DNA of 64,000 nucleotides, taken from Podarcis vaucheri. Its lineage: Eukaryota. Location of the stretch: NCBI GenBank assembly GCA_965113315.1, contig OZ220368.1. The stretch is one strand, 5' to 3'. The first letter of the stretch is position 1. Each line of letters begins with the position of its first letter. Shown one piece after another: positions 1 through 64,000 of this stretch. The translations under genes were made by a program, and so were the position numbers. The notes under the pieces were generated by a model. That model was not told the origin of the DNA, ran no database searches, and saw only the letters and a list, made by a program, of their open reading frames with translations.

Positions 1-48
1 TAGTGAAGAAAACAGGACTGCCATTGAGAAGATGTTGTTGGAAGAAGA
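1..48 (+). CDS. MYSM1: MYSM1 coding exon, 5'-truncated by window edge (SEENRTAIEKMLLEEE)
   Basis: Translates to the MYSM1 N-terminal motif; ends at a GTATCCTTT donor (phase 2). Confidence 0.9.
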
Positions 49-329
49 GTATCCTTTACTTATTAATCAGCATGACAAAATAGAATCTTCACCCCAGTAA
101 GAAATTAAGCTGTAGTGCAGGATTATAATCAATAGGCTACACTTTGTGATTAGAAATTGCTCCCTGACTACCTGATGGAAACTCTCATTAATCACCAAGG
201 TGCCAGACATCTCTGGCTTCTTTAACAAGAGATCCTTGCTGTTTCTATCCTTCTTGTGTCTGATTAATAATTAAGGTCTGGTGAATTAACATGGCTCAGT
301 CAGCAGGTTTTTGTGCCCTTTGAGTAGTC

Positions 330-1530
330 CTTTGTTATTTATTCGTTTTCAATTACAGTCCAATAATAGCCTCATTATAACAATACCAATTTATAATACA
401 GTTATACCAATCATTCAAATACCAAATTATATAATTTAGATAAAGTGGCCCTCCGCATGCTAAATTTGATGGTTTTCTTTATTTCTGCATTCCAAACTCT
501 TATTAGTTTCAGTAACATTCCAGTCATAATACTAATCCCTTATACAACAACTGCAATATTAATAACTTCTATTTGTGTTGACACATTAAATGATTTATAA
601 AACTGCAAGTGAGGAACTCAAAACTATATCCTTGTTCTTCCTGTGTATGGCAGTTATTCTGTCCGTGGTTCTTCTTCCTGTCCTTGTAAGATACTATGTC
701 TTTCTTTTCCCCAATTGTTGCTGTAGCGGTAGTCACGTAATCTGGGAAACCGGGTTCGTGTCTCCGCTCCTCCACATGCAGCTGCTGGGTGACCTTGGGC
801 CAGTCACACTTCTGTGAAGTCTCTCAGCCCCACTCACCTCACAGAGTGTTTGTTGTGGGGGAGGAAGGGAAAGGAGAATGTTAGCCGCTTTGAGACTCCT
901 GAAGGGGAGTGAAAGGCGGGATATCAAATCCAAACTCTTCTTCTTCTTCTGTTATCCATCATGCCTTGGGCGGAGCTGATATCCCATTGTTGTTCCATAA
1001 ATTTCTGCATCCCTCCATCCCGTGCTTCATTGTTTTGCACCAAGAGCTTTAACAACTGCTGCAAAAGTTGCTCTGTCCCAGTAAATAAACTGTTGTCACC
1101 ATTTTTCCTCTCAGCCTGGGAAGAAGAGTGGTCTGTCGAACTGCAGATGACTCAATAAAGAACCTTATCAGTTCCTTGGCAGTTTGCGGACTCCTTTCAC
1201 CCTTCCTTCCCACTGAAGATATATGAGCAACTATACGTCCAATTAAATTCCAAGCCCTCTTAGCTATTTGTAAATAATAAAGGCATTAGAGGGTTTTCTG
1301 CAGGCAAAATGCTTTTGTTCTCAGCGCCTCCCTGCCCCCCCGCATTCCATGCCAGAGCGAGAGCCAGGTACCGAGATGAACGGCAAGTGAAGCCCATTCC
1401 CCCCATCCCTGGGCAGAATTTGCAAGGATGATTACCCGTAATCATCCTTGTTTTTCCTTTGCCAACAATATCCTGATGTCATGGGGGCTGCCTTCATTAA
1501 GGCAGAGGGCGGAAGCCCAAAAAAACCTTT
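330..1530 (-). mobile_element. Putative non-autonomous LINE-like retroelement relic inside the U12 intron
   Basis: Minus strand has a GC-rich 5' leader, a Leu/Gln-rich ORF remnant and an AT-rich 3' end finishing AATAAATAACAAA; interrupted by a SINE. Confidence 0.35.
725..950 (+). mobile_element. tRNA-derived SINE, Squam3-like, 5'-truncated, (CTT)n tail
   Basis: B-box-like GGGTTCG, CORE-like GCTGGGTGACCTTGGGC, TCT-repeat tail; a near-identical 3' part recurs at 48509-48615 (-). Confidence 0.75.
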
Positions 1531-2132
1531 CCATGTGTTTATTTCTTTGAAGGTATCCCAAGACAAATGTCTAAAATAAGTTTCAGGAAATTTTGCCCCT
1601 TTTGGTTTTTCTATTGGTTTTCTTTTGTTTGTTTGTAATTTTGTAATCCCAAAACAGCTGAGCTTAGTTTGTATTAATTTAAGAACAGTGACCTATTTCA
1701 AGAAACAGCTTTTAAATTCTCATGTTGATATTGTTGTTATTTAAATGGGCTTGTAACTTTTGAAAGATCAGTTGCAAGGTTACTGTGGTGAGTGCTTGCT
1801 ATTTCTGTCTCTCTGTTCTTCCTCCAACCTGTTACTGAAAGTTGCACAGTTGGTATCAATTTTCTGGCTTTAAACTGTAATCGTAGACATGCTTAATAGG
1901 GAGTAAGCCTCATTGGACGTAGTTGGACTTACTTCTGACCTTTGTATTTCTCTGCATTAAATAATGTTCTACTAGTGTTTGCAGTTAGTTTATAGCTAAT
2001 TCATGTACTGCAACTTACAATCCATTGGACTGCAGTTGCAGATTTTTGGTATGATAAATTATTAATTATGAAAACAGTAGCATACAAAGAACCTCATTAA
2101 CAGTACTTTAGAAAATCCTTAATGAATTCCAG

Positions 2133-2210
2133 ATACTATCTATCTAGCAAATCCCTTCCAGAAAAAATTTGGCATGATCTGAAGGAAAGTGATAAAAAGT
2201 GCACAAAAAG
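2133..2210 (+). CDS. MYSM1: MYSM1 exon (YYLSSKSLPEKIWHDLKESDKKCTK)
   Basis: AG/GT borders, 78 nt, frame-consistent with neighbours. Confidence 0.9.
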
Positions 2211-2307
2211 GTAATGTGGAGTGTAATATTTCAAAGAGGGGGGAATTTGTGTTAAAAAGACTCGCCATCTTTACAAACTTGGCTTTGTCTTGTTTTGCAC
2301 TTTACAG

Positions 2308-2331
2308 CCACAAGAAAGAAGCAAAAGTAAC
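2308..2331 (+). CDS. MYSM1: MYSM1 24-nt microexon (S-HKKEAKV-T)
   Basis: tttacag acceptor, gtatgt donor, phase 2-2, keeps frame. Confidence 0.75.
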
Positions 2332-2677
2332 GTATGTACTTCTAATGTCATGGCTAAGTGTTAAGTGATTGTACTGAATATGTATACCTTTTGGACTCAT
2401 GTTGATGCTTTTTTAAAAAAAAAAAACCCTGCAAAAATTGCATTTTTTACACTGGTTTCTTTCTTGCATACCCTGACACCACCTCCCACTTCTTTTAAAA
2501 AATCTAGTTTTCTATTTAGGCAGTTGACTAAAATGCCTATACCCAGTTTCCAAGTATATTTATGCACATGTTATTTCTAGTGATTGAGGTTATTTTTAAA
2601 AAATATGTATGTTTAGATACCATTTCCTGGTATCTTTTTGTTTTACACAAATGCATTTTGCTTTATTTTTATGTAAG

Positions 2678-2756
2678 GATACGCTCACCTACAAAATCAG
2701 CTAGTGGATCGCTAAAGTGGACAGTGAAAGAAAAAGAACTATTTGAACAAGGACTG
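2678..2756 (+). CDS. MYSM1: MYSM1 exon, start of SANT/Myb domain (IRSPTK...[14 protein letters not shown])
   Basis: SANT motif [11 protein letters not shown]; AG/GT borders. Confidence 0.93.
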
Positions 2757-3275
2757 GTAAATATTTCCTGTGGTTAATGTTTTTAGTAGTAACTGCCATT
2801 AGAAGTGGAAATCTCAATGTTCTTCAAGTAATTAAAAGTGTTTAAGGTACAGTTGTACTGCATGGCATGTTATTTGTTTTAAAATGTAACAAAGTGTTAT
2901 ACAGTGTACCTTTAGTGAAGAATTTTAATACTAAAATTGTTTCATGCTGGATGAGATTCCTATGCAAGCCAACATGAATTTTTAGATGAAGTGAATTACT
3001 CATGTATGGTATTTGTGCCTAGCTACATAATGGGATTTTTTAGCCATGGGCTCAAGTACTTTTCCTTTTCCTTCACTTTCTCAAAACTCTTAGCTCTTAG
3101 CTGCTATCTTAACACACTTCTCTTGGTAAAAATTTGCCCCAGAGTGGGAGAGAAAGAGGTTTTTAGTGAGCAAGTAACTTAGATGGGGTAAAAACAAAGC
3201 AGTGGAAGCTTCAGATGCTGTATTAAATTGATTTGTTTTGACTTAAGAGCTGAAGTCATGTTTATTTTCCATTAG

Positions 3276-3374
3276 GCTAAATTTGGCAGAAGATGGACAA
3301 AAATTGCCATGATGATTGGAAGTCGCAATGTTCTCCAAGTAAAGAGCTTTGCCAGGCAGTACTTTAAGAACAAG
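3276..3374 (+). CDS. MYSM1: MYSM1 exon, SANT domain ([33 protein letters not shown])
   Basis: SANT helices 2-3; AG/GT borders; 99 nt. Confidence 0.95.
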
Positions 3375-4079
3375 GTAAACTTGATATAACAACTTTCAGT
3401 TGACAGAATGACTCGGTAGCAAACCTTGCCAACAGATAACTAAAAAAGGATTACTTCGTTTGAACCTTGCTTTGTTAGTCTCCCACAGCAAATGATTTTG
3501 CATTCATTTTTAATTTCCTGTAATATTGACCGCCTGCATTTTTTCAAAAAGGGCTTTTAAATTTGATTAAACTTTAAGGGATAACTCTACTGTTCTTTGT
3601 CCACTGTCAACAAAGATCAACAGGGTTATCCCCTATCAACCTTGCTCAGACATGAGCAGCTGAGGTCCATAAGAGGAGGACTCTTGCCGTACATCACCAT
3701 ACTGTACTGCTAAATTTACTAAATAGAGGCTTCTTAAAGTCTGAAGCAAGAAGCACATAATTTTCTTTTCCACAATCAAAAACAGCTGGATAAGTTTTTA
3801 GTTGGCAAATGCTGAGCTGTGGTAGAAATTCATATTATTATTTGGTTTGATAAGCTGTGTGTTTCCCTTGTGAATGTCGTTATCTAGTGAATGTCATTCA
3901 CCAAAATTGGCAAAATTAAATGTCTTTTGCAAGAGGGCCCAGTTTTTATTAAGAAATTTAAGGAAACAACAAGCAAACATGACTTAAAATTAATAAATGT
4001 CTCTTTTTAACTACTGTTATTCATTTAGACTTTCTTACTTTGTCATACTTAACTCATTTTAATGTACTTCTCTGTTAAG

Positions 4080-4816
4080 GCAAAAACGGATGGCTCAGAA
4101 AAAGTGGAACTGCAGCCGTATGTCAATGTTCCTCTTCCCAGTGTCAATCAGGATGATGAAGGGAAGGTGGTGTCATGGGCACTCTTAAGAGGTCGGGCAG
4201 ACCCTAATCTAAATGCAGTGAAAATTGAAAAATTATCAGATGATGAGGAAGTAGATATTACAGATGAGGTGGATGAGCTACTTTGCAATGTACCTCAGCA
4301 AGAAGCTGGAAAGTCTGATTTATTAGATATTCCAAAAAGTCCATCAGGGGAGAGCAGCTGGACAGAGCCTATCTTGGATTCTGCTGGACACATGCCTTCA
4401 GTTCTGTTAACATCAAGATTAATTCCAAAGCCAGAGCACAAGCACAGCACAGTTGAGAGTCTAGAGACTGCAATGTCATGCTCTGAGAACAGTGGTCATG
4501 GAACCATGGTTTCAGAAAATCAGAAATGTGATGGGAAAGGAATTTCTGATGATACCGATTGGTTTCCTAATCCAGAGAATTGCAGAGAACAGACAGACTT
4601 CACTGAAAACAGTCTTCTTTTCCATCCTTCCAACCAACTGGAAGAGGAGAATCAGATAGATGCAGAGGAGCTCAAGCCACCAGATCAAGAAGTAGAAATA
4701 GATAGACAAACCGTACTAGAAGAAGAAAAGCAGGCAATACCAGAATTTTTTGTGGGACGACAAGCCAAAACACCTGAGCGCTACCTGAAAATTAGAAACT
4801 ATATTTTGGATCAGTG
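4080..4816 (+). CDS. MYSM1: MYSM1 large exon (acidic linker and start of SWIRM domain)
   Basis: ORF 4062-4820 contains RGRADPNLNAVKIEKLSDDEEVDITDE and EFFVGRQAKTPERYLKIRNYILDQW; ttaag acceptor, gtaag donor. Confidence 0.95.
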
Positions 4817-5523
4817 GTAAGCAATATAAGCCTGTTGGAAAATTATACAGTGAGGGGAATGTATGCAATGCAATGGTGTGGATATGTAATATCCTTCCTT
4901 TACGCAATCCATTTTCCAGACAAGTGATAGCCCGTTCCTTTATGGACTGAAGCTGGTTGATTGTATCTTCCTCCTTTGGAGCTTGACCAGGGTGGGTCAT
5001 TGGTTAGCTCAAAATTACACATGTTGTGTGTTGGCTTGCTTAGCCCCCAAAGTAGGGAACCTGCTAGACCCTTGTCATTTAGCCCATAAGGCTGTGTTGG
5101 CCAAGCCACATCCACGTGTCCTACACCTGATGTCATATATGATGTCATGTATGAGGCATGAAAAAAATGTGATTGAGCCGAAGGGGAGCCCTGCACGCAG
5201 CAAGACAAGGAAAGTAGCTGATTGTTGGGGCTCACATAATGCATTGCCTTTACCTTCATGGTTTGATTTCAAAGCATGTGGTCAAAAATGGGACATCTGA
5301 CATGAGGTGATGGATAGGTGGGCAGCTGTGCCCACTTGTTAATACTTGGCCCATGGGGGGTTGGGAGATAAGGCTCTGGCCTAGCCCATGATAGACGACT
5401 TCTGACCCAGGTGGGCAAATCTCTGCATGAGTGGAATGGTTCATGTTTAATGGACTCCTTCTACTCCCACTAATGGGATACATCAAGAAATATCAAATGC
5501 TGCTAACTTAATTGCCCAGGTAA

Positions 5524-5808
<285 letters not shown>

Positions 5809-7135
5809 TAGAAACTAAAACCAGAAAATAAATGGGGGCACATTTAGAAACATATATTTTAAAATTCCGAACAGAAAGAGATGGAAAATATGGTTGTTGG
5901 TTGAGGCAGAAGTTAGTCCAGAAGGTACCATGTGGCAATCCTTCACTTACTCTTAATTATAAATTTTATCCCAAATATTGTCCTTCTACTTTGTAACGTA
6001 TATACCAGATTTAAAAAATGTGCTTATGTAAAAAAAAAAAAGGACTACTGTTTAATATCATTCCTGTTCTTTTGAGTCTCTTATGGTTACCATGGCTGTA
6101 GTGGTGTCTAGAAACATGTGACTTTCTTGGACAGGTGATGATTAGTCCTCCTAAGTGTTAGATCTGTTGCCATGGCAGCAGACTGTGGCCAGCTAACCTC
6201 CTTTGACTGCCTGCATAGATGCTCAGAATCTACATGTAGTTTTGTTTTTGTGTCCATTCCCCTCTGATAGGCTTCAGAAACTCTTCCTTTCCCTCTTTTC
6301 TTACTCAAGGTCCTTGTCTGTGGGAAAGCTAGAACAAAAAGCAAAGCTTTAAGCTCAGACCTATCCTCCAGTCATGGTCAAATGGATCCCCCCAAGAACC
6401 ACAGAAGCTATACTGGGTCAGCTAAGAACTGAACATAGCTGAATGGAACATAGTTGAATGGCAAAGGGAAGCTCTGCCATTATGTGACCAAGTTTGCTTG
6501 TCACATTAAGTAATGCTTCTAAGGAAACTATGGTTTGAATACTGTGAACAAGCATCTTGCTAGTTCACGCTGTGCAAAAGTGTCTCTGTGTCTATTAAAA
6601 TACTTACTAAACGTCCCTGAGGGACCCAGCCACCTGATCTACACCATTTGGGCCTAGCTTCATGTTTGGATAAAGCCATTCAATATTTTTCCACATTAAA
6701 AAAGGACAACTCTTTATCCTTTCTTTTCTTTTAAGGCTTTGAGAAATATTTGGACCGGTACTATATATTCAGTCAATGGAAGCTAAGAGACATCTGCTGA
6801 AATAGTGTATCGTTCAATATGGCCTAAATGCCACTGCCACCTGATATCATTCATGTTTTTTTCTCTTAATTTTCCTTCTAGTGTTGTCTGTGTAGCTCCC
6901 TTGGCTTGGTTGGCTCAGGTGACTAAACATTAGGTGGCATCATTGTTTTGTTTGTGAGACACTTACTTAGTCATGTCATGACTTTCATGTTGTGAAGAAC
7001 AATTTAAAAGATTTATCTTTAACTCTTGGTGATTAGAATTTAAAGACATTCAAGAGTAAAGCCATCATTTGCTTGTGACAACCAGGTAGCTCACTTCTTA
7101 CGCATCTGAGTTAGTTCTCTTGCTCATTTCTACAG

Positions 7136-7239
7136 AGCAGGCAATATATAATAGACCACAGCAAGTTGACAAAATTCGACCCAGAGAAGGCAAAGACACT
7201 ATAGAAGCATATCAGCTTGTGCAGCGTCTACAGTCTATG
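7136..7239 (+). CDS. MYSM1: MYSM1 exon ([10 protein letters not shown]...LVQRLQSM)
   Basis: tacag acceptor, gtagg donor; frame-consistent. Confidence 0.93.
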
Positions 7240-8037
7240 GTAGGATGGAAATGTAATTTATGTGCCACATTTCTTCTTTTACTGCCTTTTGATCACATTC
7301 CTGCACTGTGTGACTATAGTATTGCTGATTGGGAAGCCAACTAGAGTACCTTTTCTCACAAACATTGCTTAGATCTTTCTGGGCTAAATAAATTATGTCT
7401 TGGAGTTCTGCACATACTACTATTTTTGTACGGGGCTTTTTAAATTATACATTGCTTTCAGGAAAGAATGTTTGTCAAATACTTAAAAAGTGGCTCTTTG
7501 GATCCAGTGCATTTCACTTCATTGACTGAAACCAAATGAACTGTCTTTTAAGAAATCAAGTGAATAGGAAAGAAATGTATATGCAAGGTGTGTCTTTATG
7601 TGTATGTACAGCAGCTGTAATCAGACACATTTTTACTTTGATTCAGCATATACTTTCAGGGGTTGTTAAAGCTCCACTGAGTATCTCTACCATAAGTAGA
7701 AACCTTACAAATGATTGGTGCATAGAAGCAGAAGTACTGGATGCTGTGCTTTATGGAGTGAATAAATGGCAGTGCTGGTTCTTCAATAAAGCATGTTTCT
7801 GTTGCCAGCTTGGAATTGGCCCACATCATTTTGGAGTATAGTAATGCAACGTTTACTATGGGCCCAGGTGGCTGATGGCTTGACCTTGACACAAGTTCAA
7901 AAAGTAGGTTCAGACCAGTCCAAGTAGACCAGTGATCTGTATTCAGAAGCTTATTGTGAGCATGCCAGTCCACATTCTGCTACTCCACAACAATATGTGA
8001 ATTGCTTATACAAATACTGCTGACTTTATGCCCTTGA

Positions 8038-8214
<177 letters not shown>

Positions 8215-9065
8215 TGAAACGCTTTTATTTAATTATGTGAGCTGTAACTGTAACCCACCCTTTGAGGTTTCAGGGCAGCTTACAAAAATTTAAACTTAAG
8301 TAAAAATACTAAAATATTGCAAAATAAAACTAAAAAGTTCCACATTTTGTAACCTTTCCTCTTAGGGAAGTTTCTCCAGCTCCTTGATCATTTTGTTATT
8401 GTGTCCTAAAACATGATTCAAGAGCCAATGACCAGAAGTTCAGAACCAGAGGTCGTCCATGAAATTTATATGCTGTAGGTTTAAAACAGGCAAAAGCATG
8501 ATGTGTGGAATAAACTGTTGCAGCAGTAGCATAGGTAAATAGATCTAAAGTTTGTGAATGAAAGGCCTTCATGTAAATAGGAGATAAAATACTTGGGTAT
8601 GGGACTTCTGTGTTTCAAACCAGCATACTTCTTAACGTCAGATACCACTGAGAAGCCATCTTTGCTGTTTCACGAGCTTCCCTAGAACATCTAGTTGGCT
8701 ACTCTGAGTGCTGAAGTAGGTGAACCTTTCAGTTTGACATACTATAGCTATACAGTGGTCTTAACAGAAGCACTATGTAGCAGGTAGGAAAGAAGGACCT
8801 TGTGTAGAGGTGGAGTGACAAAATCTTATGCTGTTTCATAGTTTGCTTGAACTTGGAACAGTAAATGGGAAAGTGAAGGAAGCTCTTCCAGCTTTCTATA
8901 AAAACAAACAAAACAGCTACTTTTGGTCTTGGTTCCCTGAGGCTCATCTTAACAGTGACAGCAGCTGTGGCACCTACTAAATTCAGGACAACTGAAGTTC
9001 AGTGTGCTTAAGCCCACTGATTGAACTTCAGGCTGTTTTAACTAATCAAGTATTTTTGTTTTTAG

Positions 9066-9154
9066 CACCTTTCTGCTGAGGATCTAGCTAAGAGGAGAGA
9101 AGAGGAGAAGCTGAAACCACCGAAAGCATCTAAAGGACAAAGGCAGCCCAAAAG
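9066..9154 (+). CDS. MYSM1: MYSM1 exon ([29 protein letters not shown])
   Basis: AG/GT borders; frame-consistent. Confidence 0.92.
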
Positions 9155-9460
9155 GTTTACATTTTTTGTATATGCCTACAATATATTTTTTAAAAAGTAG
9201 CTTATGTTACTTTCAGTATGATTCCTACCTATCAGCAGCACTTACGTTGTACTACTTCACTGAGCCTAAAGCGCAGTTCACAAATGCGGAGATATTCCTG
9301 TGACTCTTAAAAACTACCACATAAGTCTACAAGTTCAAACAATTTGCTAGTTTTGTATATAGTAATTAAAACTACAATAGAAAAAATGTGATTTTTTAAA
9401 AAATGAGTTTCCCCCTTTATTAAATGTATATTTTCAGAGCAATTTTCTTTCATTTTATAG

Positions 9461-9515
9461 TTCATTTGATCCCTTTCAGCTGATCCCTTGCTGTTCCTTC
9501 ACAGAAGAAAAACCA
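9461..9515 (+). CDS. MYSM1: MYSM1 exon (SFDPFQLIPCCSFTEEKP)
   Basis: DPFQLIPC motif preceding the MPN domain; AG/GT borders. Confidence 0.92.
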
Positions 9516-9595
9516 GTAAGTATGAGTTAATAAATAAGCAAGAGCACACCTTTGTTTACTTAAGCAGGCTTTCCTTATCATTTTTATCTTTTCAG

Positions 9596-9646
9596 GAGCC
9601 ATTCCAAGTAACGGTAGCTGCAGAGGCACTTCTCATCATGGATTTG
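9596..9646 (+). CDS. MYSM1: MYSM1 exon, MPN domain start (EPFQVTVAAEALLIMDL)
   Basis: AG/GT borders; follows an 80-nt intron. Confidence 0.93.
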
Positions 9647-10476
9647 GTAAGAACTATACTTTATACCTATTTTCCCGATTTGTTTGGTTCACTTCAAAGC
9701 ACAAAGGGAAGGTTTGATCCATGCCAAAACCACAATTACCCCTCCATATTGCTGCTGTTGAGACTACTGCTATACCATCTGCACCCTTTAACTGGCCAAG
9801 CTTTTTTTCTGGCTTACCTAAGGCATGGGTGATGGCTGTAACAGCCCATAATTTCTTGTTTCTGTAGAAGATAATAACCCTGAGAAAATCTCTAAACAGG
9901 TATGGGAATAAGCTGTCATAAATGTGATGCTGCTGCACAACAGTATAATGCTTCTTATGAGCGTGGGTGATTAGTCATGCCAGAAGAGAAACTCAGAATG
10001 TTAATATAATCACCTGCAAGGGAAAAGTAAATTCTATCTTTTAATACCTTTCTTGCTGAAATGGGGGAATATTTGTACTTTTGCTTTTTTCATCTGTTGT
10101 CGATCCATAAGTAACTGTTGGAGCCTCAAGGCCACTATTTAGTGCTTTTCCTACTAAGTAAAGATGGCTGTGTAATTTTTGATCTTCACAGTCCCTTATG
10201 GGAGCAACTGACTTGATTTTTATCAGCACTGGCAAAAATGCCCAGGTAATGACCTGGTTTAGCCCCAGGAAAAGAGAAGGAGTACATAAAGCTCATTTGT
10301 TCACATAGCACTAAACCACAGTTTAGGGTTGGATCTAAGTGCAGCATCTGTGTAATTATTGGTGGTAAAGCAGAGGTATGAAGAGCTTTCAGGGTGTGGG
10401 TGGGTGGGGTTATCATACATGGTTTCACTACAGAACTCTTCAAAATATCCAAATGATTTTTTTCTTATGTCTTTAG

Positions 10477-10551
10477 CATGCCCATGTTTCAATGGCAGAA
10501 GTAATAGGACTGCTAGGTGGAAGATACTCTGAAACTGATGGAATAGTTGAA
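10477..10551 (+). CDS. MYSM1: MYSM1 exon ([25 protein letters not shown])
   Basis: [11 protein letters not shown] motif with the catalytic Glu. Confidence 0.95.
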
Positions 10552-10579
10552 GTAAGTATCATGCATGTTTAAAATTCAG

Positions 10580-10830
10580 TAACATGAGAGCAGGCCTTAT
10601 CTGGGGTGGCTCCCAGAATGTGGAATGCCCTTCACCTCAGAAGATTGGCTGGTGCTCACTGTATTGCCCTTTCAGCACCAGCTAAGACCAATCTACTTTT
10701 CCAAGGTTTTAGGGAATATTTTTTTTTGAAACTACAGTATTTTTAAAAACTTTATTATTATCTGGTTTTATCTGCTCCTTTGGGACATTATTATAATATT
10801 TATGGTTTAATATGTTTGTAACCTGAAGTA
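10580..10830 (+). mobile_element. L2 LINE 3' fragment (old)
   Basis: GGCTCCCAGAATGTGGAATGCCCT...CTAAGACC resembles the L2 ORF2 C-terminal region. Confidence 0.5.
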
Positions 10831-10913
10831 ATAAACATAAACACAAAACAGCCTTAATCTAGTCTAGTGCAATAGGCATTAAACCAGCCTATTAGGAGGA
10901 CCAGATCTTAGTA

Positions 10914-11230
10914 CAGTGGTGCCTCGCAAGACGAAATTAATCCGTTCCGCGAGTCTCTTCATCTTGCGGTTTTTTCATCATGCGAAGCACGGCTATTAGC
11001 GGCTATTAGTGGCTATTAGTGGCTTAGCGGCTATTAACGGCTTAGCGGCTATTAACGGCTTAGCGGCTTTAAGAAAAAGGAAACAAACTCGCAAGAACTC
11101 GCAAGACGTTTCGTCTTGCGAAGCAAGCCCATAGGGAAATTCGTCTTGGGGAACGACTCAAAAAACGGAAAACTCTTTCGTCTTGCGCGTTTTTCGTCTT
11201 GCGAGGCATTCATCTTGCGAGGTACCACTG
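10914..11230. mobile_element. Tc1/mariner-pogo (Tigger-like) MITE with internal minisatellite
   Basis: TIRs CAGTGGTGCCTCGCAAGACGAA / TTCATCTTGCGAGGTACCACTG; TA on both flanks; internal GCGGCTATTA/GGCTTA repeats at ~10989-11068. Confidence 0.85.
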
Positions 11231-11771
11231 TACCTGCTCATGTGCCCACAGGGATTAGAGGGAAACAGGATTTTCTTATGATTGATGGGGGCATCTTTGA
11301 GTAGACTGGATTAACCCCAGAGGCTATTGCAGCATCCATATATAAGCATCCTTTAAGCATCTTACTATATCCTTGTAATACTTTTCCTGTAGTCAGTATG
11401 GAATTCAGGAAGCTGCTAGTTTTTTGAACAATGGAGCAATCCTACACCCAAGAAGCTGGTTCAAAACAAGGTATGAGTGAAGCTGGTGAAGAGTATACCA
11501 GATTTAAACTCTCTTCAGGAGCAGGGCTACATATGGCTGAGTTGGCTTAAGTGTAGCAGAGGGGAAACAAGCCTTTAAGATAGTGTTTGAGTTACATCAC
11601 CCTTTTTGCTGTCTTAACTGTATCTCTTGCTATGCCAGTTTAAGTTCAGCCAGGCTCTGGGGGAAATATGCCAGCATATCTCTTGCTGGACCACAAGGAT
11701 GAGGAGTTATGTCATCACCCTTGACTACCCTGAGAACCTCCTGGCTCAGGTGACGTTATGCTGGATCCTAG

Positions 11772-12128
<357 letters not shown>

Positions 12129-12350
12129 TGACTTTGCTTTATTGATGTTTAATTTAATAACTAGAAATGATGTAAATGGTAACATTTCAAAGTACTATTC
12201 AAATAATTTATTGACCCTTTACTTTAAAGTGACTACTAATTGTAAGATGGGGGTTTTCAGAAAGCAAGTTTGCATTGCATTCTTGATTATTTTCATAGAC
12301 ACAAACTTTAAAAAAATAAAATTATTGCCCTTTTATATTTTTCCATACAG

Positions 12351-12483
12351 AGCTATTTCTCCAGAGGTGGGTCAATGTTTGTTGGTGTGATCATAAGTCC
12401 TTATAATCGAAATAACCCTCTTCCGCATTCCCAGATTACCTGTCTGGTAATCAGTGATGAGACCAGTCCTGATGGATCCTATC
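12351..12483 (+). CDS. MYSM1: MYSM1 exon ([44 protein letters not shown])
   Basis: MPN C-terminal strands; AG/GT borders. Confidence 0.94.
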
Positions 12484-14301
12484 GTAAGTGGTTTTTTTTT
12501 TTTTTTGTTTTTTTTAAATATTCTTAATACCTTTCTGCTTCCTATCTTCATCATTTAAGTTACATTTTGAAAGAGAAAAAATTCGGTGACTGGTTAGACA
12601 AGGGAAATAATATATATAATTTAAAACAAAGAATAAATATAATACAAGAGGCTGCAGCCCTAACTCTGGTTACTTCCAAGAAAGTCCCATTGGATCCAGT
12701 AGGGCTTCCTTCTGTGTATACATGGTTAGGATTAGAAACTTTTGGAATATAAGATTTGCACTGTAAATAATATGGGGGTGTTTTACTGGAACGGAGACCA
12801 TAATGTTAATCCTCACGGAGAGCAATCACTGAATGTTTTAGGGGGTTGTGGTAAGGGTGTCTTTTAAGAAATGAAAATAGCAATAGCACAAGATGATCAG
12901 GAATCAAGGATTCATTTGAATCACTGTTAAGAAGAGAAATGTTTCTGGGTGATACCCAACATTAGTTAGAGTGGAATTGTTGAGATTAGTGAATCTAAGT
13001 AATTTATGTTCACAGACTGCAGTGAATCTACTCTGCAGTAGATGGATATTGCCTTCTGTGTGTAGCATTCCATGGCCTGGTTGGGATGGAACCATGGAGT
13101 CAGGATTTAAGGGTTCAGATTGCACAAATTCCTTGCACCCACCTCATGCATGCAGATTCCCCAACCCCCCTCTACCCAGATGCTGAAAGGTAGATTAAGA
13201 ACACTCCTGGGTTTGGTTTAACTAGAGTTAATAATGATAACCTGTAGATAGAAGGGTCAGGTAGGGAAGGAAATTCATGCACATGGGGTGGGGGTGGAGG
13301 CAGCATGTAGATTTGAGACTATTCCCTGAACACTAGCTCCTGTTACAATTAATCTGGCCCAACTGTTTAACCTTGTGCTCCTCGTTTCTACTTGTATACA
13401 ACTTTCCTCTATGCTGCAAATTGCTTATCATATAAGTGGGAAGGGAGGGAATCTCATCAGTATCCATGAAATGTCTGAGGATAGGAAGCACTTTTTTTCT
13501 GAATTTGAATAATCTAGTTAAACCTGAATCTTAGAAAATACTATTATTCACAAAGCAATTTTGATGAATGTGAAGAAAAAAATCTTTTAAAAATAGAAAC
13601 CTGATCATATGGAATAGGGTGAAAATCTAAAAGTGCCGAAGTTAGTCTTTAATCTCTCGGTGACAAAGCTGGTCTTGAAATCCCTCTTTTGATATTATCA
13701 TTAATACTTTCCTTAGCAGATATCCTGAGTATGAGGACAATTGCAGTTTGAATAAATGAAAATGCAGATTTATCTTGCTGTGGAAAGAGGGGGAGGAAAA
13801 AAAGTATTGTCAATTTCAATCATTGAAGGTTTACATGTGCAAAATGTTGTGCATATGAGAGAGAGAGAGAGCAAAACAGCCTAGTGCTCTCCAGATACGT
13901 TGAACTACAACTATCAGCCCTGGGGTAATGGAAGTTATAGTACAAAACATATGGAGGGCACCCAGTTGGGGGAGCCTGGCTTAAACAGACATTTGTCATG
14001 TGATACAGGACCAGAAATAGAAGTCCAGAGCACTTTGAATGAACAGGAGTTGACCCGTGCTTCAGATCAAAGTCTTACTTTGCATTCAAACAAATATTTC
14101 TACTTCACAAAATATTGCTGTTAAACCTAATTCTGGGATTGAAGCTACTTCAGGCCACAACTAGGCTAAATGGGCTCACTCTTGATGGTACATTGCTGTT
14201 TTATGTGCACATATTTTTGCTCTTCCCAGGGATGTAAGATACGCATGTCAAAAAGTAGGAAGTGTAATATTCCATGCATAATATGTTTTAATGGCTTGCA
14301 G

Positions 14302-14407
14302 GGCTGCCATACAAGTTTGAAGTGGGACAGATGTTGGAAGAACCTAAATGGGAATTAGTACTGGAAAAAACACGATGGATAATTGAAAAATACAGGATGT
14401 CTCATAG
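14302..14407 (+). CDS. MYSM1: MYSM1 exon ([35 protein letters not shown])
   Basis: AG/GT borders; frame-consistent. Confidence 0.92.
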
Positions 14408-14529
14408 GTGTGTGGCTGCTTGCATTTCAGAATCTTGTAGTAAGCCAGTTCCAAATTACTGTATTTGCATTTCAATAGAGAATGTTTTTATATATCGACT
14501 GATACAGTGTTGTCATGTTTTTCCAACAG

Positions 14530-14587
14530 CTGGGTGCCGATGGATAAAATCTTCCATAGAGATTCAGATTTGACCTGTCTGCAGAAG
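14530..14587 (+). CDS. MYSM1: MYSM1 exon ([19 protein letters not shown])
   Basis: AG/GT borders; 58 nt. Confidence 0.92.
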
Positions 14588-15373
14588 GTAATAATTGTAA
14601 ATACATTTCCTTCTTGTCTATAAATATCTAAAGAAGTCTAATCTTGTCTAGTTATAATAGAAATCTTAAATATTCGTGGAACTGGGTTGGAAGCAACAGG
14701 CATATGCAAAAGCAACCCAAATGTAACTAATGTTTGTTGGCTACTAATGTTTTGTGTTTTCCTTCAGGGTAGCTTGTCGTTTTGGTTTTTGCAAATGGGT
14801 TTCAAAATGTTTTCATAAAAAATGTCTTTTGATTTAATTGTTACATTTGAGGATGGGCTACGAAGTAGGATGTTTTCCTGTCATGGGTATCATTTTAGGT
14901 GCCTGTCTCTTAATAGTGGAATGGGTGTCTTACATAGGCAGTGAAAAACAAATTTTAGATGGTGCTGTGCGGAATTGTTTTTCTTGGACTGTAGATAGAG
15001 ATATCCACAAATTAAAGGGGTTCTTTTGCTTTGGTCACTTTTGCATGGATTTTGGTAGAGGATACTTAGAGAGTTATGAAAGTTTGTGACAAGTTGCACA
15101 TATAATAGTACATGTTAGTAAATTTTAAAGTTCAAATGTGTTAACACACAGTAGGATTATTCACTCCTTTGACAGTTCTTTGAACAGAAGCCAGCTGTTG
15201 GATGAATGAAAGATCTGTGTAAGTGGTCAGATACAGTTGAATTAGTGCTAACATATATAAAGCAAGTCCTCAGGGTATTCGGATTAAGGAATACCAATAG
15301 ATTGGTGATGGCTTTTCTTCCTAAATGTTACTTCAATGCTGGTTTGTTTGTTTTTCCTTTGATCTGAAACTAG

Positions 15374-15538
15374 TTGTTGGAGTGTATGAGGAAGACTCTA
15401 GGCAATGTGGCAAATAGTTTCATCGCTGAAGAATTCCTGGCACAGCTAGAAAACTTATTCCTTTCAACATACAATAGTGAGAAATGGAATGATACTACTG
15501 AAGAAAATAGCATGTGTCCAAATGACCTGCCAATATGA
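15374..15538 (+). CDS. MYSM1: MYSM1 terminal coding exon ([10 protein letters not shown]...PNDLPI*)
   Basis: Completes the LQK|LL LxxLL motif; TGA at 15536-15538. Confidence 0.9.
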
Positions 15539-16926
15539 TAGTGCTGAAAAGAATAAATGCTCACTTTATTATAAAGTGTCCATTCTTGAACGTGACAGCA
15601 TCCACTGCGGGTCAAGAAAATGACTGTTACTGAAAGACAGTGTGAAACAATCATGACAAACTATCTGATCTCTGACATAACTTCTAATCTTCTGAAATTA
15701 TGGTTGTGTTGCAAAGAGATGAATGAACTACTTGGCAGCCCACCACTTGGATAAAACAGTTGCGCCATTTGTTGCCCAAATAGCTGAAGTGATAGTGTTC
15801 TGCTTGGACCAAGAGCTATTAGAAATTTGATGTTAACATAAATTAGTTATATTGCCTACCTTGTGCCATTTTAGGGAACACCCCTGTGTTATACATTTCA
15901 ATGTCTAATGTAATCTGCAAGCACATTTTGTCCAGCGGATAAACTGAGTTGTATTGCACATTGCTGAAATCGGGAAAGGATGGAAAACCACAAGACAACA
16001 ATGATATGATTTCTCATTGAGCATCTCAGCCTTGAGTTTCTCACTTGATTCATGATTCAAGAGGCTTACTGCTTTCAACAGAAGTCTGCAATAGCAAAAC
16101 AATATTGGACTAATAAATCCTTCATATCAAATTCTTCTATCCAGATTAATTGTATAGATTTGCAGAGTTTGGGTGGCCTTGTTCATTTCTCAAGAACTAG
16201 GGAAAGAAGGCTGAGACTTTCCAACAGAAATTAAGAATTGTGCTTAAAACATTCCCTTGACCCTTGGGTATCACAACTCAGAATATGTACTAAATATGAA
16301 AGACATACAAAGGAGTAAGAAATTTTCTGAAGGATTATATAATTTTATTCTTGAATCCCAGGTGGACCTTTTTTTTTTTTACCTTGTGGAAGTTATGGAT
16401 GAATGTGCAACATGTTCCACTTTAGCCCCTTTAGTTCAGTATTAGAATATATTTGACTCCGTAATCATCTGCATGCAAGGGACCCTATATGATAGTGCAC
16501 TAGGTGTATTTGCATTGCTTTTGAAATATTACCTGTTACTTGACTCCTTAGACCATTACGACTTCCAAGTTGCATGTGATCCAATGCCTCATCTTCCCCG
16601 TTGAAATTCTAGCATATTGCTAAATAATATCTGGGAATTCCTCTGGATTGGAATATCCAAAACCATAGTTTGTTTTACAGAGTTATGTGATAATCATATT
16701 GCAGCTTCTAAATTTTATTGTTTACATCCTTATTGTAAATCTGCATATTGCCTAGGACAGCAATGTAAATATTGTATATTTGTACAGAAGAGAATTACTG
16801 GACTATTTGACCCTCATATAAAAGCACAATACAGGTATATTTGCCCGTGATGTCTTTATCAGGAATTGAGAAGGATTTTATCATTAAAACAATGCAAAGA
16901 TCTCTTGTTGCTCACATTGCCCCTTC

Positions 16927-16932
16927 AATAAA
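16927..16932 (+). terminator. Candidate MYSM1 polyadenylation signal (a proximal AATAAA is at 15552-15557)
   Basis: AATAAA followed about 20 nt later by GT-rich tgttgtttggg. Confidence 0.4.
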
Positions 16933-18936
16933 TTGTGTGAAGATGATTTCAATGTTGTTTGGGTTCAAATTTCTGTACATAAAAAAATGAAAAAATCCCA
17001 CGAACATTGCAGATTTGTTTTTCTCTCATAGATTTGCATTTAGGAGCATCATTTTGTATCAAATAAGTACTAAGTGTCCTGGGGTTCAGCTAAACAGTAC
17101 AAGATCAATTTCAATTTCTAATTGCACATATTTCAAACTTTGGGTCAAAAAGCCAGGCAGACTTTGTTGCTTGTTCGTTGTGTGTAAATATTAAGGTTTT
17201 GCACCGGCCACAAGATTTGGTTTTCATCCTGATTTGGCATTTATTTGGAAATTGGACTGCTTCATAGTTTGTCTGAGTCAGTTCTGGGTCCAAATTTGCT
17301 TTAGAAAAATGAAGCTTAAGTCGGCCTATCGTTAATCAAAAGTGGCTGAGGATTTTCTTCTTTTCTTTTGACAGAATTAGATAACATCTTTAGCCAAAGT
17401 AGCCCCTCCAGAGTGCATATAGCCTGCCAAATCAGACAAATTGGTCAAGGATTTATTGTGCTGGACACCTTTACAATTTGATATATTTTTTAAAAAAGAG
17501 AAACATCTATAGTTTTTTTTGGGGGGGGGAATTGGATGAAATCTACAGGTATGACAGACTCTTCTGAAGGAATGTATTCTGCTAAATTGCGTAAGGATCA
17601 CTCCAGTGGTTTTTCTGAAAGGGGAAACCATTTTACAGTTTGGGAAAGGTGCCCCTCCGGTAAGAAACCTGCCCAGTCGCAGACAAATAGTGCCAGGGGG
17701 CTTTGTGGTAGGCACATTTAAAGTTGATTTTTGTGGAGAACTATACATTGCAACCACTTGGTTTGGTGTGCAATAATTTTTAATGGAAATAGAAAAGGTG
17801 CTCCATGGAAAGTAACCTGCAAAATTTCAAGCAAACCGCTGTAGCAAAGAGGACAGAACAGAAAGGAGCAAGGTGATAAATTTGACATCCCTTCACCAAA
17901 GCACTGTGATTGGAGAGCCTTGGTATAATAATTCCCTCTGATTTCAAGTTAGGCGTGTCTGTCACAAAAGAGCTCTCCACATCCTAGTGGACCTTGAGGA
18001 AAATGCTTCAGTTTCTGGAGACACGATGCCATAGTTTAACATCTCAATCTCTGAAGTGTTTCATCAGTCCTCTGTTTAGGATACACTGAAGAGATGCCCC
18101 TTTGGCTCAGACAAGCCCAGAATCTTCCTGAAGCAGCCCCACTTTGGTTCTTCATTTGGGAATTACCTGAATTGTTTGCACACCCCTAATAAATACTCCG
18201 TCGTTACAGCATTTAGCCCTCTCTGACACAGGAAAAGAATCAGTTCCTAAACAATTATGAGCAGGCTGTTTGCAGTATCTCTTTGCAAGGGCTTTATTTT
18301 GCGAAGCAAAATAAACCGTATGACATCTTTATTTTACAACATCTGAAGATGAGAATTATCACTTCTTAGAACCATACATTCTGGCACCAGTGAGCAAGTT
18401 CAGGCTATTTTTATTTTCCTACCAATTTCTTTTTTCTGGGGGGGGGGGAATTAAAATTTTGTGTAAATATTACAATGGCTGAAATTAGCTGTGGTTGAAA
18501 CCTGGATGAAGCCAGCAGAGGGAGCTATGTGACAACTAATTTAAAGGAGTGACTCCTTATAATGTCCCAGTTAACCCAACATTGAAATACTTTGGGCTTT
18601 TCAATTACTAGTACCTACATGGAATCATAGTTGGAAGGTGCCATATAGTCCAAACTCTTGCAATTCATGAATCTTTCACCCAATGTAGAGGCTTATATGG
18701 ACAGAAATGCTCTTTCTAGAACTACAACAGTAAAGTGCTGAAGTAGTTAGCATTTTACCAGTTATTGCAGCTACTTGATTCTACCCCTCGGATTTCTGCT
18801 AATAATAATAATTAATAAAACAAACACCTATCTGTCTCGGTGTCACCCAGCAAAATATTAAAAACACAATGAAACATCAGCCATTAAACACTCCCCTGAA
18901 CAGGACTGCCTTTAGATGTCTTCTAAAAGTCAAATA

Positions 18937-19165
18937 CAGTGGTACCTCAGGTTAAGAACTTAATTTGTTCTAGAGGTCCGTTCTTAACCTGAAACTGTTC
19001 TTAACCTGAGGTACCACTTTAGCTAATGGAGCCTCCCGCTGCTGCTGCCGCACCACCACCGCACGATTTTTGTTCTCACCCTGAAGCAAAGTTCTTAACC
19101 CGAGGTACTATTTCTGGGTTAGCAGAGTGTGTAACCTGAAGCGTCTGTAACCCAAGGTACCACTG
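18937..19165. mobile_element. Tigger-like MITE, nested in an L2 3' relic (~18800-19210, - strand)
   Basis: CAGTGGTACCT...AGGTACCACTG termini with TA TSD; same family at 41425, 42967 and 43940. Confidence 0.85.
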
Positions 19166-20151
19166 TAGTTGTTTATCTGTTTGACATCTGATGGGAGGGC
19201 ATTCCACAGCTGTATCTCCAAACCAGAAAATTTGGACCTCAGCAAATTCAAGGCTGCACCTGAGTTCTGTTAGGTTCTAACTAAAATTCAGGCTGCAAAA
19301 TGAGCTTCAAACTGTTTCGCTGACCCTCCCCTTAGAAGGAGGTCGCCATCCAAAGACTGGGGAGAGATTCCCAGCCATCAGGAGACATAGGTGTTTTTGT
19401 TTTTCGTCCACTCAGTTGCCCAGTAATAGGCTTGCTCACTCACAGTAATTAAGCTGGTCAAAATTCACAGCACTAGTCTCTTAACTCAGTAATAAAAGGC
19501 TTACATAAGCTTGGCATCAGTGTGTCAAAAGATAAAGAGGCCGGAAAAGATAAGGCGTGTAATAAGCAGGAAGTCATCCAAACTGCCCTGACTCACTTTA
19601 TAAGCCTCTGACCTAATGGAGGTGAGACGCAGGAAGATGGGAGGCAAGAAAAGTGGTTCAGTGGCTGTCGCTTTTTGGACATGCAGCTGAATATTAGATC
19701 AGAAGTGCAGTAACAACAAGCAAATGATCAGATGTGTAGTAACATTTACTCAAATCCTGGGTAGTAGGCATAATGAGGAGTGGTAGCTGGTTGCATTAAA
19801 TCTAAATAGGTGTGTTTGTGGGGTGGTGGTGACTAGTGAGATGGGTTCTTCTGTTCCTCTTCCAGGCTGGAAGCCACAGCACTGCAGCTTCATCCTGCAC
19901 TTAACATGGCAGCACAAAAAGGCCAAGAGACCTTCTGTGTGAAGATTCTTCCCCATGCCAGCCCTTGCATTTTCCAGCAGCTTGATGCTAACGTGTGGCA
20001 TGGTATGCCACTCACGCATGCACCCAGAGCTTGTTACGCCAATAGTCTGGGACAGGAACTGTCTTGGGTTTCAAAATAGCATTAAAGAAAGGTGGAAGAG
20101 TCAAGGATACAGAGTTTAAGGGTGATTAGCAGTTCATACCCAGCTACTGGA

Positions 20152-20288
20152 CCAGTTATTCCCAACCTTTGGCCCTCCAGATGTTTTGGACTACAATTCC
20201 CATCATCCCTGACCACTGGTCCTGTTAGCTAGGGATCATGGGAGTTGTAGGCCAAAACATCTGGAAGGTTGCAGACTGGGGATGCCTG
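20152..20288. mobile_element. Palindromic hAT-like MITE (GGACTACAACTCCC family)
   Basis: Inverted arms ccagatgttttggactacaattccc / gggagttgtaggccaaaacatctgg; related copies near 13880-13980, 25235-25372, 39055-39180, 48410-48628 and 51440-51555. Confidence 0.65.
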
Positions 20289-21334
20289 TACTGGACCAAT
20301 GCTTCAGAGTTATTTAGGCTGCAAGCCAGTGCACAGTTACCTGGGAGGAAATCCCACAGAACTCAGCGGCAAAGCCTTCTGATGGATGGGATTCAGCTAT
20401 TAGAAATAATCCTGATGTGTTGTCCCTTAGCTTTGTGTTCTCCATCAGATAATTTAAGTGAGAAAAGTCTCTATGTTTTTTAGCAGAAATTTATTTTGAA
20501 AAGGAGCTTTCTGGAGATAAAATGGTGTTGTTTGTAGGGCAAAATCCTACCAGTTCTTTTTAAGGGCTAAAGCAAGACCCAGGTATGTCAAGTTTTTTAA
20601 TACTTAGGGTGATTTTTCACTTAAGTGTTGCTTAGAATTAATGAACCTAACTTATGCTGTTCAATGAATTCTATGCATCTGCTCTGATTAAACTCCACCC
20701 TTAGTGTGTCCTAGGTGAGATTTGCACCACTGAGCCGCATGTTCTTGACCACTGTGGTTGTTTCCAGACAGAAGCTTGATATTTGAGAAAATACGTTGGC
20801 ATTTTGATTCAGATGATGTATGGATGTGCCAAGCCTGTAGTAAACACCCATCAGCAAGCCCCCTGTATTATAATGGGCTCTTAAATGGTAGTGTCTTCCA
20901 TGGATTATTCTTTCATAGGAGAGTTTGTAAAAACGAATTAGGCTTGCCTAATCATAGTTCAGGATTGGATTGAATCCAAAGTATAGTATTATCCAGGATT
21001 CATGTAGAATGAGATGTATTTACCAAGCCAATTGCATCTTCCAATTAATTATGGTTCTCACTAGTTGCTGAGTGACTTGTAAAAAGGAAGCAGAATGGAG
21101 ACCAAGCCATCTCATTCACTTCTCGACTTCACCCACTCTTGTAAAAGTAGATATATGGATCTGGACTTGTTAAGCCAGAATAAGATAAATTGCACACATA
21201 CTGACAAGCTGTATGGTTAAAACAATTTGGAAAGCGTTTACAGTGAGCCCTGCCATGTGTGGATTCAGTTAAGAGCACACCCTGGGGAAACCCCATAGAA
21301 AGAACAGTGTGATATTGTTGCAAATACTTTACTT

Positions 21335-21760
21335 ATTTATATGAATTCTTATCCACTCTGTACCACAAAGGCCCAGGAAGGGTTACAACAATAAAATATA
21401 CCATTATAAAACAAAACAGTGACAAACCACAAGAAAAGTGTAAAAGCTATTAAAAACAGTTCCACATATAAAAAGGAAGGAAGGTTTGTTTCCAATGCTG
21501 GCCTTTGGAGACTCATTGAAGTTAATGAACGTGGCTGTCTTAGATTCATGAATTTCAATAGGCCTACTCTGAGTAGGACTAGCAACCCAAACATTTAATT
21601 TTATATATAAAGTGCTTAAAAATAGTTTGAATGCAGATGCAAGCTGGCATACATATCTCCACTTAAAGGCTTGTTGAAAGAAGATCTCCAGCAGGCGCTG
21701 TAAAGATGGTGCCAAAAGACAGACAGACAGTGCTATTCTCTGATCCTCGTGATAGGATCA
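21335..21760 (-). mobile_element. L2 LINE 3' relic
   Basis: tttatttata...aaggcccaggaagggttacaa tail pattern and aaaggcttgttgaaagaagatctccagcaggcg body. Confidence 0.45.
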
Positions 21761-24700
21761 GAACCACTGTAAAACTGCCTCCTATACCCATCTCACTAGG
21801 GCTTATCGACACCTCTGTTTGTCCCATTGCTTTTGCCTGGGGGAACCCGATCTTTAGCGCAGAATCGGAATAAACAGCAATCAGATTTTCTGTGGATTGC
21901 TGTTTGATCCAATTTAGCACTAAAGAGTGAGTTTCCCAGGGGGAAGTGGTGGGGCAAAGACAAAATCACTTGGATTTGTGTCTAGAAAGTGCAGGTCAAG
22001 CAGAAAACCGCTTGGACCTGTGCTTTCTAGGAACAGGACAAGTAGAAGTGTGGACTAGCCCTTAGCTGGCTCATAAGGATACCAGGAGCAATGGCATCAA
22101 ATATCACTAAGATACTGAGTAAGAATAACAGTGCGACACTCACCCTCACTTTCTTCCAATAAAGCCCAACCATCCGGCCAGGGCTGATTCAGTTCCATAG
22201 TCAGGCCTGAACCCAAATTGGAGCGGGCCAAGCTACTCTTAGATGAAACATCATTTGCCTTTGTCTCACCATAGCCCTCTCAATCAGCTTTCCTCCAGTA
22301 TCGGTATTTATGATCAGGCAGTTCTCAGAAACCAAGAGGTCCAGGCAGTGCTTTTTCAGGAGTACCTGGGTTTCAAGATGACCAGGGCTACTATCTCCTG
22401 CAAAATTGCATTGACCATCCCCTAGATCCCCCTGGCCACCCCCCTTGGGAAGATTTGATAAACTAAGAGGGGCAAGAATCAAGGGAACATGTTCTTCGCT
22501 CCGTCATCATGTCATCTGACCCCAGCAGCTGAAACTGGTCCCACGATGGTTCTGTAGACCTTGCACTGGACATCTCACTGAAGATGTAAATGTGGCATCA
22601 GGATTGCTATGAAGGTGAGTAACTTTACCCTGAATGCCTTATAAACAGATCACAGCGGGCTTCTGAAGGGTGTAAAACTCCCCGGAGTAGATGTTAACAG
22701 GCCCTGGACATTGAGAGCACTTGGTGTTTTATATGGTAAATTTGTGGAAGAAATAAGACTGATCTCTCCACCCTTTTCCATCTGTTTTTTTCTGCTGGCG
22801 ATGTACTGTTGGTATATTCTAGACTTTGACTTGTTTGCCTCCATATGTACTTCAGAAATAATAATACTCAACATTTGCATAATGCTTTCAAGGTACTTCA
22901 TAAGCATTATGAACCTGCAATCGGTGAAACAAACTTGAAAAGTAAGTCATTATAATTATTTCCCCATACTACAGGTGAGGGAATTGCTGATGACGGAGTG
23001 AGTGGCCTTCTAAAGGCCACCTATTGACTTCCTCAAACCGGGGACTTCCTGATGGCAGTCAGTCATTTAATTACCATGCTATAGTGCCAAAGTGGCAGAA
23101 TAGACAAGTACCTCCTCATATTCCTCCTATATATCCGGTGGGATATATGCTTGGTGGATGGGGGTGCCATGCAAAATAGAAAACCAGCACTGTGGTCGAA
23201 TTTTCCTCCATGACATGCTAGGTTTCTGTTTGCAGGGAGGGCTTTTTTATTTTATTTTAAAGAAGACAGAGGACCTTTTGCTTGCAGTGGTGCAGTCAGT
23301 TCTGCCACCTTAGCAGTTTGTCACTTTATCCTGCTATGTGAGTACACCAGGCCTGTGTCCAGGGGCTCATTTTGATGGCAATAAATCTCTGATGAAGTAT
23401 GAAATGATCCTGTTGTCCTGCTTCTCAGCTCTCTGGCTGCTGTTTCCGGTTACTCCTCTTTTTTTACTGTCACTCCCTAGACACCTTTCATCAGCAGAAG
23501 AACCCTAATGACTTTGCCTGGTATTCCCCTAGCATTTCCTGGCCCCACCCCTATTTTCTACCTACTCTCCAGAGAATGTTGGTATCTGTGATGTAAAAAC
23601 ACACCCAGACGGATCATAGAAAGAGTCGTCTCCTGCGGAAAGATTTTAGTGGCTCCAGCAACTATGAGTAGGGCAGGTGGTGCCCTCCATACATTTTGGA
23701 GGGCATATTCACTGGGGTTGATGAGAATTGTGGGCCAAATTTCTGGAGAGCACACTGTTGGGGAAGATAAATGGAAGGATAGTCAAGAGCTGGGTTTGGA
23801 TATATTTCGTCCCAAACCAATATATGCCAGAGTCAGTTCTATGAATTAACTGGATATGTACTTTACCCCGAGCCTTTAAAAAAGAAAGAGCAGAGTCTTT
23901 CGTTAGCGATTTCTCAGTGCACAACAGAAAGCATGTTAGAGCAACCTTTAGCACACATCCACCACCTCTGCAGTGGTTGTGTAAACTTGGTCTTGGGTGA
24001 GTTGTTGTGACAGTGGTAAGCGGAAGACAGGTTTTCTTACAGTGCAAAAACCCCTTAGAAATCAGAATCCCATTGAGTTCAGTGGGTGTTCATTCCCAAA
24101 TAAGTGGCATTGCAGCCTTAAAGAGTGCATGTGTGTGTTTAATTTGGTGTACATGCACTATTTTATTCTAGAATCAATGGAGCCTGGGTACTTTTTTCCC
24201 TATGCAGTCCACACACAGTCTAGATCTACTGCATATTTCTGCCCCCTAGAAAGGGGCTTCCTGAGAAACTGGTTTCTTTCAAAAAAAATAAAAATAAAAG
24301 CTCATTCCAGGTTGGTTCTAGTCCCCCACCCCTAACATATGGGCTTTGAATTTTGCATTAGGCTTAAAAGGGGGCATATGTGTATACAAATACATGCAGA
24401 CAGGGCTTCTCTGAGCAAGTGGGAACCTTGACTAGCCAGCCCTGTTGGAAGTTCAGTAGGGACCAATCCAAAGGCAGGAGCTTCTCCAACTTTGTGTGGA
24501 GCAGTTTGGGAGGACCCTGAAGAACTGAATGGGAGGGAACTGCTTAAAACCAAAGTGCATGTCTGGAGGTCCATATGCAGCTCTTTGAATCATGCCCCAC
24601 ATCTGAGATCCCAGCAGTCAAAGGGTGGCAGTTTTCATTGTGTTTTTTGACCACTTTGAGATCCGTAGCCCCCACCCAAGCTGCTGTCTCCATGGTACCT

Positions 24701-25947
24701 TTGGGGGGAGGATGACTATTTAACCAGACATGCCTGCTGTTTGGATCTTAGCCTCTCTGTCTGCTAGAATGCCACCTATGAAATAATTACTCAGAGTTTT
24801 GATTGCAAAATGCCTCCTGAAACTTCCCTGATGATATTAATCATTGTATTTTTAACTTTGCAAAGCTCAAGTGAAAGTTACTGTGTCTTATATTGGCTAA
24901 GCTTGGAACATTTCAAAAGGAGCAGGTTATGCAGTGACCATCCACAAGGAGCAGAAACATGTTTTGTTTTAAAATGAGATGAAAAGCCAATCCATCAAGG
25001 ATGTGAAATAACACCAATTTTGAAGATTGTATTGGACAACAAGAACCCTACAGGAAAGACTAGCTTAAGCCGCATGCCCTTGTGGTTTGACACAAAAATG
25101 GGCCTATGGGTCCCTGGAGTAATGTGTTTTATGTGTACAGAGGGCAGGTTTGGATGGCCATAGCAGAGGACAATGGTAAAGAATCCTGAAACCTAATAGA
25201 AGAAGAAACTGTAATGGATGTTATTGTGTTAAAACAGCCTGTACCAATATGGTGCCCTCCAGGCGATGAAACTACAACTCCCATTAGCCCCAGTGAGTAC
25301 AGCCATGCTGCCCAGAGATGATGGGAGTTGTAGGCCAAAACACTTGGAGAGCACCCTGGTCAACAAAGGCTGAATGCCCCTCGCTGATATAGAGTTATTT
25401 GTGCTGTTGTTTTCAATCTTAATCCCGCTCCCTGATGTAATTTCAGGACTGGACAGGGCCTCTCCATGAGGGTCAAAGCAACAGACATCAGTGGTATGGA
25501 GAACAGCATTTCCTAAGAGTTGATTGTGAAATGATGGCCACTTCACACATTACACACAGGGAAAGACACTCACAGGGCACACTTAAATAGGGAGCTATGG
25601 CCAGTCATAACTACTCCAATCCACACTTTTGGTGTACTGTATGATTGAATTTTATTAGGTATACACTTTTAAAAAGCGATAGAAGGCAGTGAAACCCCCA
25701 TTAGAGGAAGGCAGTTACCGTGGCTGGTGGTGGGAGTTGTCATCCCAACAAAATCTACAGAGGACCAGGTTGGGATTGGCTGCTTTGGGCATTCCAAAAA
25801 TTTTAGGTATAACACGGCTTCCAGAACTGTCCTATTGTTTGCTCACCCCCTCTGTCTTTCTTACCATAGTCTGGTGGATTATCCATGGAAATGGCTCAGC
25901 ATTACATCTTGACACATCTTGAATCACTTGACACATAATGAGGATTC

Positions 25948-25990
25948 TAAAAAGAAAAGAAAAGAAAAGAAAAGAAAAGAAAAGAAAAGA
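25948..25990. repeat. (AAAAG)n microsatellite
   Basis: Direct reading. Confidence 0.95.
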
Positions 25991-26267
25991 GGGTGTTCTG
26001 GAGGCTGTGATCTCTTTCACTTTACCTCCTGTCTACTATGAGTACTGACCACTGGAGCTACTGTTTGTCTTCCCTGTTTAGTAGGCCTCCTGGGCTGAAC
26101 AGAATGGAGGGCTGACTGGGCTTGGCCTCACAGTAGCCTCTAACCCAGCACTTATGCATAGTTTGGCCCATGGGGTAGGCACGTTTCTATTTGCAAGAGC
26201 TTAATGTAGTATTGGTTTCTGTGTTTCTGGCATGATGTGCTTCCTCCTTCAGTGGGAGGAAAGAAAA

Positions 26268-26370
26268 GCAGGTGGTGGTGGTGGAAGTCTTGGCCATTAT
26301 TGCTGGAATTACCTCACTTGTGATTACCAGGAGGCGAGGCCGAGGGTAGGGAAGTATGAGAAGGCAGAGA
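26268..26370 (+). pseudogene. Degenerate TACSTD2/EPCAM-like fragment (transmembrane helix plus cytoplasmic tail)
   Basis: VVVVEVLAIIAGITSLVITRRR, then frameshift/stop, then GKYEKAE; aligns to 27404-27500 (52/66 and 19/22 nt identical by hand count). Confidence 0.85.
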
Positions 26371-26429
26371 GTTGCTGCCACTCCCTACTGAAGAAGGCGC
26401 AGCTCTCTTGGTCTGTGGGTTTTCTGTGT

Positions 26430-26535
26430 CACCACACACCTGCTTTGTTTGAGCGTCACCAGCCAGACTGGTTGGGCAGGTCCGATGGTAGAAAGAGAGG
26501 CAGCTGTCCCGCCCTATCACTCAGAAACCGGGAGG
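26430..26535 (+). promoter_or_regulatory. Putative TACSTD2 proximal promoter
   Basis: CACCTG E-box (~26437), GRHL-like AGACTGGTT (~26465) and GC box CCCGCCC (26508-26514), 80-180 nt upstream of the ATG. Confidence 0.35.
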
Positions 26536-26614
26536 CTCTTGTTGTGGATGTGTCTTGTCTTCAGGCTGCTGTGTTGCCCTGTCTCTCCCTAAAGACCTCT
26601 TTTGTTCATCCTCC

Positions 26615-27541
26615 ATGGAGTCTGCTTTTGGGGCTGCCCTGGTGTTGATGCTTGTGGCCACGTCGGCCGCCCAGAACGACTGCTTTTGCTCAACGAATAA
26701 CCTGGCGTCTTGCAGTTCGGAATCCGGCAGCTGCATCTGTACGGCACGCGGTTCGAACCAGAGGCTGGACTGTTCAACGCTGACTCCAAAATGTCTGCTG
26801 CTGAAGGCGGAAATAAAAACCAAAAGAGGCAGAAGTTTTCCCAGGCCCGAGCATGGGTTTGTGGACAACGATGGACTTTATAACCCAGAATGTGATGCCA
26901 TGGGCTTCTTCAAAGCCAGGCAGTGCAATCAGACAGATACTTGTTGGTGTGTGAACAGCGCTGGGGTAAGGAGGACGGACAAGGGGGATCTCAACATGAG
27001 GTGCAACGAGCTGGTCAGAACAAGCTGGATCTACATTGAGATGAAGCACAAAGAGCGAAAAACTTCCTTGTCTGAATCAGAAGTGGCAAACAGCTTCCGA
27101 CAGCTCATTGAAAACCGCTATATGCTCCATCCGAAGTTCATCACAGCTGTTGAGTACAAGGAGCCATTAATCCATATCGACCTAAAGCAGAACATTTCGG
27201 ACAAGTCTTACAGAGATGTTGACATTGCAGATGTAGCTTACTACTTTGAAAAAGACATCCAGGGTAAACCCATTTTCCCACCCGATAATATGTTTGGTCT
27301 CTATGTCAATGACGAACCTCTAGATATTGAAGAAATCCTAGTATACTACGTTGATGACAAACCACCAGAGTTCTCTATGCAGCGCCTGACAGCGGGCATC
27401 ATTGCAGTGGTGGTGGTGGTAGTCCTGGCCATTGTTATTGGGATAACTGTGCTCGTGGTTACCAGGAGGCGGAAGACGGGCAAGTATGAGAAGGTTGAGA
27501 TTAAAGAGATGGGAGAAATGCGAAGAGGACAACATGCATAA
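26615..27541 (+). CDS. TACSTD2: Tumor-associated calcium signal transducer 2 (Trop2), intronless, 308 aa
   Basis: Kozak-like tccATGG; signal peptide, Cys-rich N-domain, thyroglobulin type-1 domain (DNDGLYNPEC...CWCVN), TM helix and KYEKVEIKEMGE tail; single exon located between MYSM1 and OMA1. Confidence 0.96.
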   Translation: MESAFGAALVLMLVATSAAQNDCFCSTNNLASCSSESGSCICTARGSNQRLDCSTLTPKCLLLKAEIKTKRGRSFPRPEHGFVDNDGLYNPECDAMGFFKARQCNQTDTCWCVNSAGVRRTDKGDLNMRCNELVRTSWIYIEMKHKERKTSLSESEVANSFRQLIENRYMLHPKFITAVEYKEPLIHIDLKQNISDKSYRDVDIADVAYYFEKDIQGKPIFPPDNMFGLYVNDEPLDIEEILVYYVDDKPPEFSMQRLTAGIIAVVVVVVLAIVIGITVLVVTRRRKTGKYEKVEIKEMGEMRRGQHA

Positions 27542-28218
27542 GTGCCTTAATTTGACTGTAGAACTAAGATTTTGACATGGGCAGAATGGAAAGAAGACGA
27601 CAACATTGCTACCATGTCTTTTGAAGGTGGGGAGGGCACTTGGTTTTCTTTTTTAAATTAATGTTTAATCAAAGATAAAAACAACAGCTTTGTAAAACGT
27701 CCACAATTCCAGATTGGAAAAGTGATTGGGATATAGTTAGCATTTCCCTTTAACTATAGTGTACAATGTGATGATAATAATAATAATAATTTGAGATGAA
27801 TATCAATGTGTTAGGGACAAAATCCCTGTACTGTACCCACTCCTGAACTTTTCCAGATTTGTAGTTTTTTAAGAAAACAATGTTCTGTAGCTACACGGTT
27901 AGTTCAATTTATTTTAACTGCATTTCTACATCTTTTTGGGGTGTGTTTATGTGTAGCTATCCCCCAATCCCCAGCCCTGTTCTCTTTGGCCCATGCTGCT
28001 AAGGTGTGTGTGTTCTGTCTGTGCATTTGAGACGGACTTTCTATTATTAAAAGTGTTGGAAAGGTTCGCTTCTTCCATTTAAACCTGATTGTTTTTTGTC
28101 TCTGATCTAAAATATTTCTTTTGTAAAATAGTAATACCTTCTTAAATGTCAGCGTTTACCATGGAACTGGTGTGTGTCTGTGTGTTTGTGTGTGTGTTTA
28201 TAATGTAATCTTCATTGA

Positions 28219-28224
28219 AATAAA
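28219..28224 (+). terminator. Candidate TACSTD2 polyadenylation signal
   Basis: AATAAA about 680 nt after the stop codon with T/GT-rich sequence downstream. Confidence 0.55.
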
Positions 28225-29139
28225 TTTTCTTAACTTTAATCTGTTGCTAAGTTTCATGCTGTGATTCTAAAGGATTTTTCCTCCCAGCATAGATCAGGCT
28301 GCCTGTGGTCCTTAACTATCTCCTGGTGTTTTAATGTAGGGGTAAGCTTTTTCTGTCCTTGCTGAATTCCAGCTCTGGGAAAACTACTTGCCAGTCATGT
28401 ATTGGGTGGTGTGATATAATCAAACCATTGCCAGCCATTGCCATTTCTTGGAAAGTATCATCCGTTTTCATCTGGTGACAGCAGCTGCTGGTAGTAAGTG
28501 CACTGCTTGCTATCTAATCTTTGCCATCACAGTCTAGCTGGCAAGAAACCCCTGAAAACCTCTCTACTGTTTTAATAGACCTAAAATGACTCAGTACAAC
28601 ATAGTTGCATATGCTATAGAGTGTACTCCTCTTGTTAACTAACTTGTCCAGGCAAAATAGGATCTTTCATGCTATTGTGACACTATAGATAGGTCATCTT
28701 AGCCACAAAGCCTCTCCCCCAAAGCAGTAAGTCACTACAAGCTATTAAAATTGTCATTACAAACTATGGTAGTCGTTACAGGCCACCACAATCTTTGCAC
28801 CATAATCTGTAACCACTGCTGCTGAATGAACAAGCATTCCTCCATATAGCTGTGAGTCACATATAGCTGTAAGCACAATGTTCCTTCGTTGTAGAGGCTG
28901 TCAAGTCAGAGGTACCCAAGTGATCTTAGAGCTTCTTTAAGATGTTCTGCAGAAAGGTTGCAGAATAGTTGAGAACATCTGTACTTGGTCCTGCTCTTAT
29001 TTTTTTCTTTTTTTCTGACAACAGATATCAAGTCTATTTTGAGCAGGGACAGAGTTATCAAATAAGCCAAAAATGCCTAGGGCCCATGGTTTTCATAATG
29101 TGGGTGGCAATGTTGCGAACATACAGAATACTCCTATTT

Positions 29140-29475
29140 CACTCCCCCAACAAGCAAGTGGGAGCAATGAACCTTGGTTTAGTGTTATGTCCAAACCAGG
29201 GATTGTGGTTTGTTTTGTTCCAAACAAACCATGACCATGATTTGAAGCCAAGGTTTGCTATTTACTCACCAATTGCAGTTTATACATTTTGTTCAGAATT
29301 TTATTTTGTTCAGAATTTTGTTCAGAATTTTATTTTTGTTTTAAAATATATTCTTTGTATGCATCTCTGGATAAGATCAAATAACACCCCTGATACACAA
29401 AACAAACCACAATCCCTGGATGGGACATAACATTAAACCAAGGATTGTGCTCCTGCTTACTAGCAGGGAGGACTA
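29140..29475. mobile_element. Old MITE with long inverted arms
   Basis: ccttggtttagtgttatgtcc..ccagggattgtggtttgtttt versus aaacaaaccacaatccctgg..ggacataacattaaaccaagg; related AAACCATGGTT-type repeats near 33900, 45400, 59350 and 60500. Confidence 0.6.
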
Positions 29476-32400
29476 AAGTAATCTGAATGTTCATGGTAAA
29501 CTATTGGCCATGTGACTTACTATGAATTGTAAATGTAGCCAATGTATCCAATGGCTAATGAGTAAGAAAACAAGTGCAAGTAATCATAATTGTTTCAAAA
29601 AAGCAGAAAAAAATAATTGAGATTTGATGGGTTAGGAGAAGACTTTTGTTTCTGTGTGAGAGAGTAGACTAGGCCATACATAGCTACAGATGTATCAAAG
29701 TTTCTATAATTAATTAACCCCATCTAAAAGTGGATGGGCTTTGGTATTTCTGTGTATGCCGTCAAGACTCAGTTGTATGCGCTGCTAGGGGATAGAGAAA
29801 GCTCAGAGGTCATAAATGGGGAGGGATACAGTATATGCCAGCAATTAATCAAAAGAACAGAAAGATTAATTGCAGCAAGACATGCAGAGAACATCTCTGG
29901 CCATATGCCATTCTAGCTGGCATAAAGACGCAGGAAGAAACTGACTTTGACAAACTCCACGTCCTTTCTGAGTCAGGTTGCATTCCTTTCTTGCAATTTC
30001 AACCTTCTCACCACTCCTACTTTTCCTCCTTTACCTACCTGTGGCTGTTATTATCACATTCATTTTTAACTGGGACCTTGTGATGACTACCAGTGTTTTA
30101 CCAATAATGTTCAAAGAGGTCTTTTAATTTCTTGGGAAGTGCATGAAAGGGAATCATAGACTGTGAGCAAATTCAACTTACCCTTTCAATATGCTGAGTT
30201 GTAGACCGACTTCAATCCATACTTTAGTGAGTACTCATAGGACAAAGAAGCTATCCAATTACATCATCCACACACCCAGATCAAGTTCATTAGAGATCTT
30301 ATTACAGACTCATTCCAGTGTGCTCTGAAATCAACCCGCAACTTGCTCTCTGATAAATTAATCCATAATAGGCATTGGAAAAGCCAAACCATTTACTGAG
30401 GCAGGAATGCTGATGGATAGCTGAAAGGCCTGGCTAGAGGTGGGTTTGGGGAAAACCACTTTTATTGTATGTTATTAGACAAAAAACCCGAAAATAACAC
30501 TACAGGAGAATCCTAGAAGCTCTCTCCTCGATCTTTAGCCTTAACAACTTTTGTGTACTAGCAACTCTTGCTTTAATAACCTGCCACAGTTCACACTCCT
30601 TGAAATTGTTTATTCTTTTTCACTGAATTCATGGTTAAAACCTCTCTGTTCTGCTTCTACTGTAGTCTTGTGTAGTCGTTTGTGTGAGTGGAAACTGCTC
30701 TTACCAGGACATCATTGGAGGTTGGTTGACTAGGGGGCATGGGGCACTGCCCTCAGCCAGCCCTCTTCACCTGCATCCCTACAGTCCAGGGGGTGACCGG
30801 AGCTGTTAGCTGCCTCTCCTTTAGCCTCAGCTTTGCCCCTATAGAACTCAGCAGGAAGGACAAGGAGGAGATGGGGGGACAAAAGTAGAATTAGTTGACT
30901 ATGACTGAGCCTTCTGTTGGCTTCCCAATTTTACATCCCACCAGTTCCAATAAGCACTAGACATCATCAACAGAACTCCTGTGCATGACAGTTTCTAGCC
31001 TGTCATTCAATTGGGGAGATTTACCACAACACACACACGATTCAGGTTTTGGTGTACCACCTGCCTTTTGAACACTGGCTGTGGGTGTCAAAAACTGAAC
31101 TTGGTGCTAGGCCATGGGTTCACACAATTGGCTGATCACTGGCCAGGATGCAGTGCAGAGGGTTCTCAAATGCTTTTCCGTGGCTACTATACATCCAGTG
31201 GGTCATGTTCTACTTCTCTGATCTATGTCACCCAAAAGCTGCTTTGTCCATGCTTACCCAGTGGGCAACATTCACTTGTTCCACGAATGTGGAGGGTCAG
31301 AACGGTTGCCTCATTAAACATGATCCAGATGTCGCTAGAGCTGAAACCATCCAACAAAAAATATTTCACTTTAATCAGCACATAGTAATAGGTTTTGCAC
31401 CCAGTTTCAGTAATAAGAAAAAATAGTGATGATTGTTTTATTGAAGAATGAAAGCCTCTTTTTGAGGATTATTTAAAGAAATATTATAGTATGAAGAACC
31501 CATGAGCAGGATTTGAACTATGAGCAAAAGAAAGAATTAGAAATTATTGCATTGTGATTATAATATAAGAGACAGAAGATAGGGTGCAGCAAGGGGCCGA
31601 AATAAAAAAGGGGAAGTTGATAAAACAAAAGAAAAAAATTATTATGTATTGGAATGACATGTGAAATTTGTAGAAATTTAATAAACATATTCATGCATTC
31701 TGATGAATTAGAATCTGGCCCACAGAAGTTTGGGCAACAATAAATTTAATAGTTGTTGAGGTGTAAAAAAACTCTGTTGTTTTAGCAGCACAATCATACT
31801 GTATATAAAGTGATCTCACCACATTGGAAATGGTTTTCTTGTCCTTTGACATGCTTAGGAAATATATAGATATATCTAATCACAAGTGCTTTACAAAAAA
31901 GCTAGGTACATGACAGTTGGAACAGTTTAAGTAATTAAATAATCGTGATAAAATACTGATAAACACTACATAATTTATATCTTTGAGTTTTAACCACTTC
32001 TTCAGAGAATGGGTTGTAATATTAACAAATTGCCCCCTCAATTCCCTATTCCTTAATTGGGATGGTTAATACTATTACAGCAATAATCTTTCCCATGCAG
32101 GTACAATTACCCTTTTCAAAGCCTTCCCATTGATCTGTTTCAGGGTTTTGATAAATTTCTAAGTGCCGCAATTACTTCATTTTAATGCTAAAATTAATCT
32201 TGAGATGTTACAATTGCCTATCAGAGCAGGAAGACTTGACTTTCCCAGGTTTTCTATATATATATATATATATTTAAAAATATTGTTGGGCAGCTGGAGC
32301 ACTATTCCTTATGCCGCAGTTTTGCCTCGTTAAAATTTTGCACACGCTGAATAAGCTGACAAGATCCTCATTTTATTTTCATGAAGGTCTTTGCTCCCTG

Positions 32401-34485
32401 AGGGACAATACACTTAGAATCGTACTCCAGTACACTTCACTACCTAGGAAACAATTATGGGGAGACACATGGTTGTTATCTAAATGAGAGGCAGAATGAG
32501 AATGGATTTGTAATCCTCCTCTGAGGTTTTAGAGATGGACCCCAAAAGAACTGGTGACATTTGCTCCCATTATTTCTCAGGCAATTTTTATTTGGAATAA
32601 ACGTCTCTCCCCACTAGACACTTGTGTGTGTGTGTAAAAAAAATGTCTTTTTTTCTCACCGGAAGAAATATGCTGAACAACAGTATAATAATTGGATCTT
32701 TCTAGTAAATGGCCTGTTTGAATGGGGTCTCCAGTGCACAAAGGGTGGGGGGAGGGGAATCCTAGTTCTAATTCTCTCTCTAACCTCTGTCATTCCCTGA
32801 ATATTTACACAGATACAGTACAGTTTCTTTGTACAAGAATGTTAAAATCTGTTAATTCTTTCTGGGGACTATTGAACAATATCTGCAAGCATAAAAAGGT
32901 AGAGAAAAAACAACAAGTTTTCACCTGTCATCTTTTAGTAAGCTATCATACTGGGGGACCTGGCAGCCAGGAAAAGTTTATATTTTAGGTGTATTGTATA
33001 AACAGCACTCCTTGGAGGTAAGGTAAAATTTCATTTGGGCTTGCATTTACAAAAGTCATGCATCTATCATACAAAGGGACTGCAATTGTTTTAGCAACAT
33101 TTTATTCAGCCATTTCAGGGTTTTTCACACATACTCTCCAAATCCGCATTTTGACATCCATAATCCTATGAAATTTTAATTCTGGAATTGCTACACATTT
33201 CAGCAAAATACAATTTCAGCTCCGCCTGCTTTTTTCTGCCTTTTCTAGACACGGTGTTTGGTAGGCAAATCAGGCCTCCTGTTAATGAAATGCAGGTGGT
33301 GTTTTTCTATTTTCTTTTCTCTTTATCTCAGGAGCAAAATGCTCGAAGCATATTTTAAAGGGCTGCTATATTCCTGGATATACCTCAGAGCTTGCCCTTG
33401 GTAAAACCTGTAGCAGCCAAGGTCTAGGTACAATATAAGGTGTCGGGTGTTTTGTATAGAAAATAATTTTAGTTCAATTGTCCAAAGGTTGACCTAAGGC
33501 CAGAGTCTCTTGGGGACTTTATTTTAAAAAGCTCTTTTTGATCCTCTCCTCAAAATAAAAGGTGCTATGTCTTCATTAAAATTCACGAACAGCCACAGCC
33601 TTTAATAACTACTTATGACTTTAGATCTAGCTGCCTATTTAAAGAAAAACAGCACTTACACATTTCTAATTGTATGACTATACATGCCACATTTCTATAT
33701 TAAGAGGTATTCACTATTGGATTTCAATGAAGCTATCCTGTAATTACTCATGCTACATTTGGTGACGACTTCAGAATATTAATATGTAGGATTGCCAGTC
33801 AGGGGTGTTTTAGAAAAGCAGGGTGCATAATGTGAATTCAGTACCATAACATAAGCTTCATACACCCACAATTGACAGAGTGTCTGTGCAGCAGCCATGT
33901 TCGGATGGCAAGCTAAACCATAGTTTAGTGTGACAAGAATGAGTCACAGCAAGCTGAGCCTCTGGCATGTTTGAAATGGCATGTCAGAACCTTTCACTCT
34001 TCCATTAACCACAGTTTAGTGTGTTTCCCTAAACCAAATTGTTGTTCATTTTAACTGTGGTTGTTTAAACAAGCCAACTTCATAGCCCATGGTTTTAAGG
34101 TGCCTTGTTTCAAACGAACCATTATTAACAGCAAACACAGTTGTTTGTTGTTTCTCACAATATGAGAAGCTGGAGCTAAGCCCAAATGGATGTGAATTCC
34201 TCGTAGCCAGGCTGGAAGAGGGGCAAGCCTGAGGCTCACTGTGGCTCGTTCTGGTTTAGCAATTTCCAAAGAAGGATTAGGTATCAATATCTGCAATTGC
34301 CAGGTGATTATGCCAAACTGTCTTTGCTGCCATTTTGAATCTGGCTCTGCCCCATTTTAAGAACATAGGAAGTGCCTGCTTGATCAGGCCAATGGCTCAT
34401 CTAGTTCAGCTTCCTGTTCTCACAGTGGCCAACTATGGGAAAGCCTTAAAGGAGGACATGTGAACAAGAAGTCTCTCAGGGTGGG

Positions 34486-35043
34486 TGTCATACGCCCTGT
34501 GAAGACATCTTGGCAGGGCTGGTCCAAGGGGGATGACGAATGGGAAGAGTGCCTGGCGTTGGGGAGGGGCCAAGTGGTCTGTTGGGAGAAAGCAACACCC
34601 CAGTGGCATTGGATGTTCCAGCTGTGGGAGAGACATCTGATCCAGTCTCCACCCTGCCGTGAAGCTTTTCCCACCTCAAGGAAGGTTTCTGAGCCTAGGT
34701 CGGACCATGAGATGGACACACTGCTCCATCTCTAAGGACATTCCATTGGCCATGATAGCAACAGCAGAGCCAGCCTACTTGCAGGAGTGCCTGCTTGCCT
34801 GCCCAGTCTTTGGTAAGAGAACAACACAAATGACCGCACCTGCCCTGCTCTTCAAAAGGTGGGTCAAGCATGTGTGTCAAGTGTTGAGACATCTTAGCCA
34901 TTCATCTTAGAGCGCTTTTGAACTCCTGACCTGTGTACCTGTAACCTGACCTATTTTTAGACCCTGCAGAGAATTTTGGAATAAAGCCTTTGGCAATAAA
35001 GTTGAAAGTTCAAGTACTGTGTCTCTGAGTGGGAGCCAAAACA
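34486..35043 (+). mobile_element. Solo LTR (558 bp)
   Basis: TG...CA termini; perfect 5-bp TSD GTGGG (34481-34485 and 35044-35048); AATAAA near the 3' end. Confidence 0.8.
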
Positions 35044-37252
35044 GTGGGTCTCAGTAATTTTCAGTTGTCTCTGGTGAGAACTCTGGTATCTGAACCAGGC
35101 CAGTCTGCAAATGTGAAGGTGTGGACTGTGCACATTTAAAAAAGCACATTTAAAAAAATGGCTTCCCCTAAAGAAACCTGGGAGCTGTCATTTAACCCCT
35201 GCAGCTACAATTTCCCAGCACCCTGAACAAATGAGAGTTCCCAGAATTCTTTGGGAGAAGCAATAGGCTTTAATATATGGTGTGGATGCGAGCCTATACT
35301 TGTTTGCCCTGGAGTATGCCCCATTGAGTTCAGTGGAACTTTTCCCCAGAAAGGAGCATATAAGATTCAGCCCGAGTAGTGGGTGCTAAATGAACCAGGG
35401 AGTTTTAGTGTCAGGACTGGCAGCTTGACAGCTGCAGCTAATATTTTATTGCAAGCCTCATAATTTTATGCCACAATTATTTTTTAAGAAACTCAGCTCC
35501 CAGAGCTACTTATTTCAGGTTCATGGGCAATATCTCCTTTCTTGTTTGCAAATGTCATCTTCAAAAGCAATGCATAAATATATCTCTAAATATTCAAAAT
35601 CTCAGTTCCAAATCTGTAGAGTAAACCTGTTCCTTACTGCTCTATAAATATTTCACAGTGGTTTAACATTCTTATTATTTTATGAATACTTAATGAAAGA
35701 TAAGCATTTTTTTGAAAATAGAGGAGCTAATGACTTGTAAGGTTATGCCATCCGTCTGGCTGAAGGGCTGACAGGATGCAAACATGACTTGACAATGGAG
35801 ATAGTGTTGTTTGCTGTTTCCAAGATTCCCTAGAATAACTATCACGGCTTCATATTTCTGAATAAGGCACAGGAGAATGCAACCCACCACCTTCCTTTTA
35901 AGGTGATTTGAGGGCCCTAGTTCAGTTCCCAAAATAGCCCCCCCTTCCTCCCAAAAGGAACAAATGGAATAAATTCTCACAAAATAAGTCTTGTGGTTTA
36001 TTATTACAAAAGCTTTCATGGGCTACAAAAAGTACTTGTGAGTCTGTTCAGCTGCACAATCATCAGCAAACCACAAAGGAAAAGCATTTTCCCAACCCTG
36101 ATAAACAAAAAGAAAACACCATGAGCATGTGGAGTTTCACATTTTAAACTCACTTAACTTGTCCTTGTTTTTGCTCACTTCCTACCTTAGGCTATTCACC
36201 AACTCTCAGCCTAACCTACGTAATAATGGCTGTTGTGAAGATACAGAAGGTGTAATGCAGCTGCAAAAGGGAATTTAGTGCTTGTGTCATTTATTTTGTT
36301 TACATATTTATAAACCATACTTTCCTATGAAAGATCACAAGGTGGCGTTTTGAGTTTGCTCCCAGGTTGGTGGGGGACTGTGGAGAGCAGAGTGATCTGC
36401 TTTCATGAGCCGCTTTGGGCAGGGGTTGGCTGCGCTGCCAAGTTCTCCATGGGGAACTTAGTAGCACAGCTGAACCCGACAGGATCACTCTCATCGCCAG
36501 TGACAAGAAGCCTCCCTTGCTGGGGCACTTTAAGGCTCCTGATTGTGCAAAGGCAGCTGTGTTTCTACCAGCCCCCCTCTTCATGTTGCAGGTGTGGGGC
36601 AGGTGGGCACGGTTTTGGGAAAATGGCTTTGTGCCCCAAACTGGAACCCATGCTGAGCCAAATTAGTCCTCCAGGTCAGAGGTTTCCCACCCCTGAGCTG
36701 AGTGAGCCTAGTGCATCTCTGCTTTCCAGCCCCTCAAAACTTTTCGCAGCTCACTGCTTAGTTCCTTTAATGCCTCCTTAGCTCACAAGTAAACTCTGGT
36801 TCTGTACTGGATGACAGGCCAAGGGCAAGAAAGTATAACTGATGTGCTCCTCCTAGGCTCTAATTACAGTATGCTCTGGACCCTGCAGCCACCAAAAAGT
36901 ACCCTCTTCACACAACAGTCCATTATGGCATAACCTGGCCAACCACTTGTTTGTCTTCCCCTAATTTTGAAATCCAGATGTCCAGAAGAAGAAAATCTCT
37001 CTCTTCCCTTGCAACAGGAAAGGCTGTTGATGAGCCACCTTTTAAAGGTTTCTTCCATTTGATTTCTCTAGTACCCCTGGGCTATGGGAAAGCCACAAGT
37101 GGACATTTATTTCCCAGTGTTACCTAGTTGCATGTAAATGCACTTGCAATACGTGTGTGCCCTTTGAGGATAGTGTAAGTGCCCCAAGACACTTCTGAAC
37201 CATCCATCGCTGGTGTACTAATGGAAGTAGTGGCAGATCCACATCTGGCAAG

Positions 37253-37382
37253 CATGGGCGTAGCCAGGACTTTTGCTGGGGGAGGGGGGCGAAAAACCGA
37301 AGTAATTGGTCAGTTAGTTAACTATTTCTATTGTTTTATTTGATCTGGGGCGCATAGCTGCACCCCCTTGGCTACGCCCATG
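37253..37382. mobile_element. hAT-type MITE
   Basis: TIRs CATGGGCGTAGCCA / TGGCTACGCCCATG; 8-bp TSD CTGGCAAG/CTGACAAG. Confidence 0.8.
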
Positions 37383-37441
37383 CTGACAAGCACATTTAAA
37401 AACCTGGTTCTACACATGCCACCGAATATGGCAAATTTTGT

Positions 37442-37497
37442 GCATTGCAGGGGGTTGGACTGGATGACCCTCGGGATCCCTTCGTTACGATTCTATG
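37442..37497 (+). mobile_element. CR1 3'-terminal stub
   Basis: GGGGTTGGACTGGATGACC...GATTCTATG, typical of a CR1 3' end. Confidence 0.6.
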
Positions 37498-37559
37498 CAT
37501 TCCATCTCTCCGGACTGCCGGTAGGTAGGTGCAGAATCACATCTCTGAATCTCCTCCAC

Positions 37560-38330
37560 GCTCAACTCGCTGACAGTAAACACAGCGGCTGGAGGCGGCC
37601 TTCTCTCGGTCGCGAAACAGGGAAACTCCGCCACCGATTGGCTCCCTCCCCAGCCCGGAAGGAAAGGCAAGCGGCCGCCCCAGCCGTAGAGCGCAGGGGG
37701 AAGAGGCCTGGTGCACGGGGAGGGCGAAGGGCGCGCCTCTCCGCGGCCAAAGGGTCCTAGAGGTCGCCATTGCGTCTTTACGCGCGGCGCCCCTTCTTCT
37801 CTCCAAGGGTCGGGCGGGCGTGGAGTAAGGGGAAAGCGCTGGTATCTCAAGCCCCCCCCCTCCATTACGTCTTCACTTGCTGGAGGGATCGCCAGCCAAC
37901 GGAGCAGGGGATCTTGCTCCTCCCCTCCTCCGCGCCTCGTCTCTGACTTGAGCTTTTGGCAACCTCGCCTCCTCTTCCTGGAACCAGTTTGTTCTGTCGC
38001 GTCTGGTAGGTGACGGGAGTGGCCATGGCGGGGGAAAGGCAACCAGCCTTGTGGACGCACAGCTCCCGCTCCTCTGCAGGCGCGCGTTATAAGGAGGCGC
38101 CCCGCTTGCTCTCTATTGGCTCCGGTTTCCCTGCTTCTGCGTCTTCTTCGGAAGGCGTTTCCCCTTCCTGCCCTCGCAGCGTCTCCTGTTGACGTTGGCC
38201 AAAGAGGCTCAGGTGGCGCAGGGAGGCGGCGGGTCGGTTGCCCCGCGGCTCTTCTGCGCCAAGGGAAACCTGGGTTCTCTCGCATGGCTTGAAGCGCAGG
38301 AGAGAGGGTGTGCGTGTACGTTGCATCGTC
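37560..38330 (+). promoter_or_regulatory. OMA1: CpG island / OMA1 promoter and probable non-coding first exon
   Basis: Only CpG-dense block in the window; reverse CCAAT boxes (~37637, ~38116), YY1-like CGCCAT/ATGGCG, ETS CGGAAG; candidate donors near 38006 and 38213; 2.5 kb upstream of the first coding exon. Confidence 0.8.
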
Positions 38331-38433
38331 TCTCTGGTCCCTCAGGCCTCCACTTTGTGACTGCTTCTGTGGGACAAAGCCACCCAAGTCACAAGGCGAA
38401 CCCCCTGATATGTACTCATATAGCAGATAATAT

Positions 38434-38619
38434 GTTCTTGGTATGAGCTTTCGTGTGCATGCACACTTCTTCAGATACACAGTATATATATTGTGTATCT
38501 GAAGAAGTGTGCATGCACACGAAAGCTCATACCAAGAACTAACTTAGTTGGTCTTTAAGGTGCTACTGGAAGGAATTTTTTTATTTTGACTATGGCAGAC
38601 CAACACGGCTACCTATCTG
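38434..38619 (+). mobile_element. Penelope-like element remnant with inverted partial terminal repeat
   Basis: CTGAAGAAG..GAAAGCTCATACC..TTAGTTGGTCTTTAAGGTGCTACTGG..CAGACCAACACGGCTAC; 48-bp inverted duplicate; flanking near-duplicate TAGCAGATAATATG/TAGCAAATAATATG. Confidence 0.75.
38495..38532 (+). ncRNA. Minimal type-I hammerhead ribozyme motif
   Basis: GUAU-CUGAAGA-A-GUGUGC/GCACAC-GAAA-GC-UC^-AUAC; identical copy on the - strand at 38441-38478. Confidence 0.6.
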
Positions 38620-39219
38620 TAGCAAATAATATGGTTTAGGATTCCCACCTAATCCAGCTGTTCATTGCTGGTTTTAATTAGTAATGGAAATTTGACTTGA
38701 AATTTAAGTGAGAAATGTCTGTTCTATGAGGGAAAGAAGAATGGCTCTACTTCCGGGAAAGAACACCTGCCTGCTCCTCATTTGGCTTGCCCCGGTGCCC
38801 CTTTTTTGACATTTGGATAGTCAGCCTTAGTTAAAGCCTCACCTATTTCGTTGTGTCATTCTCTCCATGCAATTGTCTCTGGGTTTGAATATGAGGGCCA
38901 GATCTTCCCTCACAGGGAGTTGGCTCCTGATATTGAAGGTAGTACAGTACATGAACTTTCATGAGGGTGTTTTCCATGGGACACAAGTGCATTGTTAATG
39001 AATCTGTCCTGGACAGGATAGTGCCCAAGCTTTTGACTTCTCAGGCTAGATTAACCTGGTGCCCTGTAGATTTGGACTGTAACTCCCATCAGTCCCAGCT
39101 ACCACAGCTGTGCTGGCAGTGTTGCGGATGGGAATTGTAGTCTAGAACTTATGGAAGGCACCAGGTTGGAGGAGGCTGGGCTGGATGGTAAACAAAGCAG
39201 GGGGTTAGCTGCTAGTATA

Positions 39220-39410
39220 CTACTTCGTGCTTATAAAGCACTTCAGAGAGCTCAGGGCATTTTACTTGGAATCTCTCAATAATCCTTACAACAACTCTGC
39301 CAGGTAGATCAATATTACTATCTCCATCTTGCAGGTGGAGAATAGGGGGTGAAGATGAGAGATTGTGGCTTGCATAAAGACACCTAGTGATTTAGTGATG
39401 GAGGTGATAT
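39220..39410 (-). mobile_element. Old CORE/MIR-like SINE
   Basis: aatccttacaacaactctgccaggtag..tattactatctccatcttgcaggtggagaa, a MIR-like core. Confidence 0.45.
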
Positions 39411-40795
39411 TTGGAAACTTTGAAAGGGAAGCCAAATCAGAGAGTTAAGGGAAGGGGTTGACTGTTGGCCTGAGGGAAGGAGTTTGCTGCTGACACTGAA
39501 CAGAGAACAAGGTAAAAAGGGTGGACAGAGGGCCATGGGCTACGGATGCCAAGGAAGTTATGTGTGTGCTGAATTTCATGTGGTGGGTTGTATTCAACTA
39601 TCTTTTATTCAGAGTAGGCATCTTTAAATTAATGGCTGCAATTAACTTAGGTCCAGTAATTTAAGTGAGTACAAGTTAATTACTCTGAGTAAACGGTAGT
39701 TGACGGCAACCCAGTGATTTGAACTAATCAACCAGAGATATGGTCAGCTAAAGATCAGAAGTGGGACCTGCATTTACTGCAATGGGATATTACACCCAAA
39801 TCAACTTTTTCAACTCTGCAATCACTTCACTGTATCTCAAATTTTGGTTGGAAACCAAGGTGTCACATATGGAAAATAAGTGCCAGTGGCTGTGGTCAGG
39901 ATTCTTACATTGGTTCCAACCCTTGATGTTCTTATAGGGACCACATATTCTCTCCCACTCTGTGTGTAAATGGGGTTTACATGCAATTCATGCAAGTTTA
40001 AAAAATGGGGTGGATGTATTATAGAAGTCCTACTCATACAGGTGTGTCCTGTTGGGAGAAAAGAGTGCAAGGCTCACTCCCACACATTGTCGTGTACTAA
40101 CTGCTTACCTGAACAATGTGTGGTGTAGCTCATGGATGTAAAGATTCTGCGTGACCCATTGGGTATGTTTGGACTATTTTTCTGGGCTTCCCAAAATGTG
40201 GTTCGGCCCAAAGTGGGGGAAGTCTGTCTTAATAGTTTGTGAACTTGGGAAAAAGCAATGGGATAGGGAGAACTGTACTTGTTTTGACCCTCTTTTCCTC
40301 TTCAGTGTGGATTTTTTTCATGTTTAATAGTGTGTCTGTTCAGCACGTCATTTCTGGCTTTTACTAAGCCTGAGTTCCCTATTATATCTGGAGAATTTTG
40401 GCTTATTGTCAGATATTATCCTGGTTGCTAACTAACTGACAGATTTACACAGTTTTGGACCCACAACTCTGGCTTTTTGTAAATCAGAAATGAAGCAGAA
40501 CAGTGGAAAAGTGTGTAGGTATTTGGCCCTGGATCATGCTCCTAATTTAATAAACCATAGTTTTTGAAACCTGGAACAATTATCTGAACTAGGCCATTGT
40601 CCCCAACAACAGCTCCCAGCACTTTGGGAGAACCACGCTGAGGTTTTCCCAGTACCCAGTACTGAGTTCTAGTGAATACACACTCTTAAAGAGCATAGTG
40701 TCTTATAGCGTTATCATTTGCTATTGCATCATTTAAAAATATATACTCTTGATTTACATTTCTAGGTGTAACACGTGAGAGAGAGAGGGAGAGTG

Positions 40796-41268
40796 ATGGC
40801 TGCTCTTAGTGGCTCAAGAAACTGTCTTTTAACTAGATTTACATCTTTGGCCTGTTGGGGAAAGTGCATTAATCCTTACAAGTTTTCCAGTGAAGCATTG
40901 AACAGACACCAGCATCAAGTGACTAAGTGCCAATCATGGAACAAAAGTAAAAACAGAAGGTGCTACTTAATGACTGAAAGTTCCAACACCTACAGTAACC
41001 TCATTAATAAAAGTCAAGTGCGGCTTTTGAACCCTAAGAATGCAGGAATTTTCAACGTTGCACACAGCTGTTCTAGGAGGCCTTGTATTCTCTCTGAGCA
41101 AAGGGCAAGAGGACTTGCTTTTCAAAAATCTCGACACTTGACTGGTTCTCAGAATGTCCAGTTTCACAGGCCTTTTCACAGATCTTCAGCACTGAAGGCG
41201 GCTCCCGTTCCAATCTTGTGGATTCTATTGAAGCCAGTTCAGAAACTATTTGCTGTCATCCTTGGGAG
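40796..41268 (+). CDS. OMA1: OMA1 first coding exon (mitochondrial presequence to PVPILWILLKPVQKLFAVILGR); acceptor at 40765/40766
   Basis: Arg/Ser-rich presequence; conserved LKPVQKLFA.I.GR; gtaaac donor. Confidence 0.9.
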
Positions 41269-41424
41269 GTAAACATTAATATTGCTCTGCTACACACTAT
41301 AGCAGTATAGAGTATACTACATTGTTGCAATGTAAATTTAGATGCAAGCTTAATAGGATACTTTGCAAACTTCACATGAGACTGTCTGGCATGCTCATAA
41401 TGTTGGAAAGGAGCCTTGCAAATA

Positions 41425-41652
41425 CAGTGGTACCTCAGGTTAAGTACTTAATTCATTCTGGAGGTCCGTACTTAACCTGAAACTGTTCTTAACCTGAAGC
41501 ACCACTTTAGCTAATGGGGCCTCCTGCTGGAGCCCGATTTTTGTTTTCATCCTGAAGCAAAGTTCTTAACCTGAAGCACTATTTCTGGGTTAGCGGAGTC
41601 TGTAACCTGAAGCGTATGTAACCTGAAGCGTATGTAACCTGAGGTACCACTG
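41425..41652. mobile_element. Tigger-like MITE
   Basis: CAGTGGTACCTCAGGTTA / TAACCTGAGGTACCACTG TIRs, TA TSD. Confidence 0.88.
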
Positions 41653-42966
41653 TAGATGGTGAAAGCTCAGTTTTTGTGAGAATGACTGCTGATTTTGTGT
41701 CTCTGCTCCCCTCCTCCTCTCACCTGTTTTAAAGCCTGGTGAGGTAGCTTGGAAGAACATGTGTAACTTGGATAAAAATGGGTAAAGTACATTTCTATGC
41801 TGTTTCCCAAACTGTTTCCCCAAATATGTGAATATTCTACCTCTATCCTCCAGCAAAGGACGCTAGAATAGCATTGTGGTACTTTCTGGTCCCTCGCCCG
41901 CCCTCCCAGTACTGAGGGATAATGTCTCCTGGCTCTAGGCACTAGGTTGATAGTACAGTACCACTTTTGATTCTTGTAAAGAGGATGGGGCAGGGGCTGT
42001 AGGAAGGAAAGAGTGAGTATTGTCCATTCTCAGCCTGGAACCATGATAAATCGCACCTCTGTTTCTGTGCTTTCCCATGAAAGCAGCCCCTGCTTTGGGG
42101 ATATGTTTTGGTTTTTATTGATTTTCATTTACCTTAGCCAAGTTTTAATTACTTGAAAGGCCAACTGCTTCCTTGATTTGAAATCTGCGAAGCTCTGAAA
42201 CACCTCTGAAGTGGAGTATGCAACTCTGTTCATCACTTTGGTGGGCAGGTGGGAATGAAGCAGAAGAAATAAACATGCTTTAAATATGCTTAGTTTGAAA
42301 TGGCATCAACTTGGTGGCTTAGGTGCAGAGTGTTCTTCCTGTGCTTTTAGTTCTATACTGTCTGAGCAGTGCCTTTTTCTCCTAAATGCCACCAGCAGTT
42401 AGGCACTTTATTATCCTTTAAAAACATTTCCTCTTTATAATAAAATAAAATTTAGAATGTTTTTAACTGTGTTGCCAAGACACACCTTGTTGTGTAATTT
42501 CCACCAAGGAAGTAGTTGCGTCTCTCAAGTTTTTAAGAGTGACTCAGCGCAGTGAGTTTCGTTCCTAGCTTGCAGACCAATCGGTTAACAAAATTTGGAT
42601 CTTGGTAACGCACTTCTAATATTAGGAGCACATCCTCACCTCTAGTCACCTTTTAAAAGGTAATTTGGCTACTAATCTCCAATCTAGATATCATGTGCAC
42701 ATCAGAGGGCTGCTGCAGCACTGTCCCCATGCATGTACTATCCTGCTGAGGAAGCCACACCTTTGCAAACTTCCTGGGAAAGGAGTGGAAGGTTCTCAGA
42801 ATCTGGGGCACTGCATATATAGGCCTGCGTCGCACTTGGATTTATGAGCGGTGGTAAGGGCATGGGTCTGATGCTTCGCCTTGTAAGCTGTTTTTCTGGA
42901 TTAGAGGTTGAGTAATTTGGGCTTAAGAATAGGTCAATCACAAAGCATGCATCTAGTTTTCTAGTA

Positions 42967-43178
42967 CAGTGGTACCTCTGGTTATGAACTTAATTGGTTC
43001 TTAACCTAAGGTACCACTTTAGCTAATGGGGCCTCCCGCTGCCGCCGCGCTGCCAGTGCACGATTTCTCTTCTCATCCTGGGGCAAAGTACTTAACCCGA
43101 GGTACTACTTCCGTGTTAGCGGAGTCTGTAACCTGAAGTGTTTGTAACCCAAGGTGTTTGTAACCCGAGGTACCACTG
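42967..43178. mobile_element. Tigger-like MITE
   Basis: Same TIR family, TA TSD. Confidence 0.85.
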
Positions 43179-43939
43179 TATATATATAGTTCGTGATCCA
43201 GAAAGTTGAGGCTTGCTGTAGTGCAGTATAATTTTTGACTCTGAAGAGCTGACTCCTTTACTTCCCTATGCCACGTAACAAATCGCTTTTGAAAATTATT
43301 CTCGGTTTTGGAAGTCCTCAGGTTTGCCATGTGGCATAGAGGGAGGACTTCTGTTTGAGGAAAAGAAGTATGAAACCCCCCTTGGAGCTGCTTTTACAGT
43401 GCTCTGGATTCTGGCCATAAACTTTACATATTCACTATGCAGGCCAAAACAGCAAATGATGCTCCACTTGTGCTTTTGCAATATGGATGTTCTGTTGCTG
43501 CTCAAGGAACCATCTATTAAATTTAAATTGTATATACAAGTTGGACCCTGTGGAAAACCATCGTGGTATATGTGGTAAATCCCATCGCTTATTAAACCTT
43601 TTCTTTGGTATTAAATGAACACATTTTTCTTACTGTAAATAAGGTGTCTCAGTGTTTTGAAACTTGCTTCTTTTTCTTATTATTCTCCAGAGCAGAATGT
43701 TGTTTTTTAAAATAGAATATAATAGTTAATGGTTTCTCAGCCTTTAAATATGCATTAGATTTTTGTTTTGGCTTTCCTTTTCCATTCTCAAAGGCTTCAT
43801 TGAAGCCAGATTTTAGATCTGTAGAAATTACTTTTTTTAAAAAAAAAAGTTTAGAAGGAGAATACTTTAGATTATTGAAACTGCTGTTTGGTTCCTCAAA
43901 TTTCAATTGAGCAATCTCCCACCTTTTTTTTTTGGTATA

Positions 43940-44181
43940 CTGTGCAACCTCGGATTATGTACCATCCTGCTTACGAACGCTTCGGGTAATGAGCTCCGCT
44001 AAGTCGGAAGTAGGTGCTCCTAGCAGCGAACCTTGCCCCGGGATACGAATGGAAGCCGTGTGCCGGCGGTGTGGCGGCAGCAGGAGGCCCCATTAGCGAA
44101 AGCACGCCTCAGGTTAAGAATGGTTTCTGGTTAAGAACGGACCTCTGGAACAAATTAAGTTAGTAACCGGAGGTACGACTG
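43940..44181. mobile_element. Tigger-like MITE, opposite orientation, more diverged
   Basis: Reverse complement of the same internal motifs (GGAGGCCCCATTAGC, GGTTAAGAACGGACCTC); TA flanks. Confidence 0.75.
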
Positions 44182-44766
44182 TAATATCTTGCCACGTGCC
44201 TGGCATTATATTACCTCACTTTTGCTTCCTCTTCATTTGAAATGGAAGTTCTTTCTGTACAAACATGTGCATACTAGGTAGATACTGCCCCATCTCTCCC
44301 TATTTATTTATTTGTTCTTGAAATCCATCTTCTTTTAAAACTCACCTTCTCAGCCTATGACTTGCCTTAACCTGGATGCCTTAAAAGCTGCCTGATCCAC
44401 CTATGGGTTTAATATGTACAGAAGCAAGACTTTATGTAGATCCCTAGCTTTGTGGGCAGCTGTATGCATAAATGGGTCCGGGGTTCCTGTCCAGCCGTGG
44501 ATATGTGCACATAGCCTTTTAAATCCCAAATATGGTGCTGCCCATTTGTTTGATGAGAGTGATGGTGGTTCCACACTCACTATTTGCCATATCTTCCTCC
44601 TGTTTACTTCCCATTCAGCTTTCCTCCTTCCCTACACCAGCTCTCTCCCCCACCCCTTCTTGTTGTGCTTATACACAGCCCTCAGCTGCCTTTCCTCATC
44701 TGTCAGACTCCTCATAACACGCAGCTAACCAATCTCCTTAGTTTGGGAGGCCCCACACTCTCTAGG

Positions 44767-45247
44767 TGTCAGAGACCAAGCTGAGGAGCACTGCTCTGGT
44801 GAGGAATGGTGGGACCCTCCCCCTGCTCCTGATCAGGATCCTGAAGCTGCCCTGGAGCAGTAAAGATTTGGAACAGTGGTTTGCAGAGGGGCATAGTTCT
44901 GACGACAAACGTTGAGAAGAACTGGGGGGCGAACAGCATAGTGTAGAAGAACAGGAAGAGAGACAGCTAACAGACTCTCTCTCACTGGAAAGTATTCAGT
45001 ATATCAGTCCAAGGTCACACAGAGCAGATAAGATGGCTACACAAAAAGCATGGTGGTTGCGAGATGGAAGTGACTGGGGGGAAGTGGGGGGAAGCCTCAA
45101 TTTGGAACACCATCAATTCTAATAATGAATGCTTTGTTCTTTTGCTGTGATGATTAAAGACTCTTTAAATGGTAAGGGACTCTTTGCTTTGTCCTGCTTA
45201 TCTACGGCCAAAGGGGGGGAAGGAAGCCAAGTCCCCGGAGCCTGACA
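44767..45247 (+). mobile_element. Solo LTR (481 bp), possibly Gypsy
   Basis: TGTCAG...CTGACA termini; TSD CTAGG/CCAGG (one mismatch); ATTAAA at ~45153. Confidence 0.7.
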
Positions 45248-45879
45248 CCAGGTTAACCAGCAAACCCCCCTAATTCCCCATTTCTCTCATGTGTACAAAA
45301 ATGTGCAGCATATCTGTTTTACTCTTGTAGAGTGAGGTATCAAAGTGAACATTGCTGCAGCCTCATAGCTTGTTGTATCAGTGTCACATTAAACCATAGC
45401 TAAAGACAACTAACGATGTTAACTATGGTTTAATGTGAGCACTCCGCATCTTAGTATATGCCACTGAAAAGGTTTTGCTCTGCTCTTTCTCTGTTTCTGC
45501 TGTTGCTAAGCTAACAGGAAAGAGAGCCTGGCTTGTTGTTACATCCAAACTCAGGCCTATGGTTTCTTTCTTTCCAAATAAATCATGTGGCAATCAAGGT
45601 TTGTTCTTGGCATACCACTTGTGCTTGACACGCCATGAGCCTCAGGTTGGGCACTCAAAACAAGCCAGACCATGGTTTGTTTCCTGGTGGCACAGCAGGC
45701 GAAAGAACTTTGGGGCATCATGCACTAGCACGCTATTTGTTTGCATTAAGCAGAGAAGCTTGTCTGTTAGGTTTTGACATTTATAACACATGCTGGTAGC
45801 ACTGATAAGGGTGCAGCAGTCAGGGACACTTGCGATTCGCTCTGGCTTCCTCGAACTTTGCTATATTTGTGCCTTACAG

Positions 45880-46108
45880 GAGCATAAGAAAATGGTGGAG
45901 GGCACTTCCTCCAAACAAGAAGGAGCTGTTTAAAGAAGCCGCAAGAAGAAATAAATGGAAGATAGCCCTGGGCCTGTGTACTTTAGGACTTGTATTTATC
46001 CTGTTTTATTTTACTCACTTGGAAGAGACACCAATCACTGGACGTTCTCGGCTTCTGGTGTTTCGGAAAGACCATTTTGCTGAATTGTCCCAGATGGAGT
46101 ATGCCATG
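45880..46108 (+). CDS. OMA1: OMA1 exon ([17 protein letters not shown]...[18 protein letters not shown]...EYAM)
   Basis: Conserved OMA1 peptide with TM segment; AG/GT borders. Confidence 0.95.
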
Positions 46109-47127
46109 GTGGGTAGCTGTTTAAAAAAAGCAAACATAATAATAATTCCCCTGCCCCACTTAGCAGTAACTGAGATGACTCACAGTAACAGTTCAGGGTC
46201 TCCCGCTCTACTACTTGAGACCCTTATTAATGCCCAATGCTGGTGATTGAAGATGGGAACTTATATGAAGCATATATCCTGTTTTCTGGCCTTCCCACAT
46301 AGCTGAGGGAATTTTTCTTCCATTTAAGGAGTGTTGGCAGTGCAAGGATTGGGAATATCTGTTTTTACTGCTTGTTACATGAGGAAGATGAATATTGCTT
46401 GTTAGTAAATAATATATGTATATATAATCGCTGATGTATCCCATGTCATTAGGTCACCTTTCCTGAGTTAAATATTTTGCTCGTGCAAATCTTTAAATTT
46501 TATTCCCTAAATGGATATCGTACAGCAGGGCATATCATTTTAGGGGGTGAAATTTAATTTTTGCAAAATTCTTCCACGAGGGGGTCTTAAAAATACGTTT
46601 TTGGGTGTGAGGGATTCAAATCTGCTGTTATATTTGCGATTGGACAACATTTAGCTTGCTAAGACTACGTTTGATTAAGAAGCAAATAAACTGCTTTTGG
46701 AAAGCCAAAGAATTTTAATTTTGCCTTCTGAAAGTGTCAGGTAAAATCATTAATATACATAATAGTAGAAAACAAGAATAATATTAAAATGTAAGTACTT
46801 GGCAGTCATTTTTAAATTATTTCTATGCAATTTTACACACGTTTACCGAACAAAATTAGATTAATGTAACCAAAATATCTTTCGAATTCCCAAGTCATTC
46901 TACAACTTTTTCGCACCCTTCATTTTGGGAATTTGGGAGTTGAAAAATTCATCATGCCCTAATAGTATGGTGTATGTCTCCTCCCTGCTCTGAATTAGAT
47001 TGCGTCATATGGTTTTTTTTATTTATACTGACCTCTCGTCCATGGATATTCATGCATATTGTATCTCTTAATTGCAATTTTACTTGCCTTGAATCGGTCA
47101 GTATGCTGCGTCCTCTTTTTCTTCCAG

Positions 47128-47301
47128 TGGGTCGAAGAATTTAAAAGCAGAATGTTGCCTGAAACGGACCCCCGTTACCAGGAGGTCAAAAAAGTCTTTT
47201 TGCATTTGGTTGACAGCAACAAGGATTTTCCAGGACTCTCTGAGTTCAAGTGGACTATCCATGTGGTGGAGGGACCAGACATTAATGCTGTTGTGCTTCC
47301 A
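47128..47301 (+). CDS. OMA1: OMA1 exon (WVEEFKSRMLPETDPRY...WTIHVVEGPDINAVVLP)
   Basis: M48 domain start; AG/GT borders; 174 nt. Confidence 0.94.
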
Positions 47302-47995
47302 GTAAGTAAAAATCGAACACCAAGAGATGTAATAATTCGGAAAGAAGCTACTGACAGCGCATTCCTGTTGTCCTTGGGAGGACGTCCCAGAGGCTGAAGG
47401 ATTTTGTGCCTCTCCCTCTTGGCGGTGAGGGTGGGGGGGTCATAGCTCAGAGGCAGAGCATCTTCCTTGCTCTTCCAGATTCAATCCCTGGCTTCTGCAG
47501 GGGGGGGGGGGCTGGGAATGTCACCAAATCTGAATCCCTCAGGAGGAGCCTCTGCCAGTCAGTGCAGACAGTATTGGGCTTGACTTGGTACCGCTGTCCT
47601 TCCTCTGCCATTATTGCTTTCACAGTAGAGAGGGCAAAAAGGTGTTGGGGAGAAGAGGAGCTTCTGGGATCCAGCCTCCCCCAGTCCACATACACGGGTC
47701 GAGAGAAAACATGTCCTGAAGTTTGCGTGCTGATTTTCTCTCCTTTTCTGACCAACGTGCAGGGAAGTCTCCCTTCCTCACCTCGCCCCCCAAAAGAAGT
47801 GTGCTGACAAAAAGGAGGAATAAAGAAGAAACACAACTTCTCTTTTTCCCTCCATTCTGTCTCTCCCCCCCCTCCCAATTTTTCTGCTCTGCTGGTGCTG
47901 GCCTGGCCAAGCTGTGGGTTCACCCCCACCCCCACTTTGGATTGCTCTATGAAACAATTTGTTTGCAGTATTATTTTTCCTCTCTTTGCCTGCAG

Positions 47996-48103
47996 AATGG
48001 ACAACTGTTTGTTTTCACTGGTATGCTATCTGCTGTGTCAGATATCAATGAGCTGTCTTTCATTCTGGGACATGAACTTGCTCATGCTGTTCTGGGACAC
48101 GGG
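47996..48103 (+). CDS. OMA1: OMA1 exon with HExxH zinc motif ([12 protein letters not shown])
   Basis: HELAH at 48071-48085. Confidence 0.96.
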
Positions 48104-48508
48104 GTATGTATCCTGTTTTAAAAAGTGACGTTGCCAAAGCCCTCTGAAACTAAACACATGGTCATAGGTGACCAATGTGGACCAATGTGGAGACCACCAT
48201 ATTTGACTGGAACTACCCAGCGATGCTCACAGCCTGCCTCTTAGGGCTAATAAGCTTTGCTCCAAACTCTGCATCTGTGATGTTAATTGAAGTCAGAAGT
48301 TAGGGGTGTGTCGTACAACTGAATAGCTCTTTATAGGCCTTCCTTACCCAGAGTTGGTGCTTTCCAGCATCCAGTACTTCTTCTGCCAGCATTGTGGCTT
48401 CATAAAGTGTTTCTCCAAGTTGGATCTCCAGTTGGACTACAACTCCCATAATCCTTAGCTAGCAGGATGTGATGGGAGTTGTAGTCCAGCAACAGCTGGT
48501 GAACCAAG

Positions 48509-48615
48509 AAGAAGAAGAAGAAGAAGAGTTTGGATTTGATATCCCGCCTTTCACTCCCTTTAAGGAGTCTCAAAGCGGCTAACATTCTCCTTTCCCTTCC
48601 TCCCCCACAACAAAC
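48509..48615 (-). mobile_element. Squam3-like SINE 3' fragment nested in a hAT-like MITE
   Basis: Matches ~848-950; TSD AACCAAG (48502-48508 and 48613-48619). Confidence 0.8.
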
Positions 48616-48771
48616 CAAGTTGGAGAAATAACAGCAACTTCTGCGTCTTCACGTTTTGTAAAAGGGGTCGGTAGACAGCGCATCGTTTTGAATACAGAAA
48701 ACCTTAAATATCCATGCGCAAGATTAGGACATAAATAGGTGGTTTTAAAATACCGTTTTCCTTGTTTTAAG

Positions 48772-48900
48772 GCAGAGAAGGCGAGCCTGATGCATTTTGT
48801 GGATTTCGTGCTCCTCATTCTTCTCATAATGATTTGGGCTGTTTGCCCAGCAGACAGCTTAGCAATCATAGGCCACTGGCTCCAAGCTTGGTTTCAAGAG
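48772..48900 (+). CDS. OMA1: OMA1 exon ([43 protein letters not shown])
   Basis: Hydrophobic segment; AG/GT borders; 129 nt. Confidence 0.93.
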
Positions 48901-49711
48901 GTAAGATGATCACCGTTCTACAGAGCATTCGTCTAGCTCCTGCATCGGGGGTGTTCTTTGTGGGGAGAGGTCCCTGTATTACAGGACACAATGCTTCATT
49001 TAATAGACTATGGACCTGATCTAGCAGTAAACTTACGGTCTTAAGTCAGCTTGCCTGTTGGATCTAAGAAGGAGAAGGAAACTGCAGTTCAGTCTGGGTG
49101 AGTAGCTAATTACAAGCCCTGGCTTGCCTTTTCCCCATGGGAAGCAGGTCTTGATCTCACAGAGTCGCAACAAAGGTAGGTCATTTTGTGGGTGTATTAT
49201 GCATACTGTCATAGGTGTGGTTTGTTTGTTTGTTTTTAAAAAACACCATTGGATTGATTCACGAAAGACACATATATTGCCTTCTAGTTTGTAAACTTCA
49301 GACTGCTGGGAGTCAACACTAGGAAATGGAAGTACTTTGTTATTTCCCTGGCCGCTGCTCTGAGCCAGTAAACATTTTTCTTATAAACTCATTCTGCTGG
49401 CCCTAGCCATACTACTGAGTGGAGCATACTTACCTAGAATCAATAATTTAAATTCTACTGTAGCATTCATCACCCACAATGTTCAATCTCTGGAGGATGG
49501 CATGCATTTTGCAATAGAACTTCCTTCTCCTTTTATGCCATTGCATTTTTAAAGGTTAGCTTGATCACCCGGAAAACGATTTAAAATGCAGTATTGTTCT
49601 TTGTACATCTGTTGAGCCAATATTGTGCTATTTTAACATTCTTGGGTGAAATCCACAGATCTCCCCAAGTGATCCGAGAACCTCGGATGCCCTGAGATCC
49701 TTCCACTTTGG

Positions 49712-49713
49712 TT

Positions 49714-49750
<37 letters not shown>
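49712..49750. repeat. (TTTC)n microsatellite
   Basis: Direct reading. Confidence 0.95.
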
Positions 49751-49752
<2 letters not shown>

Positions 49753-50535
49753 CTTTCTTTTGCTCCGTGCTACAAGGCTCATTAACCAGGAACTGAGAAG
49801 AGAATAAATGGTCCTGCTCTCCCTGCAAAGTTTCTTATTACACTTGAACTTCCTGCCAGTCAGGAATAAAATCAGAGATGTAGGAAAAGGCAGTTCAGTA
49901 ACCTAACCTAAAATGGCTGAGAGAACTGTCAGGATGATCAATGATACTTCACCACCAGGCTTGCTTTATAGTACACAAGTTGCCAAACCCAGTTCTTCGC
50001 TCTCTGTCACATTTGGCAGTTTCTTTCTCTTCACGTTCCAGAAGTGTAAAATGCCTGTGGTAGCTCTTTTCTTTTTAAAAAGGGAGGTGCCAGGAAAACT
50101 TCTGAGGTTGCAGAAACGTGGTGATTTTATTATTGCTGTTTCTTGGTTTCCACAGCTGTCTGGGCTGGGTACAGTGCTTCTCCCTTTAGCAATATTCCAT
50201 ATTATCCTCTCAAGTCAATGTTGTAACTTTGTATTATCACTCTGACAACCGGAAGTCAATAAGTCACATAATTAAATGTGATCTCTGGTGACCCACAAGG
50301 CACTGAGCAAGACCATTTTGAGGTACCTCTTTGAAAAGATTGGCTTCTCAAATTAATATTTTTTTTATTTCATTTGGTAGTGTTCATAAACCACCTTTCG
50401 TTGTGAAAAATAAGGCGGTTTACAAAATAAAACCGCTGCAGTAAAGTAACAATATAACATAGTTAGTGCCTTGGAATAACCATGTGGCCAGGTAGTTTTT
50501 CTACTAGCTGGTGAAAATGTGTTATTGCAAGATTA

Positions 50536-51235
50536 GAATCATAGAATAGAATCATAGAATCATAGAGTTGGAAGAGACCACAAGGGCCATCGAGTCCAAC
50601 CCCCTGCCAAGCAGGAAACAGCATCAGAGCACTCCTGACATATGGTTGTCAAGCCTCTGCTTAAAGACCTCCAAAGTAGGAGACTCCACCACACTCCTTG
50701 GCAGCAAATTCCACTGTCGAACAGCTCTTACTGTCAGGAAGTTCTTCCTAATGTTTAGGTGGAATCTTCTTTCTTGTAGTTTGGATCCATTGCTCCGTGT
50801 CCGCTTCTCTGGAGCAGCAGAAAACAACCTTTCTCCCTCCTCTATATGACATCCTTTTATATATTTGAACATGGCTATCATATCACCCCTTAACCTCCTC
50901 TTCTCCAGGCCTAAACATGCCCAGCTCCCTTAGCCGTTCCTCATAAGGCATTGTTTCCAGGCCTTTGACCATTTTGGTTGCTCTCCTCTGGACACGTTCC
51001 AGTTTGTCAGTGTCCTTCTTGAACTGTGGTGCCCAGAACTGGACACAGTACTCCAGGTGAGGTCTGACCAGAGCAGAATACAGTGGCACTATTACTTCCC
51101 TTGATCTAGATGCTATACTCCTATTGATGCAGCCCAGGATTGCATTGGCTTTTTTAGCTGCCGCGTCACACTGTTGGCTCATGTCAAGTTTGTGGTCAAC
51201 CAAGACTCCTAGATCCTTTTCACATGTACTGCTCT
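50536..51235 (-). mobile_element. CR1 LINE, 5'-truncated, young
   Basis: ORF2 C-terminal peptides ([19 protein letters not shown]; RKNFLTVRAVRQWN) with one frameshift near 50910; (ATTCTATG)n-type tail; TSD CAAGATTA (50528-50535 and 51236-51243). Confidence 0.95.
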
Positions 51236-52565
51236 CAAGATTAATACATGATTAATACAAGGTTTGAAAAACTGCATCCTCAGAGTACTGAATTAAAAAG
51301 ATCCCAATTCCACTATTGTCAGTGACACTCTGGAAGGGGAGTAAGTTTATGAAACCTGTGGTCCATGCAAAATATGAGGTATTTGAAATGCAGTTGGAAA
51401 TATGGTATCAATTCAAATGGACTTTGGTCCATTACAGAACTAGGGCAAGGGCCCCTGTGGCCCTGCAGGTGGTTCCTGACCACTGGGTATGCAGACTGGG
51501 GCTGATGAGAGTTGGAGTCTATCCACATCTGTAGGTCCCATGTGCTCCCCATGCCTGTAGGGTTAAAACGAAACGAAATTTGGCAGTATTGTCAAATATC
51601 AGGCAGAAAAATCCAGTTTGTTTGGTTTTTTTAAAAGGAACAAACGTGGAAACTGAATAAACTCTTATTACAGCTGAGGAGAGTCTTGAGGCTGTAATAA
51701 GGCATGTCCATCTTTCATAGCCACAATTTACTTTCAGTTGGGCTACTGCACAGAAAACCTGCTATCCAAGTTTTTTTGCTGTCATAATTGCAGTGTGAAG
51801 CCTTACAATGTGTGGGTAATTTCCCATGACATTTTGGGAACTGGGCGGCAGGTAGATTGGAGCTGGGCAGGGCTTTCCTTGGGGCGAGACAGTGCCTCTT
51901 CTACAGTCATCCTAAGTCGTTACCCTCCTCCCTCATCACCTCTCTCTCTGACTTCAATCTCTGTGCTCTGCTGTCACCAACAGTTGTTGGTTTACACTGT
52001 ATTATAATTCATGGATATTTGCATTACATTTTGCATTGAAAAGCTTTAATATGAGGGGGAAAGCACTCTGCATATGCTCCGAGGTGCTTTTTTCCTTAAG
52101 ACTTCTGCCATGGATTTAAAGGTGAACACACATATTGCGGTGCCTCAGTGTTTTATGTAACCACCTGTAAAATGGGACCAATGACAGCTAAATGATCTAA
52201 ATGCAATAAAGCACATAGATGTTTCTTTATCTGTATCTGATGTGTCTGCAGCATACCTCACTGCTTTTATTATCAAAACACATCTGGCTGCATGCATTTT
52301 AGTTTCCTTTTTTCACCTGTGGCTAACTCCGGCCTCTTGTCATTATTTGCCAGGCCACGCAAATACTCCCCACTTAGCTGCACCCACTACTTCAGTTTAT
52401 AAAACACTGGAGCACATGCTTATCATTCTGTCTACTGTAGACCAGAGAGAGAGAAAAAAGTGAAGAAGCACCGCTGGCATGCATGGCTTTTATTGGAACC
52501 AAACTCTAGAACGCAGCAGGTCTCAGCCAGACTGCTAATGCAACCGCTGATTTAGCTGCTTCCTA

Positions 52566-52909
52566 GTGGCGCTGTGGGTTAAACCACAGAGCCTAGGACT
52601 TGCCGATCAGAAGGTCGGCGGTTCGAATCCCAGTGACGGGGTGAGCTCCCGTTGCTCAGTCCCTGCTCCTGCCAACCTAGCAGTTTGAAAGCACATCAAA
52701 GTGCGAGTAGATAAATAGGTACCGCTCTGGCGGGAAGGTAAACGCCATTTCCGTGCGCTGCTCTGGTTCGCCAGAAACAGCTTAGTCATGCTGGCCACAT
52801 GACCTGGAAGCTGTACGCCGGCTCCCTTGGCCAATAAAGCGAGATGAGCGCCGCAACCCCAGAGTTGGTCACGACTGGACCTAATGGTCAGGGGTCCCTT
52901 TACCTTTAC
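52566..52909 (+). mobile_element. Sauria SINE (Squam1-type)
   Basis: A box GTGGCGCTGTGG, B box GGTTCGAATCC, (ACCTTT)n tail. Confidence 0.88.
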
Positions 52910-53092
52910 TAAATTCCCCAGAAAAAATGTACATCTACAGCCTCTTCTCTAAGCCCTTTGCAGAAAGAGCAGGAGGGTGAACGCTTCTGCTGAAACTTGT
53001 CTGTTTGTTGTATGTAAGTTAGGAAAATGCTTACTTTGGTTTCAGAAACTGGCAAGAACGAAGTTCTTATGTCTCTTTCCTTTCCCTTCTAG

Positions 53093-53167
53093 CTGCTGTT
53101 CAATAGGCCATATAGCAGGACATTGGAAGCGGAAGCTGACAAAATTGGGCTTTGGTTTGCTGCTAAG
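53093..53167 (+). CDS. OMA1: OMA1 exon ([25 protein letters not shown])
   Basis: PYSR.LE.EAD motif carrying the third zinc ligand. Confidence 0.95.
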
Positions 53168-55726
53168 GTAATAATAGTTTTTGGCAACAGGATAGAAAAA
53201 GTTCCTTTGCTTCATTTTAAGTAGGCAGTGTTTTTCACAAATGGTTTTCTGTGTATAGTTGTAACACCTTTAATAAATGGGCCTTTCCCTTGCCGTCTGC
53301 TGTATTAGGGTTTTAGTCTTGTTTTAAATGTATTTGCTGTTTTTGTGTCTTTAAATGTTTTCGATTGTCTTGTGTGTAAACCGCCATGAGATGGTTGCTT
53401 CGAATGTAATTAATAAAAATGATATTATGAATAATAATTTGGGATTTCAGTATGAGGCTCATCAAAATACAAAAAATCCTTGCCAGTTCATATGGGATAA
53501 CTGTACCGCCACTGCCACCTAGTGTTAGTATTAGTATTAGAATTTATTATTAGAACACACACAAACTAGTTAGCTTGACTGCTGGGAGAGGAACAAAGTT
53601 AGTGGACCACTTATTTTCACAGACTTTTTTCATACAGTGCTGTTCACAAGACCTTTTATTCCTCTGGGTGAAAATCCATCAAGCTTCTTTCTAGGGTTGA
53701 CGATATTGCCAATGCTTATTGGTTTGTTACAATTACTTATATTTGGCCTTTGAGGATACAGAAAAGTAGGAAGCATTTACGCCCAAAGGAGAGAATGATG
53801 CTTCATCATGTACTTAAAGGGTGTCTGGATGAGGGAAAACGGCCTTGCTCATATTTATTTGCTTGTTTGCTTTTTCACCTCACTCTCCTCCATTCTGGAA
53901 ACAAGTGCAGCTTCATATAACAAATTGTTAAACCCCCCCTTCAATGAAATATAAAACATAAATAACAAATTACTCCTTTATAATAGATACCACAGCGCAG
54001 CTGCTTTATTAGCCATAGGCGCTGGCTTCTGAGGGCTGAGACACTTCCACCCCCCATGTGTTTTGTTTTTTGGAGCGGACCAGGGCACCCTCAATGTTCA
54101 GAGGGCTGCATGCACGATGTCAGGATGTCACACAACATCTCCTCAATCGCCTGGAGAAGCTGGTGCCTCTGATAAGGGCTCACATCTCCCCAGCACACAG
54201 TAATATTTATTATCCAAATGCCTGGAGCTTCTTTAACCTGGTGCGTGTGTATCTCTCAGTTCTGCGTCCAAAGCTATGGAGACCTCTAATTTGCCCTGGG
54301 TTTCAGACCATCCCAGCCTAGGAAGCTATTTGAGTACTAAGCTAAAACAAGGGAAAGGGTTAATTAGATCTTTATTGGAAAAGTATAGTTGCTGCGAAAA
54401 AATATTTGAAAAGAAATGTAACTTGAGATGAGAAATTTCAGTCTGTGAGAAAGAGACGCTTTGTAGTTGTAATACAGAACTACTTGTTCGAAAAGGGAGA
54501 AAGAGTGAAAGTGGTGGAGACCTGTGTTGCAGTTATCAACTTGAACTTGTAACAACACCAATTGAAACAGAGGACAGCCTGGTTCACATGTCACAGTGAG
54601 CCATACTGGGACCGGGTAAATGTGCTGGTTATTGGAGAGACCCAGATCTGTGGAATCAGTGCTGCTACAAATGCTTTGATTGTTAACCAAAACTCTTTAA
54701 AAAAACAACAACAACTCCTCTCTCTCTCTGTGCATTAATTCAGAGAAGTATTGGGTTTTAAGCCAAATACATATTGATTGATTTATTTAAAAATAAGCTC
54801 TTCCCTTCTTTCCTTCCGTGGCGTGTTTATTTGTCTCAAGCACTTTATAAGTCTGTTTCCATTTCATCCATTTTGCTACAGCAGCTTCTTCTTTGCCTGT
54901 AAAGGTCAAGAACTTAACCCAGATGGTTTTGCTTCTATTAGCATAATTGGTATCTCCTCCTCTTGCATTGGCATATGTGCAGAAATGCCACCTGTTCCGT
55001 TTCAAGAGTTGTTTGCATTTGCAGGCACTGTGCAGTTTCTCCATGACTCGAGTTCCAGTCTTCAATTTTTTATTTTTATTTTATAAATCAATATAGGTTG
55101 TTGTTGCTTAAAAAAACAATTTCCCAGTGTTAGTTTGCTAATGTTAAGCAGTTTTTCCTTTTACTCTTCTTTAGCATTTAGCATATGCTACAGAACCCAG
55201 TAGTTCCATAATTTTAATTTTAATTTATAACCCAGTACATGCCATTAGCAAGCTCCAGCCTTTCATTTGATATAAATGCTCATTTGTTTTCCTTTTTTCT
55301 CTTTCCCCTGGTTTTCTTCTTTAACCATGGAAGTTAAAACAGTTTCCCCTTGATCATTGATATCATAACATTTATGATACTTTGCCACTTACATTTCCCT
55401 TCTAGAAAATGTATTTTTCTGCTGCCAGCTCTGACTATTATTGTCTCAGGTCTCACCCATGTTGAGTCATTGTTTAGAGTTGCATCTGAACCAGCTCACC
55501 TGTGAACACTGAGCACTTTTTGCTCAGCCCAGAAATTAACAACTTGATTTTATTTCGTTAAGGCTGTTGCTCCCAAGAGTTTCAGAGCATTGAAGACGTA
55601 GAGAAACCTACTTATCTGTGCTTTTTCTCTGCTTTTGATGTGAAGGAAACGGCCAGTGATGTTTACAAGCATCTTAAGATTGCAGTTCAGTATCTTTCTG
55701 AGATATCACCTTCTCTTTCTTTCTAG

Positions 55727-55876
55727 GCTTGTATGGATGTAAGAGCAAGTTCTGTATTCTGGCAGAAAATGGAGCTCGCTGAGACTCTTACAGGGCAACC
55801 AAGAGTGCCAGAATGGTTTTCTACACACCCCTCCCATGAGAATCGAGCTGAGCATTTGGACAGACTTATTCCAGAG
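55727..55876 (+). CDS. OMA1: OMA1 exon ([15 protein letters not shown]...[22 protein letters not shown]); last exon not found in window
   Basis: STHP M48 motif; AG/GT borders; 150 nt. Confidence 0.95.
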
Positions 55877-56609
55877 GTGAGGTGGTTTGGGAGTTTTGGT
55901 GTCTTTAAACCGAGTATCGTTTTTCACATGTCTGTCCCATCCTTCTTTGAGTTGCCAAGGGCAGTGTGTATATATAGGATTGATTTCGCACACTCACACA
56001 CTCCAAATCTAATAGTCATTATGAGTTGCTTTCTTAGCTGCCAATTTTCTAAGACAAAGATACCGTCGAAGTACTTGCTGTATATTGCTTAGATTTACTG
56101 AAATCTATCTTGGTCCCCCCAAGCTTCAGCTTTCTCGCAGGAACAAATGTGCCTCTCTCTTCAGCAACTCCTAACCTGTTCCCGTTTCCTATTTATCATT
56201 TATACATTTGCAAACTGCTTTGTAATCTTTGCCCTCAAATGATCCTGTCATTGTTCGTATTTCAGTCTAGGGCCATACAATAATCCTATGGCAAAGGTGA
56301 GATTTGAAACCAGACCTCTTAGTCCAGGCTAAATGTTACCTAGTATTAGAGCACAAGTTTGTCTGTAAGTAATCTTAATGGAGTGCTTTAATGTGGCCTC
56401 AATCTCAATGCTTTTGGATTTTTAGCAGTGGACGCTAGTCCAGGCGATTATGAACAAGCTGTTCCTCTAAGCTTCTGTCAAATCTGCCATTTCATAGGAT
56501 TTGAGCTCAAGTGCAACTGCTTGTCTCTTGGGCCCTAACTCACAGGCACTAACTAAGAACTGTTTTGCATGCAATGTTAAACCATATTTAAACAGAAACT
56601 AATGTAGAA

Positions 56610-57398
56610 GGGACGCGGGTGGCGCTGTGGGTTAAACCACAGAGTCTAGGACTTGCAGATTAGAAGGTCGGTGGTTCAAATCCCCACGACTGGGTGAGCT
56701 CCCGTTGCTTGGTCCCTGCTCCTGCCAACCTAGCAGTTTGAAAGCACGTCACTGTACATAATGTAACTGGTGTATGTGCACAGACATGCATTTTTTAAAA
56801 AAACTAAATGGCCAATGGTATGTTTTGATCAGCTTCATATGGAGATGGGGTGGTAAAAACAAACTGGTCTGTGAAAATGCCCCATTCCTCCATGGCATGC
56901 TCCTCTAACTTTTATCTTTATATTCCAGTAAGTTATTTTGCTCTCATTGTTGAAAAACAAAAACCTTGCATACCTTATTTCATTGGATAATTTCAATGTT
57001 TTTCTTTTATCGTTGTACAACCAAGGACGATTTTATAACTTTTTTGTACATAGCTGTTACATGTAGAGCAATCTGTCTTTAAGTAGGGGTAAATTACTCT
57101 AAACAAAAATTTGATCTTGGATAGTTTTCCCTTCAAGTAAAGTGTCTTGTTGTTTAAATAAGCTTCTTGGGTTTTTTGTGTTTTTTTTAAGTGCAAGTAG
57201 ATAAATAGGTACCGCTCCGGCGGGAAGTTAAACGGTGTTTCCGTGTGCTATTCTGGTTCACCAGAAGCATCTTAGTCATGCTGGCCACAGGACCCAGAAG
57301 CTGTACGCCGGCTCCCTCGGCCAATAAAGCGAGATGAGCGCCACGACCCAAGAGTCGGCCACGACTGGACCTAATGGTCAGGGGTCCCTTTACCTTTA
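56610..57398 (+). mobile_element. Sauria SINE interrupted by a 437-bp unrelated insert (56752-57188)
   Basis: The two halves are colinear with the 52566 copy and rejoin exactly at GCACGTCA|AAGTGC. Confidence 0.88.
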
Positions 57399-59739
57399 TT
57401 GGTTAATGCAGAGCATCATGACACATGCAACTAATAAAGTGCAAACTTCACCCCTCCTCTATTCCTGCTGTTGTTGCACCGCCATGTAACAACTTGCAAA
57501 ACAACATCAAACCTTGCGTTACGTGAAATACATTTGACAAACACACAAGACGTAACCGGCTGTGCATTCACTTAAACAATACTCTTCTATATATTCTTAT
57601 CACAATATCAAATGTTTATCTTGCACATAAACAACACATAAAGTGCAATAACATAGGCAGAAGTCCCAATAAATCAGTTCATTCACAAAGACCAAATATC
57701 TGCTGGTTTCTGTTCCACATATGTTCATAAAGTCCAAACTGGAGCCTACTACAGTTCCACAGTGTTGACAAGTATTTCCGGAATACTGCCTTGTTTTGCT
57801 CTCATGGGCTTCATCAGTTGTACATATTCTAAGTAATATAAATGAATATAATGTCGTCATTCAACATATTTTAATAAATTAAAATTATATAAACAATTGT
57901 GCTATAGAAGTACATACCATATATGAAGTATCAAGATAATAGAACTTATAACATAGTGGTTTCTGCAGTGAACAACTGTTACAATGTAAGATTATATAGA
58001 CAGGCGCAGCATTGATTTTAGTTACAGGTGACAGCAATCTGCAGCTGTAAGGTTTTCTTCCTTAAGTGACCCCTTTAAAACAACAAATGTAAAACAAACT
58101 TTATACATACACAGGTGTTATACATACAAGCATTAGTAATGACTCATAGAAAGCAACTATAATCAATTTCAGTATACAAACCAGAGGGATGCAAAGAATC
58201 AGGTAGGAAAATAAATCTTGTTTCTTTTTGCGTAAGAATTTTCTTTGCTCGTTCTACAGGACCTAGATATACCCAAATTACGAAAAATGTCATCTCTTCA
58301 TCTGAATGCGACGCTTGAATGAAATGCTGTACTAAAGGAGTTGGGAAAGAGCAAAGCAAATACCTGTCTGCATTAAACTATAGGTTGTTTTTTTAAAAAA
58401 AACATTAGAGGGGGCCTTAATATTTTAGGAGTAATGTTTTCTCTTCACATTCTGGTTCTGATTTCGTGGTACTCTTGGCTTGAGTCCATACCAGTGAATC
58501 TCTGGTGCAGTAATAATACTTATTAGTGCTGCGGTCCCCAGTCTTTTGCAGCAAACATTTCCTGGACCTTGTATGCTATGTCCTGTTTGTTCTGTAATAG
58601 CAACTTTTCTCATCATAAATTGGTTTACTGTTTAGGGATGAGATGAAAACCAATTTATACAGAGCAAGTTATGTACTCCTTTTTATATATTTCTAAATAT
58701 GTTGTTTTGAAAGGCATCAGTTGACATGCTTAGTGTTTTCTTATTTTTTTTAATGAGAACAACTACCAAATCTGAAAATAGAGTGCAAATTGCAAATACA
58801 CATATTAGATGCAGAGTCTGCAAAATAATGGTGATATATAATGAAACAAATTTATACACAAATTGGCCAGTACAGACATAATCTTAGAGGGCAAGAAGAT
58901 AATTTATATTGGTTATCTTCCAGTCTCCTCTTCAGTCAAATATTTCTGTGACAGGAATAGTAAGTGGATCACTAGAAGTGTGACATGAAGGATCTTCTCA
59001 CTCTGTTCACCCTCCTAGCCAGCTGTATCTGGAAAGTTCATTAACCGTTTTTGTTGTCCTTGGATTTAGGAAGAGAGTTGTGGTTTGCATGTTGTTCTCC
59101 TTTAGAAATGGCTTGTATATTCTGTGTTTTCTTCGCTGACAGTTAAACTGGAGGTTGCTCTGCTTTATTTGGAGACATACTTCGTTTTTGTTTTATTCCA
59201 TAATGTTGCGTGTTTACATATAGATTTGCTTTTTTAACCAGTCTTTGTTCCACAAATCATAAGCTGTCTCACAGATGAGAAAACACACCATGACTCCCCA
59301 CCCCCTCCCTGAGCTTGCTTTGTTTTCGAGCTTAATGAATGTCTGGGGTGGGGTGGCTGAACAAACCATGGTTAAGCAAATTTTATGGATTTGGACATAA
59401 TGCCAAACCATAGTTAAAACAAACCATGGTTCTGTATCAACAACAAACCACAGCTTCACTTCATGTTTTGTTGGCAACTCCCATTAGCCTTTGGGCTGGA
59501 TTGAATGTTCAAACCATACGTAGGCCAAACAAACTATGGCTTAGTGTTTGCGCAAAACCGCTCAGTATAGCTTACAATTCTTACAAACTCTTTAGGATGT
59601 CAGAAATTATGATTAGGCATTTTTTATTATTATTTATTAAAATGTGTATACTAGCTTTCATCCAAGGCTAGTTCTCAGGGTGGTTCATAACATGTCTGGT
59701 ATAGTATGCTAAGGGTTGAGTCAGGCATTTGATGCTAAG

Positions 59740-60120
59740 GAGGCTGTCGATTAAGAAGTTCAGATGATCAGTAGAGAAGCTGACTCTGGAACAGAAATGC
59801 AGCCTGCTATGGATTGCGTTGTACTCCATCTGAAGTCCCATCGGGTTCAGGAGCTGGCATAGCTGCTCGATATCCAAGTGGCTGTTGCGGCTGGGAATGC
59901 CTTTGCCCAGCTTCAGCTGGTGCGCAACTTGCACCTCTTCCCTGAAGTACCAACACCTCCCACAAGAACTGGCCCAACAGTTGCCATTGATATTAGGCAG
60001 ATGCCTTATTTTTTAGCATGAGCTTCAAACATTTTTGTTTAGGCAAGTCTACCCTAGTTTTTAATTATTTGTGTTTAACTGTAAACTGCTTAGGGGTTTT
60101 GCTACAATCAAGTGGTATGT
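59740..60120 (+). mobile_element. L2 LINE ORF2 relic
   Basis: QVAVAAGNAFAQLQLVRNL resembles the L2 RT C-terminal segment; L2-like 3' tail follows. Confidence 0.55.
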
Positions 60121-60428
60121 CGCATAAGAAGAAGAAGAAGCTGTGATTGTCACCAAAAGTCCTACCCCGCATTCTGTTGCCAAGGGAGTACACTTGTCAA
60201 TGACACAAAACCAGGGCTTTTTCAGTGACAGTACCCTGGTTGTGGGACTCTCTCTTTGCAGTTCAGCTGGTCTTGCCTTTATGGCTTTTAAGCAAGCAGT
60301 CCGGACCTTTTTATTCTGCCCAGCTTTTCTTGGTTCTTAAGTGGTTGTTAATTTTTCTCTCTTGATGCTGTTTCGTATTTTTGTAGATTTGTTTTTTAAT
60401 GCTGGGGGTGGAGTGAGTCTGGGGGAAA

Positions 60429-60430
<2 letters not shown>

Positions 60431-60464
<34 letters not shown>
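60431..60464. repeat. (AG)n microsatellite
   Basis: Direct reading. Confidence 0.95.
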
Positions 60465-60473
<9 letters not shown>

Positions 60474-62879
60474 GTAGGGCCACAGTTGCTGCATATGCAC
60501 ATCCCAGTAAACCATGGTTAATGGCTTGCTGTGAGCGTGTCAATTGCTTTCACTTCATTCTTTCTCTCTAGCAAATGGGAGCAGCAAACCATAGCCCTCT
60601 GCTTACTTTTATACTTGAACCAAGGATCATGGTTTGTTGTTGTGCTCCTCACTTTATGACCAATAGTGGTCCCTTGTTTGTAAACGCAGCCATGCTGCAA
60701 CTTAACTTAAGCATCCCCTGGCTTGTGACCACAAGGCATGTGATACCTTCATCATCTTAAATACTGTGCCTTCTTTCTACAAATCTACTGATTGAACTAT
60801 ACAGCATGAGAAGAAGAAATACAGAATTTCTTAGAGATGACCTGAAGTATTTCTCCCCCCACTCCCATATATGAGAAGGGGAAATCCCAACTGTTTTCAA
60901 GCCTGTGGTATTGGAGCCTTCCAGGATTAAAAGCAAGTGCTGACTCTTGTTGAAAAGCTGTGTGATCCATTCTTCCTGCAAGGCTGACTGTTTTCAAAGC
61001 ACTGACACATTTATGTAGAGAAAAGCCATTCCTGGCTTACCTTGAGCTGTGCAGCAGGAAGTGGAAAGGGATTTTAAATTGGGCATGGGAAGGGAGGAAC
61101 ATTGGTTTTCAGGGTGGTTGGGGAGATATTTTAAAATGTAAGGTTAGGTTTCAGAGATTTAGGATGAGAAGGAAGTCAGATGGGAAATTTAACACATGGA
61201 TAGTCAAAAGGTAGAAAATGCAGAGAACCAATAATTTTAAATGCTCTTTTTGGGATGACATTAGGTTGCTGACAGACCCATGAGTAAAAAGCTCCCCGGT
61301 TAAGCAGCTGACATTAATGGCGTTAGGGAGGGGTTCCTATGAAGACGTTCATTGAATGCTCATTGTATTAATTTCAAATTAATAGTATATTAATAGCATA
61401 TATCACATAACTTCACTGCAGCTTTCAAGAAAACATCTGTGTGTTGGGTGCACAGCCATTTCCTCCTTAGAGTTGATAATGCAAAATGTGCCATATAAAA
61501 ATAAATTAATTGAAAATCCAGAGGAATGCATGCATAACTGTCTGTGCTGCTACACGTGTGTACATGAGAGAGATAGACAGGGAATAGCAGAGATATATTT
61601 CAGTTTTGTATCTCTCAGTGGTAAGATGAAGATTTTCCAAACTGTGGATTATAGCTACTTAAATTATGATGAGTGGAATGTTGAAAGCAGCTATAGTTGA
61701 TACTGAAGCCTAGGAAATACTCTGTTGTGAGCTTAAAAACACAAACAAAGCATATTTTTATTTACTGTTCTCTTTCATTTGATATCACTTTGTGAATTCC
61801 ATTCTAAACTAAGTGTTCAGTGTTTGGGGAAAGATTTTCAAAAGCAAAAAGTGGCATTTACATCTCATTGAATATTGCTATGTCGCGCTTTGTCGCTGCC
61901 TGGGAAAAGCTGTCCCTTGGGTTTCATTCACATGCCGGCCTTTTAAAAGGTAATTGTACTTCCTGGCTACCAAATCCCTAAGTAGTTGCGGTGACTTTCC
62001 CCCTACATCCATAATTAATGCAATAGTGGCATCTGCATTGGGGGTCATAAGAATATGTCACAGAACACAATATACTGATTCTGTGGGGCTGCTGCCACAA
62101 GATACTAGACAGTTGAACTTTCCATAGGCATGATTTACATGGTAGGACTTGCATCTGTCATTTTAGAAGTTCTCTCAAATGCCACAGCTCTTTCTGCTTA
62201 GAAGCTCAGGTTGTGTATGCATGTGTTTGGGGACTTACCAGTGGGAAAGAAATCGTTGCCTGGTCCCTAACAAAAATGCTACTCTACCTGGTATTTGCTA
62301 ACCCTTGTCTCAGGCTAGTTCTAGGCATTTCAGGCAAATCACATTGCTGTGTCCCTTTGCATGCCCATCCAGATTAAAGGTCAAGAAGGCGCTGTGCTGA
62401 ACCATATTAGGGTTTTGTTACAGAGGCAGGGATAAAGACACACACAGCTTCAGCCCAGTCATATCTTTCCCCTTAAATCCTCTGCAACACAAGGAATACT
62501 GTGTGCTTGGTCAAGCAGTATAGCCTGATCATGTTTACAAGTTACATGTTGATAAAATAATTTTGCCAGTGGAAACACAGCTGAGGCCTCTCTATCTTGT
62601 GACCAGGGACCACTTGCTCTGCTTTGAATTGTGCCCTTCGAGGATTGACTCTCTTTTTTCTGGCATGCCTCCTTGAACATGCCAATACAGGCAGAAATTC
62701 AACTAGAGCAGCTTTTCCTAGCAGGCCTTTTGTCTGGCTGCTTTCATGCAAGGGCTCCCAGCGACAGCAGCCCCAGGTGGGCAGTCTGGTTTTCCAAACC
62801 TCTTCCATAGGTATTCCCCAAATGTGACAAAATCCTGCTCAGCAGCTTATCTGGCATTTAGCGTAATGGTTAGAGCATA

Positions 62880-63300
62880 TAGTCAGGGCTTGTTCCAAAG
62901 CAGTGGTAATTCCATCCTAGGGTAGCAAGGATAACTTTCTGGAGCACCCACCCACTTGCTAAAGGCCATCACTGCTGAGGCCTACGCATCCCCCTTGGAT
63001 GTGGAGATATGAGCTCAGGTGGCTGCCCTGTAGATTTATTCCAGGGGGGTGTTCTTGTGGATTGCAGCTGTGGCTGCCACCCCCCCCCCAACTGAGTGGG
63101 CAGGGATCTGCAAGTGTGAGGTGTTAGCTTTGGCTCTGGGCCCTGACCATGCAGACATTCGGCAGGACTATGTCTTGATCTCTGTGGAAACTGGTGTTAA
63201 CCTTGAGTAGGACATTGGGGTCTGGTTCCAGGAGCACTTGGTTGGGATGAAAGGTTCATAGCTCCTCCTTGGCTGAATTGATACGTGCCCTAATGAGATC
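62880..63300 (-). mobile_element. DIRS-type tyrosine-recombinase retrotransposon relic
   Basis: Minus-strand fragments PFIP, AHS, AATAA and IYRAAT* fall in the order expected for the DIRS YR C-terminus (HSTR...ICRAATW). Confidence 0.5.
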
Positions 63301-64000
63301 GCCTGTGTCATTTAAAACTTTAGAATTTAAAATGACTCTCAGTTTAGCATTATGTGCAAACTAGGGATTTTAGATTTAAATAAAGAGCTATCAGTTAAGG
63401 CAGCTTCACACCCCCTGGTTTGAAGATGACTTGTTTAGAAACAGGCCTGAATACGCTGCAAGTCAGTGTCTGATTTCTTGGTAGGAAACGTGTGAATAAT
63501 TTTGGACAACATGGAAGAATAAAAGAAATGCAGATTGTACCTTTAGAGGATAGATTTTCCTCAAGACCACAAAAGGGGAGGGAAGTGTTAAATACCCCCT
63601 CTGTATTGGTGTGATCCCTAAAATAATCACCCCCCCCCCAAAATGCTATCTGCCTATTTAAAAACCTGCATGTTAAACTCAAAGGCACTTCTTTATTTAG
63701 GGGCCAGTGGTGTAAATAGTCTGTCCCTGTTTGACAGGAGTAGGACATAAAGGTAATCTTAAAACAAAACAACACAGTATAATTGTCCAGTGTTCTGAAG
63801 CACAAGTATTGGCTATAAAGTATGCTCCAGGTTTTAGATAATTTATGGAGAAGCCGCTTGCTCTGTACAAACATCACTCATTCTCAGTCCAGATTTCACG
63901 TTGCTTGTGACACAGACAAACTCAAAGGTAAATATTTTACTAGCTGGTATAATTGAATTGGCCTTGAAACTGCACGGGGCTAGAAAACCTAACATTTTCA

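Follow-up and report, generated by a model that had tools for sequence, protein, structure and literature searches.

The region upstream of TACSTD2 (Trop2) in Podarcis carries a short, dead copy of the gene's own 3' coding end, which is probably an old templated insertion, copied in cis and dead on arrival. In the 64-kb stretch of DNA analysed here (the window), positions 26272-26370 of the plus strand (99 nt) form a frameshifted same-strand copy of TACSTD2 27407-27500, and 245 nt separate the end of this copy from the TACSTD2 ATG (26615). The first-pass annotation had reported a same-strand copy of the 3' coding end about 245 nt before the ATG, and it was right as to coordinates, strand and both translations. 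In the origin that we favour, DNA synthesis would have stalled or broken at a hairpin tip within the promoter of TACSTD2, about 95 bases would have been borrowed from the coding end located 1.1 kb away, and synthesis would then have returned, the whole being a single slip of replication or repair. The mechanism would thus be a template switch, and the copy presumably never coded. The features of the locus are collected in the Table.

Table. Coordinates of the TACSTD2 locus, the partial copy and the neighbouring genes in the window.
Feature	Positions	Strand	Remarks
Upstream neighbour with SWIRM and JAB exons	4053..15527	+	Pfam; the end coordinate is a likely last-exon stop
Candidate constrained proximal promoter around the copy	26106..26528	.	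No listed substitution versus a second Podarcis; boundaries set post hoc
Left arm of imperfect inverted repeat	26243..26258	.	13 nt before the copy; also in a local hairpin
Defunct copy of the segment coding for the transmembrane-plus-tail part of TACSTD2	26272..26370	+	Transmembrane part 26272-26337, tail part 26349-26369, stop 26347-26349 in the original frame
Right arm of inverted repeat	26381..26397	.	10 nt after the copy; 15/17 columns pair
GC-box-like CCCGCCC (at 26508) and main RNA 5' end (about 26530)	26508..26530	+	
Intact intronless TACSTD2 (Trop2) coding sequence	26615..27541	+	308 aa
Donor segment in the TACSTD2 coding sequence	27407..27500	+	Trop2 residues 265-295; 1130-1135 nt downstream of the copy
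AATAAA (28219); last position of the longest RNA contig (28239)	28219..28239	+	
Downstream neighbour, peptidase M48 exon	47720..48118	+	Pfam

The Trop2 protein encoded in the window is 98% identical to that of Podarcis muralis and 89% identical to that of Zootoca. The Pfam scan of the window took in the first 150 of the 178 open frames on the plus strand. From their domains and synteny, we take the upstream SWIRM/JAB gene to be MYSM1 and the downstream M48 gene to be OMA1. Several other features of the window were recorded. In the 3' UTR of TACSTD2, 5 extra bases are present at 28142-28143 in all four runs examined, and the window has there either a lineage-specific deletion or an assembly error. 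A MITE-like element with 47-nt arms, 94% complementary and 178 nt apart, is located just downstream of the gene (29172-29443). A CpG-rich island at 37501-38500 (30-40 CpG per 500 nt, GC 57-63%) is likely the promoter of the downstream M48 gene, and beyond the M48 exon lies a local direct duplicate of about 343 nt (52566-52908 versus 56619-57398, 90% identity), whose second copy is split by about 440 nt. An inverted 103-nt pair of 98% identity (848-950 versus 48513-48615), 48 kb apart, is likely a young repeat. Finally, a dispersed repeat of about 200 nt is present in four copies with 70-85% identity (18931-19158, 41419-41657, 42997-43183 and 43936-44183).

When the gene was compared with the window using blastn, the copy was the sole non-self match below E 0.01 (E 1.2e-12, 74.7% identity over 99 columns), and the local score of copy and donor was 78, against a maximum of 35 for 500 dinucleotide shuffles. 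Aligned by codon, copy and gene are identical at 70 of 87 bases (80%, 29 codons), and the 17 differences are distributed 5/4/8 over first, second and third codon positions. The annotation had put the identity at about 80% by hand, with many third-position differences. The frameshift and stop that it mentioned are also found: the copy has 11 nt (26338-26348) where the gene has 6 (27473-27478), and this surplus of 5 nt shifts the frame and brings in a TAG at 26347-26349. The donor is located in cis, on the same strand 1130-1135 nt downstream, and the lengths of copy (99 nt) and donor (94 nt) agree within 80-120% of the parental length.

The similarity has sharp limits. Identity along the two diagonals falls from 17/20 to 3-4/20 at both ends of the copy. 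No 5' extension was detected in anchored alignment tests (P 0.55 and 0.62), none of 228 Trop2/EPCAM proteins matches 26371-26491, and the sequence past 26370 matches no TACSTD2 DNA. A tblastn search of the window with these 228 proteins, of the kind proposed in the annotation and with the coding region masked, found only the site of the copy, which 212 of the proteins match (next best E 0.03). By blastn, tblastn with the 228 homologs and anchored alignment, no other piece of TACSTD2 was detected in the 64-kb window. The copied stretch is only about 95 bases, or everything else has been lost. Two other signals, of 26371-26614 with the sequence following the donor (P 0.03) and of 22-26 kb with the 3' UTR (P 0.02), were rejected; both come from base shuffles that are blind to low complexity, and they have no blastn support. 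The copy's own translation, searched against proteins of 78-2000 aa, gave 20 candidates and none at E 10, which is weak evidence. There was no Rfam match at E 1 in 25400-28400, and none of 26 candidates from a viral scan was confirmed. A 138-aa frame (26232-26648) crosses the copy and overlaps the start of TACSTD2; no transcription of its 5' part was seen in the runs examined. This frame was rejected as a gene: among 1.84 billion representatives, the 147-aa frame matches only an unrelated repetitive ant protein (33%).

Among the runs listed, the stretch or part of it is present in at least 20 runs from 9 studies. Data were taken from 4 of 24 listed runs, namely DNA run X11 and RNA runs X15, X18 and X23. 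In X11 a single contig spans 25665-26689 with a depth of 11.2, similar to that of its neighbours. An independent contig that bridges the copy at single-copy depth means that the copy is not an assembly artefact, an eventuality raised in the annotation and not borne out. The low-complexity GTG run with which the segment opens could favour chance similarity. However, the match remains at E 5.4e-8 when this run is dropped from the blastn query, and masking of the run, named in the annotation as a possible refutation, leaves the copy standing. Together with the bridging contig this rules out chance or artefact, the probability of which is practically nil. The copy is genuine, single and common to a lineage about 2% divergent, and it is fixed in at least two Podarcis lineages. 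It has one match in the window, its genome-wide uniqueness being judged from single-copy read depth.

To which gene the copy is related was analyzed with bird EPCAM transcript L001, obtained from a metagenome scan, as the DNA-level EPCAM outgroup, and with squamate EPCAM compared as protein. The scan, made with a Trop2 alignment, returned 9 loci, all of them bird or fish EPCAM, with no TACSTD2 upstream region among them. Relative to L001, 20 sites join the copy with Podarcis TACSTD2 and 7 join it with EPCAM. Another 6 sites are private, and at 4 the three sequences all differ. Third positions of copy and TACSTD2 are the same at 21 of 29 codons, versus 8-14 of 29 in deep comparisons (P 4e-4 for a 40% baseline, 7e-3 for 48%). 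With the bird EPCAM outgroup, the branch of the copy has 6-10 changes and is not clearly longer than that of the gene (7-11). Going from the copy's codons to known proteins, the fewest base changes are 4 for P0042, a lepidosaur Trop2, 6 for the Trop2 of Elgaria and Hemicordylus, and at least 8 for that of Podarcis; for EPCAM they are 8-9 (turtle) and 15 (Podarcis and Zootoca). At segment positions 2, 10, 14, 18 and 22, the copy's residue is found in 24, 22, 23, 16 and 19 of 25 squamate Trop2, and in 0, 1, 0, 0 and 0 of 28 squamate EPCAMs, 26-28 of which carry another residue. These counts concern present-day sequences (25 of 31 squamate Trop2 and 28 of 29 squamate EPCAM could be parsed), grouped by our own id lists. 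Such site and residue patterns show the copy to be kin to squamate TACSTD2 rather than to EPCAM. Modern lacertid EPCAM, 15 changes off, was rejected as donor, the copy having squamate Trop2 residues. The transmembrane segment of P0042 is the closest known to the copy. P0042 has its own branch and an unsettled position among lepidosaur Trop2 in a 53-row tree, and could represent an unsampled family or a second Trop2 lineage. A further observation concerns P0043 of Acipenser ruthenus, a 526-aa model with two EpCAM units in a row, which suggests tandem EPCAM copies fused by annotation in the sturgeon.

Some clues nevertheless point to EPCAM. At segment position 28 the copy has Ala, where Val is present in 25/25 squamate and 60/60 mostly mammalian Trop2 and Ala in 97/105 EPCAMs; its GCA codon is also that of two bird EPCAMs and one fish EPCAM. 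The Ala at position 11 is found in 1/25 squamate Trop2 and in most EPCAMs and mammalian Trop2, and 12 exact bases around it are common to the copy and bird EPCAM. This residue could be an older TACSTD2 state. The 3' limit of the copy coincides exactly with the end of a bird EPCAM exon followed by GT (L008), in agreement with the read-through models P0218, P0185 and P0210. The EPCAM exons concerned are numbered 7-9, and EPCAM has eight junctions. By our own arithmetic, with these eight junctions and a 3-nt tolerance, one of the two copy ends would fall on an EPCAM junction by chance in about 1 case in 10. Kinship with TACSTD2 requires that the Ala at position 28 be a reversion, or else that the last 7 bases be target DNA and no part of the copy. 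If these 7 bases were target DNA used as imperfect homology, both the Ala at position 28 and the splice boundary would be accidental. The annotation had noted KYEKAE in human EpCAM. This likeness is real, and the end of the copy at an EPCAM splice donor speaks for the same side. The missing intron on which it had remarked is uninformative, because TACSTD2 itself is intronless: the position of the EPCAM intron inside the segment (L008) is intron-free in the copy and likewise in TACSTD2.

The flanks of the copy are inverted with respect to each other. An inverted repeat pairing in 15 of 17 columns was equalled around only 0.23% of 9072 random 99-nt intervals; it was noticed after several looks at the flanks. 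When the copy is removed in silico, the flanks fold into a stem with 23 cross-junction pairs and with its loop at the insertion point. In a post hoc comparison, the energy of the cross-junction duplex (-16.1 kcal/mol) was reached in 0.14% of 2761 controls and, where GC was matched, in 0.1% of 910. With 35-nt flanks the z-score of the whole hairpin is only -1.9, and lengthening the flanks to 45 nt brings it to -1.0; other choices of the boundaries give local hairpins. With the copy in place, the folding of the region does not surpass that of shuffled sequence (z -0.8). The left arm shows self-complementarity and a purine/pyrimidine bias. No second copy of the inverted arms was detected in the window, nor extra depth in DNA run X11, and the arms could themselves be a product of the same template switch. 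At the left junction the homology with the donor consists of GCAG (4 nt), and at the right junction 5 of 7 bases agree; such short microhomologies are often due to chance. There is no poly(A) or A tract after the copy, which stops in codon 296 and contains no 3' UTR. No target-site duplication was recognized, the longest direct repeat between the 44-nt flanks being 5 nt; where the arms end on their outer sides is poorly defined, and duplications erode with age. Another local inverted repeat (26363-26380/26394-26412) overlaps the last bases of the copy and the right arm, and the longest RNA contig starts at 26397.

The main RNA 5' end follows the copy at a distance of 160-260 nt. In the stranded raw-read RNA run X23, of which about 12% was read, depth is 0 across 26077-26438, and 13 molecules end at 26530, where the adjacent depth is 29. 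The RNA-like contigs of X15 and X18 start at 26397 and 26506 and are unspliced through the ATG; such contigs cannot reveal the true start, and other tissues may differ. RNA coverage of the copy was found in none of the three RNA runs examined. Use of the copy as a spliced exon was considered and rejected: acceptors near 26253 and 26565 are unused in the 11 joints listed, and the RNA contigs are unspliced through 26565. Rare use as an upstream exon could have escaped these joints. The CCCGCCC motif just before the 5' end resembles a GC box. The upstream region was compared within Podarcis only (window and run X11), with 33 listed substitutions in 1664 nt, i.e. a non-coding divergence of 2.0%. 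For the X11 contig, 16 of 19 differences are listed, and the other 3 were inferred to be at contig ends or in a skipped repeat. The 423 nt of 26106-26528 have no listed substitution whereas 8.4 were expected, and the chance of so long a gap is 0.009 (post hoc). The 300 nt before the 5' end have one substitution (P 0.018), and the copy itself has none versus 2.0 expected (P 0.14). Podarcis is a genus with extensive introgression, as described in the consulted portion of PMC8114931. A single comparison in such a genus hints at constraint on the promoter but does not prove it, and the copy is not set apart by it. The copied bases would now lie within a constrained promoter as a passenger. The copy may also be part of the TACSTD2 promoter, with a putative regulatory role for the copied bases. 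The suggestion of the annotation that recycled coding sequence is present in the upstream region agrees with the position of the copy, which is upstream of the transcript and in promoter position.

At third positions the corrected divergence of copy and gene is 0.34 (95% interval 0.14-0.75), whereas the first and second positions together give 0.17 (0.08-0.34); both intervals are wide. A third-position divergence that is twice that of the other positions is as expected if the copy alone has been neutral from the start. Splits within Podarcis date from 4-16.7 million years (PMC8114931, in the part consulted). From these splits and the 2.0% non-coding divergence to X11, a rough rate that ignores ancestral polymorphism and introgression, the age of the copy would be roughly 70-290 million years; the copy is likely older than the lacertid crown. 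Both lacertids have Val at positions 10 and 18, as does Rhineura at position 10, and the copy has Ile at the two positions. That Ile is retained at both positions suggests that the copy predates those changes in Trop2.

A cis template switch is not the only conceivable origin. The same strand, the upstream place and the kinship with TACSTD2 would all agree with the remnant of a tandem duplicate, in which a unit of about 1.13 kb (promoter to codon 295) was duplicated and the upstream copy then lost all but its last 100 bases; P0042, 4 changes from the copy, could in that case represent a second lineage. However, two events are required, the inverted flanks are left unexplained, and there is neither a further remnant in the 64 kb nor a species with two Trop2 among the best 120 of 867 matches. 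Silent change is not above the neutral expectation, and the 5/4/8 pattern is that of one neutral and one constrained branch. With no other part of the gene detected in the window, the tandem relic of the annotation is not supported, and we consider such an origin unlikely. A short reverse transcript of TACSTD2 mRNA that filled a nearby break, or an aborted retrocopy, would have had its donor within the transcript, and for an intronless gene DNA and RNA donors look alike. Against such a patch are the absence of poly(A), 3' UTR and a recognizable target-site duplication at the copy, and also the landing 1.1 kb from the parent, which would be expected of a DNA template switch and not of a retrocopy. 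We regard it as improbable.

The copy could also be a fossil, either of the original retroposition of EPCAM to TACSTD2 or of another EPCAM RNA insertion, second or circular, that stopped at the tail exon. It would then have persisted because it became promoter, with part of it replaced through gene conversion by the adjacent coding sequence. The exact end at an EPCAM splice donor, the EPCAM-type Ala at positions 11 and 28 with the 12-nt match to bird EPCAM, and turtle EPCAM being as near by amino acids as Podarcis Trop2 (8 changes) would fit such an origin, and the low divergence of the region could have preserved old sequence. But the copy shares 20 sites with TACSTD2 against 7 with EPCAM, has sauropsid-Trop2 residues at positions 2, 10 and 14, and is 15 changes from lacertid EPCAM. 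Past 26370 there is no EPCAM or Trop2 match, and hence no back-splice junction. The coincidence with the exon junction has a chance of about 1 in 10, and if the last 7 bases were target DNA, Ala and boundary would be accidents. An EPCAM origin seems improbable. The same small weight is given to the proposal that the segment is a fossil from the amniote ancestor of the retroposition that founded TACSTD2, left by an intermediate, permuted or circular, that stopped at the tail-exon donor, and that it was retained for more than 300 million years because it gave the new retrogene part of its promoter. The second or permuted retro-insertion of the annotation is accordingly weakly supported at best, given the kinship with TACSTD2 and the lack of poly(A), of a recognizable target-site duplication and of a back-splice partner at the copy. 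That the copy is nearer to squamate Trop2 than to lacertid EPCAM, and that no other piece of the gene was found, leaves both a tandem paralog and a second EPCAM retro-insertion unsupported.

If the copy was indeed templated in cis, it is a tidy, old and germline-fixed case in which a coding end was placed in its own gene's promoter, with the hairpin that possibly caused it still readable. It stays a curiosity unless regulation of the gene by the copied bases is demonstrated; they would then be coding sequence that its own gene reuses as a promoter element. How retrogenes gain promoters is a long-standing question. Were the copy a fossil of the retroposition, it would represent an insertion intermediate of a textbook retrogene and show how the promoter was gained. 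TACSTD2 is known as an amniote retrogene of EPCAM, formed between the separation of amniotes from amphibians and that of mammals from reptiles (PMC10797630, PMC7563481, portions consulted), and the host gene is the same here, intronless and with MYSM1-like and OMA1-like neighbours. The upstream partial copy was found here, and the consulted portions of PMC10797630 and PMC7563481 make no mention of it. Nor does such a copy appear in the titles and abstract openings of the top literature matches, in a collection made up mostly of open-access journals. A processed pseudogene from LINE retrocopying differs from the copy in having a 3' poly(A) tail and the parent's 3' UTR. CircRNA-derived pseudogenes, defined by a reversed exon junction in the part of PMC4897178 consulted, resemble the copy in that a late-exon segment, without poly(A), stands ahead of earlier sequence and stops at the edge of an exon of the spliced paralog, and one of those in PMC4897178 overlaps a regulatory site. 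The copy differs from them in having no reversed exon-exon junction, and its donor looks like intronless TACSTD2, with no exons to back-splice. Gap-filling captures in animals are mostly single-copy and often less than 5 kb from the parent, two thirds of them with 1-36 bp of microhomology (PMC8277862, portion consulted). Single-copy Pack-TIRs of that study share with the copy the single copy, a same-chromosome donor at less than 5 kb, possible short junction homology, inverted flanks and an insert as long as its donor. In contrast to them, the arms here have no counterpart elsewhere in the window and do not stand out by depth in X11, no target-site duplication was recognized, and identity is 75-80% (74.7% gapped, 80% codon-aligned), under the 90% cut-off for young Pack-TIRs. 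We liken the insertion to Pack-TIRs by its way of working and do not assign it to the class, whose flanks are transposon ends. A parallel in mechanism is provided by the template-switch and MMBIR insertions (PMC7954356, PMC8421209, as far as the consulted portions go). There, too, a short stretch is copied from a template close by, and secondary structure is present where the switch occurs, ape template switches being associated with secondary structure (PMC7954356). Those cases are recent and come from apes or tumours, whereas the insertion described here is old and fixed, a coding end copied into the promoter of its own gene.

Follow-up and report, generated by a model that had tools for sequence, protein, structure and literature searches.

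The OMA1 locus

The window, that is the whole 64-kb stretch of DNA analysed, carries on its plus strand a JAB-domain gene and a single-exon EpCAM/Trop-2 gene upstream of exons that match Peptidase_M48 in Pfam (47720–48118, E = 1.6e-8; 55727–56089, E = 0.0011, below the cut-off). In other vertebrates the gene order is MYSM1, TACSTD2, OMA1, the last encoding a mitochondrial stress protease. Four of the 23 public runs listed were compared with the window over 37400–41300, all of them as assembled contigs: X1, which matches the window; X4, which has the same species label and comes from another study; X3, from organism B; and X15, from organism G. X1, X4 and X3 are DNA-type runs, while X15 is RNA-like, its RNA status being a guess.

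Record 10 of X15 joins 37708–38007 to 40785–41269, consistent with splicing from a donor at 38006 to an acceptor ahead of 40766. Since this presumed RNA contig, from a relative, shows 38005 spliced to 40766, the palindromic element that is the subject of this work is placed in OMA1 intron 1. It lies 429 bp past the exon-1 donor and at least 726 bp past the start, just beyond the edge of a CpG-rich stretch (37501–38400; GC 0.61–0.68, CpG observed/expected 0.64–0.95). A preliminary description of the sequence had set the palindrome beside the OMA1 promoter, which these positions correct. Its suggestion that the palindrome forms part of OMA1 pre-mRNA is borne out as far as the relative's presumed RNA contig goes: transcription starts upstream, with exon 1 at 37708–38005 in the relative, and not downstream of 38620. 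The features of the locus are collected in Table 1.

Two observations concern the neighbourhood of the CpG-rich stretch. A 352-codon stop-to-stop frame on the minus strand (37488–38543) crosses both this stretch and the palindrome; it has no Pfam match and is likely a by-product of high GC. Just upstream, 37441–37483 is a short fragment of a different repeat that is very abundant too, with hundreds of loose ends in all four runs.

Table 1. Coordinates of the features at the OMA1 insertion, in window positions
Feature	Position	Strand	Remarks and basis
OMA1 exon 1, non-coding, at least this long	37708..38005	+	X15 record 10; donor GTAGGT at 38006
Left target-site copy	38421..38434	+	14-bp reading; exact 8-bp core 38427–38434
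Inverted partial copy of the element	38434..38481	-	Mirror of 38492–38539
Minimal hammerhead, antisense in OMA1 pre-mRNA	38441..38478	-	C3 38474, N17 38445; descriptor
TA-rich spacer, head-to-head junction	38482..38491		Self-complementary apart from one G/T pair
Direct 5′-truncated copy of the family's terminal region (pseudo-LTR-like)	38492..38621	+	Depth; 93 X1 contigs leaving after 38621
Minimal type-I hammerhead	38495..38532	+	C3 38499, N17 = C38528; descriptor and fold
Plus hammerhead, stem I	38495–98/38529–32	+	GUAU/AUAC, 4 bp (7 with bulge)
Plus hammerhead, core CUGAAGA	38499–38505	+	Followed by extra unpaired A38506
Plus hammerhead, stem II	38507–11/38516–20	+	GUGUG/CACAC, 5 bp and 4-nt loop
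Plus hammerhead, GAAA	38521–24	+	Palindromic AGCU 38524–27, C17 38528
Possible optional 30–40-bp tail	38589..38621	+	Ends of other copies' pieces
Right target-site copy	38620..38633	+	14-bp reading; exact 8-bp core 38626–38633
OMA1 exon 2, first coding exon, ATG 40796	40766..41269	+	X15 contig, sequence

A young insertion with empty sites in other samples

The contigs of X1 show no difference from the window over 37454–38460 and a single one over 38597–41300 (records 1 and 8). Both outer junctions between insertion and flank are present in these contigs, which rules out an assembly artefact at those junctions; the centre of the palindrome is spanned by none of the X1 pieces listed. The insertion is 185–191 bp long, with its right end at 38619–38625, and the palindrome is only its front part. 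The unit is thus larger than the 106 bp proposed in the preliminary description.

The borders can be read in two ways, as 191 bp with an exact 8-bp duplication (8/8) or as 185 bp with a 14-bp duplication containing one mismatch (13/14). The 14-bp reading accounts better for 38622–38625, because 93 X1 contigs depart from the window after 38621. The 14-bp near-duplication reported earlier is therefore real, but it frames about 185 bp rather than the 106-bp palindrome.

Empty sites were found in both of the other DNA-type runs. Record 22 of X4 is a single 3789-nt contig that passes from 37454–38426 directly to 38626, with 199 bp absent, and in record 15 of X3 position 38410 is followed directly by 38620, so that 10 bases are absent besides the element. 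These sites confirm a short target-site duplication, as expected of Penelope elements. Record 11 of X15 matches up to 38434 and continues with 7 letters that are not those of the element. Differences from the window amount to 38 letters in about 3.6 kb for X4 and to 45 for X3, which makes X4 a fairly distant lineage and the insertion either polymorphic or lineage-specific. The insertion is young; neither a second sample with the same species label nor a related organism carries it. X1 appears to be homozygous for it, as suggested by flank contigs that pass into the element unbroken at the target site. Separately, the 10 bp just left of the insertion (38411–38420) are present in X1 and X4 and skipped in X3, and X15 has 9 gaps there, indicating a distinct small indel.

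The palindrome and its hammerhead motifs

The two arms of the palindrome, 38434–38481 and 38492–38539, are reverse complements at 48/48 positions around a 10-nt TA-rich spacer, just as initially described; measured up to the centre, 52/53 positions are paired (98%, 53-nt arms). Among perfect inverted repeats with a gap below 60 nt it is the longest in the 64-kb window. Its folding z-score is −17, none of 200 shuffled sequences folding equally well, and its computed folding energy is −95.4 kcal/mol; a second prediction gave −93.9 kcal/mol for the hairpin as RNA and −60.2 kcal/mol as DNA. Comparison with Rfam microRNA families gave 42 matches, none of which reaches its gathering threshold (the best 75.1 against 101 bits). 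Membership of a known microRNA precursor family was rejected on this ground, the matches being of a generic long-hairpin type and all below gathering scores.

A minimal-hammerhead descriptor scan of the 64 kb, with 100 shuffles as control, returned exactly two hits, one in each arm, as against a shuffled mean of 0.08 (maximum 2), or 0.01 (maximum 1) when stems of this length are demanded. A hammerhead is thus present on each strand, as had been noted, although the second is an automatic consequence of the palindrome. The Rfam hammerhead models gave no hit, even at E 10 with the direct copy alone.

The plus-strand motif combines the core CUGANGA, GAAA and NUH with stems I and II. An unpaired base (A38506) lies between positions 9 and 10.1, G38507 and C38520 supply the G10.1–C11.1 pair, and a short stem I of 4 bp is accompanied by a longer stem II of 5 bp and by a palindromic AGCU at 15.2/16.2 in place of stem III. 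The anatomy is as first described (CUGAAGA/GAAA core, GUAU/AUAC stem I, stem II and AGCU), and the descriptor likewise puts N17 at 38528, in agreement with predicted cleavage after C38528 on the plus strand.

In OMA1 sense, the stretch 38539–38598 contains a branch-point-like CTAAC (38539), a T-rich tract (38576–38587) and a CAG (38596–38598). This is a possible cryptic acceptor, with three AG between, and may be the element's own splice site.

Predicted folding of the ribozyme

Fold prediction without the upstream arm pairs stems I and II of the plus-strand hammerhead with probabilities of 0.85–0.99. With the upstream arm included these fall to 0.0, and the penalty for forming the ribozyme is 69 kcal/mol at 37 °C and 75 kcal/mol at 28 °C. 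The earlier idea that the upstream antisense arm would sequester the ribozyme is upheld by these predictions, and the hammerhead in the OMA1 intron is predicted to be inactive, buried in the hairpin.

Dimer cleavage is reportedly a subject of work by Lunse et al. Since one transcript holds one hammerhead, the two motifs cannot dimerize in cis. For pairing in trans, the computed energy of the double-hammerhead dimer is −16.7 kcal/mol, against −19.2 kcal/mol for two monomers and −36.2 kcal/mol for an inactive dimer paired through stem II. The favoured dimer fold is thus computed to be an inactive duplex formed by the palindromic stem II.

A high-copy repeat family with variable head-to-head junctions

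The element belongs to an abundant family. Summed contig depth over 38448–38578 is about 76,000–83,000 times that of the single-copy flank in X1, X4 and X3, and still 2,400–2,700 times after division by 31 for overlapping contigs; these values give an order of magnitude only and not a copy number. In each of the three DNA-type runs the family numbers thousands of copies or more, and its sequence is also present in the RNA-like X15. A pattern search of the 64-kb window produced two matches, both inside the palindrome, and the three other nhmmer hits have E values of 4.6–7.2; there is no second copy in the window. A pattern scan for further copies gave no match in viral contigs, metagenomes or prokaryote genomes, as expected for a vertebrate repeat. 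Listings of the accessible literature yielded no account of this family or of the OMA1 insertion, and the family may already carry a name in Repbase or Dfam.

The two arms take up the first 106 bp and are followed by about 82 bp of family sequence that has no pairing partner. Among other copies, pieces end at 38574–38589 or at 38614–38621, although some of the ends at 38588 are alignment breaks in the T run that partly continue as element. The inverted arm extends no further than the counterpart of 38539, which leaves it 50–80 bp short of the 3′ ends of the family. The hammerhead (38495–38532) sits in the terminal repeat near the 3′ end of the family at about 38621, as it does in Penelope elements. 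The element has no attached reverse transcriptase or endonuclease frame.

Other copies of the family also have head-to-head junctions. All of the best 15 of the 186 joints reported link left arm to right arm, each at its own position, and none is the symmetric junction of the OMA1 copy. Hence both the OMA1 copy and these 15 joints display the 5′ truncation and adjacent head-to-head inverted copy known from Penelope elements. Eight of the best 15 fall at 38476–38479 to 38512–38517; there, 6 of 7 bases agree between the 3′ strand of stem II and the 5′ strand of stem I taken in antisense. Microhomology of at least two bases occurs at 9 of the best 15 of 186 joints as against 18% expected (p about 3e-4); this is a hint only, these joints being the best supported, non-independent and mostly with intervening sequence marked 'not known'. 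A direction of copying drawn from the junction offsets (13/15 positive) was rejected, since a palindromic query with one-sided extension biases the placement of short contigs.

Four joints reach about 85 (X1), 113 (X4), and 42 and 38 (X1) times single-copy depth. Certain junctions have thus recurred or been propagated, which fits movement of a whole unit as well as a hot spot. Record 16 of X3 covers 38435–38544 with 13 other letters and 3 gaps, which shows a similar whole palindrome elsewhere. In record 7 of X1 (38529–38614) the first base of one other copy is 38529, immediately 3′ of the predicted cleavage site, and 39 unlike letters precede it; this is a single case among the pieces shown and could be chance.

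Comparison with known hammerheads and Penelope-like elements

Minimal hammerheads are defined by an unpaired base before stem II, a G10.1–C11.1 pair, a stem I of 4–5 bp and a palindromic 15.2/16.2 (Cervera and De la Pena 2014, PMC4209133, in the accessible part). All of these published marks are present in the OMA1 motif, so that the preliminary assignment to a Penelope-type minimal type-I hammerhead with palindromic stem III, inside an inverted partial repeat, stands. As in the minimal hammerheads of metazoan Penelope-like elements (PLEs), the motif is of type I, has CUGANGA followed by one unpaired base, a 4-bp stem I and no real stem III; copies of those motifs, too, are mostly single and truncated (PMC4209133). 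The same text states that metazoan monomers show no cleavage and dimers low cleavage in vitro, and that opposite-strand hammerhead pairs lie 100–700 bp apart. In contrast, only about 25 bp (C3 to C3) separate the OMA1 motifs, which belong to one perfect palindrome, and a further palindrome of 14 nt is formed by stem II together with its loop.

By eye, the motif of Chrysemys picta bellii drawn in Fig. S3 of PMC4209133 is identical at 29/34 positions outside loop II. Stem I reads GCAU/AUGC in the turtle and GUAU/AUAC here, and stem II GUGGG/CCCAC and GUGUG/CACAC, respectively, which makes two compensatory pairs; the fifth difference is U17 in the turtle against C17. Stem II has the same 5 bp as in the turtle, as opposed to 7–8 bp in Schistosoma. 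In that figure the turtle motif has no PLE asterisk (ORF link). The resemblance to the turtle motif, together with the repeat content of the window, makes a lizard the likely source of the DNA.

Inverted 5′-truncated copies and junction palindromes are typical of PLEs (Arkhipova et al. 2013, PMC3846280; Craig et al. 2021, PMC8557442). The former reports junction palindromes of 18 and 38 bp and target-site duplications of 8–10 bp, and proposes self-priming. The OMA1 insertion resembles these PLE insertions in its 5′ head-to-head copy, junction palindrome, short target-site duplication, AT-rich target and lack of a poly(A) end. Unlike them, it is stump-sized and without an ORF, and its inverted arm comprises 48 bp and stops short of the 3′ end, whereas full inverted pLTRs are described in PMC3846280.

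A reptile counterpart is PAc, a Poseidon element of Anolis carolinensis, which acts on AT-rich DNA by nicking both strands and extending them, and whose hammerhead depends on the element's protein (Frangieh et al. 2024, PMC11167929, from the part available). By its description PAc shares with the present family its reptile host, a hammerhead in a pLTR and AT-rich targets. It has two 3′ ends that define a tail, to which the candidate tail of the family would correspond, and its hammerhead overlaps the start of an ORF that the OMA1 copy lacks. Polymorphic Penelope insertions are common in Anolis, with 16,208 listed (PMC7561263, accessible part).

Animal non-LTR retrozymes, as presented in the visible part of a preprint (bioRxiv 10.64898/2026.07.22.740005), are likewise short, non-coding and PLE-related, with type-I hammerheads. 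They consist of head-to-tail tandem units with at least two hammerheads per strand, whereas the OMA1 copy is head-to-head, and the whole window contains one hammerhead on each strand and no tandem units. The OMA1 copy could still be a solo monomer of a retrozyme family. It lacks the terminal inverted repeats at both ends that mark a MITE, its arms occupying the first 106 bp.

Origin of the palindrome and alternative readings

Very probably, a high-copy repeat, likely a Penelope-like terminal repeat, gave rise to the 185–191-bp insertion in OMA1 intron 1, and the palindrome makes up its head-to-head 5′ end, with a hammerhead that is predicted to be inactive. The tie to an autonomous Penelope-like element is likely, judged by motif and anatomy only. 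The GIY-YIG endonuclease of such a partner would have nicked the AT-rich target, and its reverse transcriptase would have copied only the last 130 or so RNA bases. The new strand may then have folded back at the TA run and copied itself for 48–53 bases before it joined the target, which would give rise to the mirror arm. A parent element would use its hammerhead, dimerized through AGCU, to cleave tandem transcripts. In OMA1 RNA the perfect antisense precedes the hammerhead, and the predicted 48–51-bp hairpin would leave with the intron. The insertion is most likely a near-neutral, inert passenger.

The mirror arm might instead have been inherited from a master copy, the family being a short non-autonomous Penelope-derived unit, SINE- or MITE-like, that is copied whole. 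The junctions at 38–113 times single-copy depth in X1 and X4 and the similar palindrome in X3 record 16 point this way, and the TA spacer could be a relic of the master's target. We nevertheless regard whole-unit copying as improbable: the best 15 of 186 joints differ from one another and from the symmetric junction of the OMA1 copy, the inverted arms do not bound the insertion on both sides, as those of a MITE would, and perfect hairpins would be expected to impede copying. Less probable still is an action of the insertion on OMA1 level or splicing, through an edited or diced hairpin, the cryptic acceptor at 38576–38598 or a cruciform beside the CpG island. Its site right after the CpG-rich stretch and 429 bp inside intron 1, the stability of the hairpin (−93.9 kcal/mol as RNA, −60.2 kcal/mol as DNA) and the probable homozygosity of X1 would favour such an effect, but the insertion is absent from X4 and X3 and hence not conserved, the OMA1 copy is one among thousands, and intronic hairpins are typically removed together with the intron.

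That the motif acts as a ribozyme on OMA1 pre-mRNA, cleaving it at C38528 once paired in trans with hammerheads from other transcribed copies, is scarcely credible, for all that the core is intact, stems I and II are predicted to form at 0.85–0.99 without the upstream arm and family sequence occurs in the RNA-like X15. The antisense arm is transcribed first and would cost a predicted 69 kcal/mol to open. Moreover, published monomers remained uncleaved and dimers were weak in vitro (PMC4209133), and the Anolis motif required the element's protein (PMC11167929). The striking traits of the locus have all been described before for the class, to which it adds one new copy.

A broader and tentative proposal, which we would put well below even chances, is that a very active Penelope-type family in this reptile lineage turns back at a hot spot within its own hammerhead. 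Its young insertions, thousands in number and in many cases lineage-specific, would then preserve a base-by-base record of fold-back self-priming and would render their own ribozymes silent. If this were true, the catalogue of junctions would directly test how head-to-head copies arise, and the genome would hold a standing supply of perfect 50-bp intronic hairpins, the OMA1 copy included. For the way in which PLEs copy themselves head-to-head, self-priming has been proposed (PMC3846280), and nicking and extension of two strands has been shown (PMC11167929). Being young, present in thousands of copies and rich in distinct junctions, the family is good material for this question. The single locus carries little weight by itself; its presence or absence in OMA1 intron 1 is a marker by which X1 can be told from X4 and X3. 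A host effect on OMA1, which nothing indicates, would be a small lineage-limited curiosity.

Other repeats in the window

Three elements (18931–19171, 41423–41654 and 42965–43180) have terminal inverted repeats of 24–25 bp beginning TACAGTGGTACC, with 166–193 bp between the arms, and we take them to be Tc1/mariner-type MITEs; the first has extra internal repeats. Another MITE family is probably represented by 29172–29443, whose inverted arms of 47 bp are 94% complementary and 178 bp apart. On the minus strand, two frames at 50627–51251 in an OMA1 intron, one of which was scanned and has no Pfam match, presumably are the decayed end of a CR1-type LINE reverse transcriptase. Imperfect, older palindromes lie at 20153–20288 (58-bp arms, 78%), which in our view resembles a common squamate repeat, and at 21840–21937 (43-bp arms, 77%).

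What the first reader, a model, noticed from the sequence alone, without database searches (positions are those of the whole stretch)
56752..57188. 437-bp 3'UTR-like sequence patched into a Sauria SINE with no TSD, poly(A) or deletion
Seen: the intact SINE copy reads GCACATC-AAA-GTGC; here it is split as GCACGTCA|insert|AAGTGC with no base gained or lost. The insert looks like the terminal part of an mRNA 3'UTR: TGTACATA Pumilio-type sites at 56753 and ~57045, U-rich tracts, AATAAG near its end, then a GU/U-rich stretch. It has no TE hallmarks. From memory only, unverified, it resembles the conserved distal 3'UTR of an NFI-family gene such as NFIB. Inference: a templated insertion during double-strand-break repair, or a template switch during SINE retrotransposition. 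It sits sense to OMA1 in the intron after the last exon found here and could supply a cryptic 3' end.
Basis: partly seen in the sequence, partly recalled or inferred. Interest (0 to 1): 0.7.

Follow-up and report, generated by a model that had tools for sequence, protein, structure and literature searches.

The report
Conserved mRNA end patched into SINE
In a wall lizard, a 437-base copy of a sequence shared with mammals, probably the tail end of another gene's messenger RNA, sits cleanly inside a short mobile element in an intron; it is a tidy example of a known kind of insertion, and its source gene was not identified.

Summary
A Squam1/Sauria-type SINE in the last intron of OMA1 of a Podarcis-type lizard is split at 56751/57189 by 437 bp, with no base gained or lost, no target-site duplication and no poly(A) tail. 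New evidence: 57063-57150 matches Rfam mir-684, a family named after a mouse miRNA (77.6 bits, E 1.2e-17; 73 of 86 positions identical). It folds no better than shuffles. So the insert is not a miRNA but most likely a copy of old conserved host sequence inside a young SINE. Two Pumilio-type sites and an AATAAG hexamer 26 nt before the end fit an mRNA 3' terminus. Best reading: a reverse-transcribed mRNA end joined into a break after the SINE had integrated, a class-2-like templated insertion or tailless truncated retrocopy. The donor gene is unidentified: NFIB was not confirmed, and my own guesses (HNRNPA3, BZW1) were weakened. A template switch during SINE retrotransposition is disfavoured, and a cryptic OMA1 3' end has no support. 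New member of a known kind; modest interest.

The parts
55727..55876 (+). Last OMA1 coding exon in the window (residues about 397-446 of 507), followed by a GT donor; the final coding exon lies beyond 64000
   Evidence: tblastn of named lacertid OMA1 proteins, 100% identical over this exon; the C-terminal 60 residues are not found in the window; donor site
56600..56608 (+). Left copy of a probable target-site duplication of the whole SINE (TAATGTAGA)
   Evidence: 8 of 9 identical to 57404-57412; similar match in 8 of 3000 random flank pairs with a position limit chosen after seeing the match, 146 of 3000 without it
56610..56751 (+). 5' part of a Squam1/Sauria-type SINE with A-box-like (56620) and B-box-like (56673) motifs
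56752..57188 (+). The insert: 437 bp, U-rich, probably the terminal part of another gene's 3' UTR
56753..56760 (+). Pumilio-type site TGTACATA
57045..57052 (+). Second Pumilio-type site TGTACATA
   Evidence: two sites in 4 of 2000 shuffles
57063..57150 (+). Stretch homologous to Rfam RF00876 (mir-684), conserved between mammals and this lizard; not a credible miRNA hairpin here
   Evidence: 77.6 bits, E 1.2e-17, below the gathering score of 100; 73 of 86 model positions identical by hand count; fold z -1.2, 21 of 200 shuffles as good
57157..57162 (+). Poly(A)-signal-like hexamer AATAAG, ending 26 nt before the insert's end
57189..57398 (+). 3' part of the same SINE, ending in the ACCTTT-type tail; carries its own AATAAA at 57323
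   Evidence: 189 of 210 identical to the intact copy; hexamer
57404..57412 (+). Right copy of the probable SINE target-site duplication (TAATGCAGA)
52566..52908 (+). Intact, slightly 5'-shortened copy of the same SINE, used as stand-in for the pre-insertion state

Best explanation
Step 1 (shown in part): a Squam1 SINE integrated normally into the last intron of OMA1, leaving a probable 9-bp target duplication. Step 2 (shown): 437 bp of foreign host sequence later entered it within the AAA of GCACGTC-AAA-GTGC with no loss or gain. Step 3 (partly shown): that sequence is old and conserved with mammals, so it was copied from a donor locus elsewhere; its anatomy says it is the last stretch of an mRNA 3' UTR (inferred). 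Step 4 (inferred): the template was the donor's mature mRNA. A DNA end at a break paired with the first one or two As of the poly(A) tail, a reverse transcriptase (LINE-encoded, or a repair polymerase) copied 437 nt, and end joining closed the other side. That gives a 5'-truncated retrocopy with neither tail nor target duplication. The product is most likely a neutral intronic passenger.
For: Exact split, and both halves are equally diverged from the intact copy, 12 of 133 and 21 of 210. Conservation with a mammalian family at E 1.2e-17 inside a SINE whose two copies here differ by about 10%. The insert ends 26 nt after a poly(A)-signal-like hexamer and is followed by AA; class 1 insertions are polyadenylated 10-30 nt after the signal (PMC5110952). 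Experimental break patches were 73-414 bp, RNA-derived and without target duplication (PMC5110952). Mouse mir-684-1 and -2 are a paralogous pair with no ortholog mark for human or rat (PMC2632650), which fits lineage-specific copies of one conserved parent. Lepidosaur genomes do make retrocopies, 90.6% species-specific (bioRxiv 10.64898/2026.06.26.734816).
Against: The donor was not found, so neither the mRNA end nor the A microhomology is shown. There is no splice junction or retained tail to prove an RNA template. Class 2 insertions are described as lacking a poly(A) signal and often carrying microdeletions or added bases; this one has a signal-like hexamer and perfectly clean ends. The hexamer is non-canonical. 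The figure of 32 human RF00876 members comes from an era when this model had a very low cutoff (13.6 bits) and many false hits (3,212 in shuffled DNA), so it is weak evidence for a multicopy parent.
Confidence: 0.55

Rival explanations
1. DNA-templated patch: a broken end in the SINE invaded the donor locus, copied 437 bp of genomic DNA and rejoined, with no RNA step.
For: No tail and no target duplication; template switching and break-induced repair are left open as sources of such insertions in PMC5110952.
Against: A random genomic segment would rarely stop 26 nt after a poly(A)-signal-like hexamer. This is inference; the donor's real cleavage site is unknown.
Confidence: 0.18
2. Ordinary LINE target-primed retrotransposition of an mRNA with a blunt or nearly blunt cut, by a lizard LINE (L1, CR1, L2 or Bov-B); tail and duplication were never made or have been lost.
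For: The bottom strand at the site reads CTTT/GA, a loose fit to TTTT/A (consensus). CR1 or Tx1 content tracks retrocopy numbers outside mammals.
Against: No duplication of 5 bp or more and no 10-40 A tail, both defining for class 1; only two As follow the insert.
Confidence: 0.17
3. Template switch during SINE retrotransposition: the partner LINE's reverse transcriptase left the SINE RNA, copied the mRNA end and returned.
For: Same orientation as the SINE; one apparent target duplication around the whole unit. Sauria SINE is partnered with Bov-B (PMC3747384 table).
Against: It needs two switches with return to the exact base. The insert has 11 runs of four or more T and the SINE halves none, so a chimera could not be one Pol III transcript.
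Confidence: 0.04
4. Assembly chimera or mammalian contamination.
For: Only one assembly was seen; no reads were available.
Against: Base-exact split of one SINE with continuous flanks; 13 differences and a 2-nt insertion against the Rfam consensus argue against mouse or human DNA (inference).
Confidence: 0.03
5. An unannotated mobile element or ancient conserved repeat rather than a 3' UTR.
For: No repeat library could be searched; RF00876 is listed with 32 human members.
Against: No terminal repeats, no coding capacity, single copy in the window, mRNA-end motifs on one strand.
Confidence: 0.03

Closest known systems
Class 2 templated sequence insertions (Onozawa and Aplan, PMC5110952)
   Same: A few hundred bp from a distant locus, no target duplication, no poly(A) tract, probable RNA template patched into a break.
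   Different: Described in human cells and genomes. Class 2 lacks a poly(A) signal and often shows microdeletions or added bases; here a signal-like hexamer sits 26 nt from the end and nothing is lost. Polymorphism was not tested.
Class 1 templated insertions and 5'-truncated processed pseudogenes made by L1
   Same: Ends shortly after a poly(A)-signal-like hexamer; only the 3' part of a presumed mRNA.
   Different: No duplication of 5 bp or more, no A tail, only a loose TTTT/A site.
Endonuclease-independent LINE insertion (Morrish 2002, as summarised in PMC5110952)
   Same: Reverse-transcribed RNA at a pre-existing break, lacking duplication and tail.
   Different: The cargo is host sequence, not LINE sequence; no deletion at the site.
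Rfam RF00876 mir-684
   Same: 73 of 86 positions identical, whole model covered.
   Different: Below the gathering score, several pairs broken, hairpin no better than shuffles. It marks homology, not a miRNA gene.
Tailless retropseudogenes (seen only as a search listing, PMC5322556; features recalled)
   Same: Retrocopy without an A tail.
   Different: By recall these have target duplications and end inside the RNA; this one has no duplication.

Membership tests
Class 2 templated sequence insertion | No target-site duplication | tested here: met
   0 bases gained against the intact SINE copy
Class 2 templated sequence insertion | No poly(A) tract | tested here: met
   The insert ends in T8 followed by the SINE's AA
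Class 2 templated sequence insertion | No poly(A) signal near the end | tested here: inconclusive
   No AATAAA or ATTAAA, but AATAAG 26 nt before the end
Class 2 templated sequence insertion | End-joining marks: microdeletion, microhomology or added bases | tested here: inconclusive
   No deletion; microhomology needs the donor sequence
Class 2 templated sequence insertion | Intact distant donor locus | not testable with these tools
   No vertebrate genome collection; no copy in the window; conservation with mammals implies a donor
Class 1 templated insertion / L1 processed pseudogene | Target duplication of at least 5 bp | tested here: not met
Class 1 templated insertion / L1 processed pseudogene | Tail of 10-40 A | tested here: not met
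Class 1 templated insertion / L1 processed pseudogene | TTTT/A target site | tested here: inconclusive
   The bottom strand reads CTTT/GA
mir-684 miRNA family (RF00876) | Score at or above the gathering cutoff of 100 bits | tested here: not met
   77.6 bits
mir-684 miRNA family (RF00876) | Stable precursor hairpin | tested here: not met
   z -1.2; 21 of 200 shuffles fold as well
NFIB 3' UTR copy | Alignment to the terminal NFIB 3' UTR | not testable with these tools
   Two published NFIB fragments did not match by eye; by recall neither is terminal
Squam1/Sauria SINE (host element) | About 350 nt, tRNA-type A and B boxes, repeated in lacertid genomes | tested here: met
   142 + 210 nt, box-like motifs, second copy in the window; 351 bp and high lacertid copy numbers
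Squam1/Sauria SINE (host element) | Alignment to the published consensus | not testable with these tools
   The supplement holding the consensus could not be read

The most novel reading that the evidence does not exclude
A reptile germ line repaired a clean break with the mature 3' end of a host mRNA, primed on the first As of its tail. That same conserved mRNA end has been captured independently in mouse (the two mir-684 loci, which would then be retrocopies rather than miRNA genes). In its new place the imported Pumilio sites and poly(A) signal act as an intronic 3' end that yields a shortened OMA1 isoform in lizards carrying it.
Probability: 0.07. Interest if true: 0.65.

Novelty: new member of a known kind. 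Interest (0 to 1): 0.3.

Why it matters
The SINE supplies the pre-insertion sequence, so the junctions can be read to the base. Once the donor is found, this one locus can tell RNA-templated from DNA-templated patching in a reptile germ line; the cases I read about are from human cells. It may serve as a presence/absence marker among Podarcis genomes. It also suggests that Rfam mir-684 is a conserved 3' UTR end copied to new places rather than a miRNA family (inference). A regulatory effect on OMA1 would raise the interest, but nothing here shows one.

Tried and rejected
Donor identification failed. Paper searches linking mir-684 to a host gene gave no link; passages read name no parent. One insert motif occurred in 0 papers and another in 1, a paper with miR-684 in its abstract, seen as a listing only. 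Supplement searches found neither motif: first motif only; both. HNRNPA3 was my first recalled guess (17 human retrocopies). Its 3 rows in the CLASH table are all coding, and its 2 distinct 3'UTR sites shown do not align to the insert by eye. One of them lies, by a recalled coordinate conversion, about 240 nt from the annotated end, so the distal end is weakened as donor; 2 further rows in that file were not viewed. BZW1 was my second recalled guess: its 1 site, at what I recall as the gene's end, does not match. NFIA and RBMS1 had 0 rows. A 42-residue frame of the insert found no homologue among proteins of 23-74 residues and no Pfam family above cutoff. No match in plasmids or phages. miRNA reading rejected. 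OMA1 intron read-through: the lacertid hits cover only the exon, 42% of the query, and a 71-codon open frame occurs at 199 of 5000 random positions. Four papers were not held.

Full report
Setting. The intronless ORF at 26492-27541 is 98% identical to Podarcis muralis TACSTD2 and 89% to Zootoca, and the exon at 55727-55876 is 100% identical to P. muralis and P. lilfordi OMA1. The window is therefore from a Podarcis-type wall lizard. The C-terminal 60 residues of OMA1 are not in the window, so the finding lies in OMA1's last coding intron, about 880 nt after the donor site, in sense orientation.

Observation. The two SINE halves, 56619-56751 and 57189-57398, match adjacent parts of an intact copy at 52566-52908 without gaps (121 of 133 and 189 of 210). 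The 437 bp between them are thus a clean insertion with nothing gained or lost. Two Pumilio-type sites are more than chance gives (4 of 2000 shuffles; 2 of 292 window tiles). The insert has no other copy in the window.

Host element. It is about 350 nt with A- and B-box-like motifs. A 9-bp near-repeat flanks the whole element (8 of 9). Such a match arose in 8 of 3000 random flank pairs under a position limit set after seeing it, and in 146 of 3000 without that limit, so it is a probable, not certain, target duplication. The SINE halves have no run of four T while the insert has 11. The halves are equally diverged from the intact copy. Together these say that the SINE came first and the insert later.

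What the insert is. The new result is the Rfam hit. Of 2 matches with E up to 1 in 50000-64000, one is strong: mir-684 (RF00876) at 57063-57150, 77.6 bits, E 1.2e-17, whole model, 73 of 86 positions identical by my hand count. It is below the gathering score, breaks several pairs, and folds no better than shuffles (z -1.2), so I read it as sequence homology and not as a miRNA. An older version of this model was prone to false hits (3,212 in shuffled DNA, at a 13.6-bit cutoff), but this score and identity are far above that. A sequence 85% identical between mammals and a lizard cannot have been conserved in place inside a SINE whose copies differ by 10%; it was copied from a conserved donor (inference). 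U-rich strand bias, two Pumilio-type sites and a hexamer 26 nt before the end point to the terminus of a 3' UTR (inference). Mouse mir-684-1 and -2 are listed as a paralogous pair with no human or rat ortholog mark (PMC2632650), and Rfam once listed 32 human members (PMC2946929; probably inflated). Both fit a parent mRNA end that is copied repeatedly, but no paper I reached says so.

Donor. Not identified. No vertebrate genome could be searched. NFIB is neither confirmed nor excluded. My recalled candidates HNRNPA3 and BZW1 were each weakened by a published 3'UTR fragment that does not match by eye; the positions of those fragments relative to the gene ends rest on recalled coordinates.

Mechanism. 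By the definitions in PMC5110952, class 1 insertions need a duplication of at least 5 bp and a 10-40 A tail, and both are absent. Class 2 insertions lack both and are taken to be RNA patches at breaks; experimental ones were 73-414 bp. This insert fits class 2 except for its signal-like hexamer and its perfectly clean ends. The simplest account of an end 26 nt after the hexamer followed by AA is priming on the first As of the poly(A) tail (0.55). Rivals are copying from donor DNA (0.18), LINE insertion with a blunt cut (0.17), a double template switch (0.04), an artefact (0.03) and an unknown repeat (0.03). Retrocopies are not rare in lepidosaurs and are mostly species-specific.

Function. There is no support for a cryptic OMA1 end. 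AATAAG is non-canonical, the intron part in the window already has 8 AATAAA and 5 ATTAAA on the sense strand, one of them inside the SINE, and 4 of 4 lacertid OMA1 proteins examined have the normal C-terminus. Protein databases would miss a minor isoform, so it is not excluded.

Novelty. A new member of a known kind. One search for lacertid SINEs with retrocopies (25 of 925 papers listed) showed no report of this locus; that is a thin basis for absence.

Papers seen. PMC5110952: parts 1-3 of 4, i.e. all the main text. PMC2946929: passages and section 4. PMC2632650: passage and section 8; supplement unreadable. PMC10058329: part 1 of 6 and passages. Passages only: PMC4124155 (plus supplement search), PMC10486083 (plus supplement search), PMC10670947, PMC10702118, PMC3747384 and bioRxiv 10.64898/2026.06.26.734816 (supplements closed). 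Term searches with no hit: PMC10387578, and PMC8967306 (first 300,000 characters only). Supplement rows only: PMC6771402 (no hits; some files cut), PMC3650559 (file cut), PMC3266933 (one file cut, one not searched). Listing only: PMC4278254, PMC5322556. The unreadable supplement of PMC10670947 holds alignments of orthologous Squam1 loci in Podarcis and may contain the empty allele of this site.

Verdict. A real, cleanly readable insertion of conserved host sequence, most likely an mRNA end. Interest 0.3.

Noticed in passing
window 38434-38539: Near-perfect 106-bp palindrome (98% self-complementary) just downstream of the GC-rich region at the 5' end of OMA1; possibly a small foldback element.
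   Followed up: partly
window 848-950 and 48513-48615: Two 98% identical copies, on opposite strands, of a 103-bp element ending in a (TTC)n tail: a young retroelement 3' end, family not identified.
   Followed up: partly
window 26492-27541: Intronless TACSTD2 between a JAB-domain gene (MYSM1 by recall; domain) and OMA1; by recall an ancient EPCAM retrogene.
   Followed up: yes
window 50550-51251, - strand: Two open frames that look like the C-terminal end of a CR1 LINE ORF2 (recalled resemblance; no Pfam family above cutoff).
   Followed up: partly
window 18931-19158, 41419-41657, 42965-43183, 43936-44183: Four copies of a roughly 200-250 bp repeat, 70-85% identical.
   Followed up: no
window 20162-20268, 25271-25352, 39071-39169, 48432-48507: Family of about 100-bp internally palindromic repeats, MITE-like.
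   Followed up: no
window 55877-56092: The reading frame stays open for 71 codons past the OMA1 donor site; the background rate is 199 of 5000 and no lacertid protein hit uses it.
   Followed up: yes
window 47900-48106: Lacertid OMA1 isoforms differ around this exon: the Lacerta agilis X2 protein lacks it and the Zootoca X3 protein lacks the preceding one.
   Followed up: no
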